Source of the DNA: a virus
Length of the DNA stretch: 64,000 bases
Strand: one strand, 5' to 3'
Virus record (IMG/VR): IMGVR_UViG_3300021091_000016
Shown here: piece by piece, positions 1 to 64,000 of the stretch
How the letters are laid out: each line of letters opens with the position of its first letter
Position numbering within the stretch: position 1 is the first letter of the stretch
Translations under genes and position numbers: made by a program
The notes under the pieces: model-generated
Database searches by the model: none
Seen by the model: the letters and a program-made list of their open reading frames with translations, nothing else
Told to the model about the DNA's origin: nothing

Positions 1-680
1 ACATTAAATGTAGCATTACTTGGATTTGCTTTACCATTAACCCAAGCTGCATCGCTAATGTATTCTATATTAGCTTGATATTGAAATGGAGTATGTACTA
101 ATATAGTGTTAGAGATATAATACAATACACCATCAATACCAATCTCAATTAAATTTAAAAACTTATAATCACCAACAGAAGTCAAAGCTTCACTTGGTTT
201 CTTTAAATTTGTTAATTTATTACTATCTGCATCATCAATATTAATAAAAACAATTGGATTCTCTATTAAATTATATTGTGAGCCAATGTAAGCTCTTACA
301 TGATAATTCAAATCAATTTGATATTCATTTGGATTAATAGTCTCCCTTACAGTGACTTCTCCACTTAAAGACAATGGATTTAAATTACTTGCCGAACCTA
401 TTAATTGATTTAAATTAGATATATCATTGCCTCGAAGCTTAGCATTTAAAATAGCACTTGAAGCATCTTTTTCAGTAGCCCATTTTTTTCTAAAATCAAA
501 GGTTAAAGGAGTCCCACCTTCAACTATTTGTATTTCGCCTGAATCAGATAAACTAGAAAATGAACTACTAAGCTCATTTATACGTCTTTCAAAAAACGCA
601 AATATAGAATTGAATTTCTCTGCAGTTGGTCTTTCACCATCAATAAATTTAGATAACTTTATAAAGTTAATGTAACTCAT
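1..680 (-). CDS. Partial CDS (runs off left edge), probable distal tail/baseplate-associated structural protein
   Basis: ATG at 680 overlaps the upstream stop (TAATG). Reads MSYINFIKLSKFIDGERPTAEKFNSIF...ISNLNQLIGSASNLNPLSL and stays open towards the window edge. Missing from the ORF track because it is truncated. Confidence 0.75.
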   Translation of the reverse strand, partial: MSYINFIKLSKFIDGERPTAEKFNSIFAFFERRINELSSSFSSLSDSGEIQIVEGGTPLTFDFRKKWATEKDASSAILNAKLRGNDISNLNQLIGSASNLNPLSLSGEVTVRETINPNEYQIDLNYHVRAYIGSQYNLIENPIVFINIDDADSNKLTNLKKPSEALTSVGDYKFLNLIEIGIDGVLYYISNTILVHTPFQYQANIEYISDAAWVNGKANPSNATFN

Positions 681-2725
681 TATTTAACCCTCAAGCTTAA
701 TGTAGAAGTCATTTCTGGATTTATAGTAATATAATTTGCACCACCAAGTCCAGTAGCAATTACCTTGTCAGAATCTTTAATCTGCAATCCATTAACATAA
801 TTAGTAGATATATCAGCACCCTGCATATGTAATGGAAGCTTAATGGCAATAGATAGTTTTTTAGAAAATATCTTTGACCCTGTTGCTGGGTCAATACAAT
901 ACGCTTGAATAGATGCAACTCTAGAGTAGTATATCTTATATCTATAGATAAGAGAATCTGGATTACTTTGACTGTTCCAGACAGACAGAATAGGATTTGA
1001 AAACTTCAATTGATTGTTAGAATAAGATACTGGTCTTAGTGGCTTATATACATTAGTATCTTTGTAATAAAGTAATCGCTCTACCAATTCAGGCATGTAA
1101 TCTTCTGTTTGATTTCTTTGAGCAATGTAACTTGCTGGATCATCTATTCTCTCTATACCATTGTATCTCAATTGAGCAAATACAGTTATATCTTGAAAAT
1201 TAAAATTCAAGTCATTAATTGTAATATAATCATTACCTGTTTGAGTAGAATACAATCTCATAAAAGAGTCATTGTACGGCGCCGTAATTGACGTAGTAGC
1301 CTTACCATACAAATTTGTAATATTTGTTATAGAGTAGCTGTCTCCTTCAAATAACAACTTAATATCATCCTGTAATACCTTAAAGGTTACAGGTATATCT
1401 GGAACGTTATCTCCATTGTTGTTAAATGCATTAACGCTTAAGCTTACAAAGTCTATACCTAATGTAAGTTCATTTTTATTAGATTTTAAAAGCAACTCAG
1501 AGACATGCCTTTCATTACAGTTTATTTGAAGTATTCCATTTGACTTATTTAAATATCTTGGCTTTAAATTAATATTATCTGGAATTCTAAACGCATCATC
1601 TGATTCATAATCTGCTCTTACGCAGGTCTTATAGTTAATATAAAAGGTTTCGTCAACACTAGTATTTCTACCATTCAATCTAAATTTAAAGGTGTCAGTA
1701 GAATCATAGTCATCATAGTTTGCATCTGAATCTACAGGAGATAAATGATGTATGTAGTTATTTTTAATTCCATCGTATTTATATAATGTGTTTCCGATAA
1801 GAAGCATGCCTTGATTTGGAAACCCAGTTATATCATCGTACACAAAGATACTTTTCGAATTAGAATATCTTTCAAATTTATATAATTTGTCAGTATCCAC
1901 TGAGTGTCCAGATGTAATAATAATTCCTCTTTCAGGATTTACTACAAATAAAGGCTCAGAAGTAATATCGGAATCTATAAATGAATCTACTTTAGACCAT
2001 TGAGTAACTTGATTATTGTTAGAAGTAATAGAATATAGCCCTACATTTTCTATATTTAAAGGAAAATATTTACTATATATAATTCGTGAACTACCATTTC
2101 CTTTACCTTTTTTCTCTAACTTATTTTCTACTTTACTAGGACTGTTTAAATCTTCATACCAAGTATTACTATCATATAGCTTATTAATATTTAAGTTTGG
2201 ACTTACAAAATTAAAGGAATAATCATCATCAGGCAATACTCCAGATACATATTTATAAGTTATCCATGGAATATTATTATAAGCTTCATCCCTTCTAAAA
2301 ACATTTAAAGATAGGCTTTCTGTTTTTATCAGGCTAGTATCAAAAGCATTGTCTAAATCATTTAATAAACTGCAAGAGCTATGAGATGAGTATAACTGCT
2401 TAGATTTATCATATAATGTATATGCGCCAGTATTTACAATAGGTACAATACTAGTAGAATTTATATTCAAGCTTTGTAATTCACACCCATTAATTACTCC
2501 GCCATCCCAATGCTTGCTTGATGAACCATCAGATAAATTATAATTGTATCCGCCAATGCTAGTTTTTAAAGCTTGTCTTTGCTGAACATTTTCTTGTATA
2601 CGTACTCTATCTGGAGCCGCACCCAATATATCCTCTTCAATAGAGTATATACCAGTAAGAGGGAAATATTCTATTTCCTCTTTTACCTCAGCCTTTATTT
2701 TGTAAGTAGTCTTATAGTATGCCAT
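680..2725 (-). CDS. Virion structural protein (681 aa) with a probable Ig-like (Big_1-type) domain
   Basis: Beta-rich; LSVNAFNNNGDNVPDIPVTF...TNLYGKAT resembles Big_1/invasin Ig repeats; lies downstream of the baseplate genes. Confidence 0.55.
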   Translation of the reverse strand: MAYYKTTYKIKAEVKEEIEYFPLTGIYSIEEDILGAAPDRVRIQENVQQRQALKTSIGGYNYNLSDGSSSKHWDGGVINGCELQSLNINSTSIVPIVNTGAYTLYDKSKQLYSSHSSCSLLNDLDNAFDTSLIKTESLSLNVFRRDEAYNNIPWITYKYVSGVLPDDDYSFNFVSPNLNINKLYDSNTWYEDLNSPSKVENKLEKKGKGNGSSRIIYSKYFPLNIENVGLYSITSNNNQVTQWSKVDSFIDSDITSEPLFVVNPERGIIITSGHSVDTDKLYKFERYSNSKSIFVYDDITGFPNQGMLLIGNTLYKYDGIKNNYIHHLSPVDSDANYDDYDSTDTFKFRLNGRNTSVDETFYINYKTCVRADYESDDAFRIPDNINLKPRYLNKSNGILQINCNERHVSELLLKSNKNELTLGIDFVSLSVNAFNNNGDNVPDIPVTFKVLQDDIKLLFEGDSYSITNITNLYGKATTSITAPYNDSFMRLYSTQTGNDYITINDLNFNFQDITVFAQLRYNGIERIDDPASYIAQRNQTEDYMPELVERLLYYKDTNVYKPLRPVSYSNNQLKFSNPILSVWNSQSNPDSLIYRYKIYYSRVASIQAYCIDPATGSKIFSKKLSIAIKLPLHMQGADISTNYVNGLQIKDSDKVIATGLGGANYITINPEMTSTLSLRVK

Positions 2726-3591
2726 TAATCTTCACTCCAATAATTGTTATGTAGCTTTAATAGCTCATTATAATAAATAGCGCCAGTTTGATTAAGCTTT
2801 TTATATTCTAAAGAATCAGATTCATATTTTACTGAATCTAAAACAATAGAATCGAAATCCTTATCATTATAAGCAAAATATTCAAATGGTAGCCACTTAA
2901 TTACTAAAGGGTAAGTACTATAATTATATGATATACTAGAATAACCTGAGGTGCTTAATCTTGAAAACTTGCTATCAGATAAAGAATATTGAGTAAGCGG
3001 ATTATTTAAACCTGCAGGATCGGCACCTACATTTTGCAAACTAATTGAAGAGTTATTACACTCTACATTGAATATGTAATTTTCTGGAAGCTCTACACTA
3101 TGCAGGTTAGTCAAATCATAGTTTTTACGATATTGCAAAGTATCAAACTTCATTAAATTTTTAGTTTGTAAAAAATGCCAGGAATCATCAAACTGTAAAT
3201 CTTCAATTAAAAATAAATTTAATCCACTTAACCAATTTTTAAAGTCAATCAAAAATTTAACTTCTGATAATGGCTTAGTAATGTTTGCTGGAGATAAAAA
3301 AGAATCCTTAGTGTCCTCCCAGACATATATATTACTGCAGCTGATTTTTATTCTTGGAATAAAATCTAAATTTGAAATTTGTTTAATTTCAAATATATTC
3401 TTATCCTGTTTTGAAGTAATAAATCCTAAAGATAATTCAAAGCTATTATTAGTATATTCATTTAAAAGCTTAGCTGCTTTATTGACTCGCAATGAAAAAG
3501 CTTCAAGCGATTCATTTGTTTCTCTATATATAGAATGTAAAAAAGCTTTTTCATCTAAAGCTGTAAGGTTTGATTTTTTCACACCTAACAT
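2725..3591 (-). CDS. Hypothetical baseplate/tail protein (288 aa)
   Basis: Long ORF coupled to its neighbours. N-terminal LDEKAFLHSIYRETNESLEAFSLRV resembles the LD..G....R...E.D..(F/Y)R.R wedge motif also seen in the J-like gene. Confidence 0.5.
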   Translation of the reverse strand: MLGVKKSNLTALDEKAFLHSIYRETNESLEAFSLRVNKAAKLLNEYTNNSFELSLGFITSKQDKNIFEIKQISNLDFIPRIKISCSNIYVWEDTKDSFLSPANITKPLSEVKFLIDFKNWLSGLNLFLIEDLQFDDSWHFLQTKNLMKFDTLQYRKNYDLTNLHSVELPENYIFNVECNNSSISLQNVGADPAGLNNPLTQYSLSDSKFSRLSTSGYSSISYNYSTYPLVIKWLPFEYFAYNDKDFDSIVLDSVKYESDSLEYKKLNQTGAIYYNELLKLHNNYWSED

Positions 3592-3592
3592 G

Positions 3593-5596
3593 TCAATACC
3601 TTAATGTAACTGATTTGTTACTGCTAGTATTAAAGGTTATATCAATCGATGAGTATTCCTCTAGAAATATACATCTGCCTGTATTATTATCATGTATTAA
3701 ATAATCAAAATGCTGGTCAAAAGTGTAAATTTTCTCTAAAATATTTGTGTCATTTTTGACATAAATTTTTAATGAATTATTGACATTTTCAAAGCTAATA
3801 AAAAGCTCTTTATTTTGATTATCTGTAATCCAATTAGCATCTAAGAGAGTTAAATCAAATGTACCTGCTGTTGAAAGCTTATCTACTAAAACAGAATGAT
3901 AATTTAATTCAAAGACTATACTTGAATCCTCTTCTCTTAAATCTTGTTTATCTAAATTGTCATTTATGAATTTTATTAATTTATCAGGAGTATAAGCGTT
4001 TAACATCTCATTAAAGACGTTATAGTTATTATTTAAATAGTGCGCGCTTAAAACATAAAAATCATATTGACCCTCAGAATCAAAGGTTACAGGAATTTTA
4101 AAATTATTTATGTATGACGTATTTACTAAATTATTAAAATCCTCATTACCTGAAAGATTTGAATAGTATTCTAAATTATCAAACCTATACAAAGATTCTG
4201 ACCATTGACCTAAATCGTTAAGAAACTCAAGTTTAAAGGTTTGTTGATTTAATTTTAAAGTAGGAGTTCTTCTAAAGATAAGCATAGTACTAACCTTATA
4301 AACATAATGCCTATCAAATAAATGCAACTCATATTGATTTTTAGCTGGATCAGAATCCAACGTTATTCTTTGTAATGTATTCTCTATTTCAAGACTAATA
4401 GCTTTAGTTCTACGTATCTCTGGAGTTACAAAATCAGTAAACTCAATAGAGTAGTATTTTAGTTTACCCTTATCAGTTAAACAAACTAAATGATTAGTAA
4501 AATAATCATAATCAAATGAAAGTATATTTTCTTCAGCATCTAAAGATAGGGATTGCTCTAAAAAGAGCTTATGTATTAAATCAAAATCTATTGATTGTAG
4601 ATTCGCGTTATACAAGTAATTATATTGCTCTTTATTAGCATTGTTATAGTTATCAAAATAATATTTTAACTTATTGCTTTCAATATCAATTCTACAAGCA
4701 GAGTAGTAAGTACTAAACAAATCATTTAAATAAAAGTTGTTTGCTACTAGCTCTATGCTTTCGTAATTCATTTTAGATTTCTTAAAACAGGGATAACTGT
4801 AAATTCTAACCAAACCCTTAAAGCCATCACATTCTACTGCTGGACCACCCATTATGCCATTATAAGAATCCATAGATAAATTGCTTAACTTCATAAAACG
4901 TCTTTTTGTTCTGTAAAAGACGTTTAGATTTAAAGGTATATGTTCTTCAATTGGTTTATTATTATAGTCATAGCCTCTCAAGATTATATGACTATAATCT
5001 TGATATATAGGAACCTCGTATCCTGATGTATAATATTTGATAGATTGATTATTAAATACTCTTGGTATTTCAATATATAAGTGCTCTCCATTTGGAGAGA
5101 TAAATTCATTTAAATATTTGATAGTCTCTAGATTCAATTCGCAAATTAAAGGATTCTTGTTTGGTTCAGATTCAATTCTTAAATTAGATATTCTTGTAGG
5201 CGGCAATAAAAAGGAATCCTCAAGTACTCTAGATTCTTTAACTGTAATACCAGAATTCGCAATACAGTTTAAAACTAACAGGTTATCTATTTCGTATCTA
5301 GACAATGAATTTTTATATGCATTGTAATAATTTGAAGTAGATTCACTAGGGGTAGAATTTGTTATTTTATAAGAGTCGGCATTAAAATTAAAAACATATC
5401 TAACTGAAGGCATAAAGACTGGCATTTCCTCTAAGCATTTTGTTTGCTTAGAGAAACGTTTTATCAAAAGCTCTGTTAACTTAAATTCATCACCTATTAC
5501 ATTTAATATTTTTGCACCTACAGAATTGTCATCAATTCTAATCCTAGAATACAATGGGAAACGATTACGATAATGCTGTCCTTGAAAGGTTTTCAT
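3593..5596 (-). CDS. Putative baseplate wedge-associated protein (667 aa)
   Basis: Directly after the baseplate J-like gene with an ATGA overlap, in the gpI/gp7-like position; assignment by synteny only. Confidence 0.5.
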   Translation of the reverse strand: MKTFQGQHYRNRFPLYSRIRIDDNSVGAKILNVIGDEFKLTELLIKRFSKQTKCLEEMPVFMPSVRYVFNFNADSYKITNSTPSESTSNYYNAYKNSLSRYEIDNLLVLNCIANSGITVKESRVLEDSFLLPPTRISNLRIESEPNKNPLICELNLETIKYLNEFISPNGEHLYIEIPRVFNNQSIKYYTSGYEVPIYQDYSHIILRGYDYNNKPIEEHIPLNLNVFYRTKRRFMKLSNLSMDSYNGIMGGPAVECDGFKGLVRIYSYPCFKKSKMNYESIELVANNFYLNDLFSTYYSACRIDIESNKLKYYFDNYNNANKEQYNYLYNANLQSIDFDLIHKLFLEQSLSLDAEENILSFDYDYFTNHLVCLTDKGKLKYYSIEFTDFVTPEIRRTKAISLEIENTLQRITLDSDPAKNQYELHLFDRHYVYKVSTMLIFRRTPTLKLNQQTFKLEFLNDLGQWSESLYRFDNLEYYSNLSGNEDFNNLVNTSYINNFKIPVTFDSEGQYDFYVLSAHYLNNNYNVFNEMLNAYTPDKLIKFINDNLDKQDLREEDSSIVFELNYHSVLVDKLSTAGTFDLTLLDANWITDNQNKELFISFENVNNSLKIYVKNDTNILEKIYTFDQHFDYLIHDNNTGRCIFLEEYSSIDITFNTSSNKSVTLRY
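3724..3785. repeat. 24-bp-phased TGTCA-N4-TGACA array (locus 1, intragenic)
   Basis: TGTAA at 3724, full TGTCATTTTTGACA at 3748-3761, TGACA at 3781. Confidence 0.6.
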
Positions 5597-6822
5597 CGTA
5601 CAACCTCTAATCTGAGAGAATTAGGATCAAAATAAAGTACTTCATCATCTCTAATAGGATAAAGATTATTTGATGCTTCTCTTGTCAAAGAAACTGTTTC
5701 TGTCTGCGAATCTCTTGTTTTATGAATTTTTACTTCTGTTAAAGGCACTTCATTAAGAGAAGAAAAAACACTTCTTTTAGACGCATATAAATTATTTAAA
5801 ATATTATTCAATTGGTTAAAACTAAAGTTATTTCTAGATGTAATAGTAGAAAAATAATCATCAACTTCTTTTTTTATCAATTCTTTCATTTTGTTCTCAG
5901 TAACTGTATTGTTAGCTTTTTTAGCTTTTACTGTTAAAGCTACTGAAATAGAAACAGGTTTAAAAGCAGTAATCTCTGTACCCAATAAATTTACATTTAT
6001 TAAATTTTGTTGCACGGTAGCAACTATCTCATCTGTCATTTCTTGCTCTTGACCAATACAAATAACACCAACTGTACCTAGTCCATAGTAATTAGGAATT
6101 ACTCTTAACTCTAAAATACCTGGCACGTTTATACCCGCATTACGTATTTGCTCTAAGCTATAGCTTCTTCTACTATTTATATATTCTCCAGCTCTAATTC
6201 TAAACGAAGTGTCTGATTCTCTATCTCTACCATTTATAATAGGAAAATTGTTTCTTACCTTTAAGGATGAATTAGCACTATCTACATAACCTAGAAAATT
6301 ATGAAACACTAAACCTCTATCTAAATTGTATTGAGCGCCTGTAGAACGTGCAATTACACCAATGTATGTTCTACTTGATCCGACGCTCAATATGTACTCT
6401 GCGTCTGTTTCATACTGTATGATTCCAGCTGTATCAAATACAGAATTTACAGAAAGCAAGGTACCTCTAGGTATAGTAATATTATTGCCATTATTTATAG
6501 TGCCAAATGTACCTTCGTCTACATAGAACTCTACACATCTACAACCAACAGTAGCATTAGCTTTATTTCCTGGTATCCTCGAAATACCATACATATTAAA
6601 AATCAAATTATCTAGCTCTAATCCAGTTGCGTTTAAAACGCTTAAGGAATAGATGTTTGCATTCATCAAATTAATATAATTATTAGTCTCAGAGCCTATT
6701 ACTCCAGCTAGTGTATTCAATACAGAATCAGAGCTAGTTCCAGTCGCTCCAATACTATTAGATAATCTGTTGCGGAGATTCTCGGTATAATTAGTCAAAG
6801 AAATGGGATTAAGTGTTGCCAT
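5593..6822 (-). CDS. Baseplate wedge protein, P2 gpJ / T4 gp6-like (409 aa)
   Basis: Motifs ATGLELDNL, ITIPRGT, ARSTGAQYN, NGRDRESDTSFRIR, VPGI...GLGTV are typical of Baseplate_J. Confidence 0.88.
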   Translation of the reverse strand: MATLNPISLTNYTENLRNRLSNSIGATGTSSDSVLNTLAGVIGSETNNYINLMNANIYSLSVLNATGLELDNLIFNMYGISRIPGNKANATVGCRCVEFYVDEGTFGTINNGNNITIPRGTLLSVNSVFDTAGIIQYETDAEYILSVGSSRTYIGVIARSTGAQYNLDRGLVFHNFLGYVDSANSSLKVRNNFPIINGRDRESDTSFRIRAGEYINSRRSYSLEQIRNAGINVPGILELRVIPNYYGLGTVGVICIGQEQEMTDEIVATVQQNLINVNLLGTEITAFKPVSISVALTVKAKKANNTVTENKMKELIKKEVDDYFSTITSRNNFSFNQLNNILNNLYASKRSVFSSLNEVPLTEVKIHKTRDSQTETVSLTREASNNLYPIRDDEVLYFDPNSLRLEVVR

Positions 6823-6825
6823 TAT

Positions 6826-7257
6826 TTACTCGTATGCTTTTAAAACTCTAGGAATTACAAACGTATTTCTTGTATCATACATCATACCTATTTGGATAGG
6901 CAATTCTGTATCAGATATAATTTCTAATACTATATAAAGCTCTGTTTTGCTGATAATAGAATTTCTAAACCTAAGTGCTTGAATTGGCACCAATCCATCA
7001 AAGGTTAAAACTTGAGTAATTAAATTTTGAATTAGATTGACCAATGATTCATTTAAAGGTTTCCCAACTAAAACCTTTAAATTTAAATTAGCATATTCAC
7101 GACCAGTAACTAAATAATCGTTGCTACCTGATTGTAATCGTTTAATAATTCCCTGCTTCATTCTCTCTTTGTTTATATTGTCATTTGTGATTTTTATGCG
7201 GTTTTCCTTAGTTAAATAAAAATCACAATCCTCAGTATAACTAATATCTCTAATCAT
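6826..7257 (-). CDS. gp25-like baseplate wedge/sheath initiator (143 aa)
   Basis: Size, position immediately upstream of the J-like gene, and QGIIKRLQS...YANL.L..LVGKP...I...LT pattern. Confidence 0.6.
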   Translation of the reverse strand: MIRDISYTEDCDFYLTKENRIKITNDNINKERMKQGIIKRLQSGSNDYLVTGREYANLNLKVLVGKPLNESLVNLIQNLITQVLTFDGLVPIQALRFRNSIISKTELYIVLEIISDTELPIQIGMMYDTRNTFVIPRVLKAYE

Positions 7258-7601
7258 AGTATAACTCCAAGAGAAGCAACAGTAGTACCTATTCTGGTAC
7301 CCTGTTTGAGTAAATCTAAATTAAAGGAAGCAGATGGAGCTTGAGACACACCTGGTAAAAACTTATTAACAAAGGAAGGATTGTCTACATGTAGTGGCCC
7401 TTTAATATTATAAGTACCTACTGTAAAGTATTTTCCGGGAGCTGGCTGTACATAAATACCTTCATCAGAAACATCAATTAAATTTGTACGTAATCTACTT
7501 CCTGCAGTAATTGCAATGTTATTCATTTCGCAAACAATAGCTGCAGTACATAGCTTATTAAATTGAGCTTTTATCTGTTTATTTTTTGGTCCGTTAATCA
7601 T
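7254..7601 (-). CDS. Hypothetical baseplate protein (115 aa)
   Basis: ATGA overlaps on both sides; lies between hub and wedge genes. Confidence 0.5.
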   Translation of the reverse strand: MINGPKNKQIKAQFNKLCTAAIVCEMNNIAITAGSRLRTNLIDVSDEGIYVQPAPGKYFTVGTYNIKGPLHVDNPSFVNKFLPGVSQAPSASFNLDLLKQGTRIGTTVASLGVIL

Positions 7602-8116
7602 TTCAATAACTGCCAGGTTTCTCCATCACCTTCGGATGGAATTGCATTGTAAAACATTCTATCTTCTCTTCTTGAAGTAATACCCATAGTAAAGCCAAAG
7701 CTTACAGGTACGTTAACATCCTCATTTTCATATTGATTATTTTCATATGGTGGCGAGAAATAAACCTTACCTGCCATAATAGAAAAGTCATCTAACGAAC
7801 TTGTTTCAATAGTAACTGTTCTACCTATAATATTATCATCAGAACCATAGTTTTGTCTAAATTGTTCATAGCTCATGCTTCTGATTTCAATAGGCAAAGT
7901 AGATTTTATTTTTTCAATTCCGCAAATAATAAAAAGCCCACCATTGAAATCTCTACCTGGTAAAAATTTAGATGATTTTTTAGTGGCGCAAACAATATCT
8001 ATTATTAATGCAGAAACGTAAATCTTATTATCCTTTACGTTAGATGACTTATAGATATTAAGATTATTTAAATTTTTGTTAAAGGAAGACCTTAGTCCTT
8101 TTATTTTCTCGCTCAT
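7598..8116 (-). CDS. Hypothetical baseplate protein (172 aa), in the spike/gpV position
   Basis: TAATG coupling to the hub gene; function inferred from synteny only. Confidence 0.45.
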   Translation of the reverse strand: MSEKIKGLRSSFNKNLNNLNIYKSSNVKDNKIYVSALIIDIVCATKKSSKFLPGRDFNGGLFIICGIEKIKSTLPIEIRSMSYEQFRQNYGSDDNIIGRTVTIETSSLDDFSIMAGKVYFSPPYENNQYENEDVNVPVSFGFTMGITSRREDRMFYNAIPSEGDGETWQLLK

Positions 8117-11100
8117 TATAATCTGCCTCCAGTTGATGCTGCGTCTACTACTTGATCTCTTGTGTAAGAACCTAAATATCCAGTAACAGTTCCAGCTGGT
8201 AATCGGAATGGCAATAAAGCTTCCGCTATATTACCAGTTTGCTCTATTACAAATGTAGGTCTATTATAGATAATATTTTCTCTACTAGAATATTCTTTAG
8301 AGATAGCATTAAACATAGTCATTGCTTCAGATATTTCAAAGAATATATTACCTAGCTTATTTTTTACAGATTTATTCAAAGAGATTTTTTGATAACCTCC
8401 ATAAACTAGAGGTCTGTTATTTTTAAACAAAGGATAAACCTGAATTAAATTGCCATCTGTAACCTGAGAAATCAACATATCACCTGTTAAGAGTTTATTT
8501 ACTAAAAAGCTTCCTGGAGTAGAAAGCTGACTATCTAATATTGTAGGTGCTTGAGAAGAACCTAATCCTAATAAGCCTACAAGTACAGCAGGAGTAGCTC
8601 CTAAACGATTTTTTGCTAATGCTAAACCTAAACCTAAAGAAGCAAGTGTAGCACTTATATTTTCTGTAGTTAGAAAGCCACCTAAATTTGCATTAGGATT
8701 CAATATATCTGATTGCAAAATTATGTTTCCTTTTTCTAATTCTTGTAAGGTTCGTTGAATTAAAACTTGTTTAAAGTCTGGATTTATTTCACCAGTTTGT
8801 AATTTTATAGCTCCCGTAAATCCTAATTCTACAGCAGGGTCTTTTTCCCAAGGCATTGTCATAAATTTAACATTATCCTCAAGCCATTTATCTACTATAG
8901 ATGTTACTAGTGTTTTCTTTTGATCATCTCCTAAACTCCTAAAATTATAATCTGCTTTTTTAGAGAGCTCTCTGCCAATGTCATACATAGCAACAGAATT
9001 TAATACAGGGTAAGTAAGTCCTTCATTTGCAGTTACTAAAGCGTTTGGTTTTATCTCTGTAATGAAACCAGTATCCATACTAAATATATGAGTAACTGCT
9101 TCTACTTCAATTGGACCAAACATTTCAGAATACTCGTCCTCTAAGATACAGATATCATAAGGATTGATTTGAGGGTTTCCAAGTATTATTATTTCGCCGC
9201 GATACATTTCTTTTGCCGCGTTAACTAACTCAGCAGTACCATATCTCAATGCTGCATTAAAGCCTTTACAATTATCATATTTTACAGCCTTTGCATGTAC
9301 TTGATCCTCTGTCATATTGTCATGAGCCCTTATTACACGTTGAGTATATTGAGGCATTGATCCAGAGTTATTCTCTAAGTAAAGTATAGCAATCTCATTG
9401 ATTACATCATTATTTGAACCAGATATATTATTCGCCACCAAATTATACTTACTAGAAATTAAATGGTAATTTCTAAAAGGTATAAATCTGTCTTTAGTTA
9501 TACGAGTCCATTCCTCAAGTAAAAGAGTTTTCATAATATCGACTCTTTTACTTTTTGTTCCTTCTTCTGTTAATAGAATATCTATTTTAGCTCTAGTTTC
9601 TTTGCTTACTAAACTAATTATCTTGTCTTCGTCCTCTTTGCTAGTAGCTTCTATAATAGAATTTAAACGTTTAATTTCTAAATTGCCTAATGGTTTGCCA
9701 AAATATCTTTGATTTGGCAAACCAAAAAACATTCTATATTCTAAGGATTGTCCATATTGACGTGCACCATAAACCCATCCAGGATGTCTTAATGACATCT
9801 CATGGAATATCTCCCATATAGTAGAGTTCTTTATCTTAAAAACATTCTCACCACGTTTAGCATTTAAACGCTTATCCATCAACAAGGTTCTATTTAATAA
9901 AATATCCTCGTTAGTTGAAGTACTTTTACTTGGGTCATAAAATAAATAACCTATAGCCAAAGCTCTTTTTAAACGTTTAATAGCTTCATCTGATTGAACT
10001 GAAGCCAATCCCGATGAACCGACAATATATCTATCAGGGTGAGGTGCATACAAAGCATCATCCTGAGGAGATAAAACTAAAGCTTCACTGTACGGATTAA
10101 ATGTACCCATAACTAAATTATAAAAATAGCTAAGTACACTAGAAACCGTATCCCAAACTAAACCAACACTATAAGTGAGCACAGGTAGTATAACTCCAAG
10201 CTTAACTGCTCTCATTGCACCTAACGATACTGCTTGAAATGCTTTTCTCAATCCAGTCGCCCAAAGATTAGTACTTGCATTTGTTATCTCTGTTAAAACC
10301 AAATTACGTATAGCAATTCTAGTTGCTTGATTTTCTATACTGCCAGTAAAACCTTTAGCAACATATTGCTCTAATGCAACATTCAAGCTAGTTGGATTGA
10401 TTGACCAAAGCCTGCTTGCTAAAGTAGAGCCTCTAGTTACAATTTGAGTTTGCCAACCAATAAAACTACCTAAATAAGCTAAAACATTACTCAATCTACT
10501 TGTTTGCGCAGCTGCATCTACAACATTTTGATTTGCTATTTTTAAAATTAAATCAGTTTGTGATAAAACTTGTGATGAAACAAATCCCTCATCTACTATT
10601 GCTTTTTCTATTCCCGCTAATTCAGCATTAATCAATTTAGTGCTAGCATTGATATTCAATCCCGAACCACTTACAAATCTAATTAATTTTCCTAAACCTA
10701 ACCAATTGGGTATATTCTGAACTACTTCTTTACCAAAACCAAATGCTCTAAATACATTTCTACTAAAAATATTTAATACCGTAGTACCGCTAACCTTAGC
10801 AGCATCCTCAACAGCTTCTTTTGCCACCGCTTCAACTACTTCTGCACCTGCTGTAGCTGCAGTAGATTCAACTGCTTCCTTTGCTACTTCTTTAACAGCG
10901 ACCTTGGCTACTTCTTTTCCAGCACCTACTAATGCTCCAAAATTAACAAAGCATAAAGCAACTTCAGCAGCTACAAAATAACCCCAATTCGACATAAAGA
11001 ATTCAAACATAGATGCAGAAGTACTAGGGTCTCCTGCACCTATATGAGTTTCTTTTGTAATTACTACATCCTTAGATTCACCTCTTTGAAATAATCTTTG

Positions 11101-14100
11101 TTTTTTATATCTTCCAAAATGCTTTAATTCGTTTCTAAATAAGCACCAACCTAATAGCTTATGAGTAGAATGGAATTGCTTTTCATCTAAACCATTATCA
11201 ATATCTGAGGCACCATACTTACGAGTTTCTAACTCCACAGCAAAGCTTTGAACAGTGACTTCACACATATCTCCATTATTAGACCATGCAACATCTGCAA
11301 TTCTACCAGAAAGTAGAATCGTCAAGTCCTTTGGATTAGATGAATATCCCGCGCGCAATTGACAACAAACACCAGGTCTAAGTACAACTGATTGAATTGG
11401 CTCAGACGACGGAACCTGTCCAAATTGTTCTTTCTCAATAATTCTATCATTGATTTCATAATCTACATCCCTTATTACTGCAAATTTAGTACCATCCAAT
11501 GTACCGGATATATTTTGCAATCTAATTACTGCTGTATCTGCTGCAAGCTTTCTAGATTTGTATACTGTAAAATCCTTTACTGCATTAAAGGAATAAAAAT
11601 CATCAAATACAAAAATATTATCGCTATCAATAGAATCCTCTTCGATTAAATAAAATTTAAAGGTTGGATAAGCTTTAGATATATCAAATTGATTTTCTAA
11701 AAGTTTATTTCCTGAAACATCTGCAATTTCTTGAAGTACATTAACACTGATATTTGAATCGTTAGACAAACCTAATAGCTTATTTGTTTCATCCGAAGTA
11801 TTATTTCTGTCATCAAAATCTCTAAAAAAGTTTAAAGTATCCACACTTGTTTCATTAATAAAACCAGCTCTAGAACCAAATGAATTTTCTAATGTAGCGG
11901 CTCTTTCCTTTACAGAGTCTACATGCAACTGCAAATATTCTTCTGGGTTATTCTGTAAAGGATTTAATATCTCTTGAATAGTAATCAAAGAAATGTCTGT
12001 ATAATCTAAATCTGTATTACTCAGCTCTGAATCGAATTTTATTTTAGGTATAAGATCACTTAAATTAGAATTTTCTCCTAATATTGCTAACTGATTATTA
12101 AATTCACCAACACTTACAGTCAAATTTGAATCCTTCATATCTACAATTACACCTTTAGTTATACTGTCTTGTGATTGGTTTTTAAAATCAGCAGCATCAC
12201 CTGAATAAACTCCAGTTTCAAGCTTGCTCATAAAGTTGTAGGATTTTTGAAGTATATTTGTTGCTTGTGCTTTTGTTTCTTCAAGTACACTTTGAGAATA
12301 AAAATTCTTAACATAAAAAAAGCCAGGACTAATATTAATATTACTTAAGGGATTTGCTGGATCTAAAGGTAAATCAATGTCTGGATATGCATTTTCAGTA
12401 GCAAAATCAAATTCTATTTGATTTTCGGTTCCAAAACCAGAAAGATTGTTTGCGAAGAAATCATATTGCTTTAAGCTCTCTACTATTTGCACTAACAAAT
12501 TCTTTAAATAAGCTAATCTTACTTTATTCTGTTCTTTGAGCTTTTGGAAATAGTTCTTTCTTTTTTCGGCATTCTCATAACGGTAAACTCTAGGTACGTT
12601 AGCTACCATGGTTTTTTCATTTATGATTTCAACTGATTCACCTAAATTTCTTTCTATAAGATAACTATCTCTAGGACTCTCTATTGCAGGTATATATGAT
12701 GAGTCTTCTTTTTTACGAGTAAATGCTTTTTGGTTTAAATTATACACATAGCAATCATCAAATTCCTCATCGTCTAATTCGCCAAAGAATTGAGTTGTAT
12801 GTCTAAAACTAATCAAAAACAAAATCCAATCTTTAGCTATAAATGGATCGAATATATCCTTTCCTACAAATAAACTCTTTTCTTTCTCTCCAGTGTTAGA
12901 GTTTAAAAATTCAAAATTAATTAAAGATTTCAAAGCATTGTTTACGGAAATTGTAGATGCCAACTCTTGATAATCTTGCATAACAGGATTTTGCTCTACA
13001 AATTGTCGAATAACACTATTCACTAAATTCTGATGATTATCTGAATCCTCTAAATCAAGAACCAATTGATTAAAGGAATAAATTGGTTCTTGATTATTTT
13101 CTCTTTCTACATAAATTCTATTAAATAAAGCTCTTCTGTCTAATTTAGCATATACGTTAGCTCCAAATGCTACATCATCACTTGTATTTAAAGAGGTCAC
13201 AAATGTACCTCTACTTATATTTTCTAATAATCTAAATAAATTAGTACTTACTTCTGGAAGCTCTTCGTCTAATATAGACCCCTTAGCAACATTATTAGTC
13301 ATTAAGTTTTCACCGTCTAATGCAGTGTTAATTGCAATAAGAATAGCACCAAAAAGAATTGGAATACTAGCAAAATAGATGGCCACTGCAGCTACAACTC
13401 CTCCAAGAAGTGATTTTACTTTTGCAACAAACCCTTCATTATTATTTGTTAAAAATTTGTTAATTAAAGTAGACTCATAATTAGGATGAGATTTATTTAT
13501 AAAATTGTAAAATAAATAAAAGCCCCTAGAGGTTCCTTCAAAACTTGTATAATCTGTTTTTAATTTAGTAAACAATGCTTGCGCTTGTATTATATCTTCT
13601 GCTGTAGGTAATAAAGACCCGCAAACACCAAAGGTAAGATTATTAAAAAAGCTTGGTATAGGAGAGATTCCATACAATTCTTTTTGAATCATCTCATATT
13701 CTTTCTGCACATCATCTTTATTCTCAAGATAAATCTCTGGCTCAATCAAAAATACACTTGCTAAATCCTTTAAATTGCACGCCATTTTAATCAAATTAAT
13801 AATCTCTCTATTATTATAATTTCCAGTAGCATTCTCAGAAAAGCTTCCTACTGAAGAAGGGTCTGCTATATAAAAACTTAAAGGTAAGTCTTTGTTGAAT
13901 TCAAAAGTATCTGTAAGATTCTGTGCATCCCTATCATAATAAACAACTAACCCATTTGCATTGAAGTAATCATCTAAGGCGTCCTTTAACTGTTTATTAT
14001 TTTTTACATCCTTGAAATATCCAGGGTCTGCATTTATAATATTACCTACCGTATTCGTGAATATAGAAACTTCTGTATCGTTATTTAGGCTTCTGTTTTT

Positions 14101-17100
14101 ATAACTAGCTTGAAATGCTTTTCTCTGAGCATCAGTTAAATCTTTATATTTCGTATCTGAAACAGATGTACCTATTAAATCCGAGGACTTCTCTCCAAAT
14201 ACCTGTTCTAATCTTTCTTTCCAACTGTTATAGGTTAAAATATTTCCGCCACTATAATTTGGATTAAAGTCTTTATCTAAACGTGCGGATTCGGGTTCAA
14301 GCTTAACCTTATAGTCTACTATTTCGGTTTTGAATTTAACAGTTTCCTCAGAGCGTTCTTGATTTTCGTCGTCATTGTCATCGTTATTTTCAATTTCAGT
14401 ATTATTATCAAGTTTTTGCTTTAGATACAGTTCGATTGATATCTCTGAATTGTTAGGTTTATATACATAATCGTAGAGAGTATAATCTTTAAAATAAGTG
14501 TAGTCTTCATCTGGTACTTTATCTTTCCAAACATCAATCCCTTCTCCTGAATAATACTCTTTTATTGCATACTCTCCACCTTTATCTGCAGACCAAAGTC
14601 TAGGAGTAGTATTGTATTTTAGGTTTGTAAAATCATCAGTGTCTGTAATTTTATTATTTAATTTCAAATTGCGTATAGCATCGACAATATCTTTTTCTTC
14701 AGGAGTTAAACTACTTTTACTTTTTTTAGTAATTGTTTTAACTTGTTCTTCAGATTTATTAATTTCTGAACAATATTGAGTGAATGCAGCATCATAAGAA
14801 TTACTAGTTAAATTTAAATTTAAATCAAAGTGTATAAAGCCTGAATAAGCAGCAGTTCTATCGCCCATATCTCTCACCCAAGCCATACCTGAACCAAATA
14901 CATCTCCATATATTCCTAAACCATAGCCCTTAGATTGTTTAAGCATGTACCTTCTAATTAACTCTGCAATAAAAAATACATTATAGCCTGGTACAATAAT
15001 ATCTACCGCAGAACCAAAATAATGCTGACTAAAGGTATCTCTAGTTTCACTATCTGAAAAGTCTAAACCAGATTTAACTTTTATTCCAGAAAAAGATTTA
15101 ACTAATAAAGGATAGCCTTCACCTTTTTTTATATCATCAAATGAAAGCAATAGATCCCATAAATTATCTAAATGTTGCGCCATAATTTTTAAATTATGGT
15201 CTACAATTTTTATTAAATCTAATTCTTGCAACTTTTTAATAAGCTCGGGCTTCTTTAATTTTATACCCCTTAAAAAATCATCTGCTGTAAAATATTTACT
15301 AGTAAAGCTTAAATAATCACCAGGATTAGATTCAAATGCATTCTTTTTAAATACATAATCCTTAGAAACATCAGCTAAATCACAATTACTTAAAATTAAA
15401 TCTAAAGCCTTTTTCATAAATTCTTCATTAGCTTCAGTATTGGTTTTGTTAGTTAAAACCTCTTTAAATAATTCAGGATCATAGGTATTTGATTCAGAAA
15501 AACGTAAAGTGTACGCTGTGGCTCCAGGAGATGATTCTAAGGTTCTATGCTCTGTAGATTCAATAGCAATTGGTTTCTTTATATCTACCTTATAATTCTC
15601 TTGGTCTAACGGTATATGATTTATGTATTCTTCTTTAAATGAACCAAATAATCTAGTTACAAATGAATCAATTAGAATGAATGACCCGTCGGGAATAAAT
15701 TTGTATTCCCGACCATATTTATTAGTCAAGGCTCTTAGAGTTTCAATTGCTTTTGGAATTAAAGGTAAACCTACTGTTTCTTGAGCTAAATTTTTACTAA
15801 TAAAATTAAACTGATAAGTAGGCTCAGATGAAGATAAAAATTGATTAGTAGGATATTCTTGAGAAAGTATTGGAATTTGCGCAACTATATTATTTATACC
15901 TGCCGCTGTAGACACGAATGCATTTGCACCAATATCATAATTAGTTACATTGATTCCCTTATCTATGCTTTTAGATTCTTCAGATTTATTATCCTCAAAT
16001 TCATTATCTATTTGTAACACTAATGTTTTATAAAAAACATTACTTACATATTCCTTGTGTGTCCATTCAAAATATTTATTATCAGCAATGTATTTTGGCA
16101 AATTAGATAAAGCTTCTAAATCTTTTGATGTTAAATAATGTAGCCCTGTATCTAGTGTTGTATTCGTAGCAACTTCTATGTTTTCGAGTGCAGGAGTTGA
16201 TTGTCTTAAAGTTAAAGTTGAATCTGACCAAACATTATAAAAAACAACGTTTTTATAATTTATTTTATCATGCTCAAGACCGTCATCAAAATAATGTGTT
16301 TTGTCATTGGGAATATAGCTAAAGTTCTTTGCATACTTTGATTTTAAATAAAAATAATTAGTAGAAGGAGAAACTGGCTTATCTGTTATAATTCTATATC
16401 TTAATTCATCATAATACTCTTTAACATTAAGATAATCTTTATTATAAGGATTCAAATCTGTATGACTAGAATAGGAATCCATAAAAAAATCATTATCTAC
16501 ATAATATACAAACGGTCTTTTTAAGAAAATATTTGGAATCAAAGTTTGATTCCAAAGACTTCCATAATTATCATTATTTTTATATTTATCATTAAATTCG
16601 TTTTGATTTTTATCAAAATAATCCTTTAGTAGTTCTTTTACGTGCACAGGAAAAAAATCATACAAAATACTAAGCAAAGCGCTTCCAGAAGATGTAAGAT
16701 TTAACTCATAAAAATTACTTTCTTTATTTAATTTTAAACAAGAAGGATACTTTTCATTAAATTTGCGAATAATGTTGCTAACATTATAAATATTTATGGC
16801 ATGAAGATATCCTTCATTAACAAGCTCAATAAAACCTGTAGCTCGGTATTGAAAAACTACATTTATAGTTTGGTCTGAAAAAATAATAATACAATTAGGA
16901 TCAATTCTTTTAAAAAAAGCATCAAGTGTTTCATAAGCCGTTCTTATATTCTTTTCATTAAATACTTGTTCCTGTATTGGATCTATTGTTTTCCACCAAT
17001 TATTTAACCAATTTTCTGACTCAAATCCTTTTCGAAATTGAGATACAGACATTTGGCTAAAAACCATACATCCGTAAACTTTATACATCTCTTTTAAAGA

Positions 17101-17193
17101 TGTCTGGATTCGTTTTGTGCCATCTTCCTTAATAAGAAAATGCTGAGGTAAAATCCAAATATCAAAAATATCTACTAATTTATAATCGGACAT
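8116..17193 (-). CDS. Giant baseplate hub protein (~3025 aa) with Peptidase_M15-type Zn peptidase and several hydrophobic segments
   Basis: Start moved to MSDYK (ATG 17193, GAGGG upstream). SQHYFGSAVD (15001-15030), GLGIYG and FIHFD (~14824-14838) fit the M15/LAS H-x6-D...H-x-D pattern. Hub-like motifs: ADTAVIRLQN, LRPG..QLRAGYSSNP, YRGEIIILGNPQINPYD, VTHIFSMDTGFITEIKP. Confidence 0.75.
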   Translation of the reverse strand: MSDYKLVDIFDIWILPQHFLIKEDGTKRIQTSLKEMYKVYGCMVFSQMSVSQFRKGFESENWLNNWWKTIDPIQEQVFNEKNIRTAYETLDAFFKRIDPNCIIIFSDQTINVVFQYRATGFIELVNEGYLHAINIYNVSNIIRKFNEKYPSCLKLNKESNFYELNLTSSGSALLSILYDFFPVHVKELLKDYFDKNQNEFNDKYKNNDNYGSLWNQTLIPNIFLKRPFVYYVDNDFFMDSYSSHTDLNPYNKDYLNVKEYYDELRYRIITDKPVSPSTNYFYLKSKYAKNFSYIPNDKTHYFDDGLEHDKINYKNVVFYNVWSDSTLTLRQSTPALENIEVATNTTLDTGLHYLTSKDLEALSNLPKYIADNKYFEWTHKEYVSNVFYKTLVLQIDNEFEDNKSEESKSIDKGINVTNYDIGANAFVSTAAGINNIVAQIPILSQEYPTNQFLSSSEPTYQFNFISKNLAQETVGLPLIPKAIETLRALTNKYGREYKFIPDGSFILIDSFVTRLFGSFKEEYINHIPLDQENYKVDIKKPIAIESTEHRTLESSPGATAYTLRFSESNTYDPELFKEVLTNKTNTEANEEFMKKALDLILSNCDLADVSKDYVFKKNAFESNPGDYLSFTSKYFTADDFLRGIKLKKPELIKKLQELDLIKIVDHNLKIMAQHLDNLWDLLLSFDDIKKGEGYPLLVKSFSGIKVKSGLDFSDSETRDTFSQHYFGSAVDIIVPGYNVFFIAELIRRYMLKQSKGYGLGIYGDVFGSGMAWVRDMGDRTAAYSGFIHFDLNLNLTSNSYDAAFTQYCSEINKSEEQVKTITKKSKSSLTPEEKDIVDAIRNLKLNNKITDTDDFTNLKYNTTPRLWSADKGGEYAIKEYYSGEGIDVWKDKVPDEDYTYFKDYTLYDYVYKPNNSEISIELYLKQKLDNNTEIENNDDNDDENQERSEETVKFKTEIVDYKVKLEPESARLDKDFNPNYSGGNILTYNSWKERLEQVFGEKSSDLIGTSVSDTKYKDLTDAQRKAFQASYKNRSLNNDTEVSIFTNTVGNIINADPGYFKDVKNNKQLKDALDDYFNANGLVVYYDRDAQNLTDTFEFNKDLPLSFYIADPSSVGSFSENATGNYNNREIINLIKMACNLKDLASVFLIEPEIYLENKDDVQKEYEMIQKELYGISPIPSFFNNLTFGVCGSLLPTAEDIIQAQALFTKLKTDYTSFEGTSRGFYLFYNFINKSHPNYESTLINKFLTNNNEGFVAKVKSLLGGVVAAVAIYFASIPILFGAILIAINTALDGENLMTNNVAKGSILDEELPEVSTNLFRLLENISRGTFVTSLNTSDDVAFGANVYAKLDRRALFNRIYVERENNQEPIYSFNQLVLDLEDSDNHQNLVNSVIRQFVEQNPVMQDYQELASTISVNNALKSLINFEFLNSNTGEKEKSLFVGKDIFDPFIAKDWILFLISFRHTTQFFGELDDEEFDDCYVYNLNQKAFTRKKEDSSYIPAIESPRDSYLIERNLGESVEIINEKTMVANVPRVYRYENAEKRKNYFQKLKEQNKVRLAYLKNLLVQIVESLKQYDFFANNLSGFGTENQIEFDFATENAYPDIDLPLDPANPLSNINISPGFFYVKNFYSQSVLEETKAQATNILQKSYNFMSKLETGVYSGDAADFKNQSQDSITKGVIVDMKDSNLTVSVGEFNNQLAILGENSNLSDLIPKIKFDSELSNTDLDYTDISLITIQEILNPLQNNPEEYLQLHVDSVKERAATLENSFGSRAGFINETSVDTLNFFRDFDDRNNTSDETNKLLGLSNDSNISVNVLQEIADVSGNKLLENQFDISKAYPTFKFYLIEEDSIDSDNIFVFDDFYSFNAVKDFTVYKSRKLAADTAVIRLQNISGTLDGTKFAVIRDVDYEINDRIIEKEQFGQVPSSEPIQSVVLRPGVCCQLRAGYSSNPKDLTILLSGRIADVAWSNNGDMCEVTVQSFAVELETRKYGASDIDNGLDEKQFHSTHKLLGWCLFRNELKHFGRYKKQRLFQRGESKDVVITKETHIGAGDPSTSASMFEFFMSNWGYFVAAEVALCFVNFGALVGAGKEVAKVAVKEVAKEAVESTAATAGAEVVEAVAKEAVEDAAKVSGTTVLNIFSRNVFRAFGFGKEVVQNIPNWLGLGKLIRFVSGSGLNINASTKLINAELAGIEKAIVDEGFVSSQVLSQTDLILKIANQNVVDAAAQTSRLSNVLAYLGSFIGWQTQIVTRGSTLASRLWSINPTSLNVALEQYVAKGFTGSIENQATRIAIRNLVLTEITNASTNLWATGLRKAFQAVSLGAMRAVKLGVILPVLTYSVGLVWDTVSSVLSYFYNLVMGTFNPYSEALVLSPQDDALYAPHPDRYIVGSSGLASVQSDEAIKRLKRALAIGYLFYDPSKSTSTNEDILLNRTLLMDKRLNAKRGENVFKIKNSTIWEIFHEMSLRHPGWVYGARQYGQSLEYRMFFGLPNQRYFGKPLGNLEIKRLNSIIEATSKEDEDKIISLVSKETRAKIDILLTEEGTKSKRVDIMKTLLLEEWTRITKDRFIPFRNYHLISSKYNLVANNISGSNNDVINEIAILYLENNSGSMPQYTQRVIRAHDNMTEDQVHAKAVKYDNCKGFNAALRYGTAELVNAAKEMYRGEIIILGNPQINPYDICILEDEYSEMFGPIEVEAVTHIFSMDTGFITEIKPNALVTANEGLTYPVLNSVAMYDIGRELSKKADYNFRSLGDDQKKTLVTSIVDKWLEDNVKFMTMPWEKDPAVELGFTGAIKLQTGEINPDFKQVLIQRTLQELEKGNIILQSDILNPNANLGGFLTTENISATLASLGLGLALAKNRLGATPAVLVGLLGLGSSQAPTILDSQLSTPGSFLVNKLLTGDMLISQVTDGNLIQVYPLFKNNRPLVYGGYQKISLNKSVKNKLGNIFFEISEAMTMFNAISKEYSSRENIIYNRPTFVIEQTGNIAEALLPFRLPAGTVTGYLGSYTRDQVVDAASTGGRL

Positions 17194-17197
17194 TTTA

Positions 17198-18382
17198 TTA
17201 CTTACCCTCATTTTGTTTAGCTAATGCTTCTAATATTCTTTTGTTATTTTCAAATATCTTTTTATCTCTATCTTGACCAGTTAATTTTTCAGTATCATAC
17301 ATTACCTCTTGTCGATATCTTTTTAATACATCTGCTGGAAGGTTTATATGCTCATACTCATTATAATAGAATTTAGTAGTTCTATCATATTGCAACATAG
17401 ACTCTATGATATATTTTTTTATATCATATAATATAAATGGTGAATGCAATCCAACTACTATTTTGTTAAAGCCAGAGATAATACCCTTATCTAAGAAGTC
17501 TTTCTTTAGTAAGCTAAGTGGCCCATCATCAGTAGCAGCTCCTCTAGTAATATTTATTCCAAAATTTTCTGATAAGGATTTGATTTGAAGCCAATTATAA
17601 TATCTTACATATGCTGCTGATTTATAAGGTAAGCTTTCTTGAATTCCCAAATCAGCATATTTTTTAAACTTTTTAAAAATAGATAAGTTTGAATCAACTT
17701 GAGTTTTTATTACTGGTGTTTTTTCTGGATCAGAATATTCGTACTCCAACAATAAAGGCTCGTAAGAAAGCTTATTATTAATTACCTTTGTAGCAAAAAC
17801 AGGAAATGTCAATGATGTATATCTATTATTTCCTTGAGATGTATACAGGGTTTCTAAATCTGGAATGTATTTTAAATCCAAGGAATATGGTATATAATTA
17901 AAAAGCTTTAAATCTAATTCCATTTCGAATGATGAATTTGCTGGTTGATAAGAGCTTATTCTTAAACCAGTTACAGTACAATGTAAATTTCTATTATCAT
18001 ATCCGCCAATAGATTCTTTAATATACCTGTTATCTATACATACAAAAGGATTATTTCTAACCTGTATTATTAAACGATGTAGCATTAAAATCATTTCAGA
18101 TGTAAATAAAAGCTTTAATTGAATTAATATTTGGCCGCGACCAGAGGCTAACTTAGTAGTAGTCTTTGTTCTTAAGGTTTTATATCCCCAATTAAAATTA
18201 TCCTTTTGAATATTGATTGATAAAGGAGCTATAGGTAAAAATATGTCATTGATTACAAAGTTACATTTTTCTTGCAATTTACCTAAACTATCTACAACAT
18301 TTTTATAATTAAAATCATATTCAGGATTTCCTTCTGTTATATCAATAAAATCTCTATCAACAATTTCTTTAGTGACGCGCAT
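17198..18382 (-). CDS. Putative baseplate/tube-initiator protein (394 aa)
   Basis: N-terminal INDIFLPIAPLSINI...LRT...GRGQILIQLKLLF looks like a tube-fold hub domain; lies just upstream of the hub gene. Confidence 0.45.
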   Translation of the reverse strand: MRVTKEIVDRDFIDITEGNPEYDFNYKNVVDSLGKLQEKCNFVINDIFLPIAPLSINIQKDNFNWGYKTLRTKTTTKLASGRGQILIQLKLLFTSEMILMLHRLIIQVRNNPFVCIDNRYIKESIGGYDNRNLHCTVTGLRISSYQPANSSFEMELDLKLFNYIPYSLDLKYIPDLETLYTSQGNNRYTSLTFPVFATKVINNKLSYEPLLLEYEYSDPEKTPVIKTQVDSNLSIFKKFKKYADLGIQESLPYKSAAYVRYYNWLQIKSLSENFGINITRGAATDDGPLSLLKKDFLDKGIISGFNKIVVGLHSPFILYDIKKYIIESMLQYDRTTKFYYNEYEHINLPADVLKRYRQEVMYDTEKLTGQDRDKKIFENNKRILEALAKQNEGK

Positions 18383-18385
18383 TAA

Positions 18386-20023
18386 TTATTCTCCCATAAG
18401 CTTGTCAATATAACCACCAGTAATAGGCATTCTGTTATCATTCATCATCATACTTGAAGTTCCTCCTGTTTGCAAAACCATATTAGAAATATAATTAGCT
18501 TCGTATTCAGACGAAGCCGTACCTTGAACTAAATAGCTTTGTTGTTTAATCATAGGTGTTTGTCCAGGAGTAATTACTCTGTTAACCATATCCTTGTAAA
18601 ATGGTCTTTGCATTGCTTCTGCGCTCATTAAAGTATCTCTATTACCAGTAGGTACTAATTGTTTATTTCTAATGCGCTCAGAAACTCTACTGTCTGTAAA
18701 TATCTCCTCAGGCATAAGCTCCTCAGTATCAGTATTTGAGCTTAAGAAATAAGATGCTCCTAACACAGCGGCAACACCTGCACTAAATCTTAAATTACTT
18801 ACACGAGCTAAATCCTCAGCTACTGCAGACATAACAGATGGTCTTTTTGCACCCATTAAATCTTCAAATATTGCTTGTTGTTCCTCAGAGCTAAAGCCCG
18901 CATTTGCAACTACAGATTCTAGTACGCTGGTATTTCTTACCAGCTTCATATAATTCTCTTGAGTTATTTTATCTGTTTTAGAGGATGATAATAGTTTTGC
19001 TAATATGTTATCAGACGAATATGTGTGAAGTCCTCTTTTACGTACCTGATTCACAATATTGTCTAAACCTGCAAATACATCCTCTAAACTAAATCTCATA
19101 CCTCCATTACTCATCAAATCTGCTTCATATTGTGCAGCTAATTCTGGAGGTAAATTGCTAACCTTTACGCTTTTAGCAATTAACTCCTCGGTAAACATAG
19201 TGTCTTTAAAGATTTGCTCTCTTAAGAAATCTTTAAATGCAGAGCTGTCACCTGTTCTGAATGCAGTATTCAAATGCTCTGTAAATAATTCACCAATATT
19301 AGTAGCTAATGGTAGTGATTTAGATTTAATAACAATTGATTCTTGTGCAGCAGAAATCAATGTTTGAGCTGCTAAGTCGGTTTTTCGAATAGCTTGTATA
19401 TCGGCGCCAGATTCCATAATAGAATAAGCCGCACCAACCGCTGCTGTTTTAACAGCAACGTCAACAGAACCAACACTACCCTTAAGAATACGTTCCTTTG
19501 TAGATTCAGAGGTTAATAAGGCCTCGTAGCTCATATCCTCAACACCCATGCGTTTTGCTACAGTTTTCATTGCATCCTTTGCTATTTCCATATTAATAAC
19601 AAACATTGCACCAGTCTTTTGCATTTCCTTAACGTTTTTACTTATTTGACTTCTAAAGGCTGCAGCACTTTTCTCATTGTTCATGATCGCTTGATAAATA
19701 TCACCATCAAAGTCACCCACCCCAGCTCTAGACAAGTCAGTACGTACTTTAACCTTATAATTACCAAATGTACTGCCTTGCTTCTGAGATTCAAATTCTA
19801 CTTCTGTTTCAAATTCAGGAATCAATAACTGACCTTGACCTAAACCAACTGCAGCAGAATAATTACTCTTATATACATGTAGTAATTCATCTAGTATTTC
19901 TGATGGTTGCAAAAACTTAGCCTCCTCAGGGTTTATTCCAGAGTTGATGGCTTTTTGTTTTTCTAACTCTAATTCCTTTAAGGCATTTATGTGTTCTTGC
20001 TTATAACCCTCATAGGTCTCCAT
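18386..20023 (-). CDS. RNA polymerase beta'-like catalytic part (545 aa as called); probably the C-terminal part of a readthrough or split gene
   Basis: GQGQLLIP...DLSRAGVGDFDGDIY (DFDGD at 19700-19714) matches beta' GKAIQLHP...YNADFDGD. No SD before ATG 20023, and the frame stays open upstream to the TGA at 20195-20197. Confidence 0.75.
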   Translation of the reverse strand: METYEGYKQEHINALKELELEKQKAINSGINPEEAKFLQPSEILDELLHVYKSNYSAAVGLGQGQLLIPEFETEVEFESQKQGSTFGNYKVKVRTDLSRAGVGDFDGDIYQAIMNNEKSAAAFRSQISKNVKEMQKTGAMFVINMEIAKDAMKTVAKRMGVEDMSYEALLTSESTKERILKGSVGSVDVAVKTAAVGAAYSIMESGADIQAIRKTDLAAQTLISAAQESIVIKSKSLPLATNIGELFTEHLNTAFRTGDSSAFKDFLREQIFKDTMFTEELIAKSVKVSNLPPELAAQYEADLMSNGGMRFSLEDVFAGLDNIVNQVRKRGLHTYSSDNILAKLLSSSKTDKITQENYMKLVRNTSVLESVVANAGFSSEEQQAIFEDLMGAKRPSVMSAVAEDLARVSNLRFSAGVAAVLGASYFLSSNTDTEELMPEEIFTDSRVSERIRNKQLVPTGNRDTLMSAEAMQRPFYKDMVNRVITPGQTPMIKQQSYLVQGTASSEYEANYISNMVLQTGGTSSMMMNDNRMPITGGYIDKLMGE

Positions 20024-20197
20024 CTTTTGATTTAAGTGCGCTTTTAAAGCACTGTCATCATTTAAATGATCAATACTATTAATTGAATCTAAATCATCTA
20101 AAACATATTGATTTGTTTTATAGGTTATAGGCTTGTCATCTTTATCAAGTACCTCTACTGCCTGTGATTTAGCTTGATCGTAATAAGTAAGAGGTCA
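20024..20197 (-). other. In-frame TGA plus 57 sense codons joining two ORFs (candidate recoding site)
   Basis: GAA ATT GAA TGA CCT CTT ACT TAT...AAT CAA AAG ATG GAG. The 171 nt translate without a stop to PLTYYDQAKSQAVEVLDKDDKPITYKTNQYVLDDLDSINSIDHLNDDSALKAHLNQK. Confidence 0.9.
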
Positions 20198-23100
20198 TTC
20201 AATTTCTTGCATCGTAGGTACTCTTCCCAATGTCATTCTTGGCGAATTTACCTTATAGGCTTCAGAACCATCAGCAGGAGTAACATCTAAAGGTTGCTCA
20301 GATAAAGTTCTATTAGTTAAATCTTGGACCTTTTGATTGTGTTCTTGTACTCTTTGTTTGCTCTCTGTAATTTTTTGTTTAGTCTTTTCAATTGATTTAT
20401 CTTTTCTATCTTTAGCAGCTTCTAAGCGCATCTTTTTTACTTCATTTAATCTTTTCTTTATTTCACTTACAGAAGTATATGGCGCGTCTCCTTGAGTTTC
20501 TGGTAAATCAATGGTTTTATATTTTACCTTACCTTCAGCATTAGTACTCTCTACAATCTTATTACCTTCAGCATCATATTCATATTGCTTGAATCTAAAG
20601 TTCTTAATTTTTTCTGCTCGGCGTTCCTCAAGCTTTTGTTTTTGTTTATTTAAATCATCTCTAAAAATAGAATATGCTTCTGGACTTAACTCTTTTTTTA
20701 ATTGATTTAAATTAGGCAATCCTTCTGCTGTTAACTTAAGAGTTGGATCTTTAGCTTGAAATCTTTCATAAACACTTCTTACTTCTTCAAGTGCATTTAT
20801 TTTGTTTTGTAAATCTCCAGGTATTATTTGAGTATCAAATATTTCATACATTCCTTTTTTTGCAAGATAGCCTAATGTATTACTTAATATCTTTGATGCT
20901 TGATCAGCCTCTTTTTTATCAGTTAAAGACAATATAACCTTTGCTCTATCTGTGTCTGGAACGCTTTTTTCGTTTACTCCATTAGTTAACTTCCAAACCT
21001 CTGTCTCATCGGCTACCATATGAGTTAAAGATTTTTTTAATATTTCATTTGCTTGTTCTATAAAAGCTTTTTTTACAGCTTTACGTTCCTCATTAGTTGT
21101 TGCTTTACTTAAATCTGAAATAGTTTTGCTAATTAAAGCTTGTGTTTCTGAATTTTTTTGAAATGAATCATTTAACGTTTCATTTAGTTCTACAATTGTA
21201 GAGTTAAATGCAGTCTCATTTCCTAACTTTAATCTAGTATCTCTTTTAGTTTGATACTCGCTTACCATGTCTAGCTGTTCATCGGTTAAGGGCAACTCTT
21301 TATCGAAATAATGTACTTGCTCTTGTTCAGCACGTTTAGCTAAAATTATATTTAAAATATTTTGATTATAGTCTATTGACTCTAAATTACTACTAATGTG
21401 CTTTTGAAGTCTGTTTAAACTCTTATCTTTTCTTTCAATCATCTTATGTATTGGATTGATAGACCTATATTTTTTTACTTCTTTCTCCGTAAAAAATCCT
21501 TCCTTTTCCACATCTTCGATAAACTCTGTTACCATATAAGCTTCTCTAAAAAGACTATCCTTTCTATCAGTAGGCATAGTATTATAAATCGCGCGATATT
21601 CTTCTAAAAAAGCTTCTCTTTGTTCTACTGCATCAAATCTTAAATTTAAAAATTTTGTATCTTCTGCTTTGCCATGTATATCTTCCTTAATTCCAAATTC
21701 TTTAACTAAATCTTCAAATTCTTTTATTGGTTCATAGCTTACATATTTTTTAACTACTGTTTGACCATCATTCGTTTTTTCAAAATAAGGGATAGTGTGT
21801 TTAACTTGAAAAAGATGTTCTGTATTTAATCTTAGAGTTTTATCCTCTAAGTCTATCATTTCTTTTAGGTATTGATTTTTATTTTGACTCGCTCTTATCA
21901 TCGATTCAAATGTATTTTTTGCATCCTTAAAACTCAATCTAGTGTTATATTCAAAAGCATCTGCGTACCTTACATCTTCTAATGCAACTTGATTCTTTTC
22001 AAAATGCTGTCTAGTTAATTTATCTACAAACCCTTCAGTAGTTTTAAATTTTTTAGTTGCGGGGTCATAAGATATTCTTTGCCTTCTTTCATGTCTAAGC
22101 TTAGCAGCCTTTAATCTTTCTATTTCTCTAGCAAAGCTATCCTTTCTGTATTCGGGATTTATAGACATATCCTCTATGTATTTTATACCTGCTGAATGTT
22201 TAGGTAAATATTTGTCTTTTGTAAGCGCAGCCTTTTCTGCTTTCAAATCAGCTAATCTTTGCTGTCTTAACTGTAGATTTAAATTTAATTTTGATTGCTT
22301 CTGTAATTGCAAATTTAAATATTCAAATTGTTTTTTCACTCCTCCAATTCTTGTTTGTATATTCTTTCCAGTATTAACATTTGTACCTGTCTTTATATTA
22401 TCCATTATTGCTTCTATTGCTTGGATATCAGCTTGTTTCTTTGCAATTTTATCTGCAATAGTTGTAGTAACTGCAATTCCTGCACCAGCAGATTTTAAAC
22501 CTCCTAATCTTGATAATTGGAATAGCTTGTTTAAATTACTGAAATTTAAAAAGTTACTATTTGGATTAGCAGCTTCATTTTCTAAATGTGCTACTATACC
22601 TTTATCAACGTTCGAAGCAAAAGCGCCCCCACTACCTATAAAGCTACGTAAAGCTGCCTGTAGCTGTTGACCATATTTAGAATACTCAACTACATTATTT
22701 AAACTTGCTGATTTATTTAAATTATCAGTATCGATTCTATATAAATCGATACCAAAGGATATATGTCCAAAACCTAATTGAGGATTACGAAAGCTAATAC
22801 CAGAAACACCCTTTGGAGAAAAAGCCTTTTCATCATAAATTATATTTCCGGCCGAATCTTTAAAGAATTGACCTTCTTCCATACCGAACAAAAATCTTTT
22901 CATAGTATCGAATTTTTCATAGCCTTCCTCTACAGGAGCCTCCTTCATTTGACTATACGCATACATAAAGCCTTGAATATCCATAAACTCGGCATATCCT
23001 TTAGATTCAACCATAGCTTTGTTCAATTTGCCTATAATCTTTTCTTGTAATGCAGGTTCATTTGCAAGTATTGTAACCTGGTCTTGGCCAGTAACACCAA

Positions 23101-26100
23101 GTCTTAAACCTTTACCTTCTAAGGTAGCACTACCAGTAATTCTACCTGACAAAATCTGTCTAGTTAAACCACCTGTTATTTCTTGCAACTCCTTTATATA
23201 GTAAATAGATTTTTTAATTAAATTCTTTTGTTCCGTATCTACATCAGCAACACTTGCTTCACGTATGTTAGCAAAAATATCATTAATACGACGATATAGG
23301 GAGGATTCCATTTGTAAATCCTCCCCTTCCTTTCTAAGCTCTACACCAGAAATAGAATCTAGAGCATCTGATAAAGGTACTACGATTTGACTTTTTCCCT
23401 CGCCTATTTGTTCTATAAAGCTTTGATATGCAGCAACATTTAATTGTTCATTACCTTCTACACCTCTAGTAAATAAATCCTTAATATCAAAAACCATTGC
23501 TATAGCATCACCGGTTTGTTGCTTTAAATTTCTTAAATAAATAGCTAATGTATCTGCTGATTCTTGACCTACGTTAACATCTAAAAATTGTTTAACTAAG
23601 TTTTTATCTGCCTTAAAAAACTTACCTTGAGAAATATAATCCTCAATAAGCATATTCATTGCTTCTGGTTTTTGATTTGGATTCATAGAATAAGATGATA
23701 ATAATAACGGCGAAATACCTAGAACCTTCTCTCCAATGCCAACCTGTCTAGTAAATAAATCAGACATTACATTTGCAGCATCCTCAGCAGACATATTAAA
23801 GCTTGACATCAAATTAGCAGATAAAAAGTTAGCAAAACGTGGTTCGACTCTAGCTAGCTTTGATTTATTTTGAGAGGACTGAGTACCTGCGTATGCACTA
23901 AATGCACCAACAAACATACCTTTATTTGCAGCTAATAGTGCTTCTTGTTGTTGCGCACTACTCATTCTACTATTAGCTAAAAGCTCTTGAAACAAAGGAG
24001 TAGTCTTGCCACCCATCTTAGTTCCATAATCCTCTAAAGCTTGCGTAGGTACCATAACCGTACCAATTAACTCTGGAGTTAATTGAGCTAATTGACCAGC
24101 TCCTGGAAGTTGCGTATTCATTTTATCCTGTAGGAACCCAAATACTGCGGTTCCGAATTGTCTAAAATATTTCTTAGTGTGCTCTGCAACCTTAGTATCT
24201 AGCTTAGCAGGCTCTATTCCTGCATCCTTCATACTTCTTGCAATATAATTATCAAACTCATCTGCATCGAAACCTAAATGTAAAACACTTCCACGCATCA
24301 AAGAAGCTAGAAACAATGGCGCTTTGTTTACAACGTCCATACCTGCAACCATGCTTGTTTCAAAATTAATATTAAAGCCCTTTAAAGCTACATTCTTTAT
24401 AAAATTCTCACCTTCTGTTGCACTTCCCATAGCTTGAGACAAAACCTTAGTAAAACCTTCCTCCTTGAGCAAAGACTCTTCTCCATAAAAAACGCCCTTA
24501 ATTGGTTCTGAAAATATCTTACTTTGCTCTTTGGAAATGATAGAGCCTGTCAAATAATAACGACCTTCTTTTTCATTCATTGCTACATTATGTCTTTGTA
24601 ATCGCAATCCAAACATGCCTTTTTGCTTTGAAATTTTAACAGGCTCATTGTTATTAAAACCTAAAACTAAATTACCTTCCTTATCTCCATAAGTCTTATA
24701 GAATTTCTCTAACTCTTCGCCAAAAAGCTCAACCACATCACCTTTATTTAATTTATCGAATTGCTCTGATTGATAAATTGATAGATTAGGCATATTGGTT
24801 AATACCTGAAAGCTTTTCTTTATAGGTGCTTCAACAATACTGCTACCGCCTGTATATTGCATAGCATCTGCTAAACCAAATAACTGACCCTTTTTATTCT
24901 TAGCATTAAAATTAATAATAACACTAGTGTTTGCTCCTACCATTGGTAAGTCTTTAAATGCTGGGTCAATATTTAAGAGCTGTCCACCAGTAGTAGCTAG
25001 CATTGGAATATTTCCTCTACCTATTTTTTTACTTCTTAAATAATTATCTAACTCTGCCGCTGACTGAAATTGAGGTGCATCAGGTCCTAAATATCCTAGC
25101 AAAGCTTCTGGCTTTGCGAATTGCTGTGCTGGACGTGCAGAACCTGGAAGTATAGCCTGGTCTTTTACACCACCAATAGCTCTTACTAAACCTACAGGAG
25201 TAACATCGCTAGGATTCAAACCTACAATAGCCATTCTTTGCTCAATAGTTTTACCAGCTATTTCATGTCTTTTTATACCTGCTTGACCTTGTGCAGGACC
25301 AAATAAACCAGACTCTAAACCTACCATCTTATTTAAATCTAAAGGAAATGCTTCACCTGCAGTCTTCTTTGTATGAAAAAAATATGCAGTATTTGCAATC
25401 ATATCCATGCCATGTCTAGCTTGAATACCAGTATATCCTAAATTCTTTTTCAAATTAGGACTAACATCCTGAGTAAGCCCAGTTAATGTTTCCATAAAAA
25501 CATTTCTCTCTGCTTGATTCATTTGAAATAAATCCTCTACAGAATGCATTTTAAATAAATCAATTGCAAAATCCTCAAAGCTAGATTTTGTACTTAAATC
25601 AGTTAATTTCTTTCTAACTGCTCGAGCTCTTTGACTTAGATTACTTTCAGGTATAGCTTTTAAGCTTTCAAAATCATCTACATTAAAATAATATTTATGC
25701 GCAAGCTTTGCATTTCCATAATCTGCACTCAATCTAACCATCTTACCATTCTCGGTATCTGCTCCTAATAAGGGAATTATAATTGGAGATGCAGATGCTC
25801 CACGTTTTTTAGATGATATTTTTGCATAAAAACCAGATTTTCCATCTCCTTCATCAATCACATCAAAAGTAATGTTAAATTTTTGATCTACAGTTGAATT
25901 ATTACCTTGTCTTAAATGTTGTTCTATTTTTTTAAAACGATTAATTACTGTATTTTTAGTTCGTCCATTATCATTGTAATTTTTATACAAATCGTCATTT
26001 GATAAATCACTGTAATTTATATTCCTTCTATTAACAGAATTAACTTGAGTGCTAACCTGTTCGAACATAGAAAATGGATTTGCTAAATTTGTTTTTCCTG

Positions 26101-26749
26101 TTCTAGAATTTGTAGCTAATAAAGATGCAATTTCTTTATTCTTTTGATGTAAATTTAAAAATCTAGCTTCTAAGGATTGGTCTCCAGAAATACTCTCTAC
26201 AAAATTAGATATTTCAGAACTCATACTATTTCCCGCTCGGCTATCAATTTCTATAGCCGAGCGTATTCTCTCAATTAAAGTAGCTCTTTCGTTTTCACCT
26301 ATATTTAATGAAGGGTCATTTATCATATCTAACAAAGTAGATAAATGAGATATACGCTCGCTATCTCTACTTTGCATAATTCTATTAAAATTATCTATTG
26401 TTTCTTGTTTTGAAGCGCCAAATAATTCTGAACGATTTTTATTTAAAGATTGTGTATCTAAAGATTTTTTTATTTCTGATTCTTCTAAAGCCTTATTCCT
26501 TATTTGCTTACCAATGGTATTCATTGGATGCATTTTTTCTTGCGCCGGATTATTAATAAAATTAGTTAGATTAGATACACCTGGCATATTACCAGAAAGA
26601 TTTGGATTTTGAGATTTAAAAGCATAGTATCCAGAAGCACCAGTGATAGCTAGACCAGCCATAGTACTAATAGCATTCCAAGCACTTCTCTTATAAGATT
26701 CTTTTTCTCGTTCACTTTTGGTAATAGTGTCTATTGTAGGCTTTATCAT
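20195..26749 (-). CDS. Giant protein (2184 aa): beta-like and N-terminal beta'-like parts of a putative single-chain RNA polymerase plus a long charged helical region
   Basis: SKIFSEPIKGV (K744/K751; cf. beta GDK1065..K1073GV), RQILSGRITGS (R1197; cf. beta' RQNLLGKRVDYS), FRNPQL (R1321; cf. beta' NR425APTL). N-terminal hydrophobic helix AISTMAGLAITGASGYYAF. Confidence 0.6.
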   Translation of the reverse strand: MIKPTIDTITKSEREKESYKRSAWNAISTMAGLAITGASGYYAFKSQNPNLSGNMPGVSNLTNFINNPAQEKMHPMNTIGKQIRNKALEESEIKKSLDTQSLNKNRSELFGASKQETIDNFNRIMQSRDSERISHLSTLLDMINDPSLNIGENERATLIERIRSAIEIDSRAGNSMSSEISNFVESISGDQSLEARFLNLHQKNKEIASLLATNSRTGKTNLANPFSMFEQVSTQVNSVNRRNINYSDLSNDDLYKNYNDNGRTKNTVINRFKKIEQHLRQGNNSTVDQKFNITFDVIDEGDGKSGFYAKISSKKRGASASPIIIPLLGADTENGKMVRLSADYGNAKLAHKYYFNVDDFESLKAIPESNLSQRARAVRKKLTDLSTKSSFEDFAIDLFKMHSVEDLFQMNQAERNVFMETLTGLTQDVSPNLKKNLGYTGIQARHGMDMIANTAYFFHTKKTAGEAFPLDLNKMVGLESGLFGPAQGQAGIKRHEIAGKTIEQRMAIVGLNPSDVTPVGLVRAIGGVKDQAILPGSARPAQQFAKPEALLGYLGPDAPQFQSAAELDNYLRSKKIGRGNIPMLATTGGQLLNIDPAFKDLPMVGANTSVIINFNAKNKKGQLFGLADAMQYTGGSSIVEAPIKKSFQVLTNMPNLSIYQSEQFDKLNKGDVVELFGEELEKFYKTYGDKEGNLVLGFNNNEPVKISKQKGMFGLRLQRHNVAMNEKEGRYYLTGSIISKEQSKIFSEPIKGVFYGEESLLKEEGFTKVLSQAMGSATEGENFIKNVALKGFNINFETSMVAGMDVVNKAPLFLASLMRGSVLHLGFDADEFDNYIARSMKDAGIEPAKLDTKVAEHTKKYFRQFGTAVFGFLQDKMNTQLPGAGQLAQLTPELIGTVMVPTQALEDYGTKMGGKTTPLFQELLANSRMSSAQQQEALLAANKGMFVGAFSAYAGTQSSQNKSKLARVEPRFANFLSANLMSSFNMSAEDAANVMSDLFTRQVGIGEKVLGISPLLLSSYSMNPNQKPEAMNMLIEDYISQGKFFKADKNLVKQFLDVNVGQESADTLAIYLRNLKQQTGDAIAMVFDIKDLFTRGVEGNEQLNVAAYQSFIEQIGEGKSQIVVPLSDALDSISGVELRKEGEDLQMESSLYRRINDIFANIREASVADVDTEQKNLIKKSIYYIKELQEITGGLTRQILSGRITGSATLEGKGLRLGVTGQDQVTILANEPALQEKIIGKLNKAMVESKGYAEFMDIQGFMYAYSQMKEAPVEEGYEKFDTMKRFLFGMEEGQFFKDSAGNIIYDEKAFSPKGVSGISFRNPQLGFGHISFGIDLYRIDTDNLNKSASLNNVVEYSKYGQQLQAALRSFIGSGGAFASNVDKGIVAHLENEAANPNSNFLNFSNLNKLFQLSRLGGLKSAGAGIAVTTTIADKIAKKQADIQAIEAIMDNIKTGTNVNTGKNIQTRIGGVKKQFEYLNLQLQKQSKLNLNLQLRQQRLADLKAEKAALTKDKYLPKHSAGIKYIEDMSINPEYRKDSFAREIERLKAAKLRHERRQRISYDPATKKFKTTEGFVDKLTRQHFEKNQVALEDVRYADAFEYNTRLSFKDAKNTFESMIRASQNKNQYLKEMIDLEDKTLRLNTEHLFQVKHTIPYFEKTNDGQTVVKKYVSYEPIKEFEDLVKEFGIKEDIHGKAEDTKFLNLRFDAVEQREAFLEEYRAIYNTMPTDRKDSLFREAYMVTEFIEDVEKEGFFTEKEVKKYRSINPIHKMIERKDKSLNRLQKHISSNLESIDYNQNILNIILAKRAEQEQVHYFDKELPLTDEQLDMVSEYQTKRDTRLKLGNETAFNSTIVELNETLNDSFQKNSETQALISKTISDLSKATTNEERKAVKKAFIEQANEILKKSLTHMVADETEVWKLTNGVNEKSVPDTDRAKVILSLTDKKEADQASKILSNTLGYLAKKGMYEIFDTQIIPGDLQNKINALEEVRSVYERFQAKDPTLKLTAEGLPNLNQLKKELSPEAYSIFRDDLNKQKQKLEERRAEKIKNFRFKQYEYDAEGNKIVESTNAEGKVKYKTIDLPETQGDAPYTSVSEIKKRLNEVKKMRLEAAKDRKDKSIEKTKQKITESKQRVQEHNQKVQDLTNRTLSEQPLDVTPADGSEAYKVNSPRMTLGRVPTMQEIE

Positions 26750-26751
26750 TG

Positions 26752-29700
26752 TTAATATCCGTTAGTATAATCTTGCATTAATGCTTCTATTTCTTGTTGC
26801 CGAGTGTCATTATATACTATCTTAGCATAATTTCTATAATCCGAGGTTGTATTTACATTTAAATTTAATCCAATGGCTCTTACCATTGGATTAGCATAAC
26901 GCATACTAGATGTAAAACCCCCTCTATCCATAATAGGATTTTCATACATAAACAAATGAGATTCAGCTAATGCATTATGTCTTCTCACACGTTTAGCTTG
27001 AGATTCCCATAAATCGTAATCTCTCATATCTGAACCTAAACTAGATACATAGTTAACCTTGATATCGTTAATGTCTACATCTTTATTCCAACCCACCCAA
27101 TCCGGCTCTGGAATTGAGACATCGCTCATATCTAAGTTATTATATTGCTCTTGTAAATGCGCCTCATCATAGATTGGCTTTTCACCAATGTATCCACTAG
27201 GGTCACCACCATTATCCATAACCGACCATAAACCTTGATACAAATGCACTTGATCCTCTGGAATCATTTCTAATATTCTATCTCTTTGAGCACCTTGAGC
27301 ATTTGCAAATTCATTAAAGAATTTCTTTTCTTCATCAGGTAAAGCCATGTAAATAGATAATGGGTCTCCTGTAGGATTTACACCATATCTAGTCTTAGCT
27401 GCTTGAGCTAACATTTTCTTTCTATCAAATGGGGATTGTGCATTATCTGCTAAAGCCATAAATTTATAAAAATTTAATCTATCAAATTGACTAGATACCT
27501 GTTCTCTATCTTGTACAAATCCAGGTTTACCTTGATAACCCATCATGTTAAGCGCCGAATAAAATGAAGGCCTTATCCAGTCTCTGTATGGTTCATCCCA
27601 GAAAGCCATAGATGTACTGTATAAGCGCTCATGCTCATATTGGTCTATAGAGCTTCTTTCTCCACCTAATAGCTTCTGAGTCGGTCTAAAGCCAAAGGGT
27701 ATTAAATGCTCTACTGGTTGCGCTACAGTTCTTATACCTTCTTTAAACATATCATAAGCAGGTCTTGTTATGGCGGATGCTAAAGGTATCTTTATTTGAT
27801 TATGATGTCCTCTAAATTCCTCCATCGAAAGTACCTTACCCAAATCCTCAGAAACCTGATCCATCATTTCATTTTCGTAATCAGAGGTAATCCCAGCAGC
27901 TCTCCTTTCATATAATTGATTTCTTAGCTTAACTACCTCACGTGAGGTAGGGTCTACATCTGATAATATTTTAAATTTAAATATATCTGGATAATCCTCA
28001 GGATTTATTCCCTTTAATTCACTATAAGCTGCTTCATATCCAGCGCCAGGAAGTCTAGCATAACCTGATTGTATCTTAGTATATGGGTCGCCTCTTTTAA
28101 ACTTTTCAGGCATCCAGGATGGCATAGTATTATTAATAGGATTATATTGCTGAATCTCTTTCTTAGGTCTTGGGAATACACGTCTTAAGGCTTCTGACAT
28201 AAACATCATACCACCTAGGTCTTTATCCCAGAATTGATGCACAGAATGATCTATTTGATTTGCACTAGACATAACAGTGTAATCGGTCGCATAGACCTCT
28301 CTACCAGTAGAAGCCTTCTGAATCATATTCTTTACCCAACCAGTAAGACCTTCTATTTCTCTGATTTGATATTGCACCTTGCCTAATGTCATTTGAGCAG
28401 AATAAGGACTAATCGGCAATCCAGGTGGTGCTGTTTCTCCAGCTTCTCTTGTAGTACCAACCTCTGGGGGATAATAATATTCAAGGTCTCCAGTAGAATC
28501 GTTTATACGCATAAACTCATCTGCATGCATTAATTTTGGAGGTTTAATTAAACGACCAATTGTACCAGATAAAATTCCTCCAAGAATAGGTACATTTTCA
28601 AATGCAGTTCCAGTAATAGGGTAAGGTCTGTCATAAAAATGCTTTTCCTCTAAATGGTATGTAAAGTTTTTAAGTATAAATTTGGTTATCGGATTATATA
28701 ATTCATCTTCATCACCCCAAATAGATTTCTCCTCAGCTCTAGTCATTAATAAATGATATGCGTGCGGTCTAGTATAATTAACAGTTGTGCCTTCATAAGG
28801 AGTACCACCACCTTCCCAAAAACGTCCCTTTCTAATCTCAACAGGCTTTTTCCCTGAATAAGTATCTCTTAGCTCAGATGGATTTTCCATAGAGCCTAAC
28901 AGTCCACCGAGCAATAAAGAATGTAAAGCAAAACCTGCAGCAAATACAGTACCAGCTCTTCTAAGCCAAGGACTGTATCCTATTTCTCTAGCTGCTCTAT
29001 CAAAAGCATCCCCACTCATACTTGCGCCATGAAATGCATGATATGATTCAGCTGCAAACATTTCTATACGTCTAAATAAAGGAGCAAATGGATTTTGAGA
29101 ATTCTTGTATTTATTTTGAATATCTTCAATTCGATTAATTAAAGAATAATTTAAAAAATTATGCGTCTTTTCTTTATCGTACATTCTAGTACGCACTACT
29201 GTATCTAAGCTATTTTCAAAATCTAAATTTGAGATTCTATTTTCAAAATACGAAGCGTCTTCTCCGAGTTCCTGATTTAAAAATGTAAATAATCTATTCA
29301 ATACTCTTTGATGGTCTTTGTTAGTCAAGTCAATATCTGAAGGCTTTGCAAATTTGGATTGCAAAGCCTCTGAATATTTTTTGAACCTATCAGTTTTAAA
29401 GATTGTTTCGTTATATTGAATTATTCGTTTCTGTATATCCTGTGATTTTTTTGCTAGCTCTAAATTATTTAAAACATCAATTGTACCTTGAGCATTTAAA
29501 TGATTTATTTCAGTTAGGTCTATCCCCTTTGCCTTTAAAACATTAAAAAATAAATGGCTGTTTTTGTTACTTGATTGCTCTGCTAATATTTTACCTGTTA
29601 ACTCATCGTCACTCATAGCATAAAAATTTAAATTATCTAAATCATCTAAGCTAGAGCGAGATATATCATAAAATAAACCTGTTTCTTTCTTATAAACCAC

Positions 29701-31779
29701 ATCCGAAAGGCTAGTTCTATTAAATGGTATTTTATGTATATCTATATCCTCTCCACCTTTAACTTCCTCTAATAATGCTGATTTTAAAATATCAATAGGT
29801 TGTTTATGCACCGGTATCTTGAGCTTAGTTCCTGAAACCTCTATCTCACCAAAGGTCATTTCAGTACCCATCTTTTGATTTAATACGGCCTTTAATTTAT
29901 TTAAATAATCTGGTTCAGCATCTACATCAATATTATACATTAATTTAATAAAGCTTTTATCAGACTCTTCCAGCGTATCTTGATTTATTAACCTTACTAA
30001 TCTTTCATTTTCAAAAAACTTCTTACTTGTTTCAGATGAATTCACTTCTATTTGCTTTGCTACTGAATCTAGTTCAGCATTCAAAACATTCATATCTTTA
30101 GCTATAGCTGCATTTCTTTCTCCAAAGAAAGGATTGTATTTTTTAAATTCCTCTGAGTCAGGATTAAAATACATTTCCTTTAAAAAGAAAGCTCTTTCCT
30201 TTTTATAATCGCTACCAATATAGTATTTATCTTTATCCTTGAGAACATTTAAAGGCTTGCCTTCATTATCTAATACATCCATAAAGCCATATCGATTAGT
30301 AAACCAATCAGGCATAAAGCCTTTACTTCCAGCAAGTACTCTTTTTTTACCAACATCTGCATAAGATAAAAGTGCTAAACCAATACCAACTCCAATACCA
30401 ATACTTGGGTCAGAGATTCCAGGTAAAAGACCTTCGATACCTCTTCTATAAAAACTCATCCCTGTGCCTAAACCTATATAAGATTTAGCTACATCCAATG
30501 AGGTAGCCATAGTTGCTAATCCAGGCAAAATACCTTCTGAAAAGCCAGGTAATAATTGCGCACCAAAAGCAGCAATTCCAACATGCATAGGTTTAAAAGA
30601 CCTAGTAGATGCTTCAAAAGCAGATTCATATAATTGCTTTACACCGTAAGAAACTCCAGCCGATATTAACAAATGTCCTGGAGTATCAAATTTACGTCTA
30701 TAATGGTCTACGGTATCAACAGCCATATATGCTGCAGCAATACCAGTTGCCTTCGCTCCTAACTGAAAGAATTGTTTGTATAAAGGCCCAGGAGTAGTTC
30801 TTAAATTTAAATGTAATTTATCTGCAATCTTGGCTATATTATCTCCTAATACAGGTACTTGTTCTGCTGTAGCAGATAACAATCTATTAAAGCGATTAAA
30901 GCCAAAATTAAAATAAGATGTTAAATATGCTGTGCGTCTCTGAATATCACCTAAACCCTGCATAGGACCTTCAATTGAAGGGATCAAACCGAATTTAGAT
31001 GAGCTTTCTATAGCACCAGTATATTTATTTGCTTGTGCAAATATTTTATTTAAAGCACCTTCCTTTTCAGGAAGCTGAGATGGAATATCTAAACTCTGTA
31101 AAACACCAACATAAGCAGGATTAATTTTTTGTTTTACATCTGCACCAGTCATAATATCGTAGGTATCTGCAGAGTAGCCTTTATAAAATAAGGCTACTGC
31201 ATCAGAAATCAATTCTCTACTTTTTACAGTGCCATTTTCATCTAATACCTGTAAGAATAAATTACCTCTACCAGCCTTATCTAAATCCTGTTCATACATT
31301 AAATTATAATTATAGTCTAATGCAGGTATAGATGTATGCTTTTGTAATTTAGCATAAGACTCGTCTCCTAATATACTTTTAAGAGCAGTCATAGTTTCTT
31401 TATTATCAAACCAAGACCTTTGGAAAGTATAGGTGCCGACTCTTTTAGACTCCCTGCCTTTTATTACACTATACGATTCCTCTAATCCCATAGCCTTTGG
31501 AGAAAGATATGGAGACATAAATTCTGGAATACGGAATGTATTTAATGCACCAAATGTAAATGGAAGTGTATTTAATGTATTTCTTAATTGCTTTTGAACT
31601 AAGTCAAAATAAGTAAAACCTTCCGGCTTGCCTATCTTTAATTCACTTAGCTTTTTTAGACCATAAGCACCACCAACATAAACAGCATTATTTACAATCA
31701 ATTCAAATAGAATAGAATTCTCTGGTGGGGTATACTCAGAGGAAAAGTAACCTCTACCACGACCTTCAGTAATTTGCAT
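26752..31779 (-). CDS. Tape-measure-position / ejected virion protein (1675 aa) with multiple hydrophobic segments
   Basis: Directly follows the tail chaperone-like genes. Several Gly/Ala hydrophobic stretches (IGIGVGIGLALLS, AGTVFAAGFALHSLLLGGLLG) and an aromatic-rich C-terminal domain (RKGRFWEGGGTPYEG). Confidence 0.5.
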   Translation of the reverse strand: MQITEGRGRGYFSSEYTPPENSILFELIVNNAVYVGGAYGLKKLSELKIGKPEGFTYFDLVQKQLRNTLNTLPFTFGALNTFRIPEFMSPYLSPKAMGLEESYSVIKGRESKRVGTYTFQRSWFDNKETMTALKSILGDESYAKLQKHTSIPALDYNYNLMYEQDLDKAGRGNLFLQVLDENGTVKSRELISDAVALFYKGYSADTYDIMTGADVKQKINPAYVGVLQSLDIPSQLPEKEGALNKIFAQANKYTGAIESSSKFGLIPSIEGPMQGLGDIQRRTAYLTSYFNFGFNRFNRLLSATAEQVPVLGDNIAKIADKLHLNLRTTPGPLYKQFFQLGAKATGIAAAYMAVDTVDHYRRKFDTPGHLLISAGVSYGVKQLYESAFEASTRSFKPMHVGIAAFGAQLLPGFSEGILPGLATMATSLDVAKSYIGLGTGMSFYRRGIEGLLPGISDPSIGIGVGIGLALLSYADVGKKRVLAGSKGFMPDWFTNRYGFMDVLDNEGKPLNVLKDKDKYYIGSDYKKERAFFLKEMYFNPDSEEFKKYNPFFGERNAAIAKDMNVLNAELDSVAKQIEVNSSETSKKFFENERLVRLINQDTLEESDKSFIKLMYNIDVDAEPDYLNKLKAVLNQKMGTEMTFGEIEVSGTKLKIPVHKQPIDILKSALLEEVKGGEDIDIHKIPFNRTSLSDVVYKKETGLFYDISRSSLDDLDNLNFYAMSDDELTGKILAEQSSNKNSHLFFNVLKAKGIDLTEINHLNAQGTIDVLNNLELAKKSQDIQKRIIQYNETIFKTDRFKKYSEALQSKFAKPSDIDLTNKDHQRVLNRLFTFLNQELGEDASYFENRISNLDFENSLDTVVRTRMYDKEKTHNFLNYSLINRIEDIQNKYKNSQNPFAPLFRRIEMFAAESYHAFHGASMSGDAFDRAAREIGYSPWLRRAGTVFAAGFALHSLLLGGLLGSMENPSELRDTYSGKKPVEIRKGRFWEGGGTPYEGTTVNYTRPHAYHLLMTRAEEKSIWGDEDELYNPITKFILKNFTYHLEEKHFYDRPYPITGTAFENVPILGGILSGTIGRLIKPPKLMHADEFMRINDSTGDLEYYYPPEVGTTREAGETAPPGLPISPYSAQMTLGKVQYQIREIEGLTGWVKNMIQKASTGREVYATDYTVMSSANQIDHSVHQFWDKDLGGMMFMSEALRRVFPRPKKEIQQYNPINNTMPSWMPEKFKRGDPYTKIQSGYARLPGAGYEAAYSELKGINPEDYPDIFKFKILSDVDPTSREVVKLRNQLYERRAAGITSDYENEMMDQVSEDLGKVLSMEEFRGHHNQIKIPLASAITRPAYDMFKEGIRTVAQPVEHLIPFGFRPTQKLLGGERSSIDQYEHERLYSTSMAFWDEPYRDWIRPSFYSALNMMGYQGKPGFVQDREQVSSQFDRLNFYKFMALADNAQSPFDRKKMLAQAAKTRYGVNPTGDPLSIYMALPDEEKKFFNEFANAQGAQRDRILEMIPEDQVHLYQGLWSVMDNGGDPSGYIGEKPIYDEAHLQEQYNNLDMSDVSIPEPDWVGWNKDVDINDIKVNYVSSLGSDMRDYDLWESQAKRVRRHNALAESHLFMYENPIMDRGGFTSSMRYANPMVRAIGLNLNVNTTSDYRNYAKIVYNDTRQQEIEALMQDYTNGY

Positions 31780-31781
31780 AA

Positions 31782-32471
31782 TTAAGCCTTTTTATTACGT
31801 GCATCCAACTCTTTTAATATCTTTAATCTTAGCTTTTGTTCCTCCTCTTTTCTAGCCTTTTCTTCCGCCTCCTTTACATTCCAATACCCAACTGCACCCT
31901 TCAAATTATCTATCTCTCCTGAAACGTCCATTTGTGCTTGCGGTTGTTCCTTTACCTCTGGCTCATTAATTTTATCGTAAATTGCTTTTAAATCTAATCT
32001 TTGGAAATTAGGAGTGTTTTTAGTTAATACATTTTCTGCAACTACAAATAACTCTATAAACTGTTTCTTTGTTAAATTCTCTATATCATTTACAGTATAT
32101 GCTTTAAATGCAGTAAATATAACTGCACGCATATGCTCATATATAGAAAGCACGGGATTCTCTTTACGAACCGCAGCTATTTTATACAATATATCAGTTT
32201 GCTCGTGATCTAAACTTAAATAAAAAGCTAAATGACCAATAGTAATCATATGTCCAATAGGTGATTTCTCATTTAAAAAACTAACATCACCTATATATAC
32301 TAAATTGAATATTTGCTCATAAACATAATGTTCATGGTATGATTTAGCCTTTAATAATGTTAAAAAGAATTTACTTTCCTTCAAAGTCAAAGACCTAAAA
32401 ACATACATATTCTTACCAAAATTAATTTCATAATAATCAAAATTAGATTCTAATAGCTTTATTAAATTCAT
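31782..32471 (-). CDS. Tail assembly chaperone-like protein (229 aa)
   Basis: YVFRSLTLKE motif parallels YIYHHLTRKQ in the neighbour; lies between tube genes and the tape-measure-position gene. Confidence 0.5.
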   Translation of the reverse strand: MNLIKLLESNFDYYEINFGKNMYVFRSLTLKESKFFLTLLKAKSYHEHYVYEQIFNLVYIGDVSFLNEKSPIGHMITIGHLAFYLSLDHEQTDILYKIAAVRKENPVLSIYEHMRAVIFTAFKAYTVNDIENLTKKQFIELFVVAENVLTKNTPNFQRLDLKAIYDKINEPEVKEQPQAQMDVSGEIDNLKGAVGYWNVKEAEEKARKEEEQKLRLKILKELDARNKKA

Positions 32472-32472
32472 T

Positions 32473-33468
32473 TTATAGCTGAGTAGTTAATAGCATTGCT
32501 TGTTGTGGAGTTAAAAATCCGCTGTTAAGAAGTATCATCTGGTAAAGAGAATCAATTACGCCAGCCTTACAATTCTCAACCCAGTTAGGATTCAACTTAG
32601 GATATAATACACAACCCATGCAAACCTTTTGCTTTAGCTTCTCCTCTACCTCATCTGTTTGTTCAGGTTCGGTTTTAGCCATAATTTCTTTAATAGTGCG
32701 CCATTGCTTTCTAGTCAAATGATGGTAAATATAAACATCATCCTGACCAAAAGCCATTACATGAACTCCAGTACTTCCAAATTCTTCTTTCCATAGCTTA
32801 ATTTGATTCTCGCTAGGGGCATCTGATTTAGCTTCTAGTAATGAAAAGATTTGAGCCTTCATGGCTAATTCGGGATTGTCATTTCCTGAGCTTCTTAATG
32901 ATTCTAATTCATCATCTAAATTCATGGTGATTTCTTTCTGTTTGATTAGTTTAATAGTTATAGGTTGTTTTTTATTTTCAAAAAACTCATACCAGAAATT
33001 AAAAAACTCTACAGAGACGTCATCCTTGTAAAGCTCTTTTGTTTTTCTGTTTTCTACACTAAGGTATAGTGTAGGGATTTTTTTTATATTGTCAAAGGAA
33101 CAAAGTGTAAAAGTGTCAATAATTGATGAAAAATAAGTGTCATTTTTAACAGTTTTTTTTGTGTCATTTTTGACAGAAATATTTTCACTATTATTGACAT
33201 ATTTTAAGCCTAGTTTTTTAGCTTGTAGTCTGGTTAAAGCTTTTTCCTTAGGTGCTTCCTGAGGAGTCTCTGCTATATTTAACTCTGATTTGATTTTATC
33301 TACAAGCGCTTGATGCTCGGCTTTTGCTTGTTCAAAAGCCTCTTTAGGTATTGCTCTTAAAATACTATCTGCAGTTGGAGAATTACGTCTTAAAGCATTC
33401 AATGCTTTCTCAGATAAAGGGTCTCCAAACAAAACCATCCCCTTATCATCTGCTAAACCCTTTGGCAT
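32473..33468 (-). CDS. Tail assembly chaperone-like protein (331 aa; chaperone domain C-terminal)
   Basis: QIKLWKEEFG...YIYHHLTRKQW...CVLYP...AGVIDSLYQMILLNSGF is typical of myovirus tail chaperones; AGAGGG SD upstream. Confidence 0.6.
   Translation of the reverse strand: MPKGLADDKGMVLFGDPLSEKALNALRRNSPTADSILRAIPKEAFEQAKAEHQALVDKIKSELNIAETPQEAPKEKALTRLQAKKLGLKYVNNSENISVKNDTKKTVKNDTYFSSIIDTFTLCSFDNIKKIPTLYLSVENRKTKELYKDDVSVEFFNFWYEFFENKKQPITIKLIKQKEITMNLDDELESLRSSGNDNPELAMKAQIFSLLEAKSDAPSENQIKLWKEEFGSTGVHVMAFGQDDVYIYHHLTRKQWRTIKEIMAKTEPEQTDEVEEKLKQKVCMGCVLYPKLNPNWVENCKAGVIDSLYQMILLNSGFLTPQQAMLLTTQL
33090..33199. repeat. 24-bp-phased TGTCA-N4-TGACA array (locus 2, intragenic)
   Basis: TGTCA at 33090, 33114, 33138, 33162; right half-sites TAACA 33147, TGACA 33171, TGACA 33195. 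Confidence 0.8.
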
Positions 33469-33477
33469 ATTCCCTCT

Positions 33478-33912
33478 TTACTGATTATTACTATTGCTAT
33501 TTATTATCTCTCTAGCAGCAAATGAATATTCTGTCAATATAACAGTGTCATCTATTTGTATAGTTTGTCCATAGCCTATAATAAAACAAGTTTTTAGTAA
33601 AATTTCTTTGCCGCTTCCAAAATCAATTTTTATATCAAAAAATTGATTTATAGAAGATAAATCCTCTCCTATAAAATAATCTTTTTTGCTTTCTATTTCC
33701 TTTGGATTCTTAAAATTAATAACAAATTTACCCTGTACTAAATGCTTGCCATCTAATACTGCATCAAACTTTCGACTAAAATAAGAATATATTGGTTGCT
33801 TTGAATAAGAGATTTGATAGCTAACGCCTACTGCATCTAGTTCGTGACTTCCAAAATAAAGTTTAATATTAGCGCCACTAAAATATTCGTAACTAAATTC
33901 ACCTGAACTCAT
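33478..33912 (-). CDS. Tail-tube-like protein, paralog 3 (144 aa)
   Basis: YFSGANIKLYF...VSYQISYSKQPIY...GKHLVQG aligns by eye with the tube protein (SFAGVDIKV...VSYAIQREKAPIY...GKRGIAG). Confidence 0.65.
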   Translation of the reverse strand: MSSGEFSYEYFSGANIKLYFGSHELDAVGVSYQISYSKQPIYSYFSRKFDAVLDGKHLVQGKFVINFKNPKEIESKKDYFIGEDLSSINQFFDIKIDFGSGKEILLKTCFIIGYGQTIQIDDTVILTEYSFAAREIINSNSNNQ

Positions 33913-33939
33913 ATTTACTCTCTTTATAAAAATGTATTA

Positions 33940-35079
33940 TCAATTTGATACTAATTCATCTATTCTTCTTTCTAGAAGGGAATTTTCTCCATACAATGAA
34001 TCGTATAATTTTTGATTTGATGCTAAATAACTAAAAAATCTTTGATCTTCAACGTTGCTGCTACCTATATTTCTCGATAAATCTTGTATAGCTTCAATCT
34101 GTGCTGCAACATTTTCATAAAGCTCCATTTTCTTTTTTAAAGAAAAATATTCTTGTTTTTCTTTATCATTCATTGAAGCTGTTTCGTCTAGCATCTCTTG
34201 AGTCACTTCAATTGAAGCTTCTTTAATTTGTTTTATTTCATTTATTTCTTCATTCACTTTTCTTTGAGCTTCTACAAGTTCTGAAATTTGATTCTGAATC
34301 TCAGTACTGGCCTTTTTAGTAGCAGCACTATTTTGAATTAATAAAAGTTTATTATAATTTGCTTGTATACTTTCAGAATATTTTTGAATATTCTTCATTA
34401 AAATTTTAACATTTGCACTTTGTGTTTGACTTAATGTTGCTGTTGTATCAGCAACTTGATTTGAATTAGAAGTAATTCCGCTAGATGATGAATTATTATT
34501 TGTTACCGCACTTACTGATTGAGATTCTGCATTCTTTTTGATTCTTTCAGCTGTTGAAAATTCTGTACAATCTTTAGCCATAAATTGAACTACTACTTCT
34601 GTCATCATATCGTTTATAGATGTCACAATACTTTGAGATATAATTTCAATACCCTGTATTAGTAATTCAGAATGAGTTAGTCCGTTTTGATTATCACTAT
34701 AACCTGTTTTAAACAGGTTATCCTCTGATTGATACGTCAATCTTAAATCAAATGGTTTACTATTAGTAAAAAATTTATTTGAATTTAAAGTATCGCTAGT
34801 AACGCCGATAGATTTATATCGACCTTGATTTATATGTTTTGCAGCGGGATGGTCTCTTAATATAATTAATACCATTGTACCTGCAATAGTTCTTATTGAT
34901 TTAGTAAATCCAACCACATGAGGCCTACCCAATCTTCTTACTGGACTTTTTTGTTCATTTATTTGAAAACTTATAGTAGCCAGAGAATCTAAAAAATACC
35001 CTGTATCACTAGTATTCTCTGTATACACAAAAGCTCTTACATCTGCTCCAGAAAAAGAAAATGGGTAGGAAACGGTCAT
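33940..35079 (-). CDS. Tail-tube-like protein, paralog 2, with C-terminal coiled coil (379 aa)
   Basis: SFSGADVRA...ISFQINEQKSPV...RTIAGTMV matches the tube motif; followed by an S/N/T linker and a Q/E/K heptad-rich tail. Confidence 0.65.
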   Translation of the reverse strand: MTVSYPFSFSGADVRAFVYTENTSDTGYFLDSLATISFQINEQKSPVRRLGRPHVVGFTKSIRTIAGTMVLIILRDHPAAKHINQGRYKSIGVTSDTLNSNKFFTNSKPFDLRLTYQSEDNLFKTGYSDNQNGLTHSELLIQGIEIISQSIVTSINDMMTEVVVQFMAKDCTEFSTAERIKKNAESQSVSAVTNNNSSSSGITSNSNQVADTTATLSQTQSANVKILMKNIQKYSESIQANYNKLLLIQNSAATKKASTEIQNQISELVEAQRKVNEEINEIKQIKEASIEVTQEMLDETASMNDKEKQEYFSLKKKMELYENVAAQIEAIQDLSRNIGSSNVEDQRFFSYLASNQKLYDSLYGENSLLERRIDELVSN

Positions 35080-35091
35080 TTATATTCCTTA

Positions 35092-35817
35092 TTATTGTGC
35101 TGAATTGCCACGTGTGAAATTGCTGGTTTGATCTTGAGCTAAAGCAGTCCAAGGTAAAAGAGTACGACACACATAAGTCATTTGATTTTCAATAACGATA
35201 TCATCAATAGAAAAGCCAGAGCCTTCATTCAAGATTTCGCAACCAAATAATCTCATTTGTGCTGCATTACCATACTCGTTTACTGCATGAATTACAACAT
35301 CAAAAGGTAGGATTTGATCAACATAAAATACCTTAGTCCAACTGTTAAGCCTATTTAAGTCAGCAACATTGGCACCAACAGTTACTTCAGGGGTAATTGC
35401 TCGAGCAATATTACTAATCGGCGATGCATTAAGTGGAGTAGCATTCTGGTTGGCTTCACCTAGCTGTTGTAATATTGCAGAGGTATTATTCACTGAAGCA
35501 TCTTTTAAACCACCGTCAGTAGCAGTAGAAGCAAAGATTTCACCCTTATCTAAATATGCCTTCTCACCTTTAAAAGCATCTGTATTGAGCATATGCTGAT
35601 TTAACATTAAGCTAATCATTGTACCAGCAATACCACGCTTACCACGAGAAAAGCTAATTGGGTCTACGCTACCCATTACATAGATAGGCGCTTTCTCACG
35701 CTGAATAGCATAAGAAACAGCTTGCATGCTACCAGCCACAGAACCATTAATAACAACTTTAATATCTACACCAGCAAAGGAGGTGTAGGTTTTAGCTAAA
35801 TCTAATGAACTTGCCAT
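35092..35817 (-). CDS. Major tail tube protein (241 aa)
   Basis: Directly after the sheath; TYTSFAGVDI...QREKAPIYVMGS...RGKRGIAG...DQILPFD...GCEILNEGSGFSIDD; strong TAGGAG SD. Confidence 0.8.
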   Translation of the reverse strand: MASSLDLAKTYTSFAGVDIKVVINGSVAGSMQAVSYAIQREKAPIYVMGSVDPISFSRGKRGIAGTMISLMLNQHMLNTDAFKGEKAYLDKGEIFASTATDGGLKDASVNNTSAILQQLGEANQNATPLNASPISNIARAITPEVTVGANVADLNRLNSWTKVFYVDQILPFDVVIHAVNEYGNAAQMRLFGCEILNEGSGFSIDDIVIENQMTYVCRTLLPWTALAQDQTSNFTRGNSAQ

Positions 35818-35836
35818 AATTAATTATACTCCTAAA

Positions 35837-38359
35837 TTATTGTGGAGGAAGCACTGTTAAATCGACATTAACAGTTTCTAGAGAGAAAGGAGGAATGAAG
35901 CTTACAGAAACATTCATACGTCCTGCAATTTCATCTAATCTAGAGGCTTGAATTACAGGTGGGTTATAGCCTTGAATATTTCCAAGTCTAACCTCGCCAG
36001 TCATAAACCCTTCAATTCTTTGTGAAAGTGTTGCGCGTGCAAAATCAACTGTTTTACCTAGGAATGGTAATGCAAGCTGTCTTACGTTATTTAGAATTCT
36101 ATTAGCGGCACGAATAGTAGAAACTCTAGTATAATCAGAGCTTGGTAGTGCGGCGGTTCTAAGCAAGCTTAAAGCACCAATTCTATCAAACATACAAACT
36201 CTACCTAAAGCCAAACTATTGAGAATTGATTTAGGAACAATAGCACCACTTACAGTGACACCAGAAATCAAACCATTAACTGGACCAATAGGCTCCTCGT
36301 TAATTGGCAATGATGCTAGCTTACCCATAATTGCAGGAGCAAGATTAACATAAGCATTGAACTTATCAAATAGCTTAATTCTACTTACATTAGTTGTATT
36401 CTTAGCAATGGTACCCCAAGAACCGCAAACTACAACATGCTTACCTAAATCAATTGGCAAACCTTTTTCGTCTGCAGCTTCATCTTGGTCATCGATACCA
36501 TAGGGCTCACCATTAGGTAATAAAGCACCTGTAGTAAGAATGATACCACCAAATGGACGTCCAGCTCTATAGGATGAAGACCCAAACAAAAGCTTGTTAC
36601 TTTGTAGCTTAGTACCATTGGAGCTAACTACTAATTCACCAGAATCACTAACGGTATAGGTTGGACCAGCACCAGCCCATTTAACAATACCATCATTGCT
36701 AGCTTGAGGAGCAGTAGTAGGTACAAATGCTATACATTGAGTTTGTACAGTTGATGCTTTATAGGCTAATTGAGCGGCCTGATGTAAGAAACTAATTTCT
36801 CTTACTTCGTCATTAGAAGCAACTAGTTCTGCAGCTCCAAGATCACTTTCATCCTTCCAATCAAGTAATCTTCTAAGTACAGCTTCAGGAACAACAGCAC
36901 CAGTTAATTCAAAAGGAGTCATCACGAATGGGTCAGAATTGATTTGACTTGGATTTGCTTTTAGATAATCCGAAAGGGTTCTCACTCCACCAACTTCAGA
37001 GACTCTAATTCTTGTTGATGATAATACACCAGCATTAGCAGTAATTACCAAAGTAAAAAATCCTGTATCTACTTCAATACCGGCTGTTAAATGAGCAGCT
37101 GTTTCTGTAACAAGGATCTTAATTAAACCCTTATCAGTTGGGTAAATCTCAACGCTTGCACTACCCCCTTGAACAACTTCAAGCTCTACTAGATTTAGTA
37201 AATCTCCTATAAGCTTTTGTCCTGCAGTTAGCTTAATGCTATAATTAGTTGCAATTGCAATTGGAGCATCTGCAGCTTCATCACCTAAATTTGCAGCCAA
37301 GAATGGATTTTTTCTACCAAACATAAATACATATGGCTTACCCTCATATACATACTTCCACATATATCCTAGACTGTAATTACCATAATCTACTGCTAAA
37401 TCATTAGTTGCAGTGGTAATATCAAATGGATAAACATCAGCACAACAACCATCACAATAAATCATTTCGGAATTTAAATAATCTAAATCCTCATATTTTG
37501 CTTCCATGCTAGCAAATCTTTCTAGGTAAGAAATACTGCTAGCGTCAACTGGACCTGGTTGATGCTTGACAAGACTATATACAGCATTTGAAACAGCAGC
37601 ACTATTATTAGTTGCAACAGCATTAAATGCATGAATGTCGCCAATCAGAATATCACTAAACTTCTTTAAATTTGTAGAAGTAATAGTACCAATAGCATCT
37701 ATTACATCATTTAAAGAATCTGCTGCGCCAACAGCACCCAAAGCATGAGGTGTAAATAATATTTGGCTAATACCTGCATCATTATTAATTTCTACTTCAA
37801 AATCAGAAAGATTTTGAGTCAAAACCATTTCACTATCATATACTACGCTATCAGGAGTACTACCACTGTTGATTTGATAAATAATTACTCTTTGCTTGTA
37901 AATGTTATTCTTTTTTACTGGTAGTAGCGCAAGCTTAAGTACGGAGAAAACGTTTACATCACTTGAATCTAAACGAATTAGACCAGTTCTTTTTGGAGAA
38001 ATTCTAATGATAGTTTCTGTTTCAGTTTTACCTGAAAGTACTTTCTTAATTAAAAGATGCTCTTCCTTGGCCCCAACTCTAACAACCTCAACCTGAGGAG
38101 CACCAGCTTGACCAGGAACTACGGATGTATTTCCAAGACTAAGCTGTGCAGCATTAGCTAGTTCGCTGAACTCACCAAATTCATTCATGATTCTTTGTAA
38201 AGATTCTGCAGTGTAAATACGACCGTTAATACCTTTTTCGGAAGCACCTGCAATTAAAATCTTTGGACCAGCTGGATTATTTGTAGTTTTGCTAAGATTC
38301 CCGTCATTGTATGTACTATTGACGCCTGGAACTCTGCTATAAAAATCTTTGTAAGCCAT
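35837..38359 (-). CDS. Tail sheath protein (840 aa)
   Basis: N-terminal PGV....DG and G.SEKG...FGE..EL; C-terminal SDYTRVSTIR, LPFLGK, GRMNVSVSFIPPFSLETVNVDLTV sheath signature; TAGGAGG SD. Confidence 0.9.
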   Translation of the reverse strand: MAYKDFYSRVPGVNSTYNDGNLSKTTNNPAGPKILIAGASEKGINGRIYTAESLQRIMNEFGEFSELANAAQLSLGNTSVVPGQAGAPQVEVVRVGAKEEHLLIKKVLSGKTETETIIRISPKRTGLIRLDSSDVNVFSVLKLALLPVKKNNIYKQRVIIYQINSGSTPDSVVYDSEMVLTQNLSDFEVEINNDAGISQILFTPHALGAVGAADSLNDVIDAIGTITSTNLKKFSDILIGDIHAFNAVATNNSAAVSNAVYSLVKHQPGPVDASSISYLERFASMEAKYEDLDYLNSEMIYCDGCCADVYPFDITTATNDLAVDYGNYSLGYMWKYVYEGKPYVFMFGRKNPFLAANLGDEAADAPIAIATNYSIKLTAGQKLIGDLLNLVELEVVQGGSASVEIYPTDKGLIKILVTETAAHLTAGIEVDTGFFTLVITANAGVLSSTRIRVSEVGGVRTLSDYLKANPSQINSDPFVMTPFELTGAVVPEAVLRRLLDWKDESDLGAAELVASNDEVREISFLHQAAQLAYKASTVQTQCIAFVPTTAPQASNDGIVKWAGAGPTYTVSDSGELVVSSNGTKLQSNKLLFGSSSYRAGRPFGGIILTTGALLPNGEPYGIDDQDEAADEKGLPIDLGKHVVVCGSWGTIAKNTTNVSRIKLFDKFNAYVNLAPAIMGKLASLPINEEPIGPVNGLISGVTVSGAIVPKSILNSLALGRVCMFDRIGALSLLRTAALPSSDYTRVSTIRAANRILNNVRQLALPFLGKTVDFARATLSQRIEGFMTGEVRLGNIQGYNPPVIQASRLDEIAGRMNVSVSFIPPFSLETVNVDLTVLPPQ

Positions 38360-38372
38360 AATAGCCTCCTAT

Positions 38373-39104
38373 TCATTTTTTAGAAACATTTATAAGTAGT
38401 TCTCTTAAGATTGACTCTGCTTTGATATCAAATTCTCTGAAACGTAAAAAGAATTGTAATGGGCGGTAAAAAATTCTTTGTCCACCTACTGTCATGTAAG
38501 TGTCAGACATTCGGTTCTCCCAGTAAAATCTTTCTGCGCCTTTGATTTTAAATACAAAAGCATTGTTGATTAACAATTTCTCTAACCAAACCACTCTATC
38601 ATTTGCAAGTTTATTGCTTTTAGCCCAGCAAGTAAACTCAACAATATGATCCACTGGTCTAGATTCTACAGTTATTATTTTGTTTGGTTCATATGGTGTC
38701 GAGCCTTGATGAGAAAAGGTTGCTTCTCTAACAGGTCTGCCGGTAGCAGTTCTATTCATCATTGCAGGTTTTCTAGAAACTACCTTAAAGGTAATTACTT
38801 CATCACCATAAGTATCCATCGTTTCCGGAGGATACTCTTCCACTAATTTAACTATCTTAGACTCAATTATTCCACTTCTTTTTTGCGCATCTAGTATTAA
38901 ATTACTAGCTGTAGCAAAAAATTCATTTAATGTTAAAGGTATTGTGTTTGGTAAAAAGTGATTTAAATCAATTTCATAAGGATTAGTTAATTTAACTTGA
39001 GAGCTTAAACTTTCAATTAAATTTTCATTCTCGTCAATAATTCGGCACTCGACGTTATACAATTTTTCTAATACTGATTCATCGTAATTAAAATCTACTT
39101 TCAT
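38373..39104 (-). CDS. Putative tail terminator/completion protein (243 aa)
   Basis: Immediately upstream of the sheath; DHIVEFTCWAKSNKLANDRVVWLE pattern. Confidence 0.55.
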   Translation of the reverse strand: MKVDFNYDESVLEKLYNVECRIIDENENLIESLSSQVKLTNPYEIDLNHFLPNTIPLTLNEFFATASNLILDAQKRSGIIESKIVKLVEEYPPETMDTYGDEVITFKVVSRKPAMMNRTATGRPVREATFSHQGSTPYEPNKIITVESRPVDHIVEFTCWAKSNKLANDRVVWLEKLLINNAFVFKIKGAERFYWENRMSDTYMTVGGQRIFYRPLQFFLRFREFDIKAESILRELLINVSKK

Positions 39105-39652
39105 TAATCATTCAACCTTATTGAGCTTTCTTCTCTACAGTGTACAGCAATATATTCAACTCGACCATTGTCAGACCTATACTTTTGTATAGTTTCTGGT
39201 CGATATATCACTTCTCTTTTGTATGGTATAACTAATTCTCCTTCTAAATCAAGACTCATCTCTATTATCTTGTCTTTATAAGTTATATTTGTGTCATATC
39301 GAAAATAAAAAGTTTTATAATCAGTTCTTATTTCTCCAGGAGCAATCCTTCTAAAACGAGAATGAAATGAGTCTCCACCTTTCATTGTTGAGTAACATTC
39401 TACAAATTGTTCATCCCAAATATATTTTTCACCTAAACAAAAATTACATGATGTTTCTGTAGATGCTTCATCTGTTAAGAAAGAAGCACATTTACATTTT
39501 ACTAATTGATTATCTTGTGCGCGGCGGAATTTACGAATCAAAACCTTGTGCGCATGCTTTACTCCACCAGATTTACCTAATATAAAATCATCAAAGGTTC
39601 TTCTCAAATCCTTTTCACGAGAAACCTTGTGATATTGTCGTTTGAAAACCAT
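39104..39652 (-). CDS. Putative neck/head-closure protein (182 aa)
   Basis: CKC-x12-CNFCLG Cys motif and RSDNGRVEY, as in large-myovirus neck proteins; synteny. Confidence 0.6.
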   Translation of the reverse strand: MVFKRQYHKVSREKDLRRTFDDFILGKSGGVKHAHKVLIRKFRRAQDNQLVKCKCASFLTDEASTETSCNFCLGEKYIWDEQFVECYSTMKGGDSFHSRFRRIAPGEIRTDYKTFYFRYDTNITYKDKIIEMSLDLEGELVIPYKREVIYRPETIQKYRSDNGRVEYIAVHCREESSIRLND

Positions 39653-40647
39653 TATACATTTCTCCCTAATCTACTAGTTGTAAAATAATAATAATTCCAA
39701 ATAGTAAAACCAGACTTGTATTTTTCTTCTCCAGGCTTCTTGTATTTACTATTATTAGTTGGTAACCAATAATATTCATTCCATGGGTCATGCCATTGAC
39801 GAGAAACAAGATTGTGGTCTGCTCTTTTGGCGGATTTAGAAGCAAATGTAGGTCCTAGAGATTGTCCAATAGTTATATGACCACCGGCATTAACAACTCT
39901 CAACCATTCTTCCTTTTGTTCTTTATATTCCTTAAGAAGGTCTTTAATATCCAAGTCCAAATCCGAATTTTGCACTGACAAGTCCCCCAAGGTTTTATGG
40001 GTTTTAGAATTAGAACCATAGGAACCAACAGGCATTGTAAACAGGCTAATAGCAGCATCAAATAAAACAAATCTAGTTCGCGCATAATAATAATTAGGTC
40101 CTACTGGTTTTTTGCAGGTTATTTGGTCAGCCTTCATAGAAGACCAATGTATTGCTAATGCTAATGTATCATCGGGAATATCATTCATCCAAGTACCACA
40201 TTCGACTCTAAGCATTTCTATTGGTGCATAATAAGGATTAAATTCTGTGCAGAAAAATACTTCCTCTGTTTGTTCAAGAGTATTACCATCTACATCAGCA
40301 ATTGATTCATCTATAGTAATTAGTATTAATTGATTATAATCAATCATATTTTGATGATTGATTATTTTACCGCCACTAGTTACTTCAAAATCAAAATCAA
40401 ATACTGTATCGACACCATCAATTAAAGCAGTCCACTCTTCCTTGTAAAATCCAGCAAAATCAGTAGTACTATAATCAATATAATAGAATCCTGTTTCTAC
40501 TCGAGTAAAACCATTTAAAATATTAACCTGATCACCATTAGGCTTTGTTATTAATAACTCAAATTGAACAGGATCAATTGGAGTATTGTTCGAATCGGTA
40601 AATAAAACCTTAAGTTTGATGCTTTGATTTAAAGAAACTCTTCTCAT
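39652..40647 (-). CDS. Putative head-tail adaptor/neck protein (331 aa)
   Basis: N-terminal Ig-like segment, then PYYA...IPDDTL..AI and KTLGDLSV, typical of adaptor proteins; AAGGAG SD. Confidence 0.55.
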   Translation of the reverse strand: MRRVSLNQSIKLKVLFTDSNNTPIDPVQFELLITKPNGDQVNILNGFTRVETGFYYIDYSTTDFAGFYKEEWTALIDGVDTVFDFDFEVTSGGKIINHQNMIDYNQLILITIDESIADVDGNTLEQTEEVFFCTEFNPYYAPIEMLRVECGTWMNDIPDDTLALAIHWSSMKADQITCKKPVGPNYYYARTRFVLFDAAISLFTMPVGSYGSNSKTHKTLGDLSVQNSDLDLDIKDLLKEYKEQKEEWLRVVNAGGHITIGQSLGPTFASKSAKRADHNLVSRQWHDPWNEYYWLPTNNSKYKKPGEEKYKSGFTIWNYYYFTTSRLGRNV

Positions 40648-40655
40648 GTTACTCC

Positions 40656-41762
40656 TTAAAATTCTATAATGATTTTATTTTCTTCGACAGAAACAATTTT
40701 ATAAAGCCTATTACCTCTATCTTTAACAGAACCATTGTTAAAAAATCCAGATACTGGCATTACTTGTAGCTTAATAGTGTCTTGAGTAACAGTTAATGGA
40801 TCAATATTTTTATTAAATTCAATTACTATTCTATTTGTATCTATAGGTAGATTAATCTCACCATTATAAGGAGTAACATTTATAATTTGTAGTTTATCTA
40901 AGCTTGGGTCTTTATATATCGCGCTATTAATTGGAGAAGTAGACATATAATCTGCTTCAGGTTCAATAAAAACAGAACCATCACCAGTAGTAAAACTCAA
41001 GATATATGATTCGTCTAAAAGCTCTACTGGATAGCATTTTATAGTAATTATTTCGTTTAAATTATATTGAATATTATCAAATTTAATAACTAAACCTCTG
41101 TCAATTGAACGCCATCTGGCAGAACATCTAGAGGCTTTATTTAAATCAATTTGTTGGTCATCAAAATAATAAACATATTGTGCTTGAGAACCAATACCTG
41201 CTTGAATAATTTTTATATTCAATTCAGCAGAAATATTGTATTTATATTGACCGCGCACAAATACCCTATTGTCTACCAAATTATTTAATTCAGGAGAATA
41301 AATAGTTTTTAAAGATACTGCTTTATTGTTCTTATATATTGGGTCTAAATTTTGAGTATTAGCTCCAATTACAAAAAGCTTATATTCAGTATTTATAGCT
41401 AAAGTATTCTTAGGTGTTATTTTTGCTAAGCTATAATAATTAGTTCTATCAATATCAGATACATTATCTACTTGCTCTAAGCTTTCTCTGTCTAAATAAA
41501 ATAATTCAATATCAAATTCACAAAAGCCTTGATAGCCAGGACTTGATAAAAAATCCTTATTTTCACCTTGAGATTCATTAATCCACATTGCATTTTGTGG
41601 CATTATGGTTTTACTTGAATCCGGACCCATTAAAATACAACTATTTTTAACAGATTCTAAATCTACATCCTTATCAAATACCAAGTGTATAGATGAACCT
41701 ATCGGTACATTACTTGATTGGTTCTGTGGGTAGCTTAGATTCGTCAGTAGATTTATTGTCAT
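40656..41762 (-). CDS. Structural protein with Ig-like (Big_5-type) domains (~368 aa)
   Basis: YPQNQSSNVPIGSSIHLVFDKDVD and TPYNGEINLPIDTNRIVIEFNKNID match the Big_5 pattern. Start set at MTINLL (AGGTG upstream). Confidence 0.6.
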   Translation of the reverse strand: MTINLLTNLSYPQNQSSNVPIGSSIHLVFDKDVDLESVKNSCILMGPDSSKTIMPQNAMWINESQGENKDFLSSPGYQGFCEFDIELFYLDRESLEQVDNVSDIDRTNYYSLAKITPKNTLAINTEYKLFVIGANTQNLDPIYKNNKAVSLKTIYSPELNNLVDNRVFVRGQYKYNISAELNIKIIQAGIGSQAQYVYYFDDQQIDLNKASRCSARWRSIDRGLVIKFDNIQYNLNEIITIKCYPVELLDESYILSFTTGDGSVFIEPEADYMSTSPINSAIYKDPSLDKLQIINVTPYNGEINLPIDTNRIVIEFNKNIDPLTVTQDTIKLQVMPVSGFFNNGSVKDRGNRLYKIVSVEENKIIIEF

Positions 41763-41895
41763 TTTGCTTTGCACCTATTTTAACTTCTATAAAATCTTCG
41801 TCCTCTACCATAGAAGTATAAGGATTGGTAGGGTCGTAATTAAAGTCATCTTCGTAATTTTGTTCTAAATCTTTTCGGTCTTTAAACCAACTCAT
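41710..41895 (-). CDS. Small acidic protein (61 aa, MSWFKDRKD...)
   Basis: Strong TAGGAG SD ~8 nt before ATG 41895; overlaps the next gene by 53 nt. Confidence 0.5.
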   Translation of the reverse strand: MSWFKDRKDLEQNYEDDFNYDPTNPYTSMVEDEDFIEVKIGAKQNDNKSTDESKLPTEPIK

Positions 41896-41910
41896 TTTAT
41901 ATCTCCTATA

Positions 41911-41940
41911 AATAAAAAAGGGGAGCAATTAAGCTCCCCT
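41911..41940 (-). terminator. Intrinsic terminator after the major capsid gene
   Basis: Minus strand AGGGGAGC-TTAATT-GCTCCCCT followed by TTTTTATT. Confidence 0.88.
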
Positions 41941-41956
41941 CATTTATATTATACGA

Positions 41957-41972
41957 CTTGTATTTCTACAAG
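41957..41972 (-). promoter_or_regulatory. GAAA-tetraloop hairpin in the capsid 3' UTR
   Basis: Minus strand CTTGTA-GAAA-TACAAG, between the MCP stop and the terminator. Confidence 0.5.
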
Positions 41973-41980
41973 ATTATTTT

Positions 41981-43315
41981 TTACATTTGACCCTTGACAT
42001 CACTCTCAGAAATATCACCCATCTCAGCAAGAGCCTTGACAGTGCCATCCCAGTATTGCTCGGATCTCTTAACATTCTTGAATACGCCAACGCCTTGACC
42101 TTCGTGAGAAACAGCAAAGCCATAACGTTCACGAATCTTGACCTTAACAGATTCTGTGTTTTCATCACGCCATTCTACAGTAGTAGGTTCTTCATCAACT
42201 AAATGATAACCAACATTACCACCAGAGAGCAAGAAAATATCTCCAGTTTCTGATTCTGGGTCATAAGGACAAAGAGGAGAAACAATGATTTGGAAGTTGA
42301 ATGGGAAATAGCTTGGAAGATTTGGAGCAGAAGTAGCTTGTTGTGAACGAGCAGTTACTGGAGAAATCTCAGAGCCATTAGCACCTTGACCAGAAGTACC
42401 GATACCACGACCATTGTTAATCTTAGTACCGTTTGTTGGACCCATTGCGCCCATAGTACCATTATTGTAAGGAGTCAAGACACCAGGTGCACCACTATAA
42501 GCATTGAACCAGGATCCTCCACCGTGCATCAACATCATTTGACGCAAGATAGGATCTTGAATGAATGAATAGTAGAATAATGGGTGCATAAGCAATGTAG
42601 TAGCAGAGAAACCTTCTTCAGCCATATGAGCCATACCGCGCATAAGGTTGTCCATAGAAAGTGTACCGTTACCAACGAGAACATTTTGACTAAGTCCACG
42701 ACCAGTAGTAACACCGTAAATAGAATGTGAAGGATTGATATTGTCATACAAAGAAGTACCAAGTTGCTTCAAGAAAGAAACAGCCTTTTGTTCCTTGTGA
42801 CGTACGAGTGCATTACCCATAAGCTCAAGGTTCTTTGCCATGATATCAAATGTAGAATATCTCAAGGCTTCATCAGTAAAGGAAGCAGCAATACCGCTCT
42901 TACCGATATAAGCAGTAGAAACAGCACCACCCATTTGGAAGTTAACTTCTGGGTAAGTACCTAATTCTTGAACATCACCAGCATATACAGCGCCCATAGC
43001 ACCCATCAAAATTTGAGTGTTAAGACCTTGTGCTTGAATACGAGTAAACAAAGGAGTAATAACAGCGTTTGGTTCAACAGGTTCACGAATTAAAATTTCC
43101 ATAGCAGTTTGAAGCAATGGAGTAATTTCGGAAGCCTTAACCATATCTTTATTTTTTGGACTAATTGTTTCAGAGAAAGATTTCCAAGAAACCTTTTGTT
43201 CGGAATCAGCTAATTGACCATTATTACGAATCATGTCTGCTAGATAACGAGAAGCAGCCTTTGGATTGCTAGGTAATGCTAGCTCGGTACCATCTACTAA
43301 TCTTAAAGTTGTCAT
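41981..43315 (-). CDS. Major capsid protein (444 aa)
   Basis: Follows protease and head protein. IREPVEP, GDVQELGTYPE, KSGIAASFTDEALRYSTFDI and VKIRERYG are HK97-fold MCP-like motifs; strong SD; terminator downstream. Confidence 0.88.
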   Translation of the reverse strand: MTTLRLVDGTELALPSNPKAASRYLADMIRNNGQLADSEQKVSWKSFSETISPKNKDMVKASEITPLLQTAMEILIREPVEPNAVITPLFTRIQAQGLNTQILMGAMGAVYAGDVQELGTYPEVNFQMGGAVSTAYIGKSGIAASFTDEALRYSTFDIMAKNLELMGNALVRHKEQKAVSFLKQLGTSLYDNINPSHSIYGVTTGRGLSQNVLVGNGTLSMDNLMRGMAHMAEEGFSATTLLMHPLFYYSFIQDPILRQMMLMHGGGSWFNAYSGAPGVLTPYNNGTMGAMGPTNGTKINNGRGIGTSGQGANGSEISPVTARSQQATSAPNLPSYFPFNFQIIVSPLCPYDPESETGDIFLLSGGNVGYHLVDEEPTTVEWRDENTESVKVKIRERYGFAVSHEGQGVGVFKNVKRSEQYWDGTVKALAEMGDISESDVKGQM

Positions 43316-43338
43316 ATTTAAATATCTCCTATAATTTA

Positions 43339-44643
43339 TTATTGAATCTTAACATTGATTACAACGATTTGGTCAGCCACAGTCTCTTGAGACAAGGTAA
43401 TCAAATCAGAGAAACCACGAGTAGCACTACCAGGCATCTTGCCAGTTGCACCAAACTCTTCGCCTTGGAACCCAGTACGTACTCTTTCAAGAAGACTCTT
43501 TGGTTCCTTGAATACTGTTAAGAGACGACCGCAAACCATACCCTGACTAAGTGCTTCGAATAATTGACCATTAGGTACAGCAACAAAGTTTGAATTTTCA
43601 TCAAAGGTAACAAAATCACCAGGCTTACCAGCACCTACAAAATGCTGCATACGCTCTTGAGTAGATGAAGCACCATCATATACATAGAATTGAATTTGCT
43701 TACCAGCAAATACTGCAGGAAGAGCAGCACCAGCACCAGCATTAGAATAAACAATCAACATTGCTGAGAATTCATCTACAAACCAATCGCCTTCTTTAGC
43801 AAGAAGATCAATACCACTACGTAAACGTGTACTTGCACCTGCTGCTAGATTAGTCCAGCTAATAGGAGTGCGAGTAGTATTTGCAGCAACATTACCTGGT
43901 TGACCAAGTTGAACTGCAACTAAAGCTTCAACTGGAAGTCCAGCATAACGAGCCATACCTGCAAGAGTTGCACCAGTTATAACATTTGCGTTTTGAATAG
44001 TTTTCTCATCTAAACCATGTACTACTTGAGGAACCTTCATTTGAATATCAGTAAAGAACTGAATCAAATGTTGTTTTTGATAATTAGTAAAGTGAAGGTT
44101 TGCGAGGTCATCACCAGCCCAAACAAATACATCATATGATAATACGCCAACTGGAGAGGAAACACATTCATTTACAGCAGCTTGTAAATCTTCGATTTCT
44201 GCGTTTGCTTGTAAAGCTGCATGGTCAACAGGAATTAAACCATGGTCAGCCAATGCTTGTACAAAATCACCTAAAGTAACATTCTTGCTACCAGCACCAC
44301 CAAGAGCAACAAATTTACCAGTAGTAATATCAATTACGCGAGCATCTTCATCCATTTGATGATAAGAAAGCATTACATGAGAAGCATCTGCTGCTGCTGC
44401 GGCTCTAGCCAAGTAACCAGCAGGAACAATTCTACCATCTGCAAAAAAGGAAACAACCTTACCAGCAGACATTACGAAATAGTCTTTGCTTCTTTGATTC
44501 TGCCATACAACTGGAAGCCATGCAGCAGGCTTCCATTCACCAGCAGGTACGGAAACGTTAGTTTGAACTACGTTATTGGGGGTGATTTGATCCATCAAAT
44601 CATTACGAGTTTTAAATCTACTCTGGAATCTATCAATTGCCAT
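43339..44643 (-). CDS. Abundant head-associated protein (434 aa), probable decoration/minor capsid protein
   Basis: Between protease and MCP; TAGGAG SD; PAAWLP...GKVVSF..DGRIVPAG and MPGSATRG motifs. Confidence 0.55.
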   Translation of the reverse strand: MAIDRFQSRFKTRNDLMDQITPNNVVQTNVSVPAGEWKPAAWLPVVWQNQRSKDYFVMSAGKVVSFFADGRIVPAGYLARAAAAADASHVMLSYHQMDEDARVIDITTGKFVALGGAGSKNVTLGDFVQALADHGLIPVDHAALQANAEIEDLQAAVNECVSSPVGVLSYDVFVWAGDDLANLHFTNYQKQHLIQFFTDIQMKVPQVVHGLDEKTIQNANVITGATLAGMARYAGLPVEALVAVQLGQPGNVAANTTRTPISWTNLAAGASTRLRSGIDLLAKEGDWFVDEFSAMLIVYSNAGAGAALPAVFAGKQIQFYVYDGASSTQERMQHFVGAGKPGDFVTFDENSNFVAVPNGQLFEALSQGMVCGRLLTVFKEPKSLLERVRTGFQGEEFGATGKMPGSATRGFSDLITLSQETVADQIVVINVKIQ

Positions 44644-44666
44644 ATCTAACTCCTATTATTTTTTAG

Positions 44667-47195
44667 TTAAACTTTATCAGGATGAAAGCCACGTGGTAAA
44701 TAGCCCGCTTGACTTTGTAAATAATGTTCTGCCGAATTAAAACCATATTCATCTTTAATACGAATGTAGGTATCAACTACCTTTTGTTCAAACGCACCTA
44801 GATTAGTTTTAGTAACACCATTTACTTTATCAGTTAATCCTAAATGTTCAGAAGGATTCTCTATCTTTTTATTAAGCAAGTCAAGGTTATTTATGTCATT
44901 TTTTGATGAAAAATTAATGTCATTATTTACATTAATATTTGTGTCATTTTTGACATTTATTTCTTCATCATTTTTGACATTTTCTTGGGTACTATCTTGT
45001 TGTAAATCTTTAGATGCAAATTTTTCAAGAACTTTAGCAATTTTTTCTTCTAAAGTTTTAATTTTTTCTAAAGCATCTTCGTATTTCTTATTTAATTCTT
45101 GGAATTCCATATCATTCTCTTTATCGCATTTTAATATTTTAGCTTTTCTATTTACGCAAGTTAAAATAGTTTTCTTTACAGCATCACTTGTTTTTGCTTG
45201 ACCAATAAGCTTTCTAGCAGATGTTACATGTGCGCAATCTGGTACAGGAAAAGACCTATCTGCACCACAGAATACATCATCTGGCAAACTATTTCTAGCT
45301 TCAGTAGATAAAGCCTTGTCACCCATAATTGCAGTTAAAGCTAAATCAAATGTAAACCAATCAATTTCTAAATCATCATTGAATGATTCATCATGAGCTT
45401 GTTGTTCTTCTTGAGTTGGTTCATTTACTTGTTCTAGCAAATCATTATCTAATTCATTATTTTCATTCGACATATTGAAGTCCTTCTGTGGTTTTGATTT
45501 ATTATTTGATTTTTTAGGATGCCCGGCTGGAAGCAAATCATTATCGGTAGTGTACTTGGGGTTAGAAGGGCTGCCACTACTTACTAATTTCAAGAATGCA
45601 TTAACTCTTGCAATACCCCATCCTGAACGCGACATACCAGGCCTATGAGTGTTAGAGAAAGCACCAGTACCTCTACGATAAACTGCCTTTAACATTCCTA
45701 AGGTTACTTTCTTACCTTCCTTATCTCCATGCTTTTCATTGTGCGCAGAGACTTTAGCCTTCAAGGATTCAAGTGCAGAGCCTACTTCTATTGATTTACT
45801 AGAATTAGAAGCAGAACCCTCCTTATTAACTTTAGATCCTTTAATTCTTTCAGATGGTTTAGCCGGAGTTTTTGCACCTTTACCTTCTGGAGAAGAACGC
45901 TCTGCATCATCTGCTTCTAGCTCATCATTGTTAGCTTCAGAGATTTTAATAGCCCAGTCGACACCAGATGTACCACCCCAACCTAACCATGCTACGTATC
46001 CTCGATCCTTCCATGGTTCAGATTTGAATTTAGGATCTACTTCTGCATTTTTTCTATGGCGATTAAACATAGCCATGCGCTTAACAGTAGATAAACCAAT
46101 TTCTGATTTAGTAGCTAATTGCCTTGCACGTGCCCAACCAACAGCTGTCATACCTTTGACATCAGAGCCATGCTTTTCCTTCCAATCAAGAACTTTTTGA
46201 GCATTACCTTTAGCACCAGCAGGAACCTTAAAGGTTTTTTCATCTGTAAGTTGAGAATTGAAATCTAATACTTTTTCGGCTTCTTTGTTGTCTTCTTGGG
46301 TTTTATTGGTTGTTTCTTGGGTGTTGTACTCATCGGAAGATCCTCTCTCGTTTTGAATGTCATTTTCGTTATCCATTTCAAAATCAGTTAAAATGATTTC
46401 AATTGCATTGCTATCTTTTATTTGTTTATCATTTGTTGGTAATTCAGAGTCTGTCATTCTCTCAATAGATACTACCTGAGAAAAATTATCAGCTGGAGTA
46501 TTTACTACTGAGCCTTCATGTACATTAAAATCACCACAAATAAATACACACATTTCTCCGTCATATTCTTTACCATGTTCATGCTCGCAAGGACCATTTA
46601 AAGCCCAATCCTCATTACAAATAGAACAAACATGTCTGTTAGTAGAGGTGCCTGCACTAAAGGTTAAATACCTACCATCAAGGAATTTTTTAATTGCATC
46701 CTCATCTGTGATATTAGCTTTTACACGCATTCTACCAACACCAGGCCATTCACTATTCTTTAATAAGGAATACTTACTTAAAGATTTATAAATATGCTCT
46801 GGTTCGTCTGAATCAAATGCATGTCTTAATTGATTATATGCGCCTAAATCATTTCTTAAATGACCCATAATATACTCAGATAAATCTTGATATTCGCCAC
46901 CAATAAATCTACCAATTGGATCTGATTGCTGGTCGTGATTTCTGAGAATTGGCTTGTTAAAAGGATTTGTTAAAGACTCTACGCCTTTACGTTGTCCTCT
47001 TGCAGAATAAATTCTGTTGTTAATCTTTCTACCTGAATGACTTAAATCATATGTAATTACTAACCCTTTTCCTTTAGTATAGGAATTAGTAATTAAATTA
47101 TCAGTAAGCTTAATCTTTTCCTCTTTATTCAAAGACAAGATTTTGTTATCAGGATTGATAGCAACATAATCATTAAATTTAATAATGTTAGTCAT
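44667..47195 (-). CDS. Prohead protease/scaffold (~842 aa) with inserted small domains
   Basis: Start at MTNIIK (TAGGAG-TGCAC-ATG). KPILRNHD..DPIGR, DGRYLTFSAG, CSIC..CEH, EGSVVNTPAD define a phage prohead protease; acidic/coiled-coil C-terminus. Confidence 0.8.
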   Translation of the reverse strand: MTNIIKFNDYVAINPDNKILSLNKEEKIKLTDNLITNSYTKGKGLVITYDLSHSGRKINNRIYSARGQRKGVESLTNPFNKPILRNHDQQSDPIGRFIGGEYQDLSEYIMGHLRNDLGAYNQLRHAFDSDEPEHIYKSLSKYSLLKNSEWPGVGRMRVKANITDEDAIKKFLDGRYLTFSAGTSTNRHVCSICNEDWALNGPCEHEHGKEYDGEMCVFICGDFNVHEGSVVNTPADNFSQVVSIERMTDSELPTNDKQIKDSNAIEIILTDFEMDNENDIQNERGSSDEYNTQETTNKTQEDNKEAEKVLDFNSQLTDEKTFKVPAGAKGNAQKVLDWKEKHGSDVKGMTAVGWARARQLATKSEIGLSTVKRMAMFNRHRKNAEVDPKFKSEPWKDRGYVAWLGWGGTSGVDWAIKISEANNDELEADDAERSSPEGKGAKTPAKPSERIKGSKVNKEGSASNSSKSIEVGSALESLKAKVSAHNEKHGDKEGKKVTLGMLKAVYRRGTGAFSNTHRPGMSRSGWGIARVNAFLKLVSSGSPSNPKYTTDNDLLPAGHPKKSNNKSKPQKDFNMSNENNELDNDLLEQVNEPTQEEQQAHDESFNDDLEIDWFTFDLALTAIMGDKALSTEARNSLPDDVFCGADRSFPVPDCAHVTSARKLIGQAKTSDAVKKTILTCVNRKAKILKCDKENDMEFQELNKKYEDALEKIKTLEEKIAKVLEKFASKDLQQDSTQENVKNDEEINVKNDTNINVNNDINFSSKNDINNLDLLNKKIENPSEHLGLTDKVNGVTKTNLGAFEQKVVDTYIRIKDEYGFNSAEHYLQSQAGYLPRGFHPDKV
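44894..44979. repeat. 24-bp-phased TGTCA-N4-TGACA array (locus 3, intragenic)
   Basis: TGTCA at 44894, 44918, 44942; right half-sites TTACA 44927, TGACA 44951, TGACA 44975. Confidence 0.8.
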
Positions 47196-47206
47196 GTGCA
47201 CTCCTA

Positions 47207-48952
47207 TCAATCTTTATTATTAATTGATTCAATAAAGTTATCTAAAACTGAGTCTATATCATCTGTAGATAATATCTTATCTATAGTGTCAAAAATCAAG
47301 TAATTCAAATTTTTCTGATTATTTTCGTCCAAGCCCTTGACACTACTTTTTTCGTTACTACTATTATCTTTAGTTAGTTTAGGTGCTGAGCGAACCCCTT
47401 GCTGGTTCGCTGGTCTAGCCTGATTAGCTGACTGGCGACTAGGTGCATTACTAATTACATTGCTATTAGTCTTCTTATTGTTATTTGTATTATTAGTTTT
47501 AGATTCTTTACTTAATTGAGATTCAGTAATATTACTTGTTGGTGCTGCAGCTAATGCTTGCGCAGCTGCACTAACTGGACTACCCATTATCTTTAATAAT
47601 GCTGCAGGTTCCTCGTAAAGCTTATAATAGTTCTTATCTCTATCTAACTCCTCAATTGGTTTTTCACCTAAACGTTTACGAGCTTCATCCTCGGTAATTA
47701 ATTTATTTAACCAAAGCTGAATTGTTTGATTCTCGAGCTTAGACTTTTCTTCCTTATCAACAGTACCAAACTTAATTTCTACACGTTTTTCAGGATCCAT
47801 AACAACATCTGAAAAACCACCTTCTATTAATAGCTCGTTAATAACATAGGTATCTATAAACATTTTAATATTAGCCTGCAATGCTTCTACATCTTGAATT
47901 GCAGATTTAGATAATGTAGATGCAGTACTGCTATTTGCAGAATCTCCTTCACCCATATCCATAGGTGTAACTCCCAACCCTGCAAATACTCTTTTCTTAA
48001 AATAATCTAAATATTCAATTGCATTTAAAGCTTTACCCTCTGCACCAAGCACCTCTATTTTGTGTCTATGGTCAGACACAAAAATACCACCACTAGGCAT
48101 ATACTCAATAGTAGACCTTACTATATCTGTTTCCTTAGTGCCATCAGGTCCATAACGTTCAGGATGCTGGTCTGTACCTACAGTGTAATGGAATAAAGGA
48201 TTCAAATTTGCATCTACCATAGATTCTACATTTTCCTCTAGACGACGCAATAAAGCAACATCCTCTAATACAGCTAAAATCTCAGGAGTACCCATTGTAA
48301 ACCCAGGTTTTTTATTAGTATAAAAATGTATTACATCCTCTGGAGCAAATTCCTTTGACTTACCTGTGTTATGCATTATTTGCATAACCTTCTTAATTTC
48401 ACCATTAGGTTTAACCTTAAACCATAAGGTTTCAAATGGTAATAAAAAATAACCCGCAACAGGATCTAATTCTTTATTAAGATGTGGTCTGATTACGCCA
48501 CTAGATGCCTCTGAATCTCTAACCTTGACCCACATGCAATTAGAATATCTAGCTAAATCATGCGCAGTATTAATAATCATCATATCAAATGGCATACCAG
48601 AAACTATTTCAATTTCTCTTAAACGTTTTTTAATATAAGCTACTGCTTCTCTATCCTTACCTACAAATTCCCAGCCGGCTAATATGATTTTATGAACCTT
48701 CTTTTGAATTGCTTTAAATATATACGCATCTGTATCCTGAGCAATTTGTAATTCAGTTAAATCATATTCAGGTTTAAACCAATTACCTCTGTGTCTATCC
48801 GAATAGGAATAGCTTTTGTTATCTAAGCGTTTAATTCTTACACCTGGTATAGATTCAATAAATAATGGTTTATTCTGGTCTTGGAGCTCTTGAGACGAGC
48901 GTTGTAGTTCCATGGTTTTTAAAGCCTTAGAAATTAAATTGTATTTACTCAT
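47207..48952 (-). CDS. Portal protein (~581 aa)
   Basis: Directly upstream of the protease. FAPEDVIHF, GTP..AVLEDV..LRRLEE, YFKKRVFAGLGV..MGEGDSANSSTA and ITEDEARKRLG are portal motifs. Start at MSKY (GGGAG SD). Confidence 0.85.
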   Translation of the reverse strand: MSKYNLISKALKTMELQRSSQELQDQNKPLFIESIPGVRIKRLDNKSYSYSDRHRGNWFKPEYDLTELQIAQDTDAYIFKAIQKKVHKIILAGWEFVGKDREAVAYIKKRLREIEIVSGMPFDMMIINTAHDLARYSNCMWVKVRDSEASSGVIRPHLNKELDPVAGYFLLPFETLWFKVKPNGEIKKVMQIMHNTGKSKEFAPEDVIHFYTNKKPGFTMGTPEILAVLEDVALLRRLEENVESMVDANLNPLFHYTVGTDQHPERYGPDGTKETDIVRSTIEYMPSGGIFVSDHRHKIEVLGAEGKALNAIEYLDYFKKRVFAGLGVTPMDMGEGDSANSSTASTLSKSAIQDVEALQANIKMFIDTYVINELLIEGGFSDVVMDPEKRVEIKFGTVDKEEKSKLENQTIQLWLNKLITEDEARKRLGEKPIEELDRDKNYYKLYEEPAALLKIMGSPVSAAAQALAAAPTSNITESQLSKESKTNNTNNNKKTNSNVISNAPSRQSANQARPANQQGVRSAPKLTKDNSSNEKSSVKGLDENNQKNLNYLIFDTIDKILSTDDIDSVLDNFIESINNKD

Positions 48953-49148
48953 TATCAAAGCTCCCTAACAAATCTATATTTGTATTAACGTTACTCAAAA
49001 GTTCTAGTTTAATTTTTAAAAATTTCTCATTATTGTCTAATATTAATTTGATTAGAGCAAACTTTAGCTTTTGTTCATCATCAAGCTTGGTATCATCCTC
49101 TAGTTTATTCCAAAAATCCTGAAACTTAAAATTGTCTAAACTGCCCAT
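48945..49148 (-). CDS. Hypothetical protein (67 aa)
   Basis: Fills the gap between neighbours; AAGGGA upstream. Confidence 0.55.
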   Translation of the reverse strand: MGSLDNFKFQDFWNKLEDDTKLDDEQKLKFALIKLILDNNEKFLKIKLELLSNVNTNIDLLGSFDNE

Positions 49149-49151
49149 TTG

Positions 49152-51311
49152 TTATCCCTTTGTAAAATAATTTTTTGTTAAATCAGAGTATATACCATCT
49201 AATATAGCATCAGACAAATTTAAACTCGATATAGAATTGCACTCTTCAGGGTCTATATGCATTTTTTTACCAGTTTTTGTATCAGTTATAGTTAAATATT
49301 CCTTAAATGCTCCAGTAGGATTATTTAAACTTGGATTTAATGGATTCTGAACAATAGTATCATAGTTACTATTGTAGACATCCTTTATTATATTGTTTAC
49401 TAATGCTGGATTTTGTTTGAATTTCTTACAATCAGTGAGTCCATTCTTTATTAAATTCCAAATCAATCTAACAAATCTTATTAAATGCATAAGCTCTAAT
49501 ATAGAACCGGTTATTTGAATATCGGTATCTAGTGTTTCAGATACAAAAACAGTTAAAGCCTTTACTGAATTTATTACGCCGGCAATAAAATCATTTACAT
49601 ATTTTTTTGCTTTTTTAAGCTCTGCAATTACCTGCTCTAAGAATTGATTAATTGGATTTTGAGTAGTATAGTCCCTTAGCATTGTAGAACGAAATTCAGT
49701 AATAGAATCATTTGGGATATATTCTACTTTATTCTCTACACCATAGGTAGCTAAAAATGGGTCTGTAGATTCCTTTATCTTTTTATTTAAATTATTAATT
49801 GTTTCTATTTTACTTACTCCAACTGCTCTCTTTACTGGAGTAGAGGTTAGCTTTGCAAAGCTTTCTCTTCTTTTCGCTTGTTCCTTTAAAGCTGAGTCCC
49901 CGTCTTTTAAACGTTGAAAGTTTTCAATAAATTTATTTAAATTTGGAGAATTAGGATCATTAGATTCAAACAAAATATCAGTACGAAAAAAGCTGTCTGG
50001 GCTAACAAAATAACAGTATTCATCAAAATTATTTCCAGCAGGATTTAAAGTTTCGACAGGTATTACACCTTTAGATACTAACTCTAATAATTCAATTAAT
50101 AAAAGATAAGCTTTATTTTCATAAGTCATAGCTCGATCAGCTTTAATTGAATTAATTTTATTTATAGCAGATTTTACATCACTTAAATCCTTGTCAGCTT
50201 CTTTTGGCTTTAAATTATCTAATAGGCTGTCAGATGTAGGTATAAATGTATTCTTTAGATTTTTTGGAGTGTTCACTACAGCATCTGCTGCTGATATCAT
50301 TTGATTTACTAGCTTATCTCCTAATGATAAATAATTCTTTATAAGATAATTAACGCCAGTAAAAGCGTTAATTAAACAATTTAATATTGGATTCACAATT
50401 TTAGGAACATTCTCAAGTGCAGATGTTAATGCACTTAAAACTGTTTTGATTAAAGGTAAAAACAAACCACTTAAATTCAAACGAATATTTAATAAATCAA
50501 AGCTATATTTCACAAATAAAGAGGGTAACATTAAAGCTAATGGAGGTAAATTCTTTGGGCATAAACCATTATTTTTAATCGCTTCAAGCAATGCACAAAT
50601 ACCTAGCATCGGTCCTTTTGGGTCTAATGCTGCATTCATCTTAGAAAGAAAATTTTTAATCTTACCTAGTATTTTAGAAAAATCAAAGGCCCACTCTAAT
50701 GAAGGTAAATGTAGTTCAAGCTTAAAATCAATAAAACAATCTAAACATTTTTCTAATCCAAAATTAGTTTTCCATCCAAATATATTTACTTTATCTGGTA
50801 TGCCATCTCCATTTGAATCAAAGCTAGCTAAATTATCATCTAAATATTTTGATATATTTTTATTTTTTATGAAATCTAAATTATATTTAAAATCATTGGT
50901 TGCTTTATATTTGAAGTTAAGCTTTGGAGTCTTTTTGGGAGTGTAGCTATACATATCATTGAAGTCTACCTCCACTTGAGATTCAAACTTATTAGCAATT
51001 AAACTAGAATCATTTGTAATTTGCTTTCCATCAATTGTGCACTCCTGAAAGAATAAGCTTTTTTTCTTTTTATCTACTGGCTCGTAAACCTTTGTATTTT
51101 CTTTTTCCTCTTTTATAAGCTTAGCTATTTCCGCAACTGATAAACCAAAACCTAATTCACCTGTTTCTACCGCAGCTTCCATAGTAATCAATTGATTCAT
51201 CATTAATATTTTAGGAGTTGTTTCTGTTTGAACTTTATTCAAGCTTAAAATTAATCCACGCTCATAAGCATTAATAAGCTCCATGACCGCAAGGTAGAAT
51301 CTTTCATCCAT
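49152..51311 (-). CDS. Hypothetical protein (719 aa) with amphipathic/hydrophobic helices and scattered Cys
   Basis: Long coupled ORF; no family recognised. Confidence 0.6.
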   Translation of the reverse strand: MDERFYLAVMELINAYERGLILSLNKVQTETTPKILMMNQLITMEAAVETGELGFGLSVAEIAKLIKEEKENTKVYEPVDKKKKSLFFQECTIDGKQITNDSSLIANKFESQVEVDFNDMYSYTPKKTPKLNFKYKATNDFKYNLDFIKNKNISKYLDDNLASFDSNGDGIPDKVNIFGWKTNFGLEKCLDCFIDFKLELHLPSLEWAFDFSKILGKIKNFLSKMNAALDPKGPMLGICALLEAIKNNGLCPKNLPPLALMLPSLFVKYSFDLLNIRLNLSGLFLPLIKTVLSALTSALENVPKIVNPILNCLINAFTGVNYLIKNYLSLGDKLVNQMISAADAVVNTPKNLKNTFIPTSDSLLDNLKPKEADKDLSDVKSAINKINSIKADRAMTYENKAYLLLIELLELVSKGVIPVETLNPAGNNFDEYCYFVSPDSFFRTDILFESNDPNSPNLNKFIENFQRLKDGDSALKEQAKRRESFAKLTSTPVKRAVGVSKIETINNLNKKIKESTDPFLATYGVENKVEYIPNDSITEFRSTMLRDYTTQNPINQFLEQVIAELKKAKKYVNDFIAGVINSVKALTVFVSETLDTDIQITGSILELMHLIRFVRLIWNLIKNGLTDCKKFKQNPALVNNIIKDVYNSNYDTIVQNPLNPSLNNPTGAFKEYLTITDTKTGKKMHIDPEECNSISSLNLSDAILDGIYSDLTKNYFTKG

Positions 51312-51595
51312 TATTTTATATCCTTATATTTTTTCCTATTACTAGATGATTTCTTTAAATTAGCTTCATACTCATTAGCTAATTTAATTGCATTCTGTTC
51401 ATTGTCTAAAACTGAGGAAGCATTAGTTACACTTAATAATGATAGCATTTCCAGCATCATATCCTTTAAATCTTCCTTAGTTACAAAATCGCGAGCAATC
51501 TTTTTGAATAGCTTCTCGTATTGTTCCTCTAGGATATTATCCTCTTTAGCAGATTCTAAGGTTTCGCCCTTGGATAGCTTATTCAAAAATGTCAT
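51311..51595 (-). CDS. Hypothetical protein (94 aa)
   Basis: GAGGA SD; TAATG coupling to the next gene. Confidence 0.6.
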   Translation of the reverse strand: MTFLNKLSKGETLESAKEDNILEEQYEKLFKKIARDFVTKEDLKDMMLEMLSLLSVTNASSVLDNEQNAIKLANEYEANLKKSSSNRKKYKDIK

Positions 51596-52079
51596 TTTCT
51601 TCCTCTAGTAATAAATTTATCTGTTCATTTATTTCTATCTGCTTTTTTAATTCAAGTAAAACTATATAATCCTCATAGGTTATTTTTGTTTTTGAAGTAT
51701 TAAATACCTCAATTGCTGCTCTTTTAAGTGATTCATTCTTAGAGATATCTAATGAATATTTGTCATTTTGAGATAAAATGTCATCATGCATTGCGGCTTT
51801 AAAATCAAATATCTCTTTACGTATCAATGGAGAATCTTGCTTTAAAGCATCTATAAAAAATAAAGCTTTTTTAGAATCAATATCTGTTAAAGGAATCTCG
51901 GGATTCTCTCTAGACTTTCTTAAGATTTGTTCTATTTCTGGCAACGTAGTAGATTCTACTTGCTCTTGAACTTCCTCAAGCTTGGCTTTTTGATAAGAAT
52001 TTTCTGCAAAATTCTTAAACAATTTACCATAATCTAAATTTAATTTATTATTATATATGTCTTTAAATATATCAGACAT
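51579..52079 (-). CDS. Hypothetical protein (166 aa)
   Basis: TAATG coupling; helical, charged sequence. Confidence 0.6.
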   Translation of the reverse strand: MSDIFKDIYNNKLNLDYGKLFKNFAENSYQKAKLEEVQEQVESTTLPEIEQILRKSRENPEIPLTDIDSKKALFFIDALKQDSPLIRKEIFDFKAAMHDDILSQNDKYSLDISKNESLKRAAIEVFNTSKTKITYEDYIVLLELKKQIEINEQINLLLEEENDIFE

Positions 52080-52486
52080 TATACACTCTCTTCATAACTC
52101 AAGGTTAAACCTAAATCAATCTTTATAGTAGCTAGAGTTTGACCAGGACAATAAACTCTTAACCATACCGATTTATAATCTTGATTTGAAATATTAGGTA
52201 TTACACATTTTTCATTTATAGGAATTTCATTCCATTGCTTTTCTGATGGCTGTGCAGATGTATATGCAAGCTTAATAGACCAACCACTTGGAGATAAAAT
52301 CATGTCGCCTATTAAATCCGGAATTACAGGCTTTAATTCTATATTAGAATGAGTGTTTGTATTATCAGCCTTTACCAATAATTGAAGCTGATAATCACCA
52401 CCAGTATAGCCATTATGATTCGTTACAATATAATCAGTAAGATTATTAATTTCTATTTGTGATGCATCATATAATTTTAATGTCAT
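52079..52486 (-). CDS. Hypothetical beta-rich protein (135 aa), possibly structural
   Basis: ATGA/TAATG coupling; GWSIKL and VWLRVYCPG motifs. Confidence 0.55.
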   Translation of the reverse strand: MTLKLYDASQIEINNLTDYIVTNHNGYTGGDYQLQLLVKADNTNTHSNIELKPVIPDLIGDMILSPSGWSIKLAYTSAQPSEKQWNEIPINEKCVIPNISNQDYKSVWLRVYCPGQTLATIKIDLGLTLSYEESV

Positions 52487-54825
52487 ATTCTATTTCCTCT
52501 GTTTGCATTAAATCCACGGCGCTTATCTTTTTTATTCCCAGTAAAAGCAACACCTGCTAATGCCGCACCAGATAATGTCATGGTTCGAGTTTGTAACCCT
52601 ATACTAGCGGTACCAAAATTTTTAGTCAAGGTGTCTTTATAATAGTTGTCTACAAAGCCTAAATCATCCTTATTCAATTTAGCTATTTGCTCAAAGTTTT
52701 CATTCAATGCAGCAGGATTATTTCCAGCTTTATATTTATCCTTTAATAAACCCTTCATCATTCCAGATTGAATATTATCAGAATATGCGCCTACTGCTTT
52801 TTTTACACCTACACCCATTGCACCACCTGCAACACCCATTATAAAGCCTTCCTCAGGATTATCATATAAAGCATAGCCTAAACCAGCACCAACAGCACCT
52901 GAGCCTAATATCTTTGCAATAGAGGTTTTATCACTTTCTAGTGCAGCGGCAAAGCTACTATGTGGCTTTGTTGTCATTGCTGATTGATTATGCGCAGCCG
53001 CAGCAATAGGATTAAACCCTTCCTTTATATTTTGATCATACTGAGTTTTATAAGCATTATAGCTAGTGTCATCCAACATAGGATTAGACAATAACCGTTT
53101 CATTGGTTCTGTTTTTCCACCATGTGAAGCAATAACTTCGTCTAAAGTTTGCCCTTTTATATTCTTGCCAGATTTATCAAAATTTGTAGGGTTTACTTCT
53201 TTTGCAAAAAGATCAACTTTATCAACTTCTACTCCAAAATCCTGAGCTACTTTCTTTTCGTAAGCACCAACGCCTACAGACTCTAAGGATTTGTTATACT
53301 GTTCTTTTAATGCTTCTGCTTTTTTTGCCGCTTCGTCTGCTTGTTGGGTTGCTGCTGCTTGGGTGCTAACAGAAGCTTGTTGTTGTACAGTTGCTTGCGC
53401 TGAGATTTGCGGTGGAGTAGATATAACTGGTTGTGTAGCTTGAGGGGTATTAACAGATTGCGATGCAATTGTTGTTGTAGATGGCGCGGTTTGCGGTGCT
53501 GAAACATTTACGACTACAGGTTGATCGACATTCACAGTTGATTGGTCAAATGAATCATCTGCAGTAGCAAAACCTACCTCTGTTTTTTCGGATTGAGGAT
53601 ACATCTCATCTGCTTCATCTAAAATTTTAGCTTGCTGTGTTTGTGTTTGTACCTCTACTTGACTGGTTGTTTCAGGTTGACTAACATTCTTACTAACATC
53701 GTCAGTGCTAGTGATTACAGGTTGTTCTACAATTACAGTTTCAGGATTAACATTATCTACCTGAGATACTGTAGCTTGCACTGGAGGAGGCGGAGGAGCT
53801 TTAACGATTGGTCTAACTCTATCAGGATTAGCTGCTTTGTAAGCAGGAAAAATATTTTCAATTTCACTTTCAGTTAATCTATGATTCATATGCTCAAATA
53901 ATTCACCATTATGTTCATAAGTTTTATACTCTATACGATCCATCTCCTTGACTGGAATTCCCACATCTTCATTAGCACGGGTATTTAAAAATTTTAATTC
54001 TTCTTCAGTTCTGTTTTGATAAGGACTAAATCTATTAAAGTTTTCGTTAGATAAATCTCGAGTAACTTGCGGCTGCATACTTTCAACTACACTCTCTGCA
54101 CTAGATTTTGCTTGAGATGCTGTAGTGTTGCTAACTTCTGTTAGTTGTGGTTTCATTTTATTAAATGCAGCTATTTGAGCCTCAGTAGTATTGTATCTGG
54201 CATTTAAAGCAGAACGCTCAGCCTCTTCAACTGAATCCTCTAAATTTGACTTTAAATATTTTGTATCTCCTGTCTCTAAATAATGTTTAAAACCTCTGTG
54301 CATTCCAGTATCTTGTGCTTGAATTGCATTCCCTAATCTTATATCGTCTGGGGATATTTCTTTTGATAAATTAGCCGCTAATACTTCCGGGTTAAAATTT
54401 TTCGAATTGATTTCCTTTATATGACTAATGTTAACATTTCCCGTACCGTATTTTTTAAATTTTTCTATATCTTTGTACTCAGTGTTAAAATCTGAACTTC
54501 GAGACTTTGGCATGTTAGCCGCTTGCTCCTGTTTGCCAAAGTGACTATTTTCAAAAGCTTCTAACTGCGTATCCACGTATTCATTAAATCTTTGGGGATT
54601 GCCATTTGCATAAAGTGGTGCTTCTGTCTCTACTTTTCCCAAGGTGCTATTGAAAATTTTTTGTCTGGATCCATAATCCTCCATGTTCTTTAAAGAACCT
54701 ACAGCACTTTGACGCGCATTATACATCGCAATCATTGCTTCTTCGCCAGTTTTAACTCCCGAAGATACCTCTTTCGCTATGCTTTTTACAGCGGTCGCAA
54801 ACTCTTTTGCTATTGCTATTGACAT
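52483..54825 (-). CDS. Low-complexity protein (780 aa) with C-terminal Gly-rich hydrophobic segments; candidate internal/ejected protein
   Basis: Q/T/S/P-rich middle (PPPPP, TQAAATQQ); ILGSGAVGAGLGYALY, FIMGVAGGAMGVGV, LSGAALAGVAF. Confidence 0.55.
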   Translation of the reverse strand: MSIAIAKEFATAVKSIAKEVSSGVKTGEEAMIAMYNARQSAVGSLKNMEDYGSRQKIFNSTLGKVETEAPLYANGNPQRFNEYVDTQLEAFENSHFGKQEQAANMPKSRSSDFNTEYKDIEKFKKYGTGNVNISHIKEINSKNFNPEVLAANLSKEISPDDIRLGNAIQAQDTGMHRGFKHYLETGDTKYLKSNLEDSVEEAERSALNARYNTTEAQIAAFNKMKPQLTEVSNTTASQAKSSAESVVESMQPQVTRDLSNENFNRFSPYQNRTEEELKFLNTRANEDVGIPVKEMDRIEYKTYEHNGELFEHMNHRLTESEIENIFPAYKAANPDRVRPIVKAPPPPPVQATVSQVDNVNPETVIVEQPVITSTDDVSKNVSQPETTSQVEVQTQTQQAKILDEADEMYPQSEKTEVGFATADDSFDQSTVNVDQPVVVNVSAPQTAPSTTTIASQSVNTPQATQPVISTPPQISAQATVQQQASVSTQAAATQQADEAAKKAEALKEQYNKSLESVGVGAYEKKVAQDFGVEVDKVDLFAKEVNPTNFDKSGKNIKGQTLDEVIASHGGKTEPMKRLLSNPMLDDTSYNAYKTQYDQNIKEGFNPIAAAAHNQSAMTTKPHSSFAAALESDKTSIAKILGSGAVGAGLGYALYDNPEEGFIMGVAGGAMGVGVKKAVGAYSDNIQSGMMKGLLKDKYKAGNNPAALNENFEQIAKLNKDDLGFVDNYYKDTLTKNFGTASIGLQTRTMTLSGAALAGVAFTGNKKDKRRGFNANRGNRI

Positions 54826-57026
54826 TACCAGCTCCTATTCTTTGAGCCAAAACGTCCTCTTTTTTGAGAAACCCCAAACGAAGACATACTGTTTTGACTA
54901 GGGTTATTTTTCCAATTCTCTATACCATCTAGTATAGAAGGTTGCTTTTCTTTAATCAAATTACGACCAGATTGCTTAGTATTAGATTGATATGCAGGTA
55001 AACCATCCTGCCTATAGATATCCTTTACTGCCTTGTCTTCCTCTATCGAACCGTTACCTCGCATTATTTTTAATACATTCACTTGTCCTGGAAATGCTTT
55101 TTTCTGCGCATCAAATAGCTTACTATCAGCTTCATCATGTGGAGATATGTAAGTGCTTGCATGCTCTCCTTTTTTATGGAAGCTAGGTACTGATAGCATA
55201 TTAGTTTTACCAGCATAAACAGATTCCTCTAATACTAAAGCTCCAAGAGCAAGCATTAAAGCATCTAATCTATGGTCTCCAATTCTATCATTATTCATAC
55301 CGTACACTGGTTTACCTGTTGTTGGATGTCGTTTTGCAATAACATAATTTTGTAGCTGTGCTCTTAGCTTTTCATCATCTGCTGGGAAAATAAAATTACT
55401 GTCTTCAAAAACTCTTTGCGCGTTTTCTACTAAAAAGTTTTTCCCAGGCTTTTTAATTACATCATTTGTAACAGGGTCTTTTAGCTCTACCATCTTAGAG
55501 AAATTAAATGCAGTTAATCTTTCTGGAATTAAAACAGTCTCAACATCTATTGCAGTTTTGTTTGGTTTTTGCCTAAGTCTATACGCCTCGTATCTTAAAT
55601 CTTCAATAATAGTATGTCCATAGCCTTCATCTGCATAGATATAATTAGGCTTCCATTTATAATTTAATTTAATCAACTCAGCAATCCATTTCCTAGCAGA
55701 ATATTCCTCGTGAGGAATATTAATTGCATCTAACGCTACCCACATCTGAGCCATTGGAAAATAACCTACAACATAAAATTCTGTTCCGGCATTTTTATTC
55801 CAGTCAATGCCAATTGCTATAGAACGATTATTCGAGCCTGCAATACCTAATTTATTTGTCAAGAATGCACTTGAGCTAGTATCCAAATAGCTATAATCAA
55901 TTCTTGCTTTTTGAATCCAATCTGCTTTAAATACACCATCCTCGGAATCTATAAAAACCGCCATATATTCCGCCATAAAAGATTCCTTAGTAGAGTCTCT
56001 AAGTATTTCCTCTTTAATTTTCTCCCAGTGAGGTATTACACTTGAAGGATGAAAATCCTCTTTAAAATCTGCACGCTCTAAGCACCATTCATAAAACTTA
56101 GATTTCTTACCAATTGGTGTTGATGTAGCTATAAGCATTGTATCTGGTGTAGTAGCTAAAATAGGATTGATTACTTTATCTAATACGTCCTTTGGAATCA
56201 TATCCATTTCATCTAGATAAACTATATCTGCAGACTGACCACGCATAGTACCACCACCAGAGCCATCCTGACGCATACCAATACCTGAAACAAAGCCTTG
56301 TATAGTTGCTTGAGATTTAAACTCCATTTTAAAGGTAGGAGTTTTAATATAAAGATTATCTCCAGTACCGCTGGTAACCTCACTTCTTAGCTCGTAATTA
56401 CGTTTAATTAGCTTTTCCATTTCTTCAAAAATTGTAGTTAATTGAGCCTGATATGGAGTTACTATCATTATACTTGGACCAAGCATAACCTCGTTGCCCT
56501 GAAGGTCTCTACCCTTATTTACCTTCAAATTAAACGCATAATAAAGTAGCTTAAGCGCACTCATAAAGGTTTTACCAGAACGACGCCCCTCTCTAATTGC
56601 AATACGCTTAGAGCTACATCTAAGCTGTTCCTTTTGATATGCTCTTAGCTTCCATTTAGGGTCTTCATCATTGAAGCCAAACATTAATTCAGCCCATGCT
56701 ACAGGGTCTATTGTAGCTAATAATATCTTTTTAGCTTGTTCCTTTGGCACACCACTCTTTTGTACAATCTCGTCTAGCTTAGATGCACTGCCAGGAGGTA
56801 AACCTCTAGGGATACCCTTACATGGGATTATAAAATCCTTTTGCTCAGGATATTTAGCGGCCTGTCTTATTTGACAGCTGATGCAGGTTTTATGCACATC
56901 TGTACGAATATTATAATTTTCTTTATAATATTCGATTACATCCTCTGGTATCTCTGCATTTACTTTATGATGAGTCACACCATATTCATTTGTTTCATAC
57001 AAGAAATCTATGTCCGGTTTTTTCAT
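54825..57026 (-). CDS. terL: Terminase large subunit (733 aa)
   Basis: Q motif AYQKE, Walker A GRRSGKT, Walker B IVYLDE, motif III TSTP, nuclease IGIDWN and DHRLDA. Confidence 0.95.
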   Translation of the reverse strand: MKKPDIDFLYETNEYGVTHHKVNAEIPEDVIEYYKENYNIRTDVHKTCISCQIRQAAKYPEQKDFIIPCKGIPRGLPPGSASKLDEIVQKSGVPKEQAKKILLATIDPVAWAELMFGFNDEDPKWKLRAYQKEQLRCSSKRIAIREGRRSGKTFMSALKLLYYAFNLKVNKGRDLQGNEVMLGPSIMIVTPYQAQLTTIFEEMEKLIKRNYELRSEVTSGTGDNLYIKTPTFKMEFKSQATIQGFVSGIGMRQDGSGGGTMRGQSADIVYLDEMDMIPKDVLDKVINPILATTPDTMLIATSTPIGKKSKFYEWCLERADFKEDFHPSSVIPHWEKIKEEILRDSTKESFMAEYMAVFIDSEDGVFKADWIQKARIDYSYLDTSSSAFLTNKLGIAGSNNRSIAIGIDWNKNAGTEFYVVGYFPMAQMWVALDAINIPHEEYSARKWIAELIKLNYKWKPNYIYADEGYGHTIIEDLRYEAYRLRQKPNKTAIDVETVLIPERLTAFNFSKMVELKDPVTNDVIKKPGKNFLVENAQRVFEDSNFIFPADDEKLRAQLQNYVIAKRHPTTGKPVYGMNNDRIGDHRLDALMLALGALVLEESVYAGKTNMLSVPSFHKKGEHASTYISPHDEADSKLFDAQKKAFPGQVNVLKIMRGNGSIEEDKAVKDIYRQDGLPAYQSNTKQSGRNLIKEKQPSILDGIENWKNNPSQNSMSSFGVSQKRGRFGSKNRSW

Positions 57027-58234
57027 TAAAGTCTTCCTATGTTTGAAAAATAATCTCTATTCATATGTATTATCGATGCTTCATTTCCTAAAGCCGATCT
57101 ACTATTTGTATGAGAACTATTCATTGCTTGCAAGGCTCTTTGACGCATAGTCACTGCATTTCTACTAAAATAGGGCTGTACATCTCCTGCAGTATCTAAC
57201 CTGGGTCTATTTGCACTGTTGCGTCTCATTGTTTCAGAAAACAAATGAGAGCTCACCGTACCCATAATTGCAGATGCACCAAATATCGTTGCAGAAACTG
57301 CTAAGCTACCAATACTAGAAAACGCAGCACCACCTATTGCAGCACCACCTATTGCACCAAATATACCGCCTGCAGCTCCTAGCATAGTTGAATTATCCGC
57401 ACCTAACATAGCTGAAAAGGATTCACCTAAAAACTTACCTGCTGAATACCCAGCACTAGCACCCATGCTTGCACCTATCATCGGCGCTGCAACACCTAGT
57501 ATTCTATCTACAAAGGGTACAGCCTTAACACTACCTATACTACCAATTCTAAAAAAGGAATTAGGATTAGAAACCTTATAAGCTCGAGCCTGATCAGTTA
57601 AACCTTTAGACATGTTTGCTTCATTATAAAATCCAAGTCTTTGCTCTGCAGTAAAACCAGCATTAGACAGTACACTTGCTTGCTGTGCTGCGGTGTATTG
57701 TCCTAAGGCTTTAACCTGATAGGAATTTTCTAAACCAAAATGCAAACCTATACCGTAAGAAGTAACACCACCAAATAAACCTTCTACACCACCCTCTTGA
57801 TAGCTACTATAACCAGTGTAAAGAAGCCCAGCTGCATTAACCCCAGCAAACAATTTACCAATATTAATTGGAGTGTTTCCTGCTACACCTAATCTCCGAG
57901 TGCTATTAAGTATTGCATTATCTAACTCTTGGGCTGATTTCATAGAGTTAGCCATATTCATTAGCTTGCCTTCCTTACCACTAAAATTAGGAAAAACCTT
58001 AATATCTTTAAAGTTTACTCCACCACCCATAGCCTCGTCATAAATTAAAGGCATCAAGCTAGTACTATTGGTAACATTACCTACAAATGGCATAGAGCCA
58101 ACTGCAGCACTAAAAAAGCTATTTTGTAATACGCTAAATTGACTTGCTGCAATTGCACCAATTCCTGCAACACCTAAAGCGTTACTAATTACGTCCCTAG
58201 TACTTAAGCCTTCTTCGTCTCTTGGATTACTCAT
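57026..58234 (-). CDS. Gly/Ala-rich membrane-type protein (402 aa); candidate ejected protein
   Basis: Long glycine-zipper stretches (GAAGGIFGAIGGAAIGGAAF); C-terminal TMRQRALQAM...SRSALGNEA. Confidence 0.55.
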   Translation of the reverse strand: MSNPRDEEGLSTRDVISNALGVAGIGAIAASQFSVLQNSFFSAAVGSMPFVGNVTNSTSLMPLIYDEAMGGGVNFKDIKVFPNFSGKEGKLMNMANSMKSAQELDNAILNSTRRLGVAGNTPINIGKLFAGVNAAGLLYTGYSSYQEGGVEGLFGGVTSYGIGLHFGLENSYQVKALGQYTAAQQASVLSNAGFTAEQRLGFYNEANMSKGLTDQARAYKVSNPNSFFRIGSIGSVKAVPFVDRILGVAAPMIGASMGASAGYSAGKFLGESFSAMLGADNSTMLGAAGGIFGAIGGAAIGGAAFSSIGSLAVSATIFGASAIMGTVSSHLFSETMRRNSANRPRLDTAGDVQPYFSRNAVTMRQRALQAMNSSHTNSRSALGNEASIIHMNRDYFSNIGRL

Positions 58235-58236
58235 AT

Positions 58237-61200
58237 TTACATCCTATTGTGTTGTATTGGATTTGCCTTTAAGCTACGGTTAGCATTATGCTGTAATGCT
58301 TCCATTTGTCTTATTCTTGCGGCTTTATTTCTATTACTAGCTGCTGGCATAGCAGCATGACTTACTGGATTTCTAGTAGCTTCTATTAAAGCTATATTGT
58401 TATCAAGCATAGAACCATTATATTGTAGCTTGTTTGTTAATTGCTTTGAGCCTTTAGTTTCTATCAAACGCTTCAAATCATTTTGAAGCTCAGGTAAAAA
58501 TTCATTATGCCTTGCTGGATTTAAATGCATATCAATCGAACTATAGTCGTCCTGAAATGGCTTTCCAAATCTTTTATCCTGATAGGTTAACTGTAATCTT
58601 GCAGTTTGTAAAAAGTCTAGCTTACTTTTAGTTTTGGTTTGAGAGAATTTTATATCATTTACTATTTGCTCTATTTCCTGCTTATGCGCATCTGTAACCT
58701 TTGATTCCTTTTGAGCAGACAACATCACACCTAACATATTTGTTAAATTTGAATCTCTAGCGGCTTTATTATAATTAGCAAAGGTATTGAAGGTTACAGA
58801 TTGATTTGTTTGCTTATATATATCATTATATACCTGAAAGAATGGCTGACTAAACATACCTCTTCTAGATTCCATAGCATATTTTTGCGCCGCAGAAAAA
58901 GCTTTCTCATTATACATTTGCTCCTCACCCTTACCTTCGTATGGTAAGTAAGCAACTGCACCTCTCTTTAACAGCTCTAAATTTAAATTCTTATCTCCAG
59001 CCATCAAGGTAGCAACCTGACGACCATAGGTTACATTTGCTGGATCAAATACTAGGCTTAAGTCCTTTCCTTCATCTACCATTTGCTGAAGTATAGCCTT
59101 AGCCTGTTCTGCGTATGGCTGTGCTGCTCTATCATCATGTGCAGTTTCTGGAGCATCAATACCAGCTAAACGGAAGCTATAATTTCCACTACCCATAAAT
59201 TTAGCTAAAGCATTATCTGGAGTACCTCTTTTTTGAAGCGTAATAGTATCAGCATCCTCTACTGTAATGTCATAGCCATCCTTGAGATTTAACTTAACTA
59301 AATTCGCACCCTTAAGTGACATTGCTTCCTGAGGTGTTATAGCCTCTACGCTTGTAGGAAAGCTACGCATAGGCTCCTTGAATCTAGCACCTACAAAGCC
59401 TCGTAGCATAGTATATATATCACCCTTAGCTGTAAAATATCTTTCGGTAAATGCCGCGCGTGTATATTCTCTTCTTTCCTGCATTAGCTTTTGATCTTCA
59501 AATACTGCAAAGCTTATTCCTGGACCTTGATATGGAGAACCAAAGTCTGTCATTGCTTTACGTAATAATGGCGCAATACCCTGCTCTGACATACCTTCAG
59601 AGCTTGCATAGTATTTATCATTTAAACGTTTTCTAAACTCGTTCTCTCCACCAAAGAATTGTGCTTGGTTCTGAAACCAAGCATCAAAATCAGGAGATAA
59701 AATAGAATCTGGTTTTTCTGGTGTTTGCTGCAGACTCAAAGCCGCTAAACCTAAGACTCCAGCGCCATACATACCAAAGAACTTAGCACCAGCAGGACTA
59801 TCTAATAGCTGTGTATAGTATTTGTCTAATCCGTTATCAAAGCTTTCAGTAAGTATTTTATTTGCAATTTGATTACGCTCACTAGCATTTAATAATGGTA
59901 CCTGCTTAGAAACTCTTTCAAAGCTCTCTAAGCTTTCTACACCTGGAGTAACTGTTGGTTTTTGACTTAAATCTATAGGTGCTTCATATAGATGCTGTTT
60001 AAGCTCTGGCTCTGTTAATATAGGTACCTGTGCATTAGCAGTTCTAGGAAGCTGTTTGTAGCTTTCCTCTAGCTCTACATTTACTTGAGCATATTGCTTG
60101 GCCATTTGCTCAGTAGATAAATCCTTTGAATAGCTAGGATCAGCATATTCAGTACCATAGGATGTAATCACCTTACCTGTTTTTTGATAATCCTCAAAAT
60201 CTAACCTGTATTGCTCTAGGCTTTTGTTTCCATAAACATTTATAGAGTTAATATCTGATTCAAAGGCTAGCTGAGATTTACCAAAGGTGGAGCTTCTGAG
60301 TGCAGCCTGTTGAATTGATTTCTTTTGTAGATATGCAAAATTATTCTTATCTCTAGACAATATTTGCTCAGTAGTTAAGTTAGAGCCAGTGTCTGCATGA
60401 TGCTTGGATTCAAAAAAGGCTTCTACAAAATCTGTTTGATTTGGCACGCCAGCAGCTGTTCTAGTACCTGCTCCAGAGCCTATGGCTTCTCCACTATAAT
60501 ATGTAGCTCTTGCACTAGTTAATTCCTGTTCAGTAAATCCACTAGGAGTAGTACCATAGCCTGTAATTCTAGAATATTCATCTATTTCATTTAATACATT
60601 TAGTGAGTATTGCTTTTGATTACCAGTAGATAAAAGACTTGCAGTTTGCTTATGCTCCTGCGCCATGCTTAGGGCTTCACGTATTTGTTGAGCAACTCTT
60701 TGTTCTGCAGTACCCTTACTTATTTCTGCTTCAGGCTTTATAGGTAGTATTGAATCTGAATGAAATATTCTATCGACCTTTTGTAATAGCTGTTCCTTAT
60801 TTAGTACACTCGAAACCTTTTTAAAGCTTTGAATAGTATCGCTTGCAGTTTTCTCTCTATCAGTCGTAAATTTAACTAAAGCATTTCTTGTTGCTACAGC
60901 CTTTTCAGATTGGTCAGATTTATCTAAAAGCTCAGGTACAAATTCATAGGCATCTCTTGAGGTTTGATAAATAAAATTATTTGCTAATAGCTCCTGCTCA
61001 AGCTTTGCATAATCCTGTTCTCTATTCTTATAGCCATATAATGGATTATTTAATATTGATTGCTTGTACTCATGATAGCTTTGTATAAAATCTCTATCAT
61101 ATCCAGGACTTTGTACCTTTACTCTTTCTAAAAATGCATAATCAAAAATAGAAACCTGGTCTCTATATAATGGCTTTGCAATAATTCTAGATTGAGTTAC

Positions 61201-62937
61201 ATAACCAAATTCAGAGATTTGCTTTAAATCACTAGCAAAGCGTTTATTAAGATTTATAGCTTCTATTGATGGTGCTAGCTCCTGCATTAGCTGAGCATAG
61301 ACCATTGACTTATATAAAGGACCCTTTCTTTGCTTGGCTAGCTCTGCTAGCTCTTTACCTTTTTCAGTTTGCTTTAAATATTCATTTAAGGCTTCTGCTT
61401 GCTGCATTGATTCTGTTAATGCTACATTTTCGTGTAGCATAGTATCTAACCCTGCAGTGTGGGTTTCCTTAAAGTCAGAAAGTATTTCAGTTAAAGCTTC
61501 CTCACTAGCTCCCTGCTCGAGCATATTAGTGAACATATACAAGCGTGACTGTGCTTCCATAGAAAGACCTATAGGTCTTTTTGCATCTAATAAGCCTGCA
61601 TTAATTAACATGCTTTGTTGTGCACGAATCACATCTTGAATATCTAAATTAGAAACCCCAGATGCAGTAGCTTGCATCTTAGCCTGTATATTACTAAAAT
61701 CCTTAAATAGCTTTGCTTCAGTTAAAGACTTATTATATTCAATACCAGTAGCATAAAATGGTTCAGCAGTAGATGCTGATATTGGTTGACCTAATTGAGC
61801 AAATGGACTTGCACTAAGATAAGCTCTAGAACGAATTTCAGCTACATCTGCCTTACTTAAATCTCCAGTGATGTTCTTTTCCGCGCGATACATCTGTTCT
61901 TCAATTTCTAAATAAGGCTGTGCAATCGCTCTAGTTTGTGCACCAAACTTTTTAGATTCAAAGCTAAGATTAGCAACAAATAAAGCCTTACCAGCTCTTG
62001 TTTGAGCAATTAGCTCCATAATATCTGACATAGGAGCATGCATTACATTTATTTTAGTAGACTCAAAAACATTCTGTACATACTGTCCCGAAAGCTTAAG
62101 TCTTTCAGCATAAGCCTGCTTTAGCTTATTAAAAAAGTTCGGATCATATTTAACATTTTTATCATACAAATATCTTAAATATTCCGCCTCTGAAGCATTT
62201 TGTTTAGCAAATTTTTCAAAGCCCTCTGAGCCTTCTAGTATGTATTTAGCTAAGAATTCCTCATCTCTAGAAAAAGCCTCATGAAAACCAACACCCTTTA
62301 ATAGCTCCTGATCCTGATAAATGCTTAAATCCTCAAGCATAATCCCAGCCTTTTGAAGCTCTTTCTCTGGTGCTAATATAGTATTGTCAGCATCTATTGC
62401 TGACAATCTGCGTAATCTATCCTCTAACGCATTTACCTTATTCTCCAAAACAACATTATTATTAAATTTATTCTGAGATTTTAATCGTTCTATATTTTGA
62501 ATTATTTCAGAATATTTGCGCTTATTCATTAAATAATCAGCAAATGCTATATCTCTATATGTCATTTGTTTAAGTAATGGTTCAAATTTAGCAGGCTCTC
62601 TTTGTCTTAATCCAGCTAAAACATCTATATCTACAGTAGAAGCACTAGAAGCTTTAGTAGCTGCATTAGCCTCAGATTCTATTTTTCTTATTAAATTAAC
62701 CTCAGGTATATATATATTTAAATTTCGATTATTCAAATCATACATAGCAATTTCATGTATAGACTCAGTCTTAAGACCAAGAGTCTCTATATCTAAAATC
62801 ACTGCATTTTTAAGAATACTCTCAGTACTACCAAAAACCTGCTCTTGTCTAGGCTGGTCAAAAGCCAGTTGTTTTTGACTTGGATCAGAAAGAAGAGTAT
62901 AGCTAGCGAAGCTAAAATTAGTTTTTTTCTTTTTCAT
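58237..62937 (-). CDS. Large protein (1566 aa): N-terminal DnaQ/DEDDh-like exonuclease plus C-terminal thermonuclease (SNase) domain
   Basis: ILDIETLG (ExoI), VANLSFE (ExoII-like), HTAGLD (ExoIII). VEDADT, FRLAGIDAPE, QPYAEQAK, YGR, NLELLKRG (SNase). Confidence 0.8.
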   Translation of the reverse strand: MKKKKTNFSFASYTLLSDPSQKQLAFDQPRQEQVFGSTESILKNAVILDIETLGLKTESIHEIAMYDLNNRNLNIYIPEVNLIRKIESEANAATKASSASTVDIDVLAGLRQREPAKFEPLLKQMTYRDIAFADYLMNKRKYSEIIQNIERLKSQNKFNNNVVLENKVNALEDRLRRLSAIDADNTILAPEKELQKAGIMLEDLSIYQDQELLKGVGFHEAFSRDEEFLAKYILEGSEGFEKFAKQNASEAEYLRYLYDKNVKYDPNFFNKLKQAYAERLKLSGQYVQNVFESTKINVMHAPMSDIMELIAQTRAGKALFVANLSFESKKFGAQTRAIAQPYLEIEEQMYRAEKNITGDLSKADVAEIRSRAYLSASPFAQLGQPISASTAEPFYATGIEYNKSLTEAKLFKDFSNIQAKMQATASGVSNLDIQDVIRAQQSMLINAGLLDAKRPIGLSMEAQSRLYMFTNMLEQGASEEALTEILSDFKETHTAGLDTMLHENVALTESMQQAEALNEYLKQTEKGKELAELAKQRKGPLYKSMVYAQLMQELAPSIEAINLNKRFASDLKQISEFGYVTQSRIIAKPLYRDQVSIFDYAFLERVKVQSPGYDRDFIQSYHEYKQSILNNPLYGYKNREQDYAKLEQELLANNFIYQTSRDAYEFVPELLDKSDQSEKAVATRNALVKFTTDREKTASDTIQSFKKVSSVLNKEQLLQKVDRIFHSDSILPIKPEAEISKGTAEQRVAQQIREALSMAQEHKQTASLLSTGNQKQYSLNVLNEIDEYSRITGYGTTPSGFTEQELTSARATYYSGEAIGSGAGTRTAAGVPNQTDFVEAFFESKHHADTGSNLTTEQILSRDKNNFAYLQKKSIQQAALRSSTFGKSQLAFESDINSINVYGNKSLEQYRLDFEDYQKTGKVITSYGTEYADPSYSKDLSTEQMAKQYAQVNVELEESYKQLPRTANAQVPILTEPELKQHLYEAPIDLSQKPTVTPGVESLESFERVSKQVPLLNASERNQIANKILTESFDNGLDKYYTQLLDSPAGAKFFGMYGAGVLGLAALSLQQTPEKPDSILSPDFDAWFQNQAQFFGGENEFRKRLNDKYYASSEGMSEQGIAPLLRKAMTDFGSPYQGPGISFAVFEDQKLMQERREYTRAAFTERYFTAKGDIYTMLRGFVGARFKEPMRSFPTSVEAITPQEAMSLKGANLVKLNLKDGYDITVEDADTITLQKRGTPDNALAKFMGSGNYSFRLAGIDAPETAHDDRAAQPYAEQAKAILQQMVDEGKDLSLVFDPANVTYGRQVATLMAGDKNLNLELLKRGAVAYLPYEGKGEEQMYNEKAFSAAQKYAMESRRGMFSQPFFQVYNDIYKQTNQSVTFNTFANYNKAARDSNLTNMLGVMLSAQKESKVTDAHKQEIEQIVNDIKFSQTKTKSKLDFLQTARLQLTYQDKRFGKPFQDDYSSIDMHLNPARHNEFLPELQNDLKRLIETKGSKQLTNKLQYNGSMLDNNIALIEATRNPVSHAAMPAASNRNKAARIRQMEALQHNANRSLKANPIQHNRM

Positions 62938-63665
62938 TTATCATCCAATAGAATCTCATCTCCTATCACTATAACATCATCCTGCTGAATTAATAAAGCC
63001 TCTCTAAGCTTTTGTATCTCCCCCAAAACCTTAGAGTTACTCTGCTCAGAGCCTAGCCTACTAATAAAATTAGCCTTAGCATTTCTAGTCTCTAAAAGCT
63101 TCTCTAACCATTTCTCTCTGCGTTTTTCTAAGCGCTCAATCAATTCAAGCAAAGGATGTAGCTTTGTTTGACTAGAAACATCACCATTCTCATTAAACCC
63201 AGTAATCTCAGTTAAAAGAAAATCCTTACCAAAGCCATTCTTATCTCCATTGGCTAATACAGTTAAAGCTCTATTCTTATATAAATCAATTAACGCTAGC
63301 TCATCTACAATAGACATCTCTACTGGATTATTAGGGTCTACATCCAGATGAGACATATACTCTATAATTTTTTGCTCTACAAAATATTTCTCTACAATAC
63401 AGCTTTGATTTACAGGATACATATCTAAGCTAAGCTTATTTAACTTACCATTATCATCTACATCAGGAATAGGACAACGAGAAAGAAAGGGACACTTATC
63501 TGGTCCCTGACATATAATAGGAGAAAGAGTGTGTACGCCTTGTGTAGCAACCTTATTTTTAACACGGTCTAGCTTATGCTGTGGTATTTTAGATAAATAT
63601 TTTTCGTAGCGTTCATCATTCGCTAGCTTATTAAAGTATTGCAGCTGTCGTTCTTGCTTAGACAT
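62934..63665 (-). CDS. Cys-motif protein (~243 aa), candidate terminase small subunit
   Basis: First gene of the operon, start set at MSKQERQ. CQGPDKCPFLSRC...C cluster and helical LERLEKRR..LEKLLETR region. TerS call rests on position only. Confidence 0.4.
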   Translation of the reverse strand: MSKQERQLQYFNKLANDERYEKYLSKIPQHKLDRVKNKVATQGVHTLSPIICQGPDKCPFLSRCPIPDVDDNGKLNKLSLDMYPVNQSCIVEKYFVEQKIIEYMSHLDVDPNNPVEMSIVDELALIDLYKNRALTVLANGDKNGFGKDFLLTEITGFNENGDVSSQTKLHPLLELIERLEKRREKWLEKLLETRNAKANFISRLGSEQSNSKVLGEIQKLREALLIQQDDVIVIGDEILLDDK

Positions 63666-63787
63666 AAAAATCCTATAGGTAAAAATAAAATATAAAATTA
63701 TAAATTTCAAAATAACAGAAAAAAGGAAAAAGCAAAAGTTTTTTACAATAGATAGTTAAATGTTGGGGGAGGTTTATATAGATAGTC

Positions 63788-63903
63788 CCGATAGCTTTTC
63801 GGTCTTTTTGAGCCCACCCCGGGTGACATCTACACTCCCTGCTGGAGTGAACGGGGCTTCCCAGCTGCATCTCATGCAGTGCTACACCTTCGTAGCGAAT
63901 CTG
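63788..63903. other. GC-rich multi-hairpin element between divergent transcription units
   Basis: Inverted repeats CCGA/TCGG, AGCCC/GGGCT, CACTCC/GGAGTG, CTGCAT/ATGCAG, GCTAC/GTAGC; 53 of 90 nt are G+C over 63811-63900. Confidence 0.55.
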
Positions 63904-63922
63904 TACATAAAAGGAGATTATC

Positions 63923-64000
63923 ATGTACAACTTCATCCTTTCCTTCATCATATCCTTCTTTGGGTTTTTTGCTTTCAGTGAAAAGCCCAAGAAGGAAGCA
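63923..64000 (+). CDS. Partial divergent CDS with hydrophobic N-terminus (MYNFILSFIISFFGFFAFSEKPKKEA...)
   Basis: AAGGAG SD at 63911-63916, ATG at 63923, open to the window end. Confidence 0.7.
   Translation, partial: MYNFILSFIISFFGFFAFSEKPKKEA

What the first reader, a model, noticed from the sequence alone, without database searches (positions are those of the whole stretch)
18386..26749. Cryptic single-chain two-barrel RNA polymerase in the tail (tape-measure) locus
Seen: reading the two same-frame ORFs as one 2787-aa chain gives, in collinear order, K744-x6-K751-GV, R1197QILSGRITGS, FR1321NPQL, GQGQLLIP and G-D2346FDGD. Established: these match the E. coli beta K1065/K1073 motif and the beta' motifs RQNLLGKRVDYS, NR425APTL, GKAIQLHP and NAD460FDGD, which build the two double-psi beta-barrels. 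Single-chain virion RNAPs are known in crAss-like phi14:2 (gp66) and Thermus phage P23-45 (gp96, fused to the tape measure). Inference: this phage packages and injects its own highly diverged RNAP, encoded between the tape-measure-position gene and the baseplate. Standard annotation would probably leave both ORFs hypothetical. DFDGD is the strongest match; the beta-like lysine motif is the weakest.
Basis: partly seen in the sequence, partly recalled or inferred. Interest (0 to 1): 0.92.

Follow-up and report, generated by a model that had tools for sequence, protein, structure and literature searches.

The report
Giant hidden RNA polymerase in phage tail genes
A 2,787-codon gene in the tail-gene block of an uncultured contractile-tailed phage belongs to a large, so far unannotated family of single-chain RNA-polymerase-like enzymes built like cellular RNA polymerase, which the phage probably carries in its particle to start transcription on infection; in this genome one stop codon interrupts it.

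Summary
Minus-strand ORFs 20195-26749 and 18386-20023 share a frame and are separated by one TGA; all five motifs are at the stated residues. Four relatives encode one chain of 2,819-3,225 aa, and a 94%-identical relative has TCA (Ser) where the window has TGA.

An exhaustive profile search found 138 cluster representatives, 95 of them 1,600 aa or longer. The two lysines, RxP and DxDxD are conserved in 91-96 of 96 sequences. R1197 is not (33 of 96).

No sequence method links the family to any RNA polymerase (Pfam, PHROGs, PDB, 50,697 phage genomes). AlphaFold models do:
- Window residues 480-1350: pLDDT 81.6.
- Short member's full core: pLDDT 88.
- The first half matches beta/Rpb2 subunits (Z up to 10.8), the second half beta'/Rpb1 (Z 7.6), the whole core RDR2 and QDE-1 (Z 8.9, 8.6).

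A control-tested complex prediction joins the window's DFDGD piece to the RNPQL strands across a ~950-aa insertion (0.64 against 0.00).

The gene sits where phage 0305phi8-36 has its virion "tape measure" ORF146. The polymerase fold is well supported. Packaging, injection and DNA-dependent transcription are inferred. I rate it a new variant of a known kind. The scan had also noted the TGA and the insertion on this same window.

The parts
18386..26749 (-). The whole gene: 2,787 codons plus the final stop, read as one chain through the TGA
   Evidence: Single chains of 2,819-3,225 aa in relatives P0003, P0005, P0006 and P0007.
25190..26749 (-). N-terminal region, about residues 1-520. Conserved within the family, no fold assigned
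   Evidence: Alignments A2 and A3. It was not modelled, apart from residues 480-520, which had low confidence.
23858..25177 (-). Beta-like module, about residues 525-964, holding the first double-psi beta-barrel
   Evidence: AlphaFold model m5e2f93b633bd. Model residues 9-485 align to vaccinia Rpo132 at Z 10.8 over 268 residues. The nine best of 48,161 chains are all RNA polymerase second-largest subunits.
24491..24520 (-). Lysine motif KIFSEPIKGV (K744, K751) in the beta-like barrel
   Evidence: K744 in 94 of 96, K751 in 91 of 96. It lies in beta strands of the model.
22715..23857 (-). Beta'-like N-terminal part, about residues 965-1345: helical clamp-like region and the first strands of the second barrel
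   Evidence: model 547-862 matches Rpb1 at Z 5.2, and 526-722 matches the archaeal clamp domain at Z 5.5. One search gives the equivalent region of P0046.
23129..23161 (-). Motif RQILSGRITGS. The conserved core is G-[KR]-x-x-G-S
   Evidence: G1202 88, K/R1203 81, G1206 91, but R1197 only 33 of 96.
22775..22792 (-). Motif FRNPQL (R1321, P1323)
   Evidence: R in 94 of 96, P in 96 of 96. These residues form the predicted interface with the C-terminal piece.
19865..22714 (-). Insertion of about 950 residues (1346-2295), rich in Lys and Glu, lying between the RNPQL strands and the DFDGD strand of the second barrel
   Evidence: Short family members have only about 125 residues here. This stretch does not align between the window lineage and more distant relatives. 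Composition: K 11.7%, E 9.7%, G 3.4%.
20195..20197 (-). In-frame TGA that splits the gene in this genome
   Evidence: The 94%-identical relative L004 has TCA (Ser) at this codon. The 57 codons after it have dN 0.17 and dS 1.66.
19808..19846 (-). Motif GLGQGQLLIPEFE (family consensus G-x-G-G-G...P)
   Evidence: G2304 89, G2306 92, P2311 73 of 96. Residues 2304-2313 touch N-part residues 1210-1257 in the predicted complex.
19700..19714 (-). Motif DFDGD, the presumed metal-binding aspartates D2346, D2348 and D2350
   Evidence: 96, 96 and 95 of 96. In the P0046 model the equivalent residues lie in the region that matches isolated double-psi beta-barrel domains.
18389..19864 (-). C-terminal module, residues 2296-2787: the rest of the second barrel, long helices, and a conserved extreme C-terminal tail ending ...NDNRxPITxxYxDxLxGE
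   Evidence: Profile search with A1 gave 138 representatives. Beta'-like matches extend through the long helices of the P0046 model. The tail is conserved in A3 and A6.
26752..31779 (-). Upstream neighbour, 1,675 aa, homologous to virion structural proteins ME3_35 and 0305phi8-36 ORF145
   Evidence: BLASTP E 7e-48 and 1e-21. ORF145 was found in virions by mass spectrometry according to its GenBank note. It has two hydrophobic segments.
8116..17211 (-). Downstream giant protein, 3,031 aa, a baseplate-hub homologue with cell-wall-degrading domains
   Evidence: PHROG endolysin families at E 1e-32. BLASTP to ME3_37 and 0305phi8-36 ORF147.
17198..18382 (-). Conserved 394-aa neighbour of unknown function
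   Evidence: Present as 394-404 aa directly after the polymerase gene in L002, L003 and L004, absent in L005. No family match.

Best explanation
The two ORFs are one gene for a very diverged single-chain two-barrel nucleotide polymerase, most likely a DNA-dependent RNA polymerase.

Layout of the chain:
- Residues ~525-964 form a beta-like module. Its double-psi beta-barrel carries K744, K751 and K809.
- Residues ~965-1345 start a beta'-like module, with G-[KR]-x-x-G-S and R1321-x-P1323.
- A lineage-specific charged insertion of about 950 residues follows.
- The chain then returns to finish the second barrel with the G-x-G...P strand and D2346/D2348/D2350, which would hold the catalytic Mg2+.
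- Long helices that match the beta' chain follow, and then a conserved C-terminal tail.

What is shown here: gene unity in relatives, conservation of the motifs, the predicted fold, and predicted docking of the two halves.

What is inferred:
- The protein is made late with the tail proteins, because it lies inside the sheath / tube / hub gene block, in the slot of a virion protein of 0305phi8-36.
- It travels in the particle and enters the cell with or ahead of the DNA.
- It transcribes the first phage genes independently of the host enzyme. These may include a second, unrelated polymerase-like gene seen elsewhere in a relative's genome.

In this genome a TGA (a Ser codon in a close relative) interrupts the chain inside the insertion. 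The enzyme would then be made as two pieces that assemble, at a low level by read-through, or not at all.
For: One gene:
- Relatives of 2,819, 3,221, 3,225 and 2,893 aa are single chains.
- The window's TGA corresponds to TCA in the closest relative.
- The 57 codons after the TGA evolve as coding sequence, dN/dS about 0.10.

Family:
- 138 cluster representatives matched the C-terminal profile; 95 of them are 1,600 aa or longer.
- The catalytic-type residues are conserved in 91-96 of 96 sequences and invariant in the 60-sequence alignment A3.

Fold of the window's own residues 480-1350 (pLDDT 81.6, pTM 0.76):
- Nearly all of the ~49 listed Foldseek matches are RNA polymerase second-largest subunits, though all at E > 0.001.
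- VIA-align against 48,161 chains ranks nine such subunits first: 6rfl_B Z 10.8, rmsd 4.6, 268 aligned. QDE-1 follows at Z 7.0, and unrelated rows sit at about Z 6.

Fold of the complete core of short member P0046 (pLDDT 88.0, pTM 0.87):
- Residues 1-408 match beta-like chains (8qma_A Z 9.7).
- Residues 467-1120 match beta'/Rpb1 chains (9mu7_A Z 7.6, 364 aligned; 6edt_D Z 6.7, 386 aligned).
- The whole core matches single-chain two-barrel polymerases: RDR2 Z 8.9, QDE-1 Z 8.6, P74-26 gp62 Z 7.3, P23-45 gp96 Z 5.5.
- Residues 620-848 match isolated double-psi beta-barrel domains.
- 200 chains reach Z >= 8 in the second look, and all 50 rows listed are beta or Rpb2 subunits.
- The nearest ESM Atlas cluster carries Pfam RNA_pol_Rpb2_6 plus RNA_pol_Rpb1_2.

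Joining of the window's halves: complex prediction scored 0.64 against a best control of 0.00. That mark was reached by 58 of 80 solved complexes and 2 of 110 mismatched pairs; the counts hold only roughly because my own alignments were used. The runs agree in at least 48% of contacts and the partner's pLDDT is at least 62. The contacts pair residues 1204-1219, 1250-1257 and 1315-1341 with 2304-2313 and 2350-2362.

Virion role:
- The gene lies between a sheath / tube block and baseplate genes.
- Its flanking genes are homologous to ME3_35 / ORF145 and to ME3_37 / ORF147.
- The slot holds a mass-spectrometry-confirmed virion protein in 0305phi8-36.
- The same neighbourhood is seen in four other loci.
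- Virion-delivered single-chain two-barrel RNA polymerases are established for phi14:2 gp66 and P23-45 gp96 (PMC10770324).
Against: - No sequence method links the family to any polymerase: Pfam and PHROGs, a PDB search with the single proteins and with a 60-sequence profile, and comparison with gp66. The assignment rests on predicted structures and short motifs.
- Structural Z scores of 7-11 on large models are moderate. Only one Foldseek match passed E 0.001.
- The window's second barrel was never modelled as one chain. Its closure rests on a complex prediction whose calibration holds only roughly here.
- No member has virion proteomics, transcription data or an assay.
- 0305phi8-36 ORF146, the only mass-spectrometry-confirmed protein in this slot, has no DxDxD and no detectable homology to the family.
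- The best whole-chain structural matches (RDR2, QDE-1) are enzymes with RNA-dependent activity, so template preference is open.
- In this genome the gene carries a real stop. ATG 20023 has no Shine-Dalgarno-like motif, whereas 21 of 33 genes in the window have one.
Confidence: 0.7

Rival explanations
1. It is a real two-barrel polymerase but is not packaged. It is made late with the tail genes and acts inside the infected cell, for example as a late or replication-linked transcriptase.
For: No virion data exist for any member. The only mass-spectrometry-confirmed protein in this slot, 0305phi8-36 ORF146, is not detectably related. A relative's genome carries a second polymerase-like gene, so the division of labour between the two is open.
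Against: In five loci the gene sits between virion tail proteins and the baseplate hub, in one tightly packed operon. An enzyme first made with the tail proteins is too late for early genes unless it is carried into the next cell. The extreme C-terminal tail is conserved across the family independently of the catalytic core, which suits an assembly or docking signal.
Confidence: 0.12
2. It has the two-barrel fold but is not a DNA-dependent RNA polymerase. It might be an RNA-dependent polymerase, a primer-making enzyme, or a DNA polymerase of the PolD kind.
For: The best whole-chain structural matches are plant RDR2 (Z 8.9) and QDE-1 (Z 8.6). The second-nearest Atlas cluster is named RdRP. The superfamily also holds PolD-type DNA polymerases (PMC7824862).
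Against: The halves match DNA-dependent enzymes at least as well: beta Z 9.7-10.8 and Rpb1 Z 7.6. QDE-1 itself also copies DNA (PMC9508822 abstract). The phage has a double-stranded DNA genome with terminase and portal genes. The known phage single-chain relatives are DNA-dependent.
Confidence: 0.1
3. In this particular genome the gene is dead. The TGA is a recent inactivating mutation, or an assembly or consensus error, and says nothing about biology.
For: A single C-to-G difference from the closest relative creates the stop. TGA is a normal stop in this phage. ATG 20023 lacks a Shine-Dalgarno-like motif. The window comes from a 152-kb metagenomic contig.
Against: The downstream 545 codons are intact. 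Against the relative they show dN 0.03 and dS 0.87, so any inactivation is very recent. The two pieces are predicted to bind each other, and other phages use split beta and beta' subunits (AR9 and PhiKZ chains). An error in the assembly would leave the gene intact in reality.
Confidence: 0.15
4. It is a structural tail or ejection protein that descends from a polymerase and no longer catalyses anything.
For: It occupies the slot of a presumed tape measure protein. It carries a huge helical insertion inside the catalytic barrel.
Against: The three aspartates, the lysines and RxP are kept in 91-96 of 96 representatives whose overall identity to the window protein is only 15-25% (alignments A4 and A5). 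That pattern is expected only if catalysis is under selection.
Confidence: 0.04

Closest known systems
Thermus phage P23-45 gp96, a tape-measure-fused virion RNA polymerase (PDB 8H2M/8H2N; PMC10770324)
   Same: Both are single chains with two double-psi beta-barrels and a DFDGD motif. Both are encoded in the tail module at the tape-measure position. Neither has sequence similarity to cellular polymerases. The two are structurally alignable: Z 5.2-5.5 over 185-330 residues.
   Different: In gp96 the polymerase is the N-terminal ~1,200 residues of a 5,002-aa protein that also has membrane and metallopeptidase domains, in a non-contractile-tailed phage. Here the polymerase spans almost the whole protein and the phage has a sheath. 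No strong hydrophobic segment was found and no peptidase-family match. A ~950-aa insertion sits inside the second barrel.
crAss-like phage phi14:2 gp66 virion RNA polymerase (PDB 6VR4)
   Same: Both are giant (2,180 aa) single-chain two-barrel enzymes encoded with structural genes. gp66 is packaged and injected according to the GenBank annotation and the bioRxiv abstract.
   Different: The profile of this family gave no HMM hit and only a 0.2% probability hhalign hit against gp66. The metal motif of gp66 is DFDID. The window's terminase groups with Moorella, ME3 and 0305phi8-36 phages, not with Crassvirales. 6VR4 did not appear among the 50 rows listed by either VIA-align search.
QDE-1 and plant RDR2, the eukaryotic RNA-silencing polymerases (PDB 7Y7P, 7W84)
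   Same: They are the best whole-chain structural matches to the family core: Z 8.6 over 359 residues and Z 8.9 over 357 residues, spanning both barrels.
   Different: They are cellular enzymes of about 1,000-1,400 aa that act on RNA or single-stranded DNA. Sequence identity over the aligned residues is only 9-10%, and no Pfam family, RdRP (PF05183) included, matched the window's protein at E <= 0.1. Their biology is entirely different.
Multisubunit RNA polymerase beta and beta' (Rpb2 and Rpb1), including the split phage versions of AR9 and PhiKZ
   Same: The order is beta-like then beta'-like. Lysines sit in the first barrel; GKxxGS, RxP and DxDGD sit in the second. The top structural matches for each half are these subunits: Z 9.7-10.8 and Z 7.6.
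   Different: Here both halves are in one chain. There are no other subunits and no Pfam-level similarity. Most lineage-specific domains of the cellular enzymes are absent.
Acinetobacter phage vB_AbaM_ME3 gene ME3_36 (hypothetical protein, 1,603 aa)
   Same: It occupies the same slot between homologues of the window's flanking genes. It has KFFSVGSK at 632 and GGDHDQD at 1217, collinear with K648 and D1272 of P0046. BFVD lists uncharacterised ME3 proteins among the best structural matches, at E 1.8e-5 and 2.3e-5.
   Different: The family profile does not hit it significantly. That the BFVD entry A0A172Q021 is ME3_36 is my inference from its length (two pieces of about 800 aa). It would be the only cultured phage carrying a candidate member.

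Membership tests
Two-barrel (double-psi beta-barrel) polymerase superfamily | Two double-psi beta-barrel domains, the beta-like one before the beta'-like one | tested here: met
   Family core model: residues 1-408 match beta chains (Z 9.7), 467-1120 match beta'/Rpb1 (Z 7.6), and 620-848 match isolated DPBB domains (Z 5.3-6.2). The window's own N-part matches beta chains at Z 10.8. The window's second barrel is closed only in a complex prediction (0.64 against a control of 0.00).
Two-barrel (double-psi beta-barrel) polymerase superfamily | DxDxD metal-binding motif in the beta'-like barrel | tested here: met
   DFDGD at 2346-2350. The three Asp are conserved in 96, 96 and 95 of 96 sequences.
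Two-barrel (double-psi beta-barrel) polymerase superfamily | Conserved basic residues (two lysines) in the beta-like barrel | tested here: met
   K744 in 94 of 96 and K751 in 91 of 96 plus 3 Arg. They lie in beta strands of the region aligned to beta and Rpb2 barrels. The spacing is one residue shorter than in E. coli.
Two-barrel (double-psi beta-barrel) polymerase superfamily | Bridge helix and trigger-loop-like helices after the metal motif | tested here: inconclusive
   Long helices at 859-893 and 907-941 follow the DxDGD in the P0046 model, and the beta' alignments run to residue ~1120. No residue-level assignment was possible.
Two-barrel (double-psi beta-barrel) polymerase superfamily | Template-dependent nucleotide polymerisation | not testable with these tools
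   This needs an enzyme assay.
Virion-packaged (injected) phage RNA polymerases | Protein present in purified particles | not testable with these tools
   Only position speaks for it: the gene is inside the tail operon, in the slot of 0305phi8-36 ORF146, a virion protein by mass spectrometry but not a detectable homologue.
Virion-packaged (injected) phage RNA polymerases | Early transcription independent of the host polymerase | not testable with these tools
   No cultured member has been studied.
crAss-like gp66 RNA polymerase family | Detectable sequence homology to gp66, in a Crassvirales genome | tested here: not met
   hmmsearch gave no hit and hhalign a 0.2% probability. The terminase relatives are not Crassvirales. 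tblastn against 50,697 phage records, which include phi14:2, found nothing.
Tape-measure-fused RNA polymerase (P23-45 gp96 type) | Polymerase fused to a tape measure body with membrane and peptidase domains | tested here: not met
   No hydrophobic segment reached the threshold and there was no peptidase-family match. The hydrophobic segments lie in both neighbouring giant proteins, and the wall-degrading domains in the downstream one. Whether the insertion acts as a ruler is open.

The most novel reading that the evidence does not exclude
The polymerase may itself be the tail-lumen (tape-measure-like) protein of a contractile-tailed phage. On this reading, the 125 to ~1,430-residue variable helical insertion inside the catalytic barrel is the extended, ruler-like part. 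The enzyme would be held unfolded and inactive in the tail, and could close its active site only after ejection into the cell. Injection and the switch-on of transcription would then be one event. A weaker variant concerns only this genome: the TGA inside the insertion might be leaky and set the ratio of truncated to catalytic protein.
Probability: 0.15. Interest if true: 0.9.

Novelty: new variant of a known kind. Interest (0 to 1): 0.78.

Why it matters
Phage-borne polymerases that enter the cell with the DNA are known from three settings:
- N4-like phages, which carry a T7-type enzyme
- PhiKZ-like jumbo phages, which carry multisubunit enzymes
- two isolated cases of single-chain two-barrel enzymes, crAss-like gp66 and Thermus P23-45 gp96

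This finding adds a large and diverse family: 138 clusters at 50% identity. No library names it, and it sits in the tail module of contractile-tailed phages related to 0305phi8-36 and ME3.

If it is confirmed, three things follow:
- Host-independent early transcription would be much more common among uncultured phages than annotation suggests.
- A long-puzzling giant "hypothetical" tail gene would get a function.
- The short ~1,700-aa members would offer a compact, very divergent example of the ancestral RNA polymerase core for structural and evolutionary work.

Acinetobacter phage ME3 would make the question testable in culture, if ME3_36 proves to be a member.

The insertion of up to ~1,400 residues inside a catalytic barrel is unusual in itself.

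Tried and rejected
Sequence searches that found no link to a known family:
- phmmer of both ORFs against PDB
- a 60-sequence profile against PDB, which gave only designed helical proteins at E > 0.003
- Pfam and PHROGs
- megablast and tblastn of the window's ORFs and of two family members against 50,697 phage genomes
- the family profile against phi14:2 gp66, ME3_35/36/37 and 0305phi8-36 ORF145/146/147

Searches for more relatives that found none:
- IMG/VR viral contigs with the C-terminal protein
- one genome per prokaryote species with alignment A1, so no prophage copy was seen.

Ideas rejected:
- A changed genetic code as the reason for the TGA. TGA ends 10 other ORFs.
- A crAss-like phage. 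The terminase relatives say otherwise.
- Natural two-gene versions. The short C-terminal "proteins" in the search list are contig-end fragments, or, for P0049, a frameshifted continuation of an upstream frame. They give no evidence of a natural split.

Things that could not be done:
- No whole genome is held for the window.
- Pfam T7-type RNA polymerase (PF00940) and RdRP (PF05183) were not found in the relative's assembly. The controls show these searches have little power.

Weak hints not counted as evidence:
- 6VR4 (gp66) did not appear in the listed rows of any fold search. That does not show that the folds differ.
- The C-terminal tail of 0305phi8-36 ORF146 looks faintly like the family's tail (I-x-D-D-R ... 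YIDR), but no test supports it.

Full report
**1. What is in the sequence**

The minus strand carries ORFs 20195-26749 (2,184 aa) and 18386-20023 (545 aa). Translating 26749 down to 18386 in one frame gives 2,787 codons plus the final stop. The only internal stop is TGA at 20195-20197.

The window is an almost gap-free minus-strand operon. Ten of its 34 complete large ORFs end in TGA, several in ATGA overlaps. TGA is therefore a true stop here, and a changed code does not explain the fused frame.

**2. One gene or two**

A word-indexed search with residues 560-1360 found single-chain relatives of 2,819 aa (94% identical), 3,221, 3,225 and 2,893 aa. They align from end to end with the fused reading.

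- At the window's TGA the closest relative has TCA, serine. That is a one-base difference.
- Between these two phages, the 57 codons between the TGA and the next ATG have dN 0.17 and dS 1.66. The downstream ORF has dN 0.03 and dS 0.87. Both stretches have evolved as coding sequence.
- ATG 20023 has no Shine-Dalgarno-like motif, while 21 of 33 genes in the window have one.

The ancestral and usual state is one chain. In this genome the stop is either recent, an assembly error, or bypassed. I could not check reads.

Short "C-terminal only" proteins in the search output are contig-end fragments, or in one case a frameshifted continuation. They are not natural two-gene versions.

**3. The family**

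An exhaustive HMMER search of 1.84 billion cluster representatives with the C-terminal profile returned 138 proteins at E <= 0.001. Of these, 72 had E <= 1e-10. Most are the C-termini of proteins of 1,650-3,265 aa.

In an alignment of 96 sequences of 1,600 aa or more (the window's fused reading plus 95 database proteins), the counts are:

| Residue | Conserved in |
|---|---|
| K744 | 94 |
| K751 | 91 (plus 3 Arg) |
| K809 | 92 |
| G1202 | 88 |
| K/R1203 | 81 |
| G1206 | 91 |
| R1321 | 94 |
| P1323 | 96 |
| R1338 | 90 |
| D2346 | 96 |
| D2348 | 96 |
| D2350 | 95 |
| R1197 | 33 |

Overall identity of these proteins to the window protein is only 15-25%, so these residues are under strong selection.

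Short members have about 125 residues between RxP and DxDGD. The window has about 1,025 and P0005 about 1,430. The extra stretch is rich in Lys and Glu and poor in Gly, and it does not align between lineages. It is a lineage-specific insertion inside the second barrel.

**4. No sequence link to anything known**

The following searches found no link to any known family:
- Pfam and PHROGs
- PDB with single sequences and with a 60-sequence profile
- tblastn against 50,697 GenBank phage genomes with the two window ORFs and two family members
- HMM and HH comparison with phi14:2 gp66, whose metal motif is DFDID

Searches of IMG/VR and of one genome per prokaryote species gave no further relatives.

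**5. Fold**

*Window residues 480-1350*, folded with a 40-row alignment, gave pLDDT 81.6 and pTM 0.76.
- Foldseek found nothing at E <= 0.001. Nearly all of the ~49 rows it listed (E 0.004-0.06) are second-largest subunits of RNA polymerases.
- VIA-align against 48,161 representative chains put nine such subunits first. These include vaccinia Rpo132 (Z 10.8, rmsd 4.6, 268 aligned) and the split beta-like subunits of phages AR9 and PhiKZ.
- QDE-1 followed at Z 7.0. Unrelated helical proteins sit at Z 6 and below.

*The complete core of the short member P0046* (residues 440-1560, 46-row alignment) gave pLDDT 88.0 and pTM 0.87.
- Residues 1-408 match beta-like chains (Z 9.7).
- Residues 467-1120 match Rpb1, A190, archaeal A' and bacterial beta' (Z 6.7-7.6, 271-386 aligned).
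- The whole core matches single-chain two-barrel enzymes: RDR2 Z 8.9, QDE-1 Z 8.6, P74-26 gp62 Z 7.3, P23-45 gp96 Z 5.5.
- Residues 620-848, which hold GKxxGS, RxP and DxDGD, match isolated double-psi beta-barrel domains.
- The second look at Foldseek's list gave 200 chains at Z >= 8, and every one of the 50 rows listed is a beta or Rpb2 chain. The aligned ranges cover the part of E. coli beta that holds K1065/K1073.
- The nearest ESM Atlas cluster carries RNA_pol_Rpb2_6 and RNA_pol_Rpb1_2 in all members.

The Z values are moderate for models of this size. The uniformity of the matches, and their split into a beta half and a beta' half in the right order, is what convinces me.

**6. Does the window's own DFDGD piece complete the barrel?**

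I could not fold the chain with the insertion removed. Instead I asked for a complex of residues 690-1350 with residues 2285-2620.
- The score was 0.64, and the best of three controls was 0.00.
- That mark was reached by 58 of 80 solved complexes and 2 of 110 mismatched pairs. The counts hold only roughly, because my own alignments were used.
- The runs agree in at least 48% of contacts, and the partner's pLDDT is at least 62.
- The most confident contacts pair residues 1204-1219, 1250-1257 and 1315-1341 with 2304-2313 and 2350-2362. The first set includes the strands around GS-ATLEGKG and ISFRNPQL. The second set is the GQGQLLIPEF strand and the strand just after DFDGD.

This is what a barrel closed across the insertion should look like. 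No similar solved complex is detectable by sequence, so the pass is unlikely to come from memory of a structure. It remains a model, not a measurement.

**7. Genomic setting**

The window encodes these genes, in operon order:
- terminase, portal and major head protein
- tail sheath (35837-38359)
- tube-like proteins
- a 1,675-aa protein
- this gene
- a 394-aa protein
- a 3,031-aa protein with endolysin-type domains
- baseplate wedge genes

The terminase's nearest cultured relatives are Moorella phage MTATph1, Acinetobacter phage ME3 and Bacillus phage 0305phi8-36.

The 1,675-aa protein is homologous to ME3_35 and to ORF145 of 0305phi8-36. The 3,031-aa protein is homologous to the hub proteins ME3_37 and ORF147. 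The gene therefore sits exactly where ME3 has the 1,603-aa hypothetical ME3_36. It is also where 0305phi8-36 has ORF146, annotated "hypothetical tape measure protein" and found in virions by mass spectrometry.

- ORF146 has no DxDxD and no detectable homology to the family.
- ME3_36 has KFFSVGSK at 632 and GGDHDQD at 1217, collinear with the family's motifs.
- BFVD lists uncharacterised ME3 proteins, and a "minor tail protein" of a gut phage assembly, among the best structural matches.

Four other loci show the same neighbourhood. One has a Peptidase_M23 giant protein and a sheath-initiator gene just downstream.

**8. How it most likely works**

Shown here: one gene, a conserved catalytic-type residue set, and a two-barrel fold.

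Inferred, by analogy with the two characterised single-chain virion enzymes: the protein is made with the tail, carried in the particle, delivered on infection, and transcribes the first phage genes without the host enzyme.

Another first-stage note reports a second, YonO/QDE-1-like polymerase gene just beyond this window. In the relative's 158-kb contig I found an 1,859-aa ORF with NDGAG and GDNDGD, on the strand opposite to the giant gene. It has no Pfam or PDB match and I did not fold it. If it is real, the pair would parallel the virion and non-virion enzymes of P23-45.

**9. Rivals**

- Not packaged.
- A different template or product, since RDR2 and QDE-1 are the best whole-chain matches.
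- Dead in this genome.
- A catalytically dead structural relic, which is least likely given the conservation of the catalytic residues.

**10. Novelty**

Full-text searches found no description of this family or of a polymerase in ME3. A jumbo-phage survey reports only a YonO-like enzyme (ABS83659.1) in 0305phi8-36. By its accession number that is a different gene from ORF146.

The kind of thing, a single-chain two-barrel polymerase in a phage structural module, is known. What is new is the family itself, its home in contractile-tailed phages at the tape-measure slot, and the huge insertion inside the catalytic barrel.

The scan's first stage had also noted the TGA and the insertion on this same window.

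Noticed in passing
L012 4387-9966 (minus strand; contig 1 of the relative's assembly, 42386-47965): The 158-kb relative contig encodes an 1,859-aa protein with NDGAG at 568 and VGDNDGD at 882. It matches a first-stage note of an 1,843-aa YonO/QDE-1-like polymerase just beyond this window's end. It had no Pfam or PDB hit and no similarity to the giant tail-module family. It was not folded.
   Followed up: partly
window 8116-17211 (minus): A 3,031-aa hub-like protein. It has endolysin-type domains (PHROG E 1e-32), about five hydrophobic regions (seven overlapping scan windows), and homology to ME3_37 and to 0305phi8-36 ORF147. In another family locus the equivalent protein carries Peptidase_M23.
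   Followed up: partly
window 17198-18382 (minus): A 394-aa gene directly follows the polymerase gene in three of four relatives (394-404 aa) and is missing in L005. It has no family match. It may be an accessory or assembly partner of the polymerase.
   Followed up: no
window 33478-35817 (minus): Three consecutive genes (241, 379 and 144 aa) all hit PHROG 9206, which is labelled 'major head protein'. They lie right after the sheath gene, where 0305phi8-36 has its tail tube and a tube paralogue, so the PHROG label looks wrong for them.
   Followed up: no
whole window: None of the 34 complete large ORFs ends in TAG (24 end in TAA, 10 in TGA). All are intact under the standard code, so there is no sign of recoding. 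It may simply reflect the 30-35% G+C content.
   Followed up: no
L007 33172-37983 (Acinetobacter phage ME3, gene ME3_36): This hypothetical 1,603-aa protein of a cultured phage has the lysine motif and a DHDQD motif collinear with the family, in the same gene slot. It would be the handle for experiments.
   Followed up: partly
L013 1-290: In a 1,966-bp TARA contig, the family gene changes reading frame about 10 codons before the GGG motif. This is a frameshift in a low-coverage assembly, or a real one. It produced a misleading 482-aa 'C-terminal only' protein (P0049).
   Followed up: partly

What the first reader, a model, noticed from the sequence alone, without database searches (positions are those of the whole stretch)
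19850..22740. ~1000-residue charged, helical insertion inside the catalytic barrel
Seen: R of RNP (1321) and the first catalytic D (2346) are 1025 aa apart, against 35 aa in E. coli beta' (R425 to D460). The intervening sequence is K/E/Q-rich with heptad-like runs (LQLQKQSKLNLNLQLRQQRLADLKAEK; KQKITESKQRVQEHNQKVQDL) and contains the UGA. No intein N-terminal Cys or HN-C/S/T ends were seen. Inference: the insert may act as a tape/tether for ejection or as an autoinhibitory or cleavable spacer, and it is a site where a chain break would be tolerated.
Basis: partly seen in the sequence, partly recalled or inferred. Interest (0 to 1): 0.7.

Follow-up and report, generated by a model that had tools for sequence, protein, structure and literature searches.

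The report
Giant helical insert splitting polymerase barrel
A phage tail-module gene encodes a very divergent single-chain RNA polymerase of the cellular type, and about 900-1000 fast-evolving, mostly helical residues are looped out from the middle of its catalytic barrel; the stop codon inside this loop is a one-base variant, not a designed signal.

Summary
Read through its single TGA, the minus-strand frame 18386-26749 gives a 2787-aa protein. RNP lies at residue 1321 and DFDGD at 2346.

Both motifs belong to one beta'-type double-psi barrel:
- In an AlphaFold model of residues 1185-2384, the two flanks together superimpose on Rpb1 residues 343-521, the active-site barrel (Z 8.0, rmsd 3.0 A, 112 residues).
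- About 950 residues loop out between the flanks, and the two ends of the loop pair as an antiparallel helical stalk.

Across 102 family representatives the R-to-D distance runs from 110 to 1493 aa. R is nearly invariant, and P and D-x-D-x-D are invariant. The large inserts sit in one derived clade.

The insert evolves several times faster than the core: 63-72% against 91-97% identity to the nearest relative. It has no internal repeats and no intein or mobile-element signature. In one relative it has captured a helix-hairpin-helix DNA-binding domain.

Insert length does not follow the length of the neighbouring tape-measure-like protein, so the "tape" idea is not supported.

The UGA is not a conserved feature. 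A protein from other assemblies is identical at all 2786 other positions and has Ser there, so the parsimonious change is TCA to TGA.

This scan has already reported the same split barrel on other DNA, in relatives of about 3220 aa.

The parts
18386..26749 (-). Whole polymerase gene: one 2787-codon frame with a single in-frame TGA. Gene callers split it into a 2184-aa and a 545-aa ORF.
   Evidence: Uninterrupted homologs of 2787, 2819, 2893, 3222 and 3225 aa.
22730..23164 (-). N-terminal half of the beta'-type double-psi barrel (aa 1196-1340). It holds the 'SGRITGS' strand, a dock-like excursion and the RNP strand pair.
   Evidence: AlphaFold pLDDT 75-93 with strands at model residues 23-32, 131-138 and 146-154. 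It aligns together with the C-half to Rpb1 343-521.
22781..22789 (-). R-N-P motif (aa 1321-1323). R is the family counterpart of the conserved Arg of the beta'/Rpb1 'R-x-P-x-L-H' strand.
   Evidence: R is conserved in 101 of 102 representatives and P in all.
22493..22729 (-). Conserved short helices just after the RNP strand pair (aa 1341-1419). They are part of the small helical subdomain that all family members carry at this site.
   Evidence: Invariant positions among close homologs continue to about aa 1416. The equivalent helices 338-386 are present in the short relative P0076.
19880..22492 (-). Hypervariable, charged, mostly alpha-helical insert (aa 1420-2290, about 870 aa).
   Evidence: Long helices with low to moderate pLDDT. 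Identity to the nearest relative is 63-72% against 91-97% in the core, with many indels. No internal repeats, and homology is detectable only with the closest relatives. No Pfam domain.
22388..22459 (-). Ascending stalk helix of the insert (aa 1431-1454).
   Evidence: Model helix 247-270 pairs with helix 1050-1085. Helical-hairpin structures align across model residues 244..1088 (4abm_A: Z 9.2, rmsd 2.2 A, 72 residues).
19943..20050 (-). Descending stalk helix of the insert (aa 2234-2269).
20195..20197 (-). In-frame TGA (codon 2185), followed by C. It is a single-base variant of a Ser codon.
   Evidence: Sibling P0136 is identical at 2786 of 2786 other residues and has Ser here. The codon lies in the model segment 963-1035, where pLDDT is below 50.
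20024..20194 (-). 57 sense codons between the TGA and the first ATG of the 545-aa ORF: open, in frame and without a start codon.
   Evidence: The chance of 58 stop-free codons at this base composition is about 0.008 (my estimate). ATG 20023 has no SD-like motif, whereas 24 of 34 genes have one.
19670..19879 (-). C-terminal half of the barrel (aa 2291-2360): a helix, the 'GLGQGQLLIPEF' hairpin, the 'YKVKVR' strand, the DFDGD loop and the following strand.
   Evidence: pLDDT 75-89 with strands at model residues 1123-1135, 1147-1152 and 1164-1172. Aligned with the N-half to Rpb1 343-521.
19700..19714 (-). DFDGD metal-binding motif (aa 2346-2350).
   Evidence: The three Asp are invariant in alignments of 87 and 37 sequences.
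18386..19669 (-). C-terminal module after the barrel (aa 2361-2787). Its length is nearly constant across the family (about 415-455 aa after the first Asp).
   Evidence: In the relative P0076 the equivalent region helps align residues 43-690 to RNAP largest subunits out to chain residues of about 1250-1700.

Best explanation
The region encodes a lineage-specific insertion domain inside the beta'-type double-psi beta-barrel of a giant single-chain two-barrel RNA polymerase. The gene lies in the tail/ejection-protein module of a large myovirus-like phage (contig about 152 kb). All members of this unannotated family carry a small helical subdomain between the strand pair that follows R-x-P and the hairpin that leads into DxDxD, giving an R-to-D distance of about 110-150 aa. 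In the window's clade a loop of that subdomain has expanded to 700-1500 aa. The insert leaves and re-enters the barrel through an antiparallel two-helix stalk, so the barrel closes normally in three dimensions and every catalytic residue is kept (shown by modelling). It is a hot spot of rapid change in sequence and length and can take up domains, for example a helix-hairpin-helix domain in one relative (shown). Its function is inferred, at about 35-40%: a peripheral helical arm on a permissive surface loop that serves packing or docking of the polymerase in the virion or ejection apparatus, or contact with partners or DNA, rather than catalysis. The in-frame UGA is most simply a TCA-to-TGA change in this contig: an assembly or sequencing error, or a very recent nonsense allele. 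It is not a recoding signal.
For: - The motifs and their spacing are as reported.
- Window model of aa 1185-2384: both flanks are confident, and together they align to Rpb1 343-521 (3hoy_A: Z 8.0, rmsd 3.0 A, 112 residues, model range 13..1197), archaeal A' 326-502 and cyanobacterial beta' 352-507.
- The ends of the insert form a helical hairpin.
- Short relative P0076 model (pLDDT 79.9, pTM 0.74). All top 50 Foldseek hits are RNAP beta' chains. In an unbiased search of 48,161 chains the top 12 are RNAP largest subunits (Z 8.7, 369 residues). Isolated 85-86-residue DPBB domains align in full to model residues 198..436, a range that holds both R310 and D425.
- Family survey: 127 homologs. The R-to-D distance is 110-1493 aa in 102 representatives, with P and the three Asp invariant and R conserved in all but one.
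- In the tree, the large inserts fall in a derived clade with repeated changes of size.
- The insert diverges faster than the core, has no repeats and no Pfam domain, and the insert in L002 has HHH_3 at E 4e-9.
- UGA: the sibling has Ser and is identical elsewhere. TGA is a normal stop in 9 other genes. There is no tRNA or Rfam hit, no unusual RNA structure after the stop (z -1.04) and no SD before ATG 20023.
Against: - The structural evidence is predicted, not experimental. Z scores of 8-9 lie near the tool's stated background for large models, so the case rests on the consistency of the hits and the exact ranges rather than on score alone.
- The window model has low confidence over much of the insert, so its internal architecture is uncertain.
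- The second (beta-like) barrel in the N-terminal 1100 residues was not modelled here.
- No data bear directly on what the insert does. Neutral tolerance of a bloated loop is not excluded.
- The DNA of the sibling could not be fetched, so TCA is inferred from parsimony. Whether the TGA is an error or a real allele cannot be told without reads.
Confidence: 0.75

Rival explanations
1. The insert is a ruler or tether: a tape-measure-like segment whose length is matched to the tail. It holds the polymerase in the tail lumen for ejection.
For: - The gene lies in the tail module next to a tape-measure-like giant protein.
- The insert is long, helical and charged.
- A precedent exists for a polymerase physically joined to a tape measure: P23-45 gp96 (PMC10770324).
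- Weak, non-significant structural echoes of ejection and core proteins were seen.
Against: - About two thirds of family representatives have only 110-150 aa here.
- Insert length does not follow the length of the tape-measure-like protein in three genomes: 694/3492, 1025/3031, 1426/3469.
- In the model the insert folds back on itself through a stalk rather than running as one extended rod.
- A separate candidate tape measure with hydrophobic segments and a cell-wall hydrolase region is present.
Confidence: 0.08
2. The insert is a regulatory spacer. It keeps the two barrel halves apart or inactive in the virion (autoinhibition), or it is cut or interrupted on purpose, with the UGA acting as a read-through switch that sets the ratio of truncated to full-length enzyme.
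For: - The context is UGA-C, and 57 open codons follow without a start.
- The stop lies in a flexible loop.
- Some family representatives of 482-483 aa begin just before the DxDGD hairpin at the same position, which hints at natural splits.
- Self-inhibited pre-packaging states are known for phi14:2 gp66 (bioRxiv 10.1101/2020.03.07.982082).
Against: - A protein identical at every other residue has Ser at the codon, and all other homologs are uninterrupted.
- There is no stimulatory RNA structure and no suppressor tRNA in the window.
- TGA terminates 9 other genes.
- The short proteins could be cut gene calls, and their context could not be fetched.
- Nothing tested here shows inhibition or cleavage.
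Confidence: 0.1
3. The insert is selectively neutral bloat: a permissive surface loop that has accumulated low-complexity helical sequence by slippage and drift, with no function of its own.
For: - The insert diverges fast and has many indels.
- No domain is detectable in the window's insert.
- Confidence of the prediction is low.
- Lengths form a continuum.
Against: - About 870 codons are kept open in a 30% G+C genome in every member of the clade.
- There are no internal repeats that would point to slippage.
- Heptad-like order exceeds that of shuffled sequence.
- The ends form a defined stalk.
- A relative has acquired a folded DNA-binding domain here.
- Large inserts persist across a deep clade.
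Confidence: 0.2
4. The insert is a mobile element (intein, or an intron-borne or homing-endonuclease ORF) that is removed before the enzyme works.
For: The location is at a highly conserved catalytic site, which is typical of inteins.
Against: - There is no Cys/Ser/Thr at the upstream junction and no His-Asn at the downstream one (sequence).
- No Hint, LAGLIDADG, HNH or GIY-YIG hits were found, and no Rfam intron.
- The frame is continuous, and the sequence is homologous and colinear with relatives at both edges.
- Insert lengths form a continuum from 110 aa upward.
Confidence: 0.02

Closest known systems
Thermus phage P23-45 gp96, virion RNA polymerase fused to the tail tape measure (PDB 8H2M; Chaban et al. 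2024, PMC10770324)
   Same: Both are single-chain two-barrel RNAPs with DFDGD, encoded in the tail module next to (there: fused to) a tape-measure protein that has hydrophobic segments and a cell-wall hydrolase. Both are presumed to be ejected with the DNA. There is a structural match to the family relative P0076 (Z 6.4, 219 residues, model 196..597).
   Different: Here the polymerase is a separate gene, with a 394-aa gene between it and the tape-measure-like gene. The protein is far larger (2787 aa, against a catalytic core of about 800 aa). No sequence similarity is detectable. gp96 has no giant insert in its DxDxD barrel: that paper mentions only 'several lineage-specific insertions' in DPBB-A.
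Sequence-insertion domains of bacterial RNAP (for example beta' SI3 in the trigger loop, beta SI1/SI2)
   Same: These are lineage-specific, variable-length modules looped out of conserved catalytic elements of a two-barrel RNAP without destroying them, and they leave and re-enter at one point (own knowledge).
   Different: The site differs: here it is inside the DxDxD barrel itself, between the R-x-P strand pair and the Asp loop. The fold differs: long helices and a coiled stalk instead of sandwich-barrel hybrid repeats. The size reaches 1493 aa and the turnover is much faster.
phi14:2 gp66, virion RNAP of crAss-like phages (PDB 6VR4), and Neurospora QDE-1
   Same: They are giant or single-chain two-barrel RNAPs with beta-like then beta'-like order. 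gp66 is virion-packaged, and most of the chain is of unknown fold. QDE-1 matched weakly (Z 6.0).
   Different: There is no profile-sequence similarity to gp66 (hhalign probability 0.2). In gp66 the connector ends at 1238 and DFDID lies at 1361, so it has no large insert in that barrel. The phage here is a large myovirus-like virus whose terminase is nearest to Moorella MTATph1, Acinetobacter ME3 and Bacillus 0305phi8-36, not a crassvirus.
Largest subunits of cellular and large-virus RNAPs (Rpb1 / A' / beta')
   Same: These are the best structural matches. The window's two barrel halves align to Rpb1 343-521. P0076 residues 43-690 align to Pol I, II and III, archaeal, vaccinia and bacterial largest subunits. 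The R-x-P and DxDxD motifs are shared.
   Different: The chain here is single, identity is about 10-14%, and there are no Pfam hits. The R-to-D spacing is 110-1493 aa instead of about 35.

Membership tests
Two-barrel (cellular-type) RNA polymerases | DxDxD metal-binding loop in the beta'-type barrel | tested here: met
   DFDGD lies at aa 2346-2350. The three Asp are invariant in alignments of 87 and 37 sequences.
Two-barrel (cellular-type) RNA polymerases | Double-psi beta-barrel fold around that loop, including the R-x-P strand | tested here: met
   This rests on predicted structures only. The window model aligns to Rpb1 343-521 with both flanks (Z 8.0, rmsd 3.0 A, 112 residues). The relative P0076 aligns in full to isolated DPBB domains over residues 198..436 (Z 6.2, rmsd 2.8 A, 85 of 86 residues).
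Two-barrel (cellular-type) RNA polymerases | Second (beta-type) barrel with conserved basic residues facing the first | not tested
   Conserved motifs exist in the N-terminal 1100 residues, such as 'NAKNKKGQ' at about aa 615 and 'KIFSEPIKG' at about aa 744.
Two-barrel (cellular-type) RNA polymerases | Bridge helix and trigger loop after the DxDxD barrel | tested here: inconclusive
   Alignments of P0076 to largest subunits run from model residue 43 to 690 and to chain residues of about 1250-1700. This would include those elements, but only the ranges are reported, not residue pairs.
Two-barrel (cellular-type) RNA polymerases | Template-dependent RNA synthesis | not testable with these tools
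   This needs the purified protein and a primer-extension or run-off assay.
crAss-like virion RNAP (phi14:2 gp66 family) | Detectable sequence or profile similarity to gp66 orthologs | tested here: not met
   hhalign of the family profile A5 against gp66 gave probability 0.2. No PHROG or PDB sequence hits were found.
Tape-measure-fused virion RNAP (P23-45 gp96 type) | Polymerase and tape measure in one polypeptide | tested here: not met
   The polymerase gene ends at 18386. A 394-aa gene and then the 3031-aa tape-measure-like gene follow as separate ORFs. In L002 the next ORF is also separate.
Tape-measure-fused virion RNAP (P23-45 gp96 type) | Presence in the virion and ejection into the host | not testable with these tools
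   This is inferred only from the gene's position in the tail module.
Inteins | Hint fold with N-terminal Cys/Ser/Thr, C-terminal His-Asn and a downstream nucleophile | tested here: not met
   There are no such junction residues and no Hint or endonuclease Pfam hits in the insert.
Programmed stop-codon read-through or recoding | Stop codon conserved in relatives, with a stimulatory context | tested here: not met
   There is Ser at the codon in an otherwise identical protein and in the 92%-identical relative, and other residues in more distant ones. The downstream RNA fold has z -1.04. No tRNA was found.

The most novel reading that the evidence does not exclude
The insert is a functional 'split-barrel latch'. 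In the virion the helical arm is extended or bound to neighbouring ejection proteins, so the two halves of the catalytic barrel are held apart. This would keep the enzyme inactive and thin enough to pass the tail channel. After ejection the stalk zips up, the barrel closes and transcription starts. The arm's rapid evolution and domain capture would then reflect adaptation to tail geometry or to host envelope and defence factors.
Probability: 0.12. Interest if true: 0.85.

Novelty: new variant of a known kind. Interest (0 to 1): 0.55.

Why it matters
The double-psi barrel that holds the catalytic aspartates is the most conserved element of all cellular-type RNA polymerases. This family shows that the barrel can tolerate, and over evolutionary time keep, an excursion of up to about 1500 residues between two of its strands. 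That marks a permissive site for engineering, such as tags, split enzymes or sensor domains. It also provides a natural series (110 to 1493 aa) for studying how insertion domains are born and grow.

The result also adds to the evidence that large contractile-tailed phages carry unannotated injected polymerases beside their tape measures. That bears on how their early genes are expressed.

Practically, the single TGA makes gene callers report two unrelated 'hypothetical proteins'. Annotation pipelines will therefore miss the polymerase.

Tried and rejected
- **Sequence searches of the whole protein and of the family profile.** Searches against PDB, Pfam and PHROGs gave nothing useful. tblastn of the C-terminal ORF and of P0076 against cultured phages gave no match.
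- **hhalign of the family profile against phi14:2 gp66.** No similarity was found.
- **Foldseek and the wide VIA search on the 1200-residue window model.** The results were swamped by helical hairpins. Only the second-look alignment showed the barrel.
- **Fetching the DNA of the Ser-bearing sibling and of the 92% relative.** A protein scan and an exact-pattern scan of the metagenome contigs, and a pattern scan of the viral contigs, found nothing. The sibling's codon is therefore inferred, not read.
- **Genomic context of possible split forms.** A scan with P0051 (chosen among P0038, P0051 and P0028) found no locus. The C-terminal alignment was too divergent to scan with. A search for short N-terminal partners found only one 1361-aa protein, which ends at the start of the insert on a 15-kb contig and is probably cut.
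- **Protein Atlas on the upstream 1675-aa protein.** There was no usable hit.
- **Family profile against the Acinetobacter phage ME3 genome.** There was no match, although a predicted ME3 protein is structurally similar.
- **Readings rejected.**
  - Intein or mobile element.
  - TGA=Trp recoding of the genome: other genes end in TGA.
  - A real gene on the plus strand at 22176-22670: it is a Cys/Phe-rich mirror of the Lys/Glu-rich frame.

Full report
**What is there.**
All genes of the window lie on the minus strand and are tightly packed. The frame 18386-26749 is open for 2787 codons except for one TGA at 20195-20197. Gene calling by table 11 therefore yields a 2184-aa ORF (20195-26749) and a 545-aa ORF (18386-20023).

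Between them the sequence is enriched in K/E/Q/R/D and depleted in G/P: the charged fraction is 0.35-0.44 in residues 1500-2300 against about 0.21-0.36 elsewhere. On a crude heptad score of my own, 46% of the insert passes the threshold. That compares with 5-6% of the core and 27% of shuffled insert sequence.

**Context.**
The window holds a terminase large subunit (54825-57026), portal (47207-48958), major head protein (41981-43315) and a sheath-like protein (35837-38359). Three paralogous small proteins follow at 33478-35817. After them come a 1675-aa protein, the gene studied here, a 394-aa gene and a 3031-aa protein.

The 3031-aa protein has four hydrophobic segments and PHROG hits to cell-wall hydrolase regions. 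These are features typical of tape-measure proteins. The terminase is nearest to those of large myoviruses: Moorella MTATph1, Acinetobacter ME3 and Bacillus 0305phi8-36, at 25-30% identity. The contig that holds the window is about 152 kb. This is not a crass-like phage.

**Is it one barrel? Sequence evidence.**
No sequence method recognises the protein. A full HMMER scan with the C-terminal 601 residues found 127 relatives. Most are 1650-3265 aa long, with a nearly constant 415-455 aa after the first Asp.

I built HMMs for the 'SGR...RNP' region and for the DFDGD region and mapped both in 102 representatives. R is conserved in 101 (K in one). P and the three Asp are invariant. The R-to-D distance is 110-151 aa in 68 representatives, 171-429 in 18 and 684-1493 in 16. 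The window has 1025. So the RNP is a homologous, constrained motif, and this site is the only part of the protein whose length varies greatly.

**Is it one barrel? Structural evidence.**
- *Short relative.* A short family member that holds both motifs was modelled with a 45-sequence alignment: P0076, 860 aa, R310, D425. The model has pLDDT 79.9 and pTM 0.74.
  - All top 50 Foldseek hits are RNAP beta' chains, with weak E-values of 0.03-0.3.
  - In an unbiased alignment to 48,161 chains the top 12 are largest subunits of RNAPs: Pol I, II, III and IV, archaeal, vaccinia, mycobacterial, plastid, phiKZ, AR9 and ASFV. The best has Z 8.7 over 369 residues.
  - P23-45 gp96 scores Z 6.4 and QDE-1 Z 6.0.
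  - Isolated 85-86-residue double-psi barrels (designed DPBBs, VAT-N, Cdc48-N) align in full to model residues 198..436. That range contains the R-x-P strands (304-326), four short helices (338-386) and the Asp loop.
- *The window's own protein.* Residues 1185-2384 were modelled with a 37-sequence alignment, with TGA read as Ser.
  - Both flanks are confident: pLDDT 75-93 for model residues 20-270 and 75-89 for 1045-1200.
  - The order of strands is the same as in P0076.
  - In the second-look alignment, Pol II Rpb1 residues 343-521 superimpose on model range 13..1197 (3hoy_A: Z 8.0, rmsd 3.0 A, 112 residues, 13% identity). So do archaeal A' 326-502 and cyanobacterial beta' 352-507.
  - A contiguous 179-residue active-site barrel of Rpb1 is thus matched by two pieces of this protein that lie about 950 residues apart in sequence.
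- All of this rests on predicted models. The Z scores are near the tool's stated background, so the argument is the consistency of the hits and the exact ranges.

**Anatomy of the insert.**
Conservation among the four closest homologs runs to about residue 1416 and resumes at about 2293. I therefore place the hypervariable insert at residues 1420-2290 (window 19880-22492).

The model predicts long helices, up to 55 residues, two small beta elements and several low-confidence linkers. The best structural matches of the whole model are helical hairpins aligned across model residues 244..1088 (4abm_A: Z 9.2, rmsd 2.2 A, 72 residues). So the first long helix (aa 1431-1454) pairs antiparallel with a helix near the end of the insert (aa 2234-2269). 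The insert leaves and returns through a two-helix stalk.

There are no internal repeats. Similarity to other inserts is detectable only for the closest relatives, and there mostly at the edges. Pfam finds nothing in the window's insert. The 645-aa insert of a relative (L002, IMG/VR contig of 161.8 kb) holds an HHH_3 helix-hairpin-helix domain above the curated cut-off (E 4e-9).

**Evolution.**
Against the nearest relative (P0003, 2819 aa) identity is 91-97% in the core, 80% at residues 1341-1460 and 63-72% at residues 1461-2290, with indels. Against the 40%-identical relatives the insert drops to 20-30% identity, with hundreds of gap positions.

I built a FastTree of the barrel flanks plus the C-terminal module from 95 representatives and rooted it at the midpoint.
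- Distances of 110-150 aa lie in the basal groups.
- Distances of 171-282 aa lie in an intermediate grade.
- Distances of 144-1493 aa lie in the derived clade.
- The window's subclade has 1025-1493 aa.
- A 144-aa member is nested among members with 357-694 aa.

So size has changed repeatedly, in both directions or independently.

**The UGA.**
The 90% cluster of the 2184-aa product also holds a 2787-aa protein from other assemblies (JGI and Logan, two contigs). It is identical to the window's read-through product at all 2786 other residues and has Ser at 2185. The 92% relative also has Ser there, and more distant relatives have other residues. TCA is the only Ser codon one change away from TGA.

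Other points bear on the two-gene and read-through readings:
- The genome uses TGA as a real stop in 9 other genes, TAA in 25 and never TAG.
- The window has no tRNA gene and no Rfam match.
- The RNA after the stop folds no better than shuffles (z -1.04).
- The 57 codons after the stop hold no start codon, and ATG 20023 lacks the SD-like motif that 24 of 34 genes have.
- The stop falls in a model segment with pLDDT below 50.

My reading is that this is a sequencing or assembly error or a very recent nonsense allele, not a recoding device.

**Function.**
What is shown: the insert does not remove or displace any catalytic motif, its ends are paired, it is kept open and large throughout a clade, and it evolves fast and can host a DNA-binding domain.

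What is inferred: it is an accessory arm on a permissive loop of the barrel.

The tape-measure idea fares badly:
- Most relatives have only about 110-150 aa at the site.
- A separate tape-measure-like protein exists.
- Its homologs are 3469 aa and 3492 aa in the genomes whose inserts are 1426 and 694 aa, against 3031 aa with 1025 here. This is three points only.

Autoinhibition, cleavage or a tolerated chain break remain possible. Three unrelated representatives of 482-483 aa start at the same place, 46-50 aa before DxDGD. However, they may be cut gene calls, and I could not fetch their context.

I give about 35-40% to a role in virion packing, docking or partner/DNA contact. I give about 20% to neutral bloat, about 10% to a regulatory spacer and under 10% to a ruler.

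**Comparison with what is known.**
- The nearest concept is the lineage-specific sequence insertions of bacterial RNAP (own knowledge). Here the site is inside the DxDxD barrel, the fold is helical and the size is far larger.
- The nearest system is the tape-measure-fused virion RNAP of Thermus phage P23-45 (PMC10770324). It shares the tail-module setting and matches structurally at Z 6.4, but it is fused to the tape measure and has no such insert.
- In phi14:2 gp66 the connector ends at residue 1238 and DFDID lies at 1361, so it has no large insert in that barrel. Profile comparison shows no similarity.
- I found no description of this family or of the insert in two full-text searches.
- Earlier notes of this scan report the same split barrel in relatives of about 3220 aa on other DNA. 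I measured those relatives myself at 1426-1430 aa. The feature is therefore not new to the scan, although it appears to be unpublished.

Noticed in passing
window 8116-17211 (-): This 3031-aa protein has four hydrophobic segments (aa about 1260-1297, 2077 and 2327) and PHROG hits to endolysin-type regions at aa 2563-2740. It looks like the tape measure or tail lysin. Its homologs are 3469 aa and 3492 aa in two related IMG/VR contigs.
   Followed up: partly
whole window: None of 35 ORFs ends in TAG (25 end in TAA, 10 in TGA). Most TGA stops sit in ATGA-type overlaps.
   Followed up: no
L002:8467-10401 (+), IMGVR_UViG_3300020385_000005: The 645-aa insert at the same barrel site of a 2420-aa relative contains a helix-hairpin-helix domain (Pfam HHH_3, E 4e-9, above the cut-off), so the site can take up folded DNA-binding modules.
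   Followed up: partly
proteins P0038, P0051 (482 aa), P0028 (483 aa): Three family representatives, each under 50% identical to the others, begin at the same point 46-50 aa before DxDGD (two with Met, one with a Val-coded start) and run to the family C-terminus. They may be natural splits of the gene at the insertion site, or cut gene calls. Their context could not be fetched.
   Followed up: partly
window 33478-35817 (-): Three adjacent paralogous proteins (144, 379 and 241 aa) all hit phrog_9206, which is annotated 'major head protein', although they lie just downstream of the sheath-like gene. They are more likely tube or tail proteins with a misleading family label.
   Followed up: no
model of P0076 against BFVD: Predicted structures of uncharacterised proteins of Acinetobacter phage vB_AbaM_ME3 (E 2e-7) and Microcystis phage MaMV-DC (E 3e-3) resemble the beta'-like half of this family. 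No sequence match was found in the ME3 genome. Cultured jumbo myoviruses may therefore carry very distant versions of this polymerase.
   Followed up: partly
window 22176-22670 (+): This 164-aa antisense ORF inside the insert is Cys/Phe/Leu-rich. It is the mirror of the Lys/Glu-rich coding frame and not a gene.
   Followed up: yes
protein P0137: A relative that is 73% identical ends at residue 1361, right where the hypervariable insert begins, on a 15-kb contig. Assemblies may tend to break at the insert, or this may be another interrupted copy.
   Followed up: partly
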